From: Mobula hypostoma
Lineage: Eukaryota
Direction: 5' to 3'
NCBI RefSeq assembly: GCF_963921235.1
Contig: NC_086097.1
Location: 32,552,001-32,616,000 of the forward strand
Length of the DNA stretch: 64,000 nt
Shown: positions 1 to 64,000 of the stretch, piece after piece
Numbering within the stretch: position 1 is the stretch's first letter
How the letters are laid out: every line of letters starts with the position of its first letter
Notes under the pieces: generated by a model
Databases searched by the model: none
The model's input: only the letters and a program-made list of their open reading frames with translations
What the model was told of the DNA's origin: nothing
Position numbers and translations under genes: made by a program

Positions 1-1158
1 AGGCAGTATCTATGGGGGAAGGGGTGAATAAACAGTCCATGTTTCAGGCTGAGACCCTTCATCAGGACTGGAAAGGAAGGGTGAAGAAGCCAGAAAAAGG
101 TGGTGGGGGGAGCTGCGAGCCATCTGCTTTCTACCTGCAGTTATACGACATACTTAAAAGCATGGAGAACACGAATAATCAGTCATGGAGCGGGAGAGAG
201 TGAGGGAGAGGGGGACGCAAAACAAACCTGATTTGTTAGCTTTCCTCTCTCTAAAGATGCTATTTAACCCACTGGGTACCTTAGAACTTTGTTTTTAATC
301 ATGTGAGAGAGAATGAGCAGTATAGATAGAGTTAACGCTAGCAGGCTTTTTCCTACTGAGGTTGGGTGTGAGGTCAGAGGTTAAGGGTTAAAGGTGAAAT
401 ATTAAGGAGAACCTAAGGGGGAACTTCTTCACTCAGACGGTGTTGAGAGTGTGAAGCAAGTTGCCAGTGGAAGTGGTGGATGCAGGCTCGATTGCAGAAA
501 TTAGATGGATGGGAAGGGTATGGTCCAAGTGCAGGTCGATGGGACTAGACAGAATAACAGTTTGCATGAAATACATGGGCCAAAGGGCCTGTTTCTCTAA
601 AACAATAAATGTCACATGTCAGAGATAAAAGAAAACTGATTCTAATTTAATGTTCTGAGGCAATGAGTTTTAAACTGGGCATTGATGGCACAGCGAGCAG
701 AACTGCTGCTTTGCAGCACCAATGATACCAGTTCAATCCTAACATCTGGTGCTGTGTGGAGTTTGCACTTTCTCCCTGTAACTGCATGGGATTCCCCAAG
801 GTGCTCTGGCTTCTTTTCCTCAGGTCAATGGGTTAACTGCAGCAGTATGTGGGGTAGAATCTGAAAGGTAGTAGGGGAATGTGGGGACAATTAAATGGGT
901 AAAGTGTATATTGGTGTTCAAGGGTTGGCACAGATTTGGTGAGCTGAAGGATCGGTTCTTGTGTTGTATCTTTAGGAAAAGCTATAAAATGTAGAATACT
1001 AGAACACTGAGCCTTTGATCAGAATTGAGCAAGTAAGAAACAAAGCACAGTGCAGAAAGGAGTGAAGTGTCGGACTGGTACAGTGTTGTGCTGTGGAGAG
1101 GGCAGGAAGAGTATGTTGGAAAACTGAGGTTGGTAATGGAAAAATTCTTGTTGTTGGG

Positions 1159-1237
1159 CAGGAGTTCCCAAACTGGGGTCCACGGACCCTTGATTAATGG
1201 TAGGGGTCCATGGCATAAAAAAGTTTGGGAACTCCTG
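1159..1237. mobile_element. Small hAT-like MITE (~80 bp); second copy at about 58428-58508
   Basis: TIR caggagttcccaaa / tttgggaactcctg; TSD degenerate. Confidence 0.6.
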
Positions 1238-2118
1238 TAGTAGGATCATAAAACTGGCTTTTCACAGACAGAACCAGGATGTTTTGGAATTGGCAGATAC
1301 TGCACAGCCACCTGTCCCCTTGTTATATCCCGAAAATAAGCATGTCATTTTCCATTTTTGTTACGCTCATCCTGAGTCACTTATTCTGACACTTCAACGA
1401 ATACCACGACCGCTCAAGTTCAGCACATTGTGCTCCATGACGTTTTCAATGCGCTGCAGTGTCTCTGCACTGGACATCTTGGACACTCAACCCAACCTGA
1501 ATGTGAAAACATTTAAGAGAAGAAACAGAAACCAAGAACTTGCAGGCACCTTCAATTTAATCTAAACCTATTGCAGCCAGGGTCTGGCCAATGAATTCCT
1601 CAGGGAGTCTGCTGAGTCAGTTGTTGATGATTGTAGCTATAACCGTTGAAGCAGGCCGCAGGCTCAGGGAGTGTGACCATGAAGAATATCCTGACTAAGA
1701 CAAGGAAGAATAATTAAAATCTTTGCTTCCAGGAGACATAATGCATCCCTTGCAGATGGAGGGTTTATAATCCATATTTGTTATCAAACTGCAAACGATG
1801 CTGACCCCACAGATCACAGCAAGAAGATGGATTCCAGTCACCACCCTGCTTTTTAAAACAATCATTCTCCAAGGCCACTTGTAAATGAACCCGAGAGTTT
1901 CTTCTATGAAGTCACCAGATCAATCAAGTTAATTATGTACTATAAACTCTCCTATTGACACAAAGTTTTTGTTTTTTGGGGATCTGGATGAGACCAAAAT
2001 AAACAGGCAGCAAAGTGTAATGCGTAGTGACACTCAGTTGGTTCCCAACATGGGACCTTGAGGTACACTGGCTTCTCTCTCCCATATGCTGAAAGTTTCA
2101 GGGAACAATCCCGAAGCA

Positions 2119-2349
2119 CTATTGATTAGCAAGCCGCCACTTCTGAGACTCTTCTTGCCGCGCGTCCGGTTGGATCTGGTTTCGCATCCCGCCAAGGACA
2201 TTGGAGGTGGCCTCGGTTGCCACAATCAATGGCTTCACCACGGCCGGAGGGATCTGCCGCAGCACTCCTCCCACTGCTCCGGTCATCCCCCGCTGCTCGT
2301 GTTCCCGCGTCGCTGTCTGGTAAATCATGTGTGCCGTGTCCGTGAATCC
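2119..2349 (-). CDS. ATG2B: ATG2B last coding exon ([21 protein letters not shown]...SQKWRLANQ*), 231 nt
   Basis: tgtgcag acceptor; TAG stop at 2119-2121; ATG_C-like terminus; 3' UTR continues toward lower coordinates (polyA site not determined). Confidence 0.95.
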   Translation of the reverse strand, partial: GFTDTAHMIYQTATREHEQRGMTGAVGGVLRQIPPAVVKPLIVATEATSNVLGGMRNQIQPDARQEESQKWRLANQ

Positions 2350-5300
2350 CTGCACAGGAGGGCAAATTGTAGAAAATGTTAAATTCAGCAGCAGCAGCCT
2401 CGCTCTTCCCCAGCCTGCAACTTCCTCAGAGTTCGGAAAGATGGGATGAAGGTGCAGCTGAAGCACCGGGGAAGGATGAGTCACTGGAATAGTTTTCATT
2501 TAGAGACAGCGCAAAGGAAATCTACCAGAATGCTGCCCGCATTAGACAGCATGTCTCATGAAGAAAGGATGAGTGAGCTCGGCTTTTCTCCTGGAGCACA
2601 GGAGGATATGATAGAGGTATATTTAGGAATGATTTTCGGAAGATCGAGTGGATAACCGTAGACTTTCTCCAAGACTGGAAATGGCTAATACGAGTGGGCA
2701 TAATTTTAAGATGATTGGATGAATGTATGGCGGGGGGGATATCAGAGTTAGGATTTTTTTTAAAAAAACACAGAGCAGTGGGTGCATGGAATGTGCTGCC
2801 AGGGGTGGTGGTAGATGCAGATATATTAGACACATTTAAGAAACTCTTAGCTAGGCAGATAGATGATAAAAAAAATGGAGGGCTATGTAGGAGGGAAGGG
2901 TTACATTGGCCTTGGAGTAGGTTAAATGGTCAGCACAACATTGTGAGCTGAAGGGGCTGTAATATGCTGTACTGTTCTAAGTTCTATTTGCTGATCCTCA
3001 ACACATTCATGATCTAGCTATTACCCACAAGGACTGAAGAGAACATTCCCTGGGCAAGGAAACTGGGAACATGCTTGGAAGAGTAATAAAAGGACAAAGG
3101 TGATCCGAGTGGGGAGTGAGAGGCAGTCTTTGAGATGATCAAGTATAGTGCTGATAATTTATTCCGCAATAGGACAAAGATTGACAAGGTCAGGGTGGTA
3201 GGTGTTGTCTACATGGACTTTCAATGCGACTGTAGGGTAAAGAATACTGAGAGCTAATAACTGGTAAATAGGGATGTGGATTGTGCTAATCTGGTAACAG
3301 GGAACCACAGACAAAAGTAGAGGCATGGAATGCAGCAGTGACAATACCTAAGTTTCAGGAACCTCACTAATTATGTTATAGCATGCACACATTGTTGTAA
3401 TTGAAATCGGATTTATTGTTAGACCTACAGATAATAACTTTATTCTGTAATCAGGACCTGGTCTGCCACTTAATTAAGTCTTCCTGTAGTCACCATCCTG
3501 TTATCAAAATATAGTTTTACTGGTAATCTTGACAACTGAGAATGTAAAAGTTGTACCAAATTCATGCTCAGATAGATGAGCTTTGGCTGGTCTCCTGGTG
3601 CGCACCAGTTTTTAATAACTCACTCATTATTTTGAACACCAGCTCCATGTGGCCTTTCAATTTATTCGTACAAAGGCTTTTTATACTGTCAAATGTTTCC
3701 ATTCATTTGGCATATCCATATCCCTTGATCTATCCTCACAACTTACTTTTCACCCATGTAAGCAGCAAGTCTGGTTACAGTACATGTGATCTATTCATTC
3801 ATATAGATCGTAATCAGAGGAAAAAAGTAACCAAAGTGTAAAATATGTTAAAGATTGATGTGTTATGGTATTTAATATTGTTGCTGTTAAAGTGTTAAAT
3901 ATGTAGTGAAGTAGTGCGAGGTCACAAGGCAAAGCACAATGGCGTTTTAGAGTCACAATTCTGTCATGCTAACTGCAAACATAATCATGTTTTTAAAAAC
4001 TCGCTGCATGTGAAAGCTGGAGCACTAATTTAGACAAACAAGAGGCTGCAGATGCTGGAAACGGGAGCAAACTCAATCTGTTAGAGGGACTCAGCGGGTC
4101 AAACAATGTTTGTGGGAGGAAATGTAGAAAGGTAGTGAGACAGGGCCCAGTATGTGAATTGTGGACCAAAGGATGATGAAGGAAGATGGACAGGAGTCAG
4201 GAGGGGGAAAAGGCTGAGCTGGAAGACTGAAGCACCTACTCACCAAAGTATGGCACTTGAAACAAGTGGGGATAGAACACTGAGAAAAAGATAAAGACAA
4301 AGCAGATGCCGAGTCATCCAAACAGCCACATTACTGAAACAATGTGAGTGCAAGAAAGCAAACAAGGATAATAAGAAATAACACCCTGCAAAATAGGGAA
4401 CAGGACATGCGAATGAACAGGACAAATAACACATGAAATACACACAGTGGCCACTGTATTAGTACAGGAGGTACCTAAGTGACCACTGAGTGTATTTCCG
4501 TATGTTCCTGGTCATCTGCTACTGCAGCCCATCTTCTTTAAAGTTTGACATGTTGTGCATTCAGACATGCACTTCTGCACATCACTGTTGTAAAGTGTGG
4601 TTATTTGAGTTTCTGTCACCTTCCACCAGTCTGACCATTCTACTCTGACCTCCCTCATTAATAAGGCATTTTAGTTCACAGAACTGCCGCTCACAAGACT
4701 TTTTTTTTGTTTTCGCACCATTCTCTGTAAACTCGAGAGACTGTTGTATGTGAAAATCCCAAGAGATCAGCAGTTTCTGAGGTACTCAAACCACCCCATC
4801 TGGCACCAACAATCATTCCACAGTCACAGTCACTTACATCACATTTCTTCCTTGTTCTGATATTTAGTCTGAATAACAACTAAACCTCTTGACTATGTCT
4901 GCATGCTTTTTTGCATTTGGTTGCTGCTACATGGTTGGCTGATTAGATATTTGCATTAATGAGCAGGTGTACAGGTGTACTGAAGTAAAATGTGTTGTTT
5001 GTATCAATGACCAGCACAGTCCAAGGTTGTGCTGCGGACACCTCACAAGTGCCAACATAGTATGCCCATAACTTACCACCCAGGTCTTTAGAATATACAG
5101 TATGTGGGAGGAAACTGGAGCACCCACTGGAAACCCACAAGGTCCTGGGGAGTATGTACAAACTCTTTACAGACAGCAGCATGAATCGAATCACAATCAT
5201 TGCCGTTATAAAGCATTATGCCAGCCATTACTGAATCATGCTGCCACAATTAAGCTATATTATTTATGATTTAACAAATCTTCCAAAAATAATGGCCCTA

Positions 5301-8300
5301 AATCTGTGGCCCATTACCTATAACTTGCTAATGTGAAAACGTACCGAGGGATATCGATATGCCAAAGGAATGGACAAATATTTGACAGTGGGAACGTAAA
5401 AGATCTGGCTATAAAGTCCATGCAGACAACGTCAACTGCCCTACCTTCATCAATCCTCATGCTTACTTCCTCAAAACAATATGTTCTATTGCTGAATAAA
5501 TTACTCAGAATAAACTCTATCTTCCCAAAGGCTGATTCTTACTCCAAACTAATGTCCCATGTTTTCTGTTGGTTAGCAAATCCTCTCTTCGTAAAAATAC
5601 ACTGCACATCCACCACCCTTTTCCATGCCACAAACTCGTACCTCTTTCACCAGGTCGTACGCCTTAGCTACTCCCTCACGGAGATCGACTGGCTGATGAG
5701 CCAGCCGATGCTGAGAAATCCGTTTTGTCTTCATCAAACCATGCGAATTGCTGCCCGGAGAAACCATATCGTAGGCGGTCTCAGCTGCTGCCTGAAGGAA
5801 ATAAAATTGTTCACATATGATGCAATTCTGCAGTTACAGGTTTAGAATCTAGATTTATTTTGATGATTGTTATGGGAGCTTGTGGTCTTGTCAACTCCTG
5901 TATGCAAGAGATGAGAAACCTGCAGTTGTGGATAGCACAAAAAGTAGTATATTGCTCAGATGGAAAGTTTGAAAGAGCGGTGTACAATAAAATTTAATTC
6001 CAACACTGAGTGGTGATGTACTTTGGGAAGGGAAACAAAGAGACCTACGAGTCTTTTCCCAAGAAGGGGTGCAAAATATTAAAAAAGAGGGCATAGGTTT
6101 AAGATCAGACATGAGAGATTTAAAACATAGATCAGAGACAAGATATTTAGAACACAGTACAGGCCCATCAGCCCACAATGTTAATCTAAGATCAAGCTAC
6201 CCCACCCTCTCAACATAACCCTGAGGATGAAGAAGTGGAGGGACGGGTTAGTAAATTTGCTGATGACACAAAGGTTGGGGGTGTTGTGGATAGTGAGGAG
6301 GGCTGTCAGAGGTTACAGCGGGACATTGATAAGATGCAGAACTAGGCTAAGAAATAGCAGATGGAGTTCAACCCAGATAAGGGTGAGGTGGTTCATTTTG
6401 GTAGGTCAAATATGATGGCAGAATATAGTATTAATGGTAAGACTCTTGGCAGTGCGGAGGATCAGAGGGATCTAGGGGTCCGAGGCCATAGGACACTCAA
6501 AGCTGCTGCGCAACTTGACTCTGTGGTTAAGAAGGCATACAGTGCATTGGCCTTCATCAATCGTGGGACTGAGTTTAAGAGCCGAGAGGTAGTGTTGCAG
6601 CTGTATAGGACCCTGGTCAGACCCCACTTGGAGTACTGTGCTCAGTTCTGGTTGCCTCACTACAGGAAAGATGTGGAAACCATAGAAAGGGTGCAGAGAG
6701 GAGATTTGCAAGGATGTTGCCTGGATTGGGGAGCATGCTTTATGAGAACAGGTTGAGTGAACTTAGCCTTTTCTTCTTGGAGCGACGGAGGGTGAGAGGT
6801 GACCTGACAGAGGTGAATAAGACGATGAGAAGCATTGATTGTGTAGATAGTCAGAGGCTTTTTCCCAGGGCTGAGGTAGCTAGCATGAGAGGGCACAGTT
6901 TTAAGGCGCTTGGAAGTAGGTACAGAGGAGATGTCGGGTAAGTTTTTTTACGCAGAGAGTGGTGAGTGCATGGAATGGGTGGCTAGCGACGGTGGTGAAG
7001 ACGGTTACGATAAGGTCTTTCAAGAGTCTCCTGGATAGGTACATGGAACTTAGAAAAACAGAGGGCTATGGGTAACCCTAGGTAATTTCTAAGGTAAGGA
7101 CATGTTCAGCACAGCTTTATGGGCCGAAGGGCCTGTACTGTACTGAAGGTTTTCTATGTTTCTATAACCCTCTATTTTTCTATCATCCATGTGCTTAAGG
7201 ATTTTCTTAAATGTCCCTAATGTATCTGCCTCTATCATCACCATTGGCAGTGTGTACCACACATCACCACTCTCTGTATAAATAAACTTACCTCTGATAT
7301 TCTCTCTATACTTTCTCTCAAATACTTATAAGTTATAAGATCATAAGACCATAAAATTTAGGAGCAAAATAGGCCATTTGGCCCATCGAGTCTGCTCCAC
7401 CATTTCATCATGACTGATTCATTTTACCCTCTCAGCTCCAATCTCCTGCCTTCATGCCCTGACTAATCAAGAATCTATAAACCTTTGCCTTAAGTATTCC
7501 CAATGACTTGGCCTCCACAGCTGCCCGTGGCAAAGAATTCCAGACTCACCATTCTCTGCCTAAAGAGATTCCTCCACATCTCCATTCTAAAAGGACACCC
7601 TCTATTCTGAGACTGTCCTCTGGTCTTAGACTCTCCCATCATAAGAAACATCCTCTCCACATTCATTCTGTCAAGGCCTTTCAACGTTTAATAGGTTTCA
7701 ATTAGGTCACCCCTCATTTTTCTGAATTCCACTGAGTAGAGGCCTAGATCCATCAAACACTCCTCATATGGTAAGCCTTTCAATCCTGGAATCATTTTCA
7801 TGAACCCCCTTTGAACCATCCCCAATGTCAGCACATCCTTTCTTAAAATAAGGAGCCCAAAACTGCTCACACTACCCTAAGTGAGGCCTCACCAGTGCTT
7901 CATAAAGTCTCAATGTTACATTCTTGCTTTTATATCTCAGTCCTTTCAAAATGAATACTAACATCGCATGTGCCTTCCTCACTCAATCTACAAATTAACT
8001 TTCAGGGAATCCTGCACAAGGACTCCCAAGTCTCTTTGCACCTCAGATATTTGAATTTTCTCTCCATTCAGAAAGTAGTCTACACTTTTATTTCTTCTAC
8101 CAAAGTGCATGACCATATACTTCCCAACACTGTATTCCACCTGCCATTTCTTTGCCCATTCTCCTAATTTATCTGTCATTCTGCAGATGCTCTACTTCCT
8201 CAAAACTACCTGCTTCTCCACCTACCTTCGTATTGTCTGCAAGCTTGGCCACAAAGCCATCAATTCTATCATTCAAATCACTGACATCTAACATAAGAAG

Positions 8301-11300
8301 TGGTTCCAACACAGACCCCTGTGGAACACCACTAGTCACCATCAGCCAACCAGAAAAGACTCCCTTTATTCCCACTCTTTGCATCCTGCCAATCAGCCAA
8401 TGCTCTATCCATGCTAGTATCTCTTCTGTAATACCATGGGCTCTTAACTTGTTAAGCAGCCTCATGTGTGGTATCTTGTCAAAGGCCTTCTGAAGATCTA
8501 AGTACACAACATCAACCGATTCTCCTTTGTCTATCCTGCTTGTTATTTCTTCAATGAGTTCCAACGATTTGTCAGGCAAGATTTTCCCTGAAGGAAACCA
8601 TGCCAACTATGATCTATTTTATCATGTGCCCCAAGGTACCCCAAAACCACAGCCTTAACAATTGATTCCAACATCTTCCCAACCACTGAGGTCAGACTAA
8701 CAGGCCTAAAATTTCCTTTCTTCTGCCTCTCTCCCTTCTTAGAGAGGAGTGACATTTGCAATTTTCCAGTCTTCCGGAACCATCCCAAAATCAACTGGTT
8801 CTTGAAAGATCATTACTAAAGCCTCCACAATCTCTTCAGCCACCTTTTTCAGAATCCTGGGGTGTAAACATCTGATCAAGGTGAGTTATCTACCTTCAGA
8901 CCTTTCTGTTTCCAAAGAACTTTCTTCTGAGTAATGGCAACTTCACTCACTTCTGCCCCATGACACTCTCAAACTTCCACCATACTGCTAGTGCCTTCTA
9001 CAGTGAAGAACGATGCAAATACTTATTCAGTTCATCCACCATTTCCTTGTCCCCATTACTACCTCCCCAGCATATTGTCCAGTGGTCCAACATCTTCTCT
9101 CGCCTCTTTTACATTTTATATATCTGAAGAAGCTTTTGGTATCCTTTTTAATAGTAGTGGCTAGCTTATTTTTGTATTCCATCTTTTCCTTCTTTATGAC
9201 TTTTTTTAGTTGCCTTTTGTTGGTTTTTAAAAGCTTCCCAAACCTCTAAGTTTCCACTCATTTTTGCTCTATTGTATGCCCTTTCTTTGGCTTTAATGTT
9301 GACTTTGACGTCTCGTCAGCCACGGTTGCGTCATTCTGCCTTTATAATACTACTTCTTCACTGGAATGTATATAGTCTGCACTTCCAGAAATTCTAGCCG
9401 TTGCTGTTCTGCTGTCATCCTTGCTAGTGTTCCGTTCCAATCAATTTTGGCCAGCTCCTCTTCATGCCTCTGTATTTCCCTTTACTCCACTGATTTCAGC
9501 TTTTCCTTCTCATATTGTAGGATGAATTCTATCATGCTCCCTTGGATTAGCTATTTCTGCCCTGGGAAAAAGTCTCTTGCTGTCCACTCAATCTATGCCC
9601 CTGTCAAGTCACCTCTTATCCTCCTTCGCTCGAAAGAGAAAGGCCCTAGCTTGCTCAAGCTATTCTCACACAGAGCCATGGGCCAAAATGCAGGCAGATA
9701 GAACTTGCTTACTCGGCAACACAGTGATGAGTTGGGTTGAAGGGCATGTTTCCCTGCTGTGACTATGACTCTATCTCGAGTTCCTGTGTAATTGTAGTGA
9801 GGATGCTTTTATGTTCATGAGAGATGGTCTCCTTTACCTGTATAGTTTGCACCAGTCGATTCGTCAGTTCGAGGGCAGCCATGGCAGTGGAGGTTCCAAA
9901 AGAGGCTGCTCCTCGTTGCAGCCCTCTCACAATACGTCCATCCCTGCGATACTGCTCAATAGGCAGCCAGACCAGATCCTTCAATCCTTGAACTGATCAA
10001 CAACAGCATTAGTCAATAACACACCAGATTTAAAGATAATAATTGGCTTTATTTGTCACATGTGCATCAAAAATGTACAATTTACATCAGTGCCCAACAC
10101 AGTCCAAGGATTGGTGGGGGCACCCCGCAAGTGTCACCAAGTTTTCGGCACCTATATAGCATGCCTGCAACTTCCTAACCCGGCTAATACTCTGAATGTC
10201 AACGGTTAAAATTATTCCATAATCCTCAAAAACATGGAATGTCCATTTGACTGCTTCGTTTTATAGAAATATTAAGCAACTATCTGTACCTTACACACAG
10301 CTCCTCCCTGGGATACAAATAGCCAACTATAATCATGAACGAACCACAGGATGGATGAGGATAGAATTGCCAGCTGCTGCAGCTAACTTGTGCCGGGTGA
10401 GAATGGGACATTTCTGGGTGCCTTCTCTCCACCAGCAACACCCCCCCCCCACACTGAGTCACAACACTTTGTTCTATGGGACCTCTCCCCCCAGAGCTGG
10501 GAACGATGACCTGACTCACAGTGAGGCCGGTTGGCTGCTATTCCCACATCTTCACTCTCCCGTCACAGCCATTTCTGTGACCCTCTCCCACACAATGCAT
10601 TTCTTTATTTCTGACCTACAGTTGTCAGGAACGGGAACACCATCGTAACCTGGGGGCTACCTCCAGTTCCACAGTTTCCAGAAAAAAAGCAGATTATCTG
10701 GTTCCCACTGAAACTTTATACCATTTCACCTGATGACTGATTTTCTGTGACTGCTTGGCATTACTCTGGCCCTTGCCCTAAAGGATATGATGGTGTGTCA
10801 ATATACGACAGTGCAGAACAGTTCCTCGTGCAGGTTCGGAGAACTGCCTGTCCTACAGGGAAATGGTGAAGAGTTTCAAGTTCCTGGGTGTCAACATCTC
10901 TGAAGATCTATCTTGGGCCCAGCATATTGTTGCAATAATGAAAAAGGCACACCAGCGGCTCTACTGCATTAGATGTTTGAGGAAATTTGGTATGTACCAA
11001 AGATGAGCAAATTTTTACAAATATACCATGGAGAGCATTCTAATGGGCTACGTCACCATCTGGTATGGAGTGGCCACTGCACAGGATCAGAAAAAGCTGC
11101 AGAGATTGTAAACTCTGCCAGCTCCATCACGGTCACCAGCCTCTCCACCATCAAGGATATCTTCAAAGAGCAGTGCTTCAGAAAGGCAGCATCCATCATT
11201 AAGGACCACCACCATTCAGGACATGCCCTATTCTCATTACTGCCATCAGGGAGGAGGTACAGGAGTCTGAAGACACACACTCAAATGTTTTAGGAACAGC

Positions 11301-14300
11301 TTCTTCCCCCTTGCCATCAGATTTCTGAACAGTCCCTGAACACACTACTTCATTATTTTTCACTCTTTCTTTGCACTACTTATTTATTTTACATTATGTA
11401 TTGCAAATCGACAAATTTCCCGACGTATGTTGAACTCTTAAAATACAGCTTTAATGACAAATAACTTTATTAAAACTCTTCAGTTCTACTGGCTAGGTTA
11501 CATCATAATGGCCATCTTCGACAGAAGGGAATACCTAACCATCTATTACCAAACTCTTTCAGTTATTTTGGTGGGTCCCGATTGATCAAAACTTGAACTG
11601 CACACATGAATTCTATAGCTGCAGTAGCAGGAGACCTCTGCAAGGCAGTGGTCCTGGCAAAGAGTGGCACACCTCCCAACCTTAAATCCTGCAAAAGTCT
11701 GAGGATGGCAGAGACAGGTACTGACAAATTTTAAATACAGTTGCAAGAAAAATTTTGTGAACCCTTTGTACTTACTTGTTTTTCTGCATTACTTATAAAA
11801 TGTGGTGTAATCTTCATCTAGGTCACAATAATAGACAAACACAATCTCCCTAACCTAATAACACACAAACAATTGTACTTTTCATATCCTTATTGAACAC
11901 ATTACTTAATAACTAGTAGAACCTCCTTTAGCAGCAATAACCTCCACCATTGTGCTGATCAGACTTGCACAATATTGAGGAGGAATTTTAGACCATGCTT
12001 CCATACAAAACTGTTGCAGTTCATCAATATTTCTGGGATATCTTGCATGAACAGCCCTCTTCAGTCATGCCACAAATTCTCAATTGGGTTAAGGTCTGGA
12101 TTCTGACTTGGCCATTCCAAAACACAAATTTTCTTCTTTTTAAACCATTACGTTGTTGATTTACTCTTGTGTTTCAGATCATTGCCTTGTTGCATCATCC
12201 AACTTTTATTCAGCTTCAGGTGACAGACCACTACCCTGACACTCTCCCGCAAATTATCTTGATACAATTTTGAATTCATTGATTGCAAGCTGCCCAAGCC
12301 CTGAGGTAGCAAAGCAGCCCAAACCATGATGACCCTTCCAGCGTGCTTCACAGATGAGAAGGGGTTTTGGTGTTGGTGTGCAGTGGCCTTCCTCCCCCAC
12401 AAACACAGTGGTGTGCATTCCTGCTAAATAGTTCAACTTCTGTCTCATCTATCCATAGAACATTGTCCCAGAAGTGTTGTGGAACATCTAGGTGGTTTTT
12501 CGCAAATTTGAGACATGCAGCAATAAATTTTTTGGAGGGCAGTGCTTTCCTCTGTGGTGTCCTTCCATGAACTCCATTCTTGTTCAGTGTTATTCTTATA
12601 GTGGCCATGTGAACAGAGATTTTAGCAAGTTCTCGAGATTTCTGCAGGTCTTTTGCTGTTACCCTTGGGTCCTTTTTCACCTCCTTCAGCATTGCACATT
12701 GTGCTCTTGGTGTGATCTTTTCAGGACGCCCAGTCCTAGAGAGAGGATCAACAGCAACACACACAAAATGCTGGAGGAACTCAGCAGGCCAGGCAGGATC
12801 TATGGAAAAGAGTATGGTCGACATTTCGGGCCAAGGCAATTCATCAGTCCCGATGAAGGGTCTCGGCCCAAAACATCGGCTATACATTTTTTCCATAGAT
12901 GCTACCTGGCCTGCTGAGTTCCTCCAGCATTTTGTTTTGTTGCTTGGATTTCCAGCATTTGCAGATTTTCTCTTGTTTGTGAGAGCATTAACAGTACCAA
13001 ATTTCCTCCATTTGTAGACAATTTCTCTCAGTGTGGACTGATGAATACTTAGCTTCATGCATCTCTAAAATTTTTCTTCTAAGGCCCTCTGAAAGTTGCT
13101 TTGATTGAGGCATGGTGTACATAAATAGATCTTTCTTAAGAACAGGCTCTGTCAGTAACTTGACTTTGAGTGTCTTTCAAGGGGCAGGGCACCTCTACAA
13201 CCCATACCTCCAATCTCATTTCATTCATCGGAACACCTGGCTCCAAATAGTTTCTGTAGAAAGCATTACCCCAGAGGTTCACATACTTTTCTGAATCTAG
13301 ACTGTAATTGGTGTACTCAGTATTGATAAGAAAATGTACAATTGTTTGTGTTTTCTCAGTTTAGGTAGATTATGTTTGCATATTATTGTGACTTAGATGG
13401 AGATCAGACCACATTTTAACGAGGTAATTGCAAAGGGTTCACAAACTTTTTCTTGCAACTGTAGATAGATGAGCACTTGATTTACCAAGGGCTGGGAAAT
13501 GATTTTAAAAACATATGGCTAGTTAATCAGCATGGATAGGGTGGGTAGAAGGACTGGTTTCTGTGCCATGAATCAATAAGTTTGTATCAACCACAAGACC
13601 ATAAGAGTATAAGATATTAGGCCATTTGGCCCATTGAGTTTGTTCTGCCATTTGATCATGACTTGATTTATTATATGTTTGTCCATCGTCATCGTTGATG
13701 AAGACGAACACACAATAAATCAGTCATGAGTTTGTTCTGCCATTTGCTCATGACTGATTTATTTCCCCTTTCAACCACATTCTTCTGCCTTCTCCCTGTA
13801 ACATTTGATGCCCTCACTAATCAAGAACCTATCAACCTTTGCTTTAAATATACCAAATAACATAGCCTCCACTGCCACCACCCATGGCAGTGAATTCCAC
13901 AATTCACCACTCTCTGGTCAAAGAAATTCCTCCTCATCTCTGCTGCAAGGGATGTCCATTATTCTAAGGCTGCGTCCTCTGGTCCTGGACTCCCTTACTA
14001 TTGGAAAGATCCTCTGCACATCCACTTTATCTAGGCATTTCAATATTTGATAGGTTTCAATGAGATCCCCCCTCATTCTTCTGAACTCCAGTGAGTACAG
14101 ATCTCGGAGAGCATGTTCCTCATTCCTGGGATAATTCTTGTAAATATTCTCTGGACCCTCTCCAATCTTTTCTTTCCTCTTTTGGACATGGGGGCCAATA
14201 ATCCAAATATGGTCTGAACAATGCCTTATAAAGCCTCAGCAATACATCCTTGTTTTCATATTCTAGTCCTCTGGAAATGAATGCTAACATTGCTGCATCT

Positions 14301-17300
14301 GCCTTCCAGGAGTGAAGAACACTGTCCATTAGCCTGCAGGAACATAGCTCTAAAAAATCTCCACAGAGTCTTAAGCAGCTTGTTTAACAAGAACCCCAAT
14401 TCTCACTTAGGATGCAAGAAGTCCTAGGTTCAAACCCCAGATGAGCCCTGATTTCCCACTGTAATAAGACATTACACAGTGGGGGAAAATGTCGCGTCCT
14501 TTTCAAGGTGGTTAGTCCACCTTTGGTCCCCACCTGGCACTCAGCACTCACCTGTGGCTCCCTGTAGCTGTTTGCATGTGACAGCGGCCACACCCTGGGC
14601 AATGGCTTTGACAAGCTGGCTAAACCAGGTGAGGGTAGCTGACGGGTCTCAAACCCTCGGTGAGAAGGGAGTTGTCTATCCCAGCATGTGAAGACAGTCT
14701 CCAGCGGATTGAGTGGACGAGACCAATGGAAGGTCCAACGGTCAAGGCAGTCTCTGCAAGCGTCGTGGAATGCATAGGGCATGACTAGACACAGAAGATG
14801 TCTGGTCATCCACTGCGCCTAGTCCCATCTCCAGCCATCTCGACTCTTGTTTTACCACTGGATCCAGATGAGAATTGGGAAGAGAGAGTGAGGCTGACGC
14901 TGCGCAACTCTCCCTCACTTAAATCCAAATCATGCGCTAGTCTCGACACCATCAATTGGTGTCGAGGTCTTCATTGACAACGATGGACGAACATGAATGA
15001 AGACTACTGAATGATTCCCTAGTATAAGATGAACTCTTGACCTCATAACCTACCTCATCATGGCCTTGCAACCTCATTGTCAGCCTGCAATGCACTTTCT
15101 ATGTAACTGTAACACTTTACTGTGTTCTGTTATTGTGTTTCTCTTGTACTATCTCAATGCACTGTGTAATGAAATGACTGGCATTTAAAACAAAGTTTTT
15201 CATCTGCACCTCAGTACATGTGACAATAATAAACTAATTTACCAATGTCATTCCCTTTACCATCCATGAAATCTACTGTAGCCACTCAGCTAGGCCACTC
15301 TAGAGCACCTCCTCAACCTGTAACCTCCACTGTGGCAGCAGGCAGAGAACACCACCAGCTCCAGGATCCTCTCCAAGTCTCACAGTATCCTGACTGGAAA
15401 TACAGTGGATTCTGGTTAACTGGGAGACATCAGGACCAGTACATTTTGGCCCAATTAAGCAGCTGTCCCAATTAGCCTAAGTTTCATGGAAATAGTATAA
15501 AAAAAGATAAACTGCAGCAAATTATGCATTTAAATGAAATACAGAACAAATCAGAACACTAACAATGCTACTACAGTACTATAAAACTTTAGTTCCTGAT
15601 AGTTATTGACGGATGAATTCACTGTACACTGTTTTTTTGATCAACTGTAAATAAACAAAATTGCGTAGATGCCTGGTGAGAATAACGGATTGCCTCCATA
15701 CAATTTCATCCTCCAAACCTTCATTTTCATTGTAATATTCAAGATGATTGTGGATAACTTCAAATTATTTGTGGTTTCCAACTTGAAGTAGTGAAGTAGC
15801 CATTTCTGGCATCTCCTAGCCCGAATGCTTGAAATCGCAGTAAGCAAAACAATTCAGAATTGACATACTGCTTAGTTATCATCAACTATCAGTGACAAAT
15901 GATTACTGCTTTTTGAACACAACACTCAACAGACGCTATTTAAAAACTGTTTGCTTTAAGCACAATGTAGTGAATTGAATTGAATTGACTTTATTACTTG
16001 CATCCTTCATATACACAAGGAGTAAAAATCTCTATGTTATGTCTCCGTCTAAATGTGCAATTTATAGTAGCTTATAATAAACAGTATGTATAACAGGATA
16101 GCCAGTATAATATAGAAATACAGTTGTGTCAGCATGAATTAATCAGCTGACGGCCTGGTGGAAGAAGCTGTCCCAGGGTCTGTTGGTCCTGGCTTTTATG
16201 CTGCGGTACTATCTTCCGGATGGTAGCAGCTGGAACAGTTTGTGGTTGGGGTGACTCTGGTTCCCAAAGATCCTTCAGGCCCTTTTTACACACCTGTCCT
16301 TGTAATTGTCCTAAATAGTGGGAAGCTTATATTTACAGATGCGCTGGGCTGTCCACACCGCTCTCTGCAGTGTCCTGCAATTGAGGGAGGTACAGTTCCC
16401 ATACCAGGCAGTGATGCAGCCAGTCAGGATGCCCTTAATTGTGCCCCTGTAGAAAATCCTTAGGATTTGGGGGGCCCACATCAAACTTCTTCAACCGTCT
16501 GAGGTGAAAGAGGCACTGTTGTGCCTTTTTCACCACATAGCTGGTATGTACAGACCACGAGAGATCAGGTGATGTTTATGCCAAGGAACTTAAAGCTGAT
16601 TTCCCTCTCAACCCCAAATCCAGGGATTTCAGTAGGGGCTAGCCTGCCTCCATTCCTCCTGTAGTCCACAACCAGCTCCTTTGTTTTTGCTACATTGAGG
16701 GAGAGGTTATTTTCTTGATATCACTGTGTCAAGGTGTTTAATTGCCACAAAAGTGCACACGACTAACTCTAGTTAGAAACTTCTGCAATAGTTTCCTGTT
16801 CCATTTAAGCAGCATAATGCCCCAAATAAACAAAGTGATTCTTGGCTAATTTCTTGATTAGTTCTTATTCTTTAAGAGTTGTCCCAAATAAGTGGCTGCC
16901 CCAATTAACTGAAGGCCCAATTAACATGAATTCACTGTATATCCCAAAGACAAGATTTAGAAATCTTGAACAACACATACAAAATGTTGGAGGAAGTCAG
17001 CGAGTCAGGCAGGATCTATGGAGGGGAAAAAATGGTCAATGTTTCAGGCCAAGATCCTTATCATTGTTCCTTCATCATCACTGGGTCTAAATCCTGAGAC
17101 TCGGTAAGGAACAAGTTAAATGTGGTTCCTCCTTGGTGTATGCTAAAATGAAATGGAAGTCTATAAGACAAAGTGCTGTTAGCTTGGAGAGTGATTGTTT
17201 AGGAAAGTACAAGACAACAAGTCTACAGGGATGTCTTGATAAAGTTAAGGGAATACAAGTCTACAGCCATAACAGTGGAAAATAGTGAAAAACATTTTTC

Positions 17301-20300
17301 TGGGAAAGGTGAGGTTATTGTGCAGGTGCAGATACCAATTGTATGGAAAAGTACCAGTGTCAGGGGTTTTGAAGGGTTTAAAAAGGGGTACTTTCTTGGT
17401 GCAGCAGGGAAGGGAGTTTTGTCTTGGGTTGAATCACAGCTGATGCTGAGATAGGAAACAATAAGTACATCAAGAGAGTCAGAGTTAGACCGAAAGAGAG
17501 AGAAAGAGAGAAAACAGGCTGCATGTAAGATTGTCGGATCTGTGGCTCACTCCAGATGGGCTTGCTTAATGAATGATAGTATTATTTAGATAGCTGTATT
17601 GCTATTGCTAAAGAGATTTTTTTTCTTTCTGTATTGGATTTGTGAGAGTTCTAATAAAGTGTTTTCTTGTGGCCTTGAACACGCATATCAGCTCCTTGGT
17701 GTGCAGATACATATTGCATGCGAAAACCCAGAGCTGAATTAGAAAAGAACACATAACAAATTTTAAAATAATTTTCCTTCACAGACTCCTTCCCCCAACA
17801 GTTCTGTGGAATTCGCTACATGCACTGTAGCTGATGAAGTAAGTAGTTCATAGCAATTTTCTCTGAGGTATTTAGGGAATTGGAAGAAAATGCTTTTCTT
17901 GCCGATGACAATGCACGTTTGAAATCCCACACACCACACTGTGAATACTCACCCAACTGGACAAGAGAGTGCATGGGTCCAACGCCACCAAGGATACCAG
18001 GTAGTTGATTCTTTCTGATGTCAGTTAGCCATTCATTAAGTGCGTATGACACGAGCTTGTCCACTCCCAACAACCTGCAGAATAACCAGTAAAGTTCAGT
18101 ATCAGATGGAAGCCAGCTCGCTGCTGAAAGAGGAGTTGAGAACAGAGATACACAGACAACGCCAAAAATGCACTCATTAGTTTTGATGATAAAAGGGAAA
18201 GGTTCTATAGGTTCTCCAGACTTTATTCCTTGGAGGATAGAAGAGTGAAAGCAAATTTGAAAGAAGTATACAAAATTATAAGGAATATAGATAAGGGCAA
18301 ATGCAAGCAAGCTTCTTCCACTGAGGCTGGGTGAGACTAGAACTAGAGGTCATAGGTTAAAGGTGAAAAGTCAAATATTTAAGGGGAATCTGAAGGGGAA
18401 CTTCTTCACTCAAGAGGGTGCTGAGAGTGTGGAAATAGCTGACAGTGGAAGTGGTGGATCTGGGTTTGATCTTAACATTCAAGGGAAGTTTGGATAAGTA
18501 CATGGATGGGATGGATATGGTCAGGTGTAGGTCAATGGGACTATGCAGACCAACAGTTTGCCATGGATTAGATGGGCTGAAGGGCTTGTTTCTGTGCTGT
18601 ACTGCTCTATGACTCTGATAAAAAAGGACTCCTGGGAGCAGAATGAAAAGCTATCAGAGCTAGAGTCAAAAGAGAACACAGATGTTGGAACTTGAAGCAA
18701 CCAACAAGATGCTGGTTAGAACTCAATGGGTCAGGCAGCATCTGTGGAAAGAAATGGAAGTCAATATTTTGGTCAAGAATTTTCATCTAGATTTAAATGA
18801 AGGATCTTAACCTATTTGTCCATTTCTCTCTACATATGCTGCTATCCCACTGAACTCCTCCAGCATTCTGCTTGTGGTTATCAGAGTCACTTTGGCCATA
18901 ATCCGAACAAACCTTGTGTTCTCTTGAATACAAACAACAGGAATTCTGCAGATGCTGGGAATTCAAGCAACACACATCAAAGTTGCTGGTGAACGCAGCA
19001 GGCCAAGCAGCATCTGTAGGAAGAGGTGCAGTCGACGTTTCAGGCTGAGACCCTTCGTCAGGACTAACGAAGTCGACTGCACCTCTTCCTACAGATGCTG
19101 CTTGGCCTGCTGCGTTCACCAGCAACTTTGATGTGTGTTCTCTTGAATACTTCACTGCTGCTTAGAGATTATGCACAATGGGACCATCCTCTGAGTGAGA
19201 GTTTTCTGAGATCCACAGCCTTACATTGGGCAGGCTCTGTCTCAAAGCCCACTTCCTCACCCAAAGGGTAATTCCAACAATCATCAGGCCTATTACGCTC
19301 TGTGCCAAATTCTTGTCAGAGCTAAGGGTTAACGTACGAGGAGTATTTGATGGCTCTGGGCCTGTACTCGCTGGAGTTTAGAAGAATGAGGAGGAGGGCT
19401 GTCACTGAAAACTACTGAATATTGATTTGATAATGTGGATATAGAGAGGATATTTCCAATAGTGGGGGAGTCTAGGACCAGAGGGCATGGCTTCAAAATA
19501 GAAGAACATCCTTTTAGAACAGAGATAAGGAGGAATTTCTATAGCCAGATGGTGGTGAAGCTGTGTAAATCATTGCTACAGCCAGCTGTGGAGGCCAAGT
19601 TACTGGGTGTAGTATTAAAGTGCAGGTTGATACTGTAGGTTCTAGATTATTAAGGGTATCGAAGGTTATGGGGAAGAGGCAAGAAAGTAGGTTTGAGGGA
19701 AAATAAATCAGCTATGATTGAATGGTGAAGCAAATTTGATGTGGTGAATGGCTGAATTCTCCTAGGTCTTATGTACTCAGGTCAACAAGGACAGCATTAG
19801 AAGAGCCATTATTCAGATTGACTGTGCTTACCCATGTCTGTAGCACAATCTTTTCAACTTCAACTCAGAACAGTTCAGCTGAGCCAGTCCAATCAGTATT
19901 CCTGCCAAGGTGCCCTGCAATAAGAAAGATGCTGTGGAGACCTTGTGATCAGTCTGCTGTGCTGCTTCCATGCGGAAATGAGCTTATTCCAGTAACCACA
20001 AGTTCACACACTTCAGCCTAAGAGACCAGGCATTCTATAAAAGAGGATCACTCCCTGGCCCTGGAGAGTGCTGTAGCTCAGATGGGTGCAGGTACGTAGT
20101 TCATTGCAAGTGGCAATACAGGTAGACAGGATGATGAAGGTGCTTGGTACACTGGTCTTCATTGGTCAGGAACTGGGATGTCATGTTACAGCTGTACAAG
20201 ACATTGGCATAAACCTCATTTTGAATATTGTGTGCACTTGTATGAAGGAAAAAGTAATAGTGGACACTACCCACCCTGCAAACTGCCTTTTCTAAAACCT

Positions 20301-23300
20301 CTCTTCTGTTAAAACAAAACCATGCCGTTAAATGTTTCATTCTCCAAGTAGTAAATCTGATTAACTATTATAGTTAGCTACTACATCCTCTACATCTATT
20401 ACCCCTGTATTGCACTGCAAAACACTTTATACCACTTTTTATATTTATTTATTTAGAGATACAGCGCAGAATACACCCTTCTGGCCCAACGAGACAGACT
20501 GCCTAGCAACACACCTATTTAACAGTAGCCTAATCATAGGACAATTTCGCCTTCTAACCAGTACATCTTTAGATTGTTGGAGGAAACCCACGTGCTCATG
20601 GGAAGGAGATACACTCCTCTTACAGACGGTATGAAATGGAACCGTGAACTCCTATGCCCCAAGCTGTAATAGTGTTGTACTAACCGCTTTGCTACCGTGG
20701 CACTTTGGGAGTAATGCTGGTTACAGTGTAAGTATATGCAAATACTTAATGTCTCTTTGCCCTTTTACTATATCTGTACTTTAACCTCTAACTTTATAAT
20801 TTACATAATTTTTTATTCTTTATTAATCGTTGAATGTCATTTTTCATTGCACATTGCACCCTGACCAAAGTACCATGCAAATTCCAAACACACGTAAATG
20901 TTTATGGTGAATAAAGCTGATCCTTGATAGAGACAAATTCAGTTGCTTCATTCGTAAAGGAACCAGATAAGAACCTCTGTGGATGTTTCTCCATTAGCTA
21001 GAAACAGAATATAACCTGGTGCAATGGAGAGAGCAAGTTGCTTTTGTTCGAGATCTATTCACTGATTGAATCGAATTGCACAAACAGCACTCAGCTGGTA
21101 GTACCCCATTCCCTCCACAACTTACTTGATCCATAGACATGTGCTTGCCATGGTAATCCAATCGAATGGGGACCTCAGATGTGAAACGAAACTCCCTGGA
21201 ATGACAAAAGCTTTGGGTTAAAAAAAATTTCCATTGTGCTTTGGCATATTTCAAGCCAACATAACCTGGAAAGTAAATCTGAATATCCAAGATTAATTAT
21301 TTTTTTAGGGGCAGCACTTTAGCGTAGCAGTTAGTGTAACGAGCTGGTTTCAATGCTAATGTCAGTGCTGATGATCTGGTTTCAATTCCCACCACTGTCT
21401 GTAAGGAGTTTGTACTGTACCTTCTCCCCATGACCACGTGAACTCCCTCTGGGTGTTGCAGTTTCTTCCCACTTTCCAAAGACATATGGGTTAGTAGGTT
21501 AATTGGTCACATGGGTGTAATTAGATGGCGCCATTGGCACGATGGGCCTGTAACCATGCTGAATCTCTAAGTAAGTATTTCCATTGATATAAAAATGGAT
21601 TTCATAATTAGTATCAGATTTAATATCACTGGGATGTATCATGAAATCTGTTGTTTTGCAACAGCAGTACATTGTAATACATAATAATAAATCCTATAAA
21701 TTATAATAAGTATACATATTAAAAAATAAAATAAAATAAAATAAAATAAGGAGTGCAAAAATAGGAAAAAAAAATACTAAGGTAGTGTTCATGGGTTCAT
21801 TGTCCATTTGGAAATCTGATGTCGATGGGGAAGAAGCTGTTCCTGAAACATTGAGTATATGTTTTCAAGCTCTTGTACCTCTTTCTTGATGATCGCAATG
21901 ACAAGAGGGCACATCCTGGGTAATGGGCCCAGGATATGTCTTTCTGAGGCATTGTCTTTTGAAAGTGTCCTGAATGTTGGGGAGGCTAGTGCCCATGATA
22001 GAGCTGGCGGAGTTTACAATTTTCTGTAGCTTTTTCTGATTCTGTGCAGCGGCCCCTCCATACCAAATGGTGATGCAACCAGTTAGAATGCTCTCCACAG
22101 TACATATAGAAAATTGAGAGCATCTTTGGTGACATACCCCTTAACCTAATAAAATATAGCCATTGTTTTGCCTCCTTTGTAATTGCACAAATATGTTGGG
22201 CCCAGGATAGATCCTCGGGAACTTGAAACTGTTCAACCCTTTCCACTTCTGATCCCTCAAAAAGGACTGCGTGTGTTATCTCGACTTCCTCTTCCCTGAG
22301 CCCACAATCAAAGCCTTGGGCTTACTGACGTTGAGTGAAATGTTGTTTTAGCGATGCCACTCAAGCAACTGACCTATCGCTTCTGTATGTCTCCTCATCA
22401 CCACCTGAAATTCTGCCAACGATAGTTGTGTTGTCGGCAAATTTATAGATGGTGTTTGAGGTGTGCCGAGCCACACATTCGTTTGTGTAAAGAGAGTACA
22501 GCAGTGGGCTAAGCACGCATCCTTTAGCTGTGCCAGTGTTGATTGTCAGCAAGGAGATGTTATTTCTGGTCTGCACAGACTGTGGTCTTATGGTGAGGAA
22601 ATCAAGGATTCAGCTACAGAGAGAGGTACAGAGGCCCAAGTTTTGGAGCTTGTTGATTAGAATTGAGGGTATGTTTAAGTTGAATGCTGAGCTGTAGTCA
22701 ATAAATAGCAGCCTGACACGGATAAGCACAAATCTAATCAAAAACTATTAAAGAGCAGATATAGCGATGCTTCATGTTTAGGAGGGCTGGCTGGTGGTGT
22801 AGTGGCATCAGCACTGGGCAGGTGGTCCTGAGTTCGAATCCATTCGGGTTCTGTGTGGAAGAGAGGCCTGGCCATCTACTTCCGTACCTTGCCACGAAAA
22901 CCCTATGGACAACTACACTATCTATACATGATGATGACCTGACTGCACTCAATAACATGTTTGGGAAGTTGTACGTATTACATATGGCAAAATCTGTTAA
23001 ACTTCACTGTAGAAGGAACTGCAGTGAAATCTCTACAGTTAGAGATTGGGCTTCACAACTGGGCAGAATGAAGGTGGAGGGAAGAATGGTTTTTACTCTG
23101 GAACACAGTAGCACTGCTTGCAATAATACAGAATACAACCCTAGGTGTACAGGCGAAGAACAAACTCAATATGCAAACACAAATTACTAAATCTGAAAAG
23201 CCGAAGGGCCTGTTTCTGTGCTGTAGTGCAATAAATACTCTACAACTCAATTACTGTTCAAACATCTTACAGGTTTGGAAACAATACATTTGTGTGATAG

Positions 23301-26300
23301 AGTCAGTGTGGACAGCTCTAACCAGACCACTGAAACAATATCCACTGCATCAATGAGGCTACTCTAAACATAAACACGTGCCAGCCTGATTTTGAGGGAG
23401 TCTCTTGCACTGTTTGCAGATTTTATTTGTAAAGCTAGGGTAATGTTCAGTTGGTCAAGTAGCACGTGTGGCAATAGAAACCAGATCAATGACCTCTAAG
23501 GATTTCCAGCATTTTCTGCTGAGGGTCCTTAATTTAACCTGATTTAAGATCAGAGATTTAAGATCTAGAAATACTCAAGTGGATGAACTTGTGTGAGGTT
23601 TCCTTTTCTTTTTTGGCTTTACATTCTGGAAGCATGCAAACAACTTAAGGGACATCCAAGGAAAGCGAGAGCTGGAGATTGAGTCATGGAGCAATACCGT
23701 TCAGAAACAGGCCCTTCAGCCCATCTAGTCCACGCAGAACTGTTTTTCTGCCAAGTGCTATCTACTGCACCCAGATCATTGCCTTCCATACCCCTCTCAT
23801 CCATGTACCACTACTTCTGCTAGCAGCTTGTTCCACATAAGCACCACCCTCTAAGTGAAGAGGTTTCCCTTCAAGTTCTCCTTAAATATTTCACTCTTCA
23901 TCCTAAAACTATGACCTCTAATTCTAGTTTCACAGCTTAAGGGGAAAAAGCTTGCTTGCAGTTTACATATCTATATCTGTCATAATTCTGTATACCTCTA
24001 GAAAATCTCCCCTCATTCTCCTGTGCTTCAGGGAATAAATTCCTAACCTATTCAAATTTTCCCTATAACTCAGGTCCTCAAGTCCCAGCAACATCTCAAT
24101 GCATTTCAAACAATTTTGCTTTTATTTCAAATTCCTTGCACTTACTGTTGTTGATTTCAATGTCCAGTAAATAGAGACTCTGTTACTCATTCATTGTCAT
24201 ACCTCTCATGTTCTCTCACAGAACAGAGCATCACTGGACAGGCCACTCGCAGTGCTGTGCTGCCCTTGATGCCAATTTATACAAAATGTCCTCCTCCTGT
24301 ATGTCATACATATCCTTTATTTCTCTTTGTATTCATGTATCTATCTAAAAGCCTCTTAAATTTCACCAAACTGACTGTTTCCACCACTACTCCTGGTAAC
24401 CCATTCGAGGCACATACTGCTTTTCGGTAAAAACTTGCCCCTCACATCACCTTTAAATTCCAAAACCTCCCCAATTTTAAAAGCATGTCTTCTGGCGTTG
24501 GGCATTTCTACCTGGGGAAAAGTCTGAATGTCTACCCTATCTATGCCCCTCATAATTTACAAAGACCTCAGGTCTGCCCTCAGTCTCTGCCGGTCCAGAG
24601 AAAACAACCCAAGTTTATCCTACATCTCCTTACAGCTCATGAACAGTCTCCATATCTTTCTGTAATGGGGCAACCAGAACTGCACACTATACTCTAAGTG
24701 CCGTCTGACTAAACTTTTATACAGCTGCAGCATGACTTCCTTACTCTTATATTCAACACCCCTGCCAATGAAGCAAGCTTGTCATACACCCTCTTTACCA
24801 TCGTATCCACTTGCATAGTCACTTTCTGCGATCTATGGATACGGACCCCAATACCTTTTCTGAAAATCCCAAGATCTGAATCTTCTGTAGCAAAATAGAA
24901 ACCAGACCACATTTACAATATCTCCACGTGGTTAAGCAAAATTTAATACAGTTATATTAACTGATCAATCCTCTACAGATAATCCTAATACTGTTCATAC
25001 CTTCTAAAAATTAGCTTTTTTGTTTGTCACATGTACATCAAAATTTACAGTGAAATACTTCATTTGTGTCAATGACCATCACCGTCGGAGAATGTGCTGG
25101 GGCAGCCCACAAGTATGGCCATGCTTCCAGCACCATCATAGCAAGCCCACAATTACTAACCCAAACCTGTACATCTTTGGAGTGTGAGAGGAAACTGCAG
25201 CATCTACATGGTCATGCAGAGAATGTACGAATTCATTACAGGCAGTGGCAGGAATTGAACCCTGATTGCTGGTAGTGTAAAGTGTTACCCCTAACTGCTA
25301 CATTACTGTAAAGGTCCACGAGGTAGAAAAGGAAAGGCCTGCTACCATGACTGTCACTTTCCCACATCTGAAGCTCACCTGAAGAAGACCGGCTGGTCTG
25401 CAAAGGCTGCTGCTGCAGTTCCCTCTGGCTCGCTGATCGGGACCGTAGCCGCAGTAGTCGAAGGTCCTGGTTGGTGTTTGCTCTGACCTGGAAGGGTAAT
25501 TATGGGGCCATGATCTGCAGCAGTGGTTCCATTTTTGGAAAGGCTGCTGGCGGCATCTGACCCAGGAGGTTTTCTCACTGTGGGAAGACATGCAGAGAGT
25601 GTATAAATTAGCACAGGACAACATCTTGCTGCTCAACTTTATTTCATTTTTGTGTAACAACTTAAATAAATCTCTTGAACTTTATGAATACTAGGTAAAT
25701 TATCACCACAATCAACACAGAGTGTCTCAATAAATTCTTTGCATACTAGTTTATCATTTTATCATGTTCTTGTAGTTGGAAAATGGAACCCAACTAGACT
25801 AGTTCTCCCCATGTAATTCCTCTGACCCAGAGGCTGTCTTTGTATTTTCTGGTTGAATGGCACAACTTCAGATTTAACATATCAAATCCCCTTAAGCTAA
25901 AGCTTAACAAATGCACTCATTTGAGAAAAATGAGATTTGAAGATCAAGATCTCTCTCCAGCCCAGTGCTCATGGCCTTGAGAACATTTGTGATTCTGGTC
26001 TCCTGCAAGCTTTTGAGATATGAACCTTGGAAGTACAGGCATTTCAAACAAGTAATGTTAATGGTGTCCCTCCAAGATCCTCCAAATCTTCTAGCAGGAT
26101 AAGCATACCAAAATCAGTATTTTCATCTAGGCCAACGTTCCTAGCACTGAAGCCCTAATCATATACGGTTGGCTCTGCACAGGGCAAGCCACACAGTCTG
26201 TACACTCCTCACCAAACTCTTGAAACCAACACATGATTCCTGCATCTGCTGGGTAAAATGTGTGGGTTTTGTCGATCATTTTATTTCATTAGTGAATTCT

Positions 26301-29300
26301 GTTACATTGTCACAACATAATCGCACAGAACTGTAGCAGAAGGAGGTTAAACCGTAAGACCTAAAGACATCAGAGCAGAATTAGGCCATTCAACACACTA
26401 AGTCTGCTCTGCCATTCCACTGTCATCACCAATAACTGGAATCAGAACACAAATTAATTTACTGCTCAACTATATTTTACTTGTGCACATGGTCCCTGTC
26501 ACTATGCTGCTCTGAATTCTGAACAGAGAAATGCCATATTTATACAGAACTAGCCAGCAGTTATGGATATTGACCACTTGCTAATCAATGTATGCTTTAA
26601 TTCCTTACCTGCAAGAACAATCACCATTCATAATACAAGTGTTAAGAGTTAACAAAAACTACAAACTGACAACCAAGGTTACTTTGAAATTAGTAAAACC
26701 TGGTTGGTCCCTTACTTGGTGTGCACACCTTGGATTACTTGTCTCCAGACTCCTAGTGTGCAAAGGGAAACTATGCTCTTCAAAGACCTTTCTTGTCTGT
26801 GCTGTCTGCACTCAATCAGTAGTCTATCCTTGCCTGGATATTGTGTTAACCCTTGCCTTTCTGCAACTTTCACAACACCATGGCTGATTTATTATCTCTC
26901 TCAACCCCATTCTTCTTCCTTCTTCCTGTAACATTTGACTTCCTTACTAATCAAGAATCTATCAACCTCTCTTTAAATATACCCAATTACTTAGCCTCCA
27001 CAGCCATCTGTGGCAAGGAATTCCACAGATTCACCACCGTGTAGCTAAAGAAATCCCTCCTCATTTCTGTTCTACAGGGACGTCCTTCTATTCTGAGGCT
27101 GTGCCCTTTGGTCCTAGATTCTCCCACTATTGGAAACATCCTCTCCACAACCACTCTATCAAAGCTTTTCAATATTCTTACAATACAGTAGTGACTGGAA
27201 TTCTAAAGTGATCATAGTTGTAAAATCACATTGATGTTTGCCTAGGACACAACAATAGTGAGCTACTACTCACCCTCCTGCACAGGATCTGGAGGAATTA
27301 ACATCTCAACCTCTGCAGCTAGGCTGCTGAAAAAGTCCTTTAAGAAAAACAGGGCATCCTAAAAACAGGAGTAAAAGTGAGACACACTGATCAGGAATTT
27401 TCCAAAGAACCACTCCATTAACAGATAGTAAAGGACAAATTTCAAACTGAATATTTTAGAGAGCTGTCAGATTTCAATTTAGAACGGGAACATTCCTCCC
27501 CAATTCCAAGGACACAGGGTGTCAGGAGTATGGAGAGACTTAAAACTAATTAGTAAGCTCCAAGATCTGGGCCTCAATGCCCCCATATGCAATTGGATCC
27601 TGGATTTCCTCTCTTGCAGACCTCAGTCAGGGCGAATTGGCAAAAACATCTCCATAATCTTCATCAGCACAGGAGCACTGCAGGGATGTGTACTTAGCCC
27701 TCTGCTCTATTCACTTTACAACTATGACTGTGTGACCAAGTACAGCTCTAACATCATATGCAAGTTTGCTGATGACATCACTGTTGTGAGCTGTATCAAA
27801 GGGGGTGATGAATCAGCATACAGGAGGGAGACTGCAAACTTGGCTAAGTGGTGTAATAACAGCCTCTCATTCAATGTCAGTAAGACTAAGGAACCGATAG
27901 TAGACTCCAGAAGAGGGAAACCAGAAGTCCATGAGCCAGTAATCATTGGAAGATCAGAGGAGGAGAGAGTCAGTAACTTTAAATTCATGATGGGTCACTA
28001 TCTCAGAGGACCCATCAATGAATATTATTGCAAAGAAAGCACGACAGCGCCTCTGCTTCCTCAGGAGTCTGTGGAAGTTCGCATGACATTGAAAACCTTG
28101 CAAACTTCTATAAGTGTATGGTGGAAAGTATGCTGACTGGCTGCATTATGGCCTGGTATGGGAACAGCAACGCCTTTGAATGGAAAATCCTACAGAAGGT
28201 AGTGGATTCGGCCCAGTATATCACAGGTAAAACCCTTCCAACCATTAACCCTTCCTAATTAAACATTGGTGTAGAAAAGCAGGATCCTCACTCCCAGGCC
28301 TTGCTCTTTTCTCACTGCTGCCATCAGGTAGAAGGTACAGGTCCCTCAGGACTCGCACCAACAGGTTCAAGAATAGTTACTACCCCTCAGCCATCATGCT
28401 CTTGAACAAAAGGGGATAGTTAGACGAATTTAAGGACTCATTTAATGACTCTGTTTTATTGTTATTTCATGCTCGTTATTTATTTATATCTGTATTTGCA
28501 CAGTTTGCTGTCCACTGATCCTGTTTACAGTTACTGTTCTATAGATTTGCTAAGCATGCCCACTGAATAAGAATCTCAGGGTTATATGTGGTGACATGTA
28601 TGTACTCTGATAATAAATTTCACTTTGAACTTAGAGTGTGGGAAAATGGTGCTGAGGCCAAGATTGGATCAGTGATTGGTGCAGCAGAGCTGAGAAGCCA
28701 ATCGGCCTACTCCTGCTTGTGTCTCATGATCTTACACACTCAGTGGCCACTTTAATTCCTTGTTAGATTAAAATCTAATCAGCCAATCATGTGGCAGCAA
28801 CTCAATGAATAAAAGCATGCAGACAGGGTTCAAGAGGTTCACATCAGAATGGGAAGAAATGTGATCCAAGTAACTTTGCCTTTGGAATAATTGTTGGTGC
28901 TAGATGGGGTGGTTTGAGTATCTTAGAAGCTGTCGATCTCCTGGGATTTTCACACACAAAGGTCTCTAGAGTTTAAAGAGAATGATGTGACAAAAAAAAT
29001 AACATCCAGTGAGCAACAGTTCTGTGGGCAAAAATGCCTTGTTAATGAGAAAGGTCAGAGGAGAATGGGCAGGTTGGTTCAAGCTGACAGAAAAATGACA
29101 GTAACTTAAATAAACATGTGTTACAACAGAGGCATGCAGAACAGCATCTCTAAATGCACAACACATTGAACCTTGAAGTGAATGGGCTACAGCATCAGAA
29201 GACCACAAACATACGCTCAGTGGCCACATCATTAGGTACAGAGGGTACCTAATAAAGTGTGTTACATACGCCGTAACGGGTTAAAAGAACCAGCAGAAAT

Positions 29301-32300
29301 GGAACACCCCTGGAGTCCGATTTTGCTGTTAACCAACACTATTTTATTAGTAACTACATAATATAGTAACATAAAACCAGATAAATAAAACATGTTAGCA
29401 GAGCTTATGCATATATAGGTGTGTAAATATAAAACCCAAACTTCTTCAAGCTTAGGTGGTAAGTGATACAGTCTTACGATGGTATGTAAATGAAGTCAGC
29501 TCAGTTCGTGATATGGAGTTGAATAGAATTTAGGAGAGAGAGAGGTGATTTGTTATCCAAGTAAGCCGATGCTGTCGATCCTTCCCGTTGTCCTCTGAAA
29601 TCCTTTAAGGTCACCGAATGTGACCACACTAAGGGTACCGTCTTCACGTGGTAAAGCTATCAACCCAGGCAAGGGTTAAACACACTGATTATTTTCCACA
29701 GTTCACCCCTTTTCCACACTGCAAGAGCCACTGATCGATTCTCTCCTCAAAACCCACCCTTTTGTGGGTACTCAAAGCTCACCCAGCATCCGTTTCTTCT
29801 GCGTCTCTGTGTGTCTACCAGAAAGCCAGCTGACCTTGTGTATATACCCAAACATGCTGAACACCAGCTGTCCATTATATAGCTCCATCCTTCTATCACC
29901 ATAGCAACTTACGAGCTGCTCAGCGCCTCTCTCTCTCTGAATCTGTGGCACACTCTCTCTTTTTAAAGGCACAGTCCATAATGAATTATCCTTAGGATTT
30001 CGTCACAAGTGGCACTGAGTGCAGATCAAAGCTCCAAAAGGCATCAAGATCCTTTATACCAGGTCATTAAACTTGATCTCACTATAGTGCTTTCAGACCC
30101 AGACCCTCATCAGAACCATAAGATACAGGAGCAGATTTAGGCCATTTGGCCCATCAAGTCTGCTCTGCCACTTCAACATGGCTGATCTAATTTTCCTCTT
30201 AGCCCCAACCTCCTGCCTTCTCCCTGTATCCCTTCATGCCCTGACTAATCAAACATCTATCAATCTCTGTCTTAAATATACTGTACATAAAAACTTGGCC
30301 TTCATCACTGCTTATGGCAAAGAATTCCAGATTCACCACTCTCTGGCTAAAGAAAATTCCTCCTCATCTCCTTTCTAAAAGTACTCTCTTCTATTTTGAA
30401 GCTGTGTCCTCTGGTCTTGGACTCTCCCACCAAAGGAAACATCCTCTCCACATCCACTCTATCAAGACCTTTCACCATTCGAAAGGTTTTAATGAGGTCA
30501 TCCCTCATTCTTCTGAATTCTAGTGAATACAAGCCCAGAGCCATCAAATGTTCTCCATATGACAAGCTGTTCAATCCTGGAATCATTTTCATGAATCTCC
30601 TTTGAACCCTCTCCAGTTTCCGCACATCCTTTCAAAGATAAGGGGCCCAAAACTGCTCACAATAATCCAAGAGAGGCCTCATCAGTGCTTTATAAAGTCT
30701 CAACATTATATCCTTGTTTTTATATTCTAGTCTTCTTGAAATAAATGCTAACGTCACATATGCCTTCCTTACCACAGACTTAACCTGCATATTAACCTTT
30801 AGAGAACCCTGCACAAGGACTCCCAAGTCTCTTTGCATCTCATTTTGTATTTTCTCTCCATTTAGAAAGTGGTCAACCCTTTCATTTCTTCTTCTAAAGT
30901 GCATGACCATACACTTCCTGATACTCCATCTGGCTATTTTTGCCAATTCTCATGATTTGTCTAAGCCTCTCTACTTCCGCAAAACTACGTTCCCCTCCAC
31001 CTATTTTCATATCCTCTGCAAACTTTGAAACAAAGCCATCCATTCTATCATCAAAATCATTGACATATAACATAAAAAGAATCAGTTCCAACACAGACCC
31101 CTGTGGAACACCACTAATCACATGCAGCCAACCAGAAAAGGCTTGTTTTATTCCCACTCTTTGCCTCCTGCCAATAAACCACTGCTTTATTCATGCTAGA
31201 ATCTTTCCTGTAATACCATGGGCTTTGTAGCTTGGTAAGCAGCCTCATGTGTGACACCTTGTCAAAGGCCTTCTGAAAATCCAGGTACACAACAGCAATT
31301 GATTCTCCTTTGCCTATCCTGCTTGTTGTTTCTTCAAAGAATTCCAACAGATTTGTCAGGGAAGATGTTCCTGTAAGGAAACCATACTGATTACAGCCTA
31401 TTTCATCATGTGCTTCCAAGTACGCTGAGACCTCATCCTTGATAATCGACTCCAACATCTTACTAACTGACCTATAATTTCCTTTCTTCTGCCTCTCTAC
31501 CTTCTTGGAGTGACATTTGCAATTTCCCAGTGTTCGCGAACCATTCCAGAATCTAGTGATTCTTGAAAGATCATTACTCATAATCTTCAGCCACCTCTTT
31601 CAGAACTCTGGTGTGTACACCATCTGGTTCACGTGGCTTATCCACCTTTAGACCTTCCAGTTTCCCAACAACCTTCATGACCGCTGACACCTGGAATTTC
31701 CACCATACTGCTAGTGTTTTCCACAGTGATGATTGAAGCAAAGTACTTATTTAGTTCGTCCAGTATTTCCTTGTCTCACATTACTACCTCTCCAGCATAA
31801 TTTTCCAGAAGTCTGAGATCAAATCTTGCCTCTCTTTTACACTTTACATATCTGAATAAATTTTTGGTACCCTCTTCAGTATTATTGGCTAGCATATTTT
31901 TGTATTCCATCTTTACCTTCTTAATGGTGTCTTTAGTTGCCTTCTGTTAGTTTTTAAAAACTTCTCAATCAACTAATTTCCCACAAATTTTTGCTCTATT
32001 ATATGCCCTCTCTTTGGCTTTTATGGTGGCTTTGACTTCTTTTGTTAGCCACAGTTGTGTCATCTTTCCTTTAGAATACTTTTTCCTCTTTGGGATGTTT
32101 ATATCCTATGCCTTCTGAATTGCTTCCAGATATTCCAGCCATTGCTGCTCTGCTGTTGTCCCTGTCAGTGTTCTTTTCCAATCAATTCTGGCCAATTCCT
32201 GTCTCATGCCTCTGGAATTCCTTTTACTCCACTGTAATAGTGATACATCTGACTTTAGTTTCTCCTTCTCATATTTCAAGGTGAATTCAGTTATATTATG

Positions 32301-35300
32301 ATCATTTGACCCTAAGGGTTCTTTTACCTTAAGGTCTCCAGTCAATTCTGGTTCATTGCATAACACTGAATCCGGAATAGCTGATCTTCTAGTGGGCTCA
32401 ACCACGAGCTGCTCTAAAAAGCCATCTTGTAGGCACTCTAGAAATTCCCCCCTCCTATAATCCAGCACTAAACTGATTTTCTCAATCTACCTGCATATTG
32501 AAATCACCCATGACTATTGTAACATTGCCCTTTTGGAATGCATTTTCTATTTCCTGCTGTAATTTGTAGACCATATCCTTACCACTGTTTTTGGGTCTGT
32601 ATACAACTCCCATCAGGGTCTATTTACCCTTGCAGTTCCTTAGCTCTATCCACAATAATTCAACATCTTCTGACCATGTCACCTCTTTCTAATGATTTGA
32701 TTTCAATTTTTACCAATAGAGCATCACTGCCCTCTCTGCCTTCCTGCCTGTCCTTTTGATACAACGTGTATCCTTGGACATTAAGTTTCCAGCTTTAATC
32801 TTCTTTCAGTCATGATTCAGTGATGCCTACGACATCATACCTGCCAATCTGCAATTGTGCTACAAGTTCATCTACCTTACTCCGTACACTGTGCACATTC
32901 AGAATCAGAATCAGATTTATTATCACCAGCATGTGATGTAAAATTTGTTAACTTAGTAGCAGCAGTTCAATGCAATACATAATATAGAAGAAAAAAATAA
33001 TAAATAAGTAAATCTTATTCAGTATACTTTATACAGTATACATATATTGAATAGATTAAAAATCATGCAAAAACAGAAATACTGTATATTAAAAAAGTGA
33101 AGTAGTGTCCAAAGCTCCAAAGTCCATTCAGGAATCCGATGGCAGAGGGGAAGAAGCTGTTCCTGAATTGCTGAGTGTGTGCCTTCAGGCTTCTGGATCT
33201 CCTACCTGATTGTAACAGTGATGCAGCCTGTCAGAATGCTCTCCACAGTATAGCTATAGAAGTTTTTGAGTGTATTTGTTGACATACCAAAGCTCTTCAA
33301 ACTCCTAATAAAGTATAGCCGCTGTCTTGTCTTTATAATTGCATCAATATGTTGGGACCAGGTTATATCCTCAGAGATCTTGACACCCAGGAACTTGAAA
33401 CTGCTCACTCTTTCCACTTCTGATCCCTCTATGAGGATTGATATGTGTTCCTTCGTCTTACCCTTCCTGAAGTCCACCATCAGCTCTTTCATCTTACTGT
33501 TGTTGAGTGCCAGGTTGTTGCTACGGCACCACTCCACTAGTTGGCATATCTCACTCCTGTACACCCTCTCGTCACCATCTGAGATTCTACCAACAATGGT
33601 AATGTCGTCAGCAAATTTATAGATGGTATTTGAGCTATGCCTAGCCACACAGTCATGTGTATATAGAGAGTAGAGCAGTGGGCTAGTCACCGAGGAGGAG
33701 ATATTATCACCAATCTGCACAGATTGTGGTCTTCTAGTTGCGAAGTTGAGAATCCAATTGCAGGGGGAGGTACAGAGGCCCAGGTTTTGCAACTTCTCAA
33801 TCAGGATTGTGGAAATGATGGTATTAAATGCTGAGCTACAGTTGATAAACAGTATCCTGATATAGGTGTTTGTGTTGTCCAGGTGGTCTAAAGCCACATG
33901 GACAGCCATTGAGATTGCATCTGCCATTGTTCTTTTGTGGTAATAGGCAAATTGCAACAGGTCCAGGTCCTTGCTGAGGCAGGAGTTCAGTCTAGTCATG
34001 ACCAACCTCTCAATGCATTTCATCACTAGATGTGAGTGCTATTGGGCAATAGTCATTGAGGCAGCTCATGTTATTCTTCTTAGGCACTAGTATAATTGTT
34101 GCCTTTTTGAAGCAAATGGGAACTTCCACCCTTAGCAGTGAAAGGTTGAAAACGTCCTTGAATACTCCCACCAGTTGGTTGGCACAGGTTTTCAAAGCCT
34201 TACCAGGTACTCCATTGGGACCTTCCGCCTTGCAAGGGTTCAATCTTTTTAAAGACAGCCTAACATCGACCTCTGAGACAGAGATCACAGGGTCATCAGG
34301 TGCAGCAGGGATCTTCGCAGCTGTAGTTGTATTCTCCCTTTCAAAGCGGGCATAGAAGGTGTTGAGTTCATCTGGTAGTGAAGCATTACTGCCATTCATG
34401 CTATTGGGTTTCACTTTGTAAGAAGTAATTTCTTGCAAGCCCTGCCAGAGTTGTTGTGCATCCGATGTCACCTCCAACCTTGTTCAAAATTGTCTCTTCG
34501 CACATGAAATAGCGCTCCGCAGATCATAGCTGGTTTTCTGGTACAGGCCTTCAAATAGAACACCTTCAGTCCTGTATTCACCCTTTTCAATTTTATCCGC
34601 CTTTTATGTTGCAAATCATCCTGTTGATTGCAATTCTGCCCTATCAACAGCCTCTCCTCATTACACATTGTAAACCAGCCACCTCATCTTCAGCACTATC
34701 ATCTGCCTTTCCTATGATACTTCTTCCATTGAAATATATGCAGCTTAGGATACTAGTTGCACCATGCTCAACTTTTTGATTCTTAACTTTGTCTGAGGTC
34801 TTACCAACATCTGCCTCCACAACATCTTCACTAACTGTTCTGGCAATCTGGTTCCTATACCCCTGAAACTCTAGCTAAACCCCACCGTGCAGCATTAACA
34901 AACCTTCCTGCTAGAATATTAGTCCCCCTCCAGTTCAGGTACAAACCATCCCTTCTACACAGGTCCCACCTTCCCTGGGAGACAGTCCAATGATCCAAAA
35001 CTCTCATGCCCTCCCTCCTACACCAACTCCTTAGCCACATATTAAACTGTATAATCTTCCTAGTCTGGCTTCACTAGCATGTGGGTTGGGTAGCAATCCT
35101 GAAGCTCTTGCCCTTTAACTTAGCACCTAACTCCCTGGACTCTCTATGCAGAACTTTGTCACTCCTCCTACCCATGTCATTGATTCTACATGGACCACGA
35201 CTTCTGGCTGTTCACCCTCCCACTTAAGAATGCTGAGAACTCGATCCAAATATCCCGGACCCTGGCACCCGGGAGGTAACATACCAGCCGGGAATCTCTT

Positions 35301-38300
35301 TCTTGCCCACAGAACCTCCTGTCCATTTCCTTAAATAACGGATCCCCTATCACCACAGTTTACCTCTTCTCCCACTTTTCCTTCTGAATCATAGAGGCAG
35401 GCTTAGTGCCAGAGATGAGACCACTGTGACTTCTGATAGACCCCTTCTCTTTGGACGGGATGTCCAGTGGTTAAGTGTTTAATGCTGCTGCCTCACAACC
35501 TCAGACACCTAGAGTTAGGCAGTTTTTGCCTGCAGTTTGCAGCTTCTCCCTGTAGTCGTGTAGTTACCCCTGGTGCTCCAGTTTCTTCCCACACTGCAGA
35601 GATGTTAAATGGTAGCTTCATTAGTTGCTGCAACTTGACCCTGAGTGCCAGCAGAATCGTGGTAAAATGCAGGGGAGGGGGAAGTGTTAATGAGGATATG
35701 AAAGTTAAAATGGGTTAAATATAGATGAGTGCCAATGGTCAGCATGGAAGTGGTGGGATGAAGGACTTGCTTCCATGATATATGACCTGTTGTACCCGGC
35801 TGATTTTGCGATCCAAAGGTTCTTTGGAAGTCAAGAAATGAGGCATTAACACTTGTTGGTTATGGCCATTTAAGTGTTACCTGAATGAAGAATGAACAAA
35901 TAAAGACACAATCATCTTATATTAAAAACTAGCTCAGAGTTGACAAAAGCAAGACATTGCAGAAATAAGAATAACCTATGAAATAGCCAGATTCAGTAGC
36001 ATGACACCTGCTACACAGAAACTTCTAGAAAAATAGATTCAGCTATACAATTACTGAAGAATTCACTGACATATACAGTAAACATACGAACAAGCACAAA
36101 CTACAAGAAAAAAAAATCTTCCACTTTAATCCAACAAACCCTATGATTTCTCAATCTCTCACCATTTAAAAAATTACTTTGTTTTTTTTCTGTTACATGC
36201 AATGTTAGTGACCTCGTTTTCTATGGTGTTCCACCTACCATGCACTCGGATACCTACTCAGCTTGTCAGTATCCTCCTGAAACTCAGTTACACACTTCTC
36301 CGTACTCACCATCCCACCAAGATGAGTTGCATCTGCAAACTTGGAAATATACCATCAGCTCCCTGCAGCCTAATCATGGCTATAGATTGTGAATTGTGAG
36401 GGTGCAAGCACTGATTTCTGTAATTTCCCACTAACCACTGCCTGCCAACCTGAAGTAGCTTAGGTTACTCCCACTCTGTTTACTGTTTGAAAACTAAATT
36501 ATTCGTCTATTTATGCCTTTATAAACTTATAAAAAACATACGCAGTCCATTTTTATGTTTCTCTCCAGTCACAGTGTACCTTGGGTTTCTTCATCAGATT
36601 CTTGGTCTTTTTTTTGCTGAGTTCTAAAATATTCCCAGTCCACTGGTATTCCTGGTCAGTCATTAAGTTTCTTCCTCATATTTTGCACCATCTTTTACTT
36701 CCTTTGTTAAGCCTGATTTATACTTCTGCGTTAACTGGACGCCGTAACTTACGCAAGTGGCCTATGCGTGTTGTGAGCATTTATACTTGTGCGTTGGTGT
36801 GTCTGCGTCGCTTGGCAATTTGCGCACGTCACGCATGCGCATTCATCCGCCCGCGCAAGGCTTCATGGTCATGGTAGTCTCGGGGTAAAAAAGACGCGAG
36901 CCTCTCTTTTCGTGCAAAATGTGTTCTCCATAATTTCGGAGGTCTGTAAAGCGTTATGGAAAGCATTGCAGCCAGAGTTCCTTCCCTGTCCTTCAGTCAC
37001 CCAATGGGAAGCTATTGCAGTGTAGGATGACATGCGATGCTACCAAGTGGACCAATCACAGTTGTTGCGTTCTGCGTTGCTGCGACGCGCAGTTACATTT
37101 TGGGAGAGGTGCGCGTCGCAGCAATGCAAGTTCTCGCGTAGGGTTCCGTGGCAGCTTTACGGCGACGCGTTGATGCAGAAGTATAAACCAGGCTTTAGCC
37201 TAAATCCATTTTCTTGTGAAGGGAGAAAAGGGGCTTGTTGTGCTCCGTGTTGCTCTGCCAAGGGTTGTGGGCATGCTATGTTGATGCCACAGTGTGTGGT
37301 GATACTTGAGGGCTATCCCCAGCATGTGCTTAGGTTGCATTGGTTGTTACTGGGTTCAATTCCCGTCACTGTCTGTAGGGAATTTCTATATTCTCCTCAC
37401 AATCGGGTGGGTTTCCTCCAGGTGCTCTGATTTCCTCCCACAATCACATTTCAAAAACAGATGGGTTAGCAAGGGTTAGTTAGAAAGTTGTAGTATGCTC
37501 TTTTGGCTCCATAAGCATGGCGACAATCGCAGGCTTCCCCAGCACATATTCGGGTGTTAGTCATTGACGTAAATGATGCACTTCACTCTATGTTTTGATG
37601 TACATTGACAATTAAAGCTAATCTTTAATCTTTAAGGATTCTGATACAACTGAGTTTTGCTGGGCCATGGATTCTGTAGGCACTTGCCCTTTCAGGTGTA
37701 TGGTTGCAGCAGGAATAGAAAGTTCTACTCAATCCAAGTTAAACTGCAGGGAGCTTTTGTCAAAGTTATCTGTAATGTGCTGGGAAGAGCAAGGTTTGAG
37801 TTTGGGTTGGGGGTCACTTTCAGTCTTGCGTTTTACTGACCTGATCAATATTTAGTCGAAGGGGCATCAGCGTAATGCGGAGACAACATTCCTGAGGCAT
37901 CCGAGTGGAATCGGGACTCACATGCAGTGCCTTAATGGTCAGCTGAAAGAGAAATTACCAGAGGTCACCAAAACCTATTCAGGTTTGATTATAAGGGGGC
38001 CTATGTGTGGTGAAATGAACCATATTCCCAATTTTAAAAGATGTAAGGACGATCTGGTCCTGGTAATTGAACAGTTGGTAGAATTTCAGTGGTATTGATA
38101 TTTTCTCTGATTGGGAATCCAGAACAAGGGAGCAAAAGCAGGTGCGGTGCAGTACAGTAACACACACAAAACTCTTGAGAAACTCAGTGGGTCAGGTAGC
38201 ACCTATGGAGCCAATGGACAGTCAATGTTTTGGGCTGAGACCTTTCATCAGGACTGGGTGAAATATGACGTGCCAAACTAATTAAACTAATAATGAAATA

Positions 38301-41300
38301 TTACTTTGTCCAACATTACTGGAAGCAGCCATAGAGTTCCTTGCTGTTGATCCCTCCCTGTCCGCAACCAAAGGATTAGGTCAACAACCTGGCCTGGGAC
38401 TCAGCCTCACCATGTTGGAATGAGCTTTTCTTGGTAGCTCTTTGCTGGAGTACAAGTATAGGAACTTGTTCATCTGAGAAGTTGCAAGGCGGTCTCGGAT
38501 CTCAAGGTCCTGGACTATGAAGACTTGTCGTGAGATAGGACTCTCTGTCGAACCTGGATCCACAGGGTGGCCTGTCTGAGGATAAACTTCATGCTGAAAT
38601 TTCACCTTTGGGAATAAAAAGAAACAAACTTGGTAAATGGTGAACTGGTTTATTATTGTCACAAGAACTAAACTAATTTGACAAGGAGATGGGAATGGAG
38701 TGATAGGGCTGAGGATGGAGCAGTTGGTATGCAAGTTGATGCACTGAGGATGGTAGGGAAAATTGCAGTTAGTGGGATGAGCTGAAGTGTAACATATAGG
38801 GAAAATTGAAAATGGTGATGAATACAAGCCCGAAGGTGTTATATTTGAATGCACACAGTATATGAAATAAGGCAGATCTTGTAGTGCAGTTAGAGATTGG
38901 CATTGTGGGCATCACCAAGTCGTGGCTGAAAGAAGATCATAGTGGGGGGGGGGGAGGAGAGAAGATACAGTCAGATGGATCAGTATTACAGTGGAGTAAA
39001 GGAAATTATAGAGGTATGAGTTGGAAGATAGCCAAAGCTAATTGGAAGGGGGCACCATCAGGAATAACAGCAGAACAGCAATGGCTGGAGTTTCCTGGGG
39101 CAAATCGGAAGGTGCAGGACAGAAAGATGCAGTATTCTAAAGGAGGATGAGGCAACTGTAACTGATAAGTGAAGTCAAAGTCAGCATAAATGCAAAGGAG
39201 AGGGCATGTAATATAGCAAAAATGATTGGAAGTTAGAAGACTGGGATCAAAATAAGGCAACTAAAAAAGCCACAGGGTGAAAAAAGATGAAATATGAAGG
39301 TAAGCTAGCCAATAATATAAAAGGGAATACCAAATGTTTTTTCAGATATAGAATGAGTAAAAGAGAGGCGAGAGAGGATATTAGACCATTGGAAAATGGT
39401 GCTGGAGAGGTAATAATGGAGGACAAAATAGAGGCAGGCAAACTTAAGAAGTATTTTGTGTCAGTCTTCACAATAGCAGTATGCCAGAAATTTGAGAGTG
39501 TCAGAGTGCATAAGTAAATCTAGCTGTTATTACCAAGGAGGAGGTACTTGGGAAGCTGAAGGGTCTGAAGATAGGTAAAGTCACCTGGACCAGATGGTGT
39601 ACACCTCAGGGTTCTGAAAGAGGTAGCTGAAGAGATTGTGGAGGCTTTAGTAATGATCTTTCAAGAATCACCAAAGGACTGGAAAATTGCAAAAATGTCA
39701 CTCCGCTCTTTGGGGGGGGGGAAGGGAGACAGAAGAAAGAAAATAATAGCTCAGTTAGCCTTACTTCAGTGGTTGGGAAGATGTTATGTCCTTTAAGGAT
39801 GAAACTTTGGGGTATTTGGAGGCACATAATGAAATAGGCCAAAGTCCACATGGTTTCCTTAAGGGGAAATCTTGGCTGACAAAGCTGTTGGAATTATTTT
39901 AGGAAATAACAGGCAGGATTAACAAAGGACAGTCAGTGGATGTTGTTTACTTGGATTTTCAGAAGCCGTTTGACAAGGTGCTGCACTTGAGGCTGAATAA
40001 CTAGAGCCCAGAGTATTATAGGAAAGATACTAGCATGTATAGAAGATTGGCTGACTGGCAGGAGGCAAAGAGTGGGAATAACGGGGGCCTCTTCTGGTTG
40101 GCTGCTGGTGACCAATGGTGATCTGCAGGGGTCAGTACTGGAATTGCTTCTTTTCACATTATATGTCAATGATTTGGTTGATGGAATAGATGGCTTTGTG
40201 GCCAAGTTTGCAGACAATACAAAGATTAGTGGAGTGACAGGTAATGTTGAGGAAGCATGGAGTCTGCAGAAGAACTTAGACAGATTGGGAGAATTGGGAA
40301 AGATGTGGCAGATGTAATATAGTGTAGGGAAGTGCATGATCATACACTTTGGCAGAAACAAATAAAAGCATGGACTATTTTCTAACCGGGGAGAAAATTC
40401 AAAAAAGTCAGAGGTGCAGAGGGACTTGAGTCTTTATGCAAGATTTCCTACAGGTTAACTTGCAGGTTAAGACAATGATAAGGAAGGCTAATGCAATGTT
40501 AGCATTCATTTCGAGAGGACTAGAATACAAGGGCAAGAATGTGATGCTGGGGCTTCATAAGGCATTAGACAGATCGCACAGAGTATTGTGAGTAGCTTTG
40601 GGCTTCTTATCTAAGAAAAGATCTATTGGCCTTGAATAGGGTCTAGAGGTTTACGAGAATGATTGTGGAATTTAAAGGTTAACGAATGAGGAGCGTTTAA
40701 TGGCTCTGGGCTTGTTCTTGCTGGAGGTTAGAAGAATGAGGGGGAAACTCATTTAAATCTATTGAATATTGACAAACCTAGATAGAGTGGATGTGGAGAG
40801 GATGTTTCCTATAGTGGTTGAGTGTAGGACCAGAGGGTACAGCCTCAGAATAGAGAAACGTCCATTTAGAACAGAGATGAGGAGGAATTTCTTTATCCAG
40901 AGGGTGGAGAATCTGTGGAATTCATTGTCACGGACAGTTGTGGAAGCTAAAGTCATGGAGCATATTTAAAGCAGACGTTGATATGTTCTTGATCAATTCA
41001 TTACAATGCATAGTGATAATACATGGTAAAGCATAACAGAATAACGTGTTACAGTTACAGAGAAAGTGCAGAACAGAATAAAAATAAAGAATCAGGTTTA
41101 TGATTATCAATACATGCTGTGAAATCTGTTGTTTTAACAAATAAATAGTGCAGAAGACAAATGAGATCATAAACACAAGAAATTCTGCAGATGTTGGAAA
41201 TCCAAAGTAACACGTACAAAATGCTAGAGGAATTCAGCAGGTCACGCAGCATCAATAGAGGAATAAAGAACCTTGATGAAGAGTCTCAGGCCAAAACGTT

Positions 41301-44300
41301 GACTCTTTATTCTCTTTCATAGATACTGCCTGACCTGCTGAGTTCCTCCAGTACTTTGCATGTGTTACAAATAATGAGGCAGTGCTCGTCGTTCATGGAC
41401 CATTCAGAAATGTGATGGTGGAGGGGAAGAAGCAGCTCTCCACCTCTGTTCATCGCTTCTTGAAGATGTCGTCGCTAGTGGATAAGGTTCAATATCTCAG
41501 AGCACCTAAAATAGGCCAAACACATTGATGCAATCATGAAGATTTACAAATTTCTACTGACGTATGGTGGACAGCATTACTGGTTGCATCACAGGCTGGT
41601 ATGGAGCCTCCAATGCATAGGATCACAAGATGCTGAAGATGGTTCAAAACTCAGATTCAATCACAGGGACAACCCTCCCTACCACCCAAGACGTGGTTCC
41701 TCAAGAAGGCAGTAGCTTTAACTGAGGACCTGCAACATCTGGGAAAAGCCTTCTGTTTATGATGGCTTTAACAAGAGGGCAAAATTTTAAGCTGAATGAA
41801 GGAAAGAACAGGGGATATTAGAGGTAAAGTGTGTTTTTTTTTAATATAAACACAGCTAGTGCCCTTTTTCTAGGGTGGGAAATGGCTAATACAAGGGAGC
41901 ATAAGTTTAAGGACAGCTAGTGCCCTTTTTCTAGGGAGGAAAGTAGAGGGAGGGATATCAGAGGTACGTTTTTTCTTTATACAGAGAGTGGTGGATGAGT
42001 GAAATGGGCCGCTAGAGGTAGTGGAAGCAGCAGATACATTCAAGGCATTTAAGGAACTCTTGGAAAGGCACATGGATTAAAGAAAAATAGAGGACTATGT
42101 GGGAGGAAAGGGTTAGATTGATCTTGGAGTTGGTTAAAAGGTCAGCACATTGTGGGATGAATGGCCTGTATTGCACTGTACTGTTCTATATCCTTGTACT
42201 GCCTTCAGGGAGGAGAAGCAGTCATCTGAAGGCCCATACTTGATATAGGAGCAGCTTTTTCCCCTTTCCATTACATTTTTGAATTGTCCATGAACCCATG
42301 AACACTACCTCATCATTTATTTTCTTTTGTAGTACTTATTTTTGTAACTTATAGTAAATTTTGTGTCTTTGCAGTGTACTGCTGCAACAAAACAACAAAC
42401 TTCATTTCATAAATCAGTGATAATAAATCTCATTGATTATTTTTCCTCCATAAATGGAGCAGACTCACAGATAACTGATAGGAAACAGTAAGGCAGAGTT
42501 AATCATCTCAGTACAGTGCACTCTTTACTGAATCTGTGGGTGGTGTATTGTGGCTTCAAATTCAACACCAAAGATTTAAACATAAGAATCAGCTCAATAC
42601 TGAGTGAAGGCTAGACTTTCAGGTCAGACTTTAAATCAAGGCCACATATCTTTTCTCAGGTGTGTTTTAAATTTATTACTCAACAGAGAATACCAGTTTT
42701 GTGGTTCTTTGCTATATGACTTATAAAGCTGAACACGTTTTAAAATACTGCTGTCCATCAAACACTTTCCAACCCTTGTTGACGTGAAACACGCAATAGA
42801 AATGGATGTTCAATCTCCATTCTGATGGGCAATTTCAGGATTGTTGGTCGAATGGAGTTACACTACCATTCTGTGTTTCACCTTTGGCATCCAAGTTCAA
42901 ATAAAGTCCAATGTGATGTGCTAAAAGTATCCTGTTTGCTGAATCCATTCATCTCCCCATTCCTGGGTGAACTTACTGGTTGTCTGACCCATTGATATCC
43001 TGAAATATCCAATATCCAGTGAGAAACTCACGTGCTATGTTTATGTTTGTCTGATGTACTGTGCAAACAACCCCCCTATGAAGGCACATCATACTTTCCC
43101 AACTCAAGACAGTCACAAGATAGTGAAGCAATGCCTTAAAGATACGATATAGCTGACGTGAGGACATTAGCACCATTTAAAAGCCATCTACATAGGCACA
43201 TGGAAGGGAGACATTTAGCGAGCTATGGGCCAAAGGCCCTGTTTCTTTGCTGAATGTCTCATGATTCTACAATAGGAAGGCAGAAAAAGATGGAAAAGAG
43301 TGTTGTAGAAAGAGTTAAAGATTCACTTTATTTGTCACGCATATTGGAACATATAGTGAAGTGTGCCGTGTTGCGTCAACGACCAACACAGTTCTGGGGC
43401 AGCCTGCAAATGTCGCCATGCGTCCAGCATCGATAAAGTATGCCCACGACTCACTAACCCTAACATCTTTGGAATGAGGGACAAAACCCATGTGATCATG
43501 GGGAGAATGTACAAAGAAGGGTAGGAAGATGCTCACAGGAGGACAGATCGAGGATGCTTCAGCTTCTCACCTTACTGAATTGAATCTCCATCAGGATATC
43601 GTGGTTCCTTCCGGGTCCACCCTGAATGCGCCTGGTCGAACGGCCGTGTCGCGCAGAAGACTGAGATGGGGAGCTTTGGGAAGAGCTGGAGCCAGTTCTC
43701 ATGCTACAAAGACAGGAGCATAAAAATTAGCAGCAATGCATTGCCACATCACCAGGTTCAGGAACAGTTATTACCCTTCAACAATCAAGGCCATGAACTA
43801 GCATGGATAACTTCACTCACCTCATCTATGAACTGATTCCACAACCTATAGACTCACTTTCAAGGATTCTATAACTAATATTTTCCAATATTATTTATTT
43901 GTTTTTTTTGTATTTACACAATTTGTCTTTTTTTGCACATAGGTTGCTTGTCAGTCTTTGTGTTTAGTTCTTCAATGATTTCATTGCACTTCTACCTACC
44001 GTGAATGCCCACAAGAAAACAAATCTCAGGGTAGTATATGGTGACATATACGTACTTTAATAATAAATTATATTCAACAATTAATAAATTTACTTTGAAC
44101 TTTGATATTCTGCCTTAATGAGTATTTTAATTGAAGAAACAGCAGAATGTTTATCCCCAGCCAAATTAAAATGATCTCCTGTCCCCATTGATGATGCAAA
44201 GATCATTGCCAGAAGCTCAGCAATCTCCTCCCTCACCTCCCACAGTAGCCTGGGGTACATCTCATCCGGTCCTGGAGATTAATCCAACTTGGTGCTTTCC

Positions 44301-47300
44301 AAAAGCTCCAGCACATCCTCTTTCTTAACGTCTGTATGCTCAAGCTTTTCAATCCACTGCAAGTCATCCCTACAATCGCCAAGATCCTTTTCTGTAGTGA
44401 ATACCAAAGCAAAGTATTCATTAAGGACCTCAGCTATCTCCTCCAGTTCCATACACACTTTTCCACTGTCACACTTGATTAGTCCTATTCTCTCACGTCT
44501 TATCCTCCTCTTGCTCTTCACATACTTGTAGAATGCCTTGGGGTTCTCTTTAATCCTGCTTGCCAAGGTCTTCTCATGGCCCCTTCTGGCTCTCCTAATT
44601 TCATTCTCAAGCTCCTTCCTGTTAGCCTTATAATCTTCTAGATCTCTATCATTACCTCATTTTTTGAACCTTTCGTAAGCTTTTCTTCTTGACTAGATTT
44701 ACAATAGCCTTTGTACACCACAGTTTCTGTACCCTACCATCCTTTCCCCGTCTCATTGAAACTTACCTATGCAGAATGCCACACATATATCCCTGAACGT
44801 TTGCCACATTTCTGCCGTACATTTCCCTGAGAACATCTGTTCTCAATTTATGCTTCCTAATTCCTGCCTGATAGCTTCATATTTCCCCTTACTCCAATTA
44901 AACGCTTTCCCAACTTGTCTGTTCCTAACCCTCTCCAATGCTATGGCAAAGGAGATAGAATTGTGATCACTATCTCCAAAATGCTCTCCCACTGAAAGAC
45001 ATGACACCTGGCCAGGTTCATTTCCCAATACCAGATCAAGTACAGCCTCTTCCTCTTGTAGGCTTATTTACATATTGTGTCAGGAAACCTTCTTGAACAC
45101 ACCTAACAAACTTCACCCAGCCTAAACCCCTTGCTCTACGGAGATGCCAATCACTATTTGGGAAATTGAAATCTCCTACCATGACAACCCTGTTATTATC
45201 ACACCTTTCCAGAATCTGTCTCCCTATCTGCTCCTCGATGTCCCTGTTACTATTGGGTGATCTATAAAAAACACCCAGTAGAGTTATTGACCCCTTCCTA
45301 TTCCTAACTTCTACCCATAGAGACTCAGTAGACAATCCCTCCATGACTTCCTCCTTTTCTGCAGCTGTGACATTATCTCTGATCAGCAGTACCACACCCC
45401 CACCTCTTTTGCCTCCTTCCCTGTCGTTTCTGAAACATCTAAAGCCTGGCACTCAATGTAACCATCCCTGCCCCTGAGCCATCCACGTCTCAGTAATGGC
45501 CACAAAATAGCTCCAAGTACTGATCCACACTCTAAGCTGATCCGCTTTGTTTATGATCTTTCTTGCATTAAAATAGACACAACTCAAACCATCGGTCTGA
45601 GCGTATCCCTTCTCTATCACCTGCCTATCCTCCACCTCGCACTGTCTCCAAGCTTTCTCTATATGTGAGCCAACTGCCCCTTCCTCTGTCTCTTCAGTTC
45701 GATTCAGTCCCCCAGCAATTCTAGATTAAACTCTCCCTAGTAGACTTAGCAAACCTCCCTGCCAGGATATTGGTCCCCCTCGGATTCAAGTGCAATCTGC
45801 CCTTTTTGTACAGGTCACACCTGCCCCAAAAGAGTTCCAATGATCCAGAAATCTGAATCCCTGCTCCCGCTCCAATCCCTCAGCCACGCATTTATCCTCC
45901 ATCTCACTCTATCCCTATACTCACTGTTGCATGTCACAGGCAATAATCCTGAGATTACTATCTTTGAGGTCCTGCTTCTCAACTACCTTCCTAACTCCCT
46001 GTAGTCTGTTTTCAGGACCTCCTCCCTTTTCCTACCTATGTCGTTGATACCAATATGTACCATGACCTCTGGCTGTTCACCTTCCCACTTCAGGATATTG
46101 TGGACGCGATCAGAAACATCACGGACCCTGGCACCTGGGAGGCAAACTACCATCCATGTTTCCAGTTATAGTGGGTCAAAGTCAAAGGAAAATTTATCAA
46201 TGTACACTACATATATATTCATTTTCTTCAAGGCACTTACACGAAAATAAAGAAATGCAATCAAATTTACAAAAAAAACTATACATAAACAAAGACTCAC
46301 AAAGAGACTATTAATAACAAGAGAGCACAAAATTAGCTTCTTCCTCTCCATTATCATATTTCTGACAGTCCATGACCCTTGATCTCAACCTCATTAATTT
46401 CACTTTTTGCACTATTTTGTAAGTTATGGTAATTTTATATCTTTGCACTGTACTGCTGCCACAAAATAACAACTCTCATGTCATATAAGACAATGATAAC
46501 AAAGCTGACTCTGTTTCAGATTCTGAACTCAACCACAGTGGTCTCAGCAACACACATCAAAGTTGCTGGTGAACGCAGCAGGTCAGGCAGCATCTGTAGG
46601 AAGAGGTGCAGTCGACGTTTCAGGCCGAGACCCTTCGTCAGGACTAACTGAAGGAAGAGTGAGTAAGGGATTTGAAATAATTTTGGATCTCCCCCTCCCC
46701 CTCCAACTTTCAAATCCCTTACTCACTCTTCCTTCAGTTAGTCCTGACGAAGGGTCTCAGCCTGAAACGTCGACTGCACCTCTTCCTACAGATGCTGCCT
46801 GGCCTGCTGCGTTCACCAGCAACTTTGATGTGTGTTGCTTGAATTTCCAGCATCTGCAGAATTCCTGTTGTTTGCACAATGGTCTCAGAATTGATTAACA
46901 ATGTAAACAAGCTTAGTGTTGACAGTAGTGGTAGGAAACTCACGGTATGCTTTTAACAGGGGAACGTCTGGTGACGGCTGTTCCGAAGTCCCTTCCTCCA
47001 TACAGATGCCACACAACTGAGATCTCCTTCACCACATAGCGGACCTCTGGGATCGGCAGGTGCACGGGTGCCTTGCTTTTGTCCACTTTCTTGACTGGCA
47101 ACGTGAAATGCTCGTCTTTGATGAGAATGGGTCCAGGGGTCAGTATCTTCACTACGGGTTCAGACTCTCTCTGCTGAATAAGATACGTAACAATATCTTC
47201 AGATAGCATCACCAGGCAGGACAAGGGCAACTTGCACATGGGAGCATCACCACCTGCAAGTACCTCTCCACACATTATCTTGACATGGAAATATTACTAG

Positions 47301-50300
47301 CTCTGTATATGAGATTCTTTCTGGAATTAGTTTGTAGGAATATATTCAGCACATGCACTATAGCAATTCAAGAAGATAGTCCACCATCATTTGTCTAGGG
47401 GGAATGGAGATGGATATGAACTTTATTAGGAGCTTCTACATCCCAATAACAAAATATTAAAAATAAATAATAAATTGATAAAGAAATTGCATAGCATGTC
47501 ACCTCTAACTCTTACATATCCCTAATGCCTCTACCACAACCCCTGGCAGTATGTTCCATGCACACACCATTCTCTGAAAAAAATCCTACTGGTCCTCACC
47601 CCCATTCCTTCCCTCAAGTCACCTTAAAAGTGCATCCTCTCATATTAACTACTGCCACCCTGATTCGGAATACTCCACCTATTGTGTCAGGAATCCTTTC
47701 TGGACACAGCTAACAAATTCCGCTCCATCCAAGGATGTGCCAATATTAGGGACATCGAAGACACCCATGACAACAACCCGTTATTTTTACACCATTCCAA
47801 AACCTGCCTCCCAACCTGCTGCTATTTGGGGTTGTCTGTAGAATGTTGCCAATACAGTGGTTTAATCTATCGGTATGCTTAATGAGACCCCAACACCAAC
47901 CCCCATCCCTGTCCTTCTGAACATCAACAACAGGGCCAGAGACATGAAACCCTTCACCCCTGGGATCATTCTTGTGAATCTACTCTGGACCCTCTCCAGG
48001 GCCAGCCCATCCTTAAATAAGAGGCCCAAAACTGCACACAATACTCTATGTGATGTGATCAATAAATGCTTTAAAAAGGCTTAACAGTACATCCTTACTT
48101 TTATATTCTTGTCCTCTTGAAATGAATGCTAACATTGCATTTGCCTTCCTTACCACCGACTCAACTTGCAAGTTACCCTTCAGAGAATCCTGATCTCCCT
48201 TGTACTTTATCGTTTACCCGCACTGCACTTTTTCCAGTAGCTTTTGCACTTTATTCTGCTTTGTTATTCTTTTACCTTATTATAGCTCTATGCACTGAGT
48301 AGTAACTTCATTTGTATAAAGATTAGCTTTATTTGTCACATGAGCATCAAAACATACAGTGAAATACGTTGTTTGCATTAAATTAAATCAAATCAGTGAG
48401 GATTGTGCTAGGCAGCCCAGAAGTGTCACCTTGCTTCCAGTGTTAACAAAGCATACTCACCAATCACCCTAACCCTAAACGTACATCTTTGGAATGTGGG
48501 AGGAAACTGGAGTACCTGGAGGAAACCCATGTAGTCATGGGAGAACATACAGTGGCTGGAATTGAACATCGATCTTATCGCTGGCACAGTAAAGTGTTAT
48601 GCTTAACCGTTGTACTACCATGCTACCCTGTACAAACAGTATGCAAGTCAAGCTTTTCACTGTATTTTGGTACATGTGACAATAATAAACCAAAACTAGG
48701 ATTCACAAGTACATTTGCACTTCTGATCTCTGAATTGGCTCCTCACTTAGAAAATAGTTTAATTCCTGGTTAGTTAACCCATAGGAGCGTTTTGTCAGCT
48801 GACTGTAAAACCTGAACAAAGCCTTTCATTTGCTTCAGATTCCAGTAGCACCATACCTTTACAACTCACCGTGACTGAAAGCTTTGGTGCATCTAGGATG
48901 CAGAAATCATCACTCTCAGGCTGCTCACTGGGTAATGGGGTGTAGGCTGCATGATGCTCTGGAAGAACCATGGTGGAACTTGGGCTCTGCTCCTGGGAAG
49001 AGCCTCCACTTTCATCGGGGAAGAGGAAAAGATCAGACTGTGCAGGCTCTCGCTCCCGGATGAGGTTTCTGTGAAGCCCTGAAGATGGTAAAAGATGACT
49101 GACATAACCAGCAACAAATGACCCCAAGACATTTGGGCTGAGACCCTTCATCTGTTCTCACCTATCACCTGCCAGCTTGTACTCCTTCCCCTTCGCCCAA
49201 CCTTATTATTCTGGCTTCTTCCCCCTTCCTTTCCAGTTCTGATGTTGGGACCTGGCACAAAGCATTGACTGTTTATTCCTCTCCATAGACACTGCCTAAC
49301 CTGCTGAATTCTTCTAGCATTTTGTGTGCAGGACACATAAATTAATTTCTCTTCTCAACCAGAGGTCAAGTGCCTTCTTCTGAAGTAAAACAGAAAACAC
49401 AAACATCACTCAGCCCATATTAAATGGAGAGTACAGCAGGTAGAACCCTGTAATAACATGGGGCGCCTGGAGGGGGTAAGATGATAAAGGTTGGGCAAGG
49501 AAAGACCACTGTAGCATATGGATTTTAAGCTCCTTCCTGCCTTCCTCACCAATACAAACTGTGCTCTGGTGTGACTTCACATCCCTGGGGCAGGAACATG
49601 ACATCTGGAGTACCCTCCCACTGTCACAGTCACACAGGCTGGCCGTGTCCAAAGTTCCTGCAGCAACCATGGGTAATTTCAGCATCCACCGGCTGACAAC
49701 ATAAACTGCAGAGCACCAAGAGTTTGCCAGATGTGTGCGCTGGGTAACTGGAATAATACACTGGAGGCTATTCACAAGTTAGTCAGATCACAGCAAGTCT
49801 CTACAGTAGTGGCTTGGCATAATCATAGTGTAATACAGCATGGAAACAAAACCCTCCAGCCCAACTCATCCAGACTGACTAATCTGTCTCTCCAAACTAG
49901 TTTAATAAATTTTTTTCTTCCCCTAATCCTTCAGGTTTTCTAACGCTCTGAGCTTATCCTCTGATTTCCTGACTCTGTTCACTAACCATTTGATTGTGGC
50001 GCGACAGGAGGGGAAGGAGGTGATGACGGTAGGACATCCATCTCCTCCATTGCATCGATCATGAGGTCCCGCAGCATCTTCTGCTCAGCCTCAGCAAGAC
50101 CTGACGTTCTGCTGGGAGTGCTGTCACCGGATCCAGCCTGGGAATAGAGTTATAACCAGTCCATCATGTAACTTCAGACTAAAGGTTTCCAAAGCTGAGA
50201 GTTCCCTCTCTTTGTGTCACCTGTAGACTTATTAATACAGTTTTTAAAAAATCACTTTGGCTTCTATGCTCTAAGTAGGGTGAGAGGAGGCTCCAGCACA

Positions 50301-53300
50301 AAATAGTTGGGCCAAATGCCTTGTTTCTGTGCTGTTGATTCTATGTACTGTAAAAGTTGATGTTACAAGGGTATCTTTTCAATGTGTCAAGATGCACTAC
50401 ACAAGGTTATTGAGAAAATGGGTTTTATGGAGTGTCTCAGCTGAGGAAATGCCATAATGAAGGGCTTAGTCAATGTCAGGCAGGGAAGTCAACAGCAAAC
50501 ACTAGGTGAAGTGAGAATAATCAGGCATAATTCCAGTGCTAAATATTCACGAGTACCACAGACATAGTGAATAATACCAATATATTAGTCACAGTTAAGG
50601 AGGTTTACTACCAAGCCTGAAAATACCAGCATTGCCCCCAACCCAGGAGTAATCTCAATCTCCATGAGTTTCTTTCATTACCCGGCTCCTCTGTGCCGCG
50701 GCTCCAGGGGTTCCTTGGAATTTAGAGGGCGGATGCAGGTCTCCATAACTTGCCACATACTGGATAAGGTTCATGAGGGCAGCACAAGAATCAGAACACG
50801 TGCGGACGTGGATGACATCACTGGAACAGCAGAGCTCAAACCGAGGCTGGAGAGAGAAGTAAAGTTGAGTGCAACCATCTGAGCTGTATGTAAAATGGCA
50901 AGGTTCACATGTGTAAACAGTCTCTCACCCGCTCTCCCTCTGACGTCTGCTTTGACGCAGTGATGCGGAACTCCAGCAGCCCCATGTCCAGAACTCGTAC
51001 GTAATCTAGAATAAATAGTTAATACCAGGGAAATAGCAAGGGTCATTAACTTGAAGTCCATTTTGCTGGCATGGACATTAATCTGTCACATAGCTTCTTT
51101 TCATTCCATATCAGAATCCACCTACACACCCCCAAATCCCTCTATAGAGGAAAGCTATTTTATTACGGAAAATTTACGAGGATGTTGCTGGATCTTGAGG
51201 CCTTGAGCTATGGGAAAGGTTGAACAGGCTAGGACTTTATACCCTGGAGCACAGAAGAATGAGGGGAGGTCTTATAGATATATACAGAATTATGAGTATA
51301 GATAGGATAAATGCAAGCAGGCTTTTTCCACTGAAGTTGGGTTAAACTATAACTGGAGGTAGTGCGTTAAGACTGAAAAGTGAAATGTTTAAGGGAAACA
51401 CGAGGGGGAACTTCTTCACTCAGAACGTGATGAGAGTATGGAATGAGCTGCCAGTGGAAGTGCTGGATGCGGAGTTGATTTCAACATTTAGGAGAAATTT
51501 GGGTGAGTACATGGATAGGACAGATATGCAGGGCTATGGTCCAGGTACGGCTCCATGGTACTAGGCAGAATAATAGTTTGGCACAAACTGATGAACAGAA
51601 GGGCCTGCCTCTGTGCTGCAGTGTTCTATGACTCTATAAAGTACCACTTTAAGGATTAAGGTTCCCCTTCTCTCCCCAAGTTTCTAAATCTCAATGCAAT
51701 GTGGAGTCCCTCCTTCCTGACAATATGGCTACATGGGATGGAAGGGTTAGGTTGATCTTGGAGTAGGTTCGTACAACATCGTGGTGCGAAGGACAAGTAC
51801 CATGTTGCATTGTTCTATGTCCTGATGTTTGATGGGTAATGCAGCCAGGTACTGACCTCTGGGTCTTCGGAGCAAAGGAGGATGAAAGGTGACTTGATAG
51901 TGATGTACAGGATGATAAGAGGCATGGATAGAGTGGACAGCTAGCGACTTTTCTTCCCCGGACGTAAATTATTAATATGAGAGAGCATAATTTTAAGGAG
52001 ATTGGAGGAAAGCATAAAGGAGTTGTCAGAGTTTGTTTTTTTGTAAACATACAGATTTGAGAGTGTGTGGTAGAGGCAGATACATTAGGGACATTTAAGA
52101 GTCTCTTGGATATGCACATAGATGATGGAAAAATATAGTGCTATGAGGGAGGGAAGGACTAGACTGATATTAAAAGTAGGTTAAAAGGTCAGCACAATGT
52201 TGTGGGCCAAAGGGCCCGGATTGTGCTGTACTGTTCTATGTTGGTATTCATAAGAATGTAGGTGACCTTTTTGTATGACCCATCCTTTTGGCCAGGGCTT
52301 GTCTCTTGGGTACAAAGGAGGACTTGATAGAGGTGTACAATAAGGTAAGCAGTATAGCTCGAGAGGATAGCCAAATGCTCTTTCCCAGGGCTGTAATGGC
52401 TAATACAAGGGGGCATAACTTTAAGGTGTTTGAACACAAGTATAAGGGGACATCAGGCAAGTTTTTTTCTTAACACAGAGAGTAATGAGTGTGTGGATTG
52501 CGGTGTCAGAAGTTGTGACAAAGGCTGATAAATTAGGGATATTTAAGAGATACTTAGATAGACACATAGATGACAGATAAATGGAGGGCCATGTGGAAGA
52601 GAAGGTTACATTGATGTTAGAGTCAGCAACATTGTGCTGTGAAACACTCTTCTATATTCTGTAACCCTGGGAGCACCCAAATTCCAGTGACCCAACCTTT
52701 GGAGACACTAATCAGCCACTCCTTAACCAATTAGGAGAAGGAGCTCAGGAGAGACAATGGCGCCTAACAGCAACTCCTTTGCTTGCATCTTCGGAAACAG
52801 CTCTATTTCTACCTTTAATATCTCTAATTTTCCCTATCAGGGTTCTTTTGAAGACCCTGATCTGGAGTTACATGCTGACTTCGGCTCTTTGTGAGAATGG
52901 GACCCGCTCTCGGGGTTTCACGACCGGCCATTGTTCAATATGTCAAGGATGCGGCCTACGAGATTAGCTCACAATCGGAGTTACGGGAACTCGTGGCCCT
53001 GGAGATGGGCAGACCGAAGATCGGTGCCTCTGCAGGAATTTGGTGTGTTGTGGGAGACGGAATATCGAAAGCAGCAAGCTGGCTGCTGGCTGTGTGCCCA
53101 GAGACCTGAGTTCTTTGGAAAGAGAGCTTGGAAAAAGCGATGCAACAGACTTTTAACATCGTGAATCAGCGAGCTGTTCATTATGTCTCCCCTCTCACTG
53201 TGAAACGGGGGCACCTCTTTTTCCTTTATTAAAGGGAGAGAAAGAGCCTGTGGTATGTCGAATACCTGGTCAACGAGTAGTCTTTGGGGTACTGCAAGTC

Positions 53301-56300
53301 TGTGTCTTTGCTGATTCTTTGCTGCACACTTGAGTGCTTGGTGCAGAGTACCGATGCTTTTTTTTTGCTGGTGGGGGAAGGGGGATTGTTGCTTTGTTGC
53401 TGCTTATGTGTGGGAGGGGGAGCTCGGGGGGCTTTGGGGTTCTAACATTTAACTGTCATTCATTCTTTGGGGGCATTCCTCTGTTTTCGTGGATGGTTGC
53501 GAAGAAAAACCTTTTCAAGATGTGTATTGTATACATTTCTCTGACATTAAATGTACCTTTGAAACACAATGAAAAATCTCACCTTTCTTTAAATTTACCA
53601 GTGCATTATGACATTTCTCAGACAAGTACAATGCAGCGTCATCAATAATTATTCTGGAAGACAAAGGAGATTGATTATTACAGCAGTTAGTTGCTGGAAA
53701 CACAGAACAAACAGACACTATAACTGAAAGGGTCTCAGTCAGTACCTGAGTGTAGAGCAGTACTTGTCCAGGACAATGTTACTGGATATGGTGAAGGTTT
53801 CAACAGTCACCACTGCTCGAACAGGTAAATACAGTGGCCTAGAATTGAGAAACAATCGATGTAAAACAGTTCATGAGCATTTCCCAGTTCAAATCATTTC
53901 CCACAACTTTAATCTGTACATCTTCTCTTCTACCTCCAACAAACTGATAAGACTATGCCTAACATCTACCCCTACATTCTCAGCCAACCCTTTCATCTCA
54001 GTCATGTTGTTATAAACTTCAAGCAATTTCTTGATATTCTACTAAAACTGTCCTTGACATCACTTTAGTTGCTTGTACTTGTCTGAACAAAGGAATAGGA
54101 CAAAGACTTTGGATAGCCAGGGTAGCACGGTAGCATAGCTGTTAGTGCAGTGCTTTACCGCACCAGTAATCACCAGTTGGAGTTCAATTCAGGCATGCTA
54201 TGTTGGCACTAGAAGCAAGGCAACACATGTGGTTGCCCCCACCGTATCTTTGGGCTGTGTTCAACGTTGATGCAGAACGACACTGTATGTTTTGATGTTT
54301 GAACGTACAGATGACAAATAAAAGACAATCTTTATCTTTTGACCTGAGGAACTGCTGAATAAATCAGTCTTCACTTTGGACAAACTTTTAAACAAGTAAA
54401 TATGAACAAACATCAGGATGTGGGAACAGGTTCAGCTTACATTGATAGAATCAAATTGCTCGAAAGGAAACCGGACAGGAAATTATACTGCATCTAACCT
54501 GTGCCGTCCCTACCCAGGAGGATGTCATATATATGTCGCACAGGTTTATTTGAAATAGTGTATCAGCATAGAGGAAACATTTTATTGTATCTAGCCAATA
54601 CTACAGCTGTCTTGGGTGTTTAAAGTGAGAGGGAGCTTTACTCTAACTTGTGTTATCCCTTCCCTGGGCGATGCAGAAGTCTGTATTCCCTTTAAATGTG
54701 CCATACATCACACATTGACTGCAAATCCCCCGGTCGATACCCAGAGGTCATCTAAGTCCAGAGGACAAAGCCAAAGGTCAAAGTCAGGAGGTAGAAATCC
54801 AAAAGGTTGAAGACCTAAGTCAGTGAGTTTGGTGGTAGAGGCTGGAAGATTGAATCTGCATGAGACTGGAGCTTAGAGGCCCAGTTTCTGCAAATCTGGG
54901 AGTCTGGGGTCAAGGACTGGAGGCCCGGAAGGGGCCTGAACTGGGGCAGGAGGACAGTATGTGTGAGAGGGTGAGAGGCGGGAAAGGAGCTTGCTTGTGC
55001 AGTTCTGCGTTGAGCTGTGTTGTTCTGTCGAGCATTATGAGCATGCTAGGTTGGTGCTGGAATGTGAGGTGACATTTGCTGGCTATCCCCAGCACATCCC
55101 TGGATGTGTTGCTTGCTAACACAATTGTACGTTTTGATGTACACGTGATAAATAAACTTGAATCCACATCACTGAATGATCATGCAGAATGAAACAAGTG
55201 GGGAGAAGTGTTCTGTTGAGGTGCTACTCACCTGTAGTCCAGGGCACAGCTCCAGAGGTGTAGGTGGAATGTGGTTGCATTTGCTGGACGAGCATAGCCC
55301 AACACAGGTTCCTCCGTAATATTCATGAAATCCAGGATCTGCACAAATATCAAACAATTAATGGAAATCAGTAGCAAGCTTTGTATCTGGTGATCTTGGT
55401 GCGGCCTCCTCTACATCAGTGAGACTCGATGTAGATAGAGGGCTGCTTCATTCAGCACCTACGCTCCATCCTCCACAAAAGGCAGGATATCTCAATGGCC
55501 ACCTATTTCAATTCAACTTCCCATTCCTATACCAACATGTTTGTCCACGGCCTCCTCTATTGCGGCCAAACTCTAGGATGAACACTTCACATTTCATCTG
55601 GGTACCCTCCAACCTGGTGGCATTTTGCCAGTAATTTCTCTTTCCTCCCCCTTTTTTTCTATTCCCCATTCCAGTTCCCCTCTCACTACTTTGAACTCTT
55701 CTCACCTGCCCATCACCTCCCTCTAGTCCCTTCCTTCTCCCTGTTTTTCTTTGGTCCACTCTCCTCTCCTATCAGATTCCTTCTTCAGTCCTTCACCTTA
55801 TCTACCTACCACCCCCCAGCTTCTCATTATTCCCCCCACCCCCACCCTCACTTGGTTTCACCTGTCACCTGCCAGTTTGTACTCCTTCTTTTCCCCCCAC
55901 TGTCTTATTCTGGCTTCTTCCTCCTTCCTTCCAGTCCTGATGAATGGTCTCAACCTGAAAAGTCGGCTGCTGAGTTCCTCCAGCATTTTGTGTGTACTAT
56001 TTAAGAATTCCAGCATTTGCAGAATCTCTTGTGAATAGAAGTTAATATCATCGAACAATACCAATTTTTTTATTCTTACAAAAGTTGTTTGTGAACCCCC
56101 TACCTGGATTTACAATAAACAAACTGCAGATATCTGAATCAATATGTCCAGGAGGCAGAAATCTCCCTAATGTTTGAAGTACCAAGAAACAGCATCAGAG
56201 AGAGAGGCTTATTGCAATTTTAGACTCCCCTGCAGTTTACCCCTCTGGAGAAATGCATGGTGGCAGACAAGTTTAATGGAGAGAATATTAAGTAGCAATT

Positions 56301-64000: not shown

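Follow-up and report, generated by a model that had tools for sequence, protein, structure and literature searches.

Hairpin mini-insertions in Mobula hypostoma are very probably truncation products of a Penelope-like element, formed anew at each insertion

Seven short hairpin insertions lie in a 64,000-nt stretch of Mobula hypostoma DNA, referred to here as the window. We consider it highly likely that they are truncation products of a Penelope-like element (PLE) bearing a GIY-YIG endonuclease, made anew at each insertion and dead on arrival. The hairpins represent the shortest form of a PLE insertion pattern that has been described before. Comparisons with published systems draw on sections of the papers cited.

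Results

Inventory of the family in the window

The initial annotation named seven hairpins in the window, and all seven are present. An arm profile was built from 21 hand-picked arm segments and searched over the 64,000-nt window, giving 23 matches. These fall into about 14 loci, seven of which are the hairpins; a weak match at 239-294 was left out. Single arms account for about half of the family loci and one locus retains coding sequence, so that the family is not made up of hairpins throughout. The arms of a hairpin, described before as two inverted copies of a terminal repeat, are unequal, as set out below. Coordinates are collected in Table 1. Element coordinates take C3 of the hammerhead core as 0, with the 46548 copy as reference.

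The arms of the 46548 hairpin are 98% complementary over 132 nt, and the hairpin folds at -272.7 kcal/mol (z -33.9). Hairpins 18932 and 46548 had been called near-identical, and they are indeed 98-99% alike, yet they differ in orientation and in turn point.

Table 1. Family copies in the window and features of the 46548 hairpin. Hairpins are named by position.
Feature	Position	Strand	Remarks
Left TSD copy, 46548	46534..46547	+	14 nt, 1 mismatch to right copy; sites lacking the insertion in organisms C and D
Short arm, 46548	46548..46677	-	PLE 3' end without tail; +93 to -36; intact minimal hammerhead, C3 at 46641
Turn, 46548	46678..46679	.	about 2 nt outside both arms; placed from loose contig ends before 46680
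Tail arm, 46548	46680..46874	+	5'-truncated PLE end; -64 to +130
Minimal hammerhead in tail arm, 46548	46740-46775		C3 46744; predicted cut before 46772
Tail of tail arm, 46548	about 46840-46874		35-37 nt
CCAGCA motif in tail arm, 46548	46816 and 46847
Right TSD copy, 46548	46875..46888	+
Hairpin 18932	18915..19150	-	young subfamily, as 46548, in opposite orientation; TSD 17/17; tail arm 18932-~19072 with intact motif, C3 19061; short arm begins near +25
Hairpin 12755	12741..12994	+	inside Tc1 transposase frame; TSD 12/14; hammerhead core decayed; 3-nt microhomology at turn, 12845-12847
Hairpin 60707	60692..60901	-	TSD 15/15; neither arm with complete hammerhead
Old hairpin 18672	18669..18887	-	arms 74% alike; TSD not significant
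Old hairpin 41170	41167..41373	-	short arm extends further upstream than tail arm; TSD not significant
Old hairpin 58861	58861..59077	-	short arm extends further upstream; near-intact motif in short arm, C3 58975; TSD not significant
Longer 5'-truncated copy, older subfamily	55370..56035	+	GIY-YIG remnant, 3' UTR, hammerhead, tail
Asymmetric copy	49126..49345	+	long + arm with 3' UTR from 49145, preceded by short inverted piece of hammerhead region
Single arm	38129..38256	-	arm profile
Single arm	16953..17067	-	arm profile
Single arm, decayed	57995..58082	+	arm profile
Single arm with tail, decayed	4042..4126	-	arm profile
Copy cut by window edge	1..111	-

Each hairpin carries one tail and, when young, two arms from one template

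In all hairpins the truncated 5' ends meet centrally and the 3' ends point outward. In all seven one arm extends to about +93 and its partner to about +130, and the tail of about 35 nt is thus found on exactly one arm in each. Had the arms chosen between the two ends 50:50 at random, this one-tail pattern would be expected with a frequency of 0.8%. In the four dated hairpins the short end and the target-site duplication (TSD) share 2-6 nt. The 46548 copy has two CCAGCA motifs, at +72 and +103, 31 nt apart and one upstream of each end, and a pair of this type, spaced by 28-33 nt, is present in all six other tail-bearing copies checked (1 mismatch allowed). The spacing is close to the length of the tail; any function for the motif would be a guess.

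The two arms of each of the four younger hairpins match each other better than any other arm (58/59, 59/59, 53/57 and 50/56), and both arms of 18932 carry a variant that is missing from both arms of 46548. By these mutual best matches, both arms of these four hairpins come from one template. In the three old hairpins the partner arm ranks fourth to sixth for five of the six arms, which may reflect their age.

Target-site duplications and empty sites indicate that the younger hairpins inserted as single units

Each TSD was compared with 1,500 random position pairs. The repeats at 18915-18931/19134-19150 (17/17), 60692-60706/60887-60901 (15/15) and 46534-46547/46875-46888 (13/14) are matched in score by none of the 1,500, and that at 12741-12754/12981-12994 (12/14) is reached by 0.5% of random pairs. 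The four insertions said to have direct repeats of their own, 14-17 bp long, therefore all have significant ones. The three hairpins put down as older copies show flank matches of only 7-8 nt, equalled by 3.6%, 3.6% and 14% of random pairs. No TSD is therefore shown for them.

We looked for empty sites at 46548 by aligning contigs of four runs (of 24) to 46150-47500. Record 9 of the related organism C covers 46425-46510 and 46885-47223, separated in the record by 29 letters, and so lacks about 345 nt. In record 17 of organism D, likewise related, the aligned parts at 46451-46537 and 46882-47499 are 6 letters apart, and about 338 nt are missing. The records align over 81-629 letters on each side. 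The element plus one TSD amounts to 341 nt, and the deviations of 3-4 nt may be small indels. Right-flank contigs from organisms A and B start at 46851, which places 24 letters inside the tail against a bridging bar of 31 letters in the tool used, and the insertion appears to be present in both. Over this flank the window and B disagree at 10 of 650 letters (1.5%), the window and A at none. Because the insertion is apparently present in A and B and its site is empty in C and D, it is probably older than the split between A and B and younger than their split from C and D. The recent activity that had been proposed is thereby borne out at the scale of lineages and no finer. The left flank of 46548, at 46200-46520, contains other short repeats, with a depth of up to 80,000 at 46426-46471.

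At 12755 the element and one TSD together measure 240 bp, and the same frame is open on both sides. Transposase matches flank the hairpin on both sides, the upstream one being weak (E 0.05). A plasmid search for a Tc1 relative spanning the site gave no match, so the empty site at this locus rests on frame continuity and the domain matches to either side.

Inverted repeats are difficult to assemble (Craig 2021, PMC8557442), and an assembly artefact, or two independent neighbouring insertions, could in principle produce such structures. The probability of either is close to nil: a single TSD encloses both arms, the arms of 46548 agree at all but 2 of 132 positions, the entire unit is missing from the empty sites, and the same type of joint occurs in four independent runs.

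The terminal repeat is linked to a GIY-YIG-bearing element

The Penelope origin that had been proposed is upheld by the longer copy at 55370-56035 together with the tail and the inverted, truncated arms. In this copy a decayed coding stretch, a pyrimidine-rich UTR, the hammerhead region and the tail follow one another without interruption. The coding stretch holds the broken C-terminus of a GIY-YIG domain, at about 55382-55625 and in three frames, and the hammerhead of the copy is decayed (C3 55937). The copy also has an internal deletion of about 30 nt at 55960-55970, just past the hammerhead cut site. In tblastn, two proteins from sharks and rays, P0004 (E 3e-10) and P0002 (E 3e-6), match the region 55382-55563, in alignments that span two frames of the window copy. 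A 48-residue piece of the longer copy finds four proteins among 1.84 billion representatives (best E 3e-6), and the proteins closest to the element remnant come from stingray and whale shark. The Pfam GIY-YIG model scores below its cut-off on the homologues (18.7 and 20.6 bits vs 22.6) and Pfam has no match on the three window fragments. Features (0.97) and structure alike place the final 140 residues of P0002 with GIY-YIG clusters; of the six structure rows for this C-terminus, two also carry RVT_1, in 40-48% of members.

Judged from sequence, then, the terminal repeat is the 3' end of a GIY-YIG-bearing PLE, with the ORF link known from the older subfamily's copy alone. The sequence upstream of the young arm is pyrimidine-rich and resembles the 3' UTR at 55630-55930. 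The linker before the endonuclease is cysteine-rich, by eye, in the homologue P0002; the window copy is truncated downstream of the linker. Such a linker is described for Neptune and Nematis (Craig 2021, PMC8557442) and suggests that the element is of the Neptune clade. The 64,000-nt window contains no reverse transcriptase (RT) remnant of the element, and protein searches found no full-length ORF with RT and GIY-YIG, returning one coral fusion prediction that is unusable as a partner.

Turn points differ between copies

Two readings had been offered for the hairpins: that they are extreme truncation products, or that they form a MITE-like, non-autonomous family. Loop junctions unique to every copy were held to favour the first, and this is what we found. 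The reach of the tail arm and short arm, respectively, is -64/-36 in 46548, about -12/+25 in 18932, -5/0 in 12755, about -3/+33 in 60707, about -3/+2 in 18672, about +31/-2 in 41170 and about +15/-1 in 58861. The turn thus differs in all seven, including the near-identical 18932 and 46548, and this points to independent truncation products rather than a family that copies itself.

The contigs agree with this. Across the four runs there are 1,160 joint rows, not all of which are hairpin turns; some joints go uncounted, and the turn of 46548 itself cannot appear as a joint. The best 15 of the 1,160 represent 15 different coordinate pairs and none dominates. Among these 15 the best depth is 311, vs about 10 for unique flank and 2-9 million for the arms. 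As a rough estimate the family numbers 10^4-10^5 copies, a figure that allows for up to about 30-fold inflation from overlapping contigs, depth not being copy number; on that footing none of the best 15 joints of 1,160 would account for more than about 0.3% of copies. Seven of these 15 end at coordinates 0 to -6, so the turns are not fully random. Upstream of 46680, 93 contigs (run X1) and 56 contigs (run X5) continue with other sequence (agreement 0.76 and 0.70), so that the tail arm of 46548 extends further upstream in other copies.

These data make it very unlikely that the hairpin is a self-propagating, MITE-like unit that is transcribed or excised and re-inserted whole. Hairpins do make up seven of the roughly 14 family loci, some of the best 15 joints of 1,160 recur at 15-30 times single-copy depth and may thus be common to perhaps 15-30 copies, and 18932 and 46548 are closely alike; against this stand the seven differing turns, that pair's among them, and the lack of a dominant joint among the best 15 of 1,160. 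Size and internal sequence, which would be fixed in a MITE, vary (about 180-327 bp, seven turns), and in place of symmetric termini and a TSD of fixed length there is a tail on one side and TSDs of 14, 14, 15 and 17 nt, unlike a DNA-transposon MITE. A hairpin RNA would also be predicted to hide both the ribozyme and the short start site.

The young subfamily stands out in A and B, where its depth at 46564-46609 exceeds that in C and D by a factor of 14-43. This excess suggests a lineage-specific burst, although the 88% likeness limit and contig placement both affect depth. Pattern scans of metagenome contigs gave no match.

The hammerhead is probably a passenger

The minimal type I hammerhead descriptor (stem I 4/4, stem II at least 4 pairs) is matched by three of 14 arms (C3 at 46744, 46641 and 19061), and one further arm nearly matches it. 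Calling the family ribozyme-bearing is thus right for two of the seven hairpins. Rfam gave no match over the window at gathering score. Around 46548 it gave 20 sub-threshold matches, mostly to miRNA models and none to a hammerhead; we regard these as chance, as miRNA models fit any long hairpin.

For an isolated arm, stems I and II are predicted with a probability of about 0.8, and the fold is no better than that of shuffles. In all three hairpin transcripts with an intact motif the computed pair probability of stem I is below 1e-9. The anatomy of the hairpins is such that the antisense arm is transcribed first on either strand. The hairpin is predicted to block hammerhead folding. Cleavage by minimal motifs requires dimers and does not occur in single ones (Cervera and De la Pena 2014, PMC4209133), and hammerhead cleavage is dispensable for insertion (Frangieh 2024, PMC11167929). 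With the start sites no more than about 130 nt away, the hammerhead would simply be carried along as a passenger. A rule by which the turn falls at the ribozyme cut site (+28) was tried and rejected, as none of the seven window turns and none of the best 15 joints is exactly there; the short arm of 18932 starts near +25.

The motif resembles the minimal hammerheads of metazoan PLEs in its core boxes, the bulged base before stem II, the 4-bp stem I and the palindromic CG that replaces helix III (PMC4209133). It differs from those of Schistosoma in having a stem II of 4 bp rather than 7-8 bp, which in the young subfamily opens with a G-U pair. Schistosoma has pairs of hammerheads on opposite strands 100-700 bp apart, and most single motifs are ascribed to truncated PLEs; the sections of PMC4209133 used here mention no cartilaginous fishes, TSDs or hairpin anatomy.

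Discussion

A model for hairpin formation

In the proposed mechanism, the GIY-YIG endonuclease would make a staggered double nick 14-17 nt apart, which would become the TSD. Both nicks would then prime reverse transcription, at two fixed sites near the element end that lie about 35 nt from each other, giving one arm with a tail and one without. One RNA would be copied twice with strand displacement, so that both arms come from the same template. Both cDNAs would halt after 60-200 nt and would presumably be fused head to head at microhomologies of 0-3 nt. The enzymatic steps are modelled on Poseidon of Anolis carolinensis (PAc), whose protein cuts and extends both target strands and whose sequence has, as proposed here, two internal reverse-transcription start sites downstream of the hammerhead that define a tail (Frangieh 2024, PMC11167929). 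The two sites are known in vitro for this Anolis element, and we infer that they are coupled to the two nicks. The window element is probably of another clade, given the cysteine-rich linker of P0002, and the sections of the PAc paper used here offer no model of the inverted product.

The main alternative for the second arm is snap-back, in which a single cDNA would fold back where it holds a short inverted match, hammerhead stem I for instance, and would then serve as its own template. Self-priming has been argued for by Arkhipova (2013, PMC3846280). It would explain why the arms share one template, and it fits the short microhomologies at turns (3 nt in 12755, 2 nt in 58861) and the seven of the best 15 joints (of 1,160) that end on the 5' strand of stem I. 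If it starts from the tail-bearing cDNA, however, the tail arm should in every case be the one with the longer upstream reach, which is true of five hairpins of seven, the short arm going further in 41170 and 58861; and the short end is fixed and matches the second in-vitro start site of the Anolis element. We therefore regard snap-back as rather unlikely, and it would alter the mechanism, not the verdict on the hairpins.

The source of the RNA could also differ from that in the proposed mechanism. Non-LTR retrozymes are ORF-less, hammerhead-bearing derivatives of PLE pseudo-LTRs that are non-autonomous and were present in the sole chondrichthyan sampled (Li, Clavereau, Pollet 2026, preprint 10.64898/2026.07.22.740005). 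A comparable ORF-less master RNA might borrow the PLE protein for the young subfamily, with the hairpins still made anew. The young subfamily shows no ORF link of its own, and the go-back joints 46869 to 46790 and 46641 to 46555 would fit partial tandems of such an RNA. Together with a third, 46645 to 46611, these joints suggest that elsewhere in these genomes the terminal repeat forms partial tandems, head to tail. Partial tandems are normal for autonomous PLEs as well (Craig 2021, PMC8557442), the pyrimidine-rich sequence upstream of the young arm is like the 3' UTR of the longer copy, and the six tandem repeats in the window include no head-to-tail array of the repeat, its units standing head to head. 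We hold a retrozyme-like master to be improbable. The retrozymes described form head-to-tail arrays with a hammerhead in every unit, whereas the window has head-to-head pairs that mostly lack an intact motif.

A bolder version combines these ideas: a PLE dimer would dock on the two CCAGCA motifs and prime one RNA from both nicks, an ORF-less hammerhead-bearing master RNA would drive the young subfamily, and the hairpin would be the normal product. We think this doubtful. If it were true, the 10^4-10^5 copies would constitute a natural record both of the second-strand step of PLEs, which is unsolved, and of a non-autonomous derivative of these elements whose insertions are inverted rather than tandem.

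Relation to known insertions

On the four features tested, the hairpins belong to the class of inverted pseudo-LTR insertions known for EN+ PLEs. The shared features are a head-to-head inverted, 5'-truncated copy, a tail on one end, one TSD around the unit, and microhomology or overlap at the inverted junction. In described insertions of this kind the tail measures 30-40 bp (Craig 2021, PMC8557442, Fig. 2 legend; Arkhipova 2013, PMC3846280). The hairpins differ in that their halves are cut to only 60-200 nt, so that no ORF lies between them, in their TSDs of 14-17 nt vs 8-10 nt in rotifer examples, and in a copy number that is far higher. How PLE inverted ends form is undefined in Craig 2021 (PMC8557442), and the many near-minimal, TSD-bounded copies allow tests of it through the one-tail rule, same-template arms and turn positions. 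Our literature search, with repeat databases and supplements outside its scope, returned no description of such mini hairpins in cartilaginous fishes, and the sections used of PMC5753468, PMC4316615 and PMC12602865 held nothing relevant to them.

The proposed priming from both nicks has a parallel in LINE-1. In LINE-1 twin priming both nicks prime on one RNA, giving an inversion with a microhomology junction. The second site of L1 is variable, however, and its cDNAs copy different parts of the RNA; here the second start site keeps a constant distance of about 35 nt from the first, and the cDNAs accordingly copy the same part. Crocodilian repeat libraries presumably also contain hairpin-shaped repeats classed as Penelope.

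Genomic setting

An ATG2-family gene lies on the minus strand of the window, among decayed LINE fragments, with a C-terminal piece at 2119-2496 (Pfam ATG2_CAD, E 4e-19). We read the open frame at about 46940-47170 (-) as another exon of an ATG2-family gene. The 46548 hairpin is about 50-70 bp from this putative exon and is therefore probably intronic. Intronic hairpins such as this would place long double-stranded RNA in host pre-mRNA, and the insertions offer clean presence/absence markers among rays or sharks. Hairpin 12755 sits in a remnant of a Tc1/Sleeping Beauty-like transposase at 12348-13064 (-) (Pfam HTH_Tnp_Tc3_2, E 5e-14), whose frame stays open through the 240-bp insertion. Old LINE fragments at 30354-32396 and 38959-40890 are 74-77% alike and inverted, 6-10 kb apart, and the window contains many further LINE reverse-transcriptase fragments.
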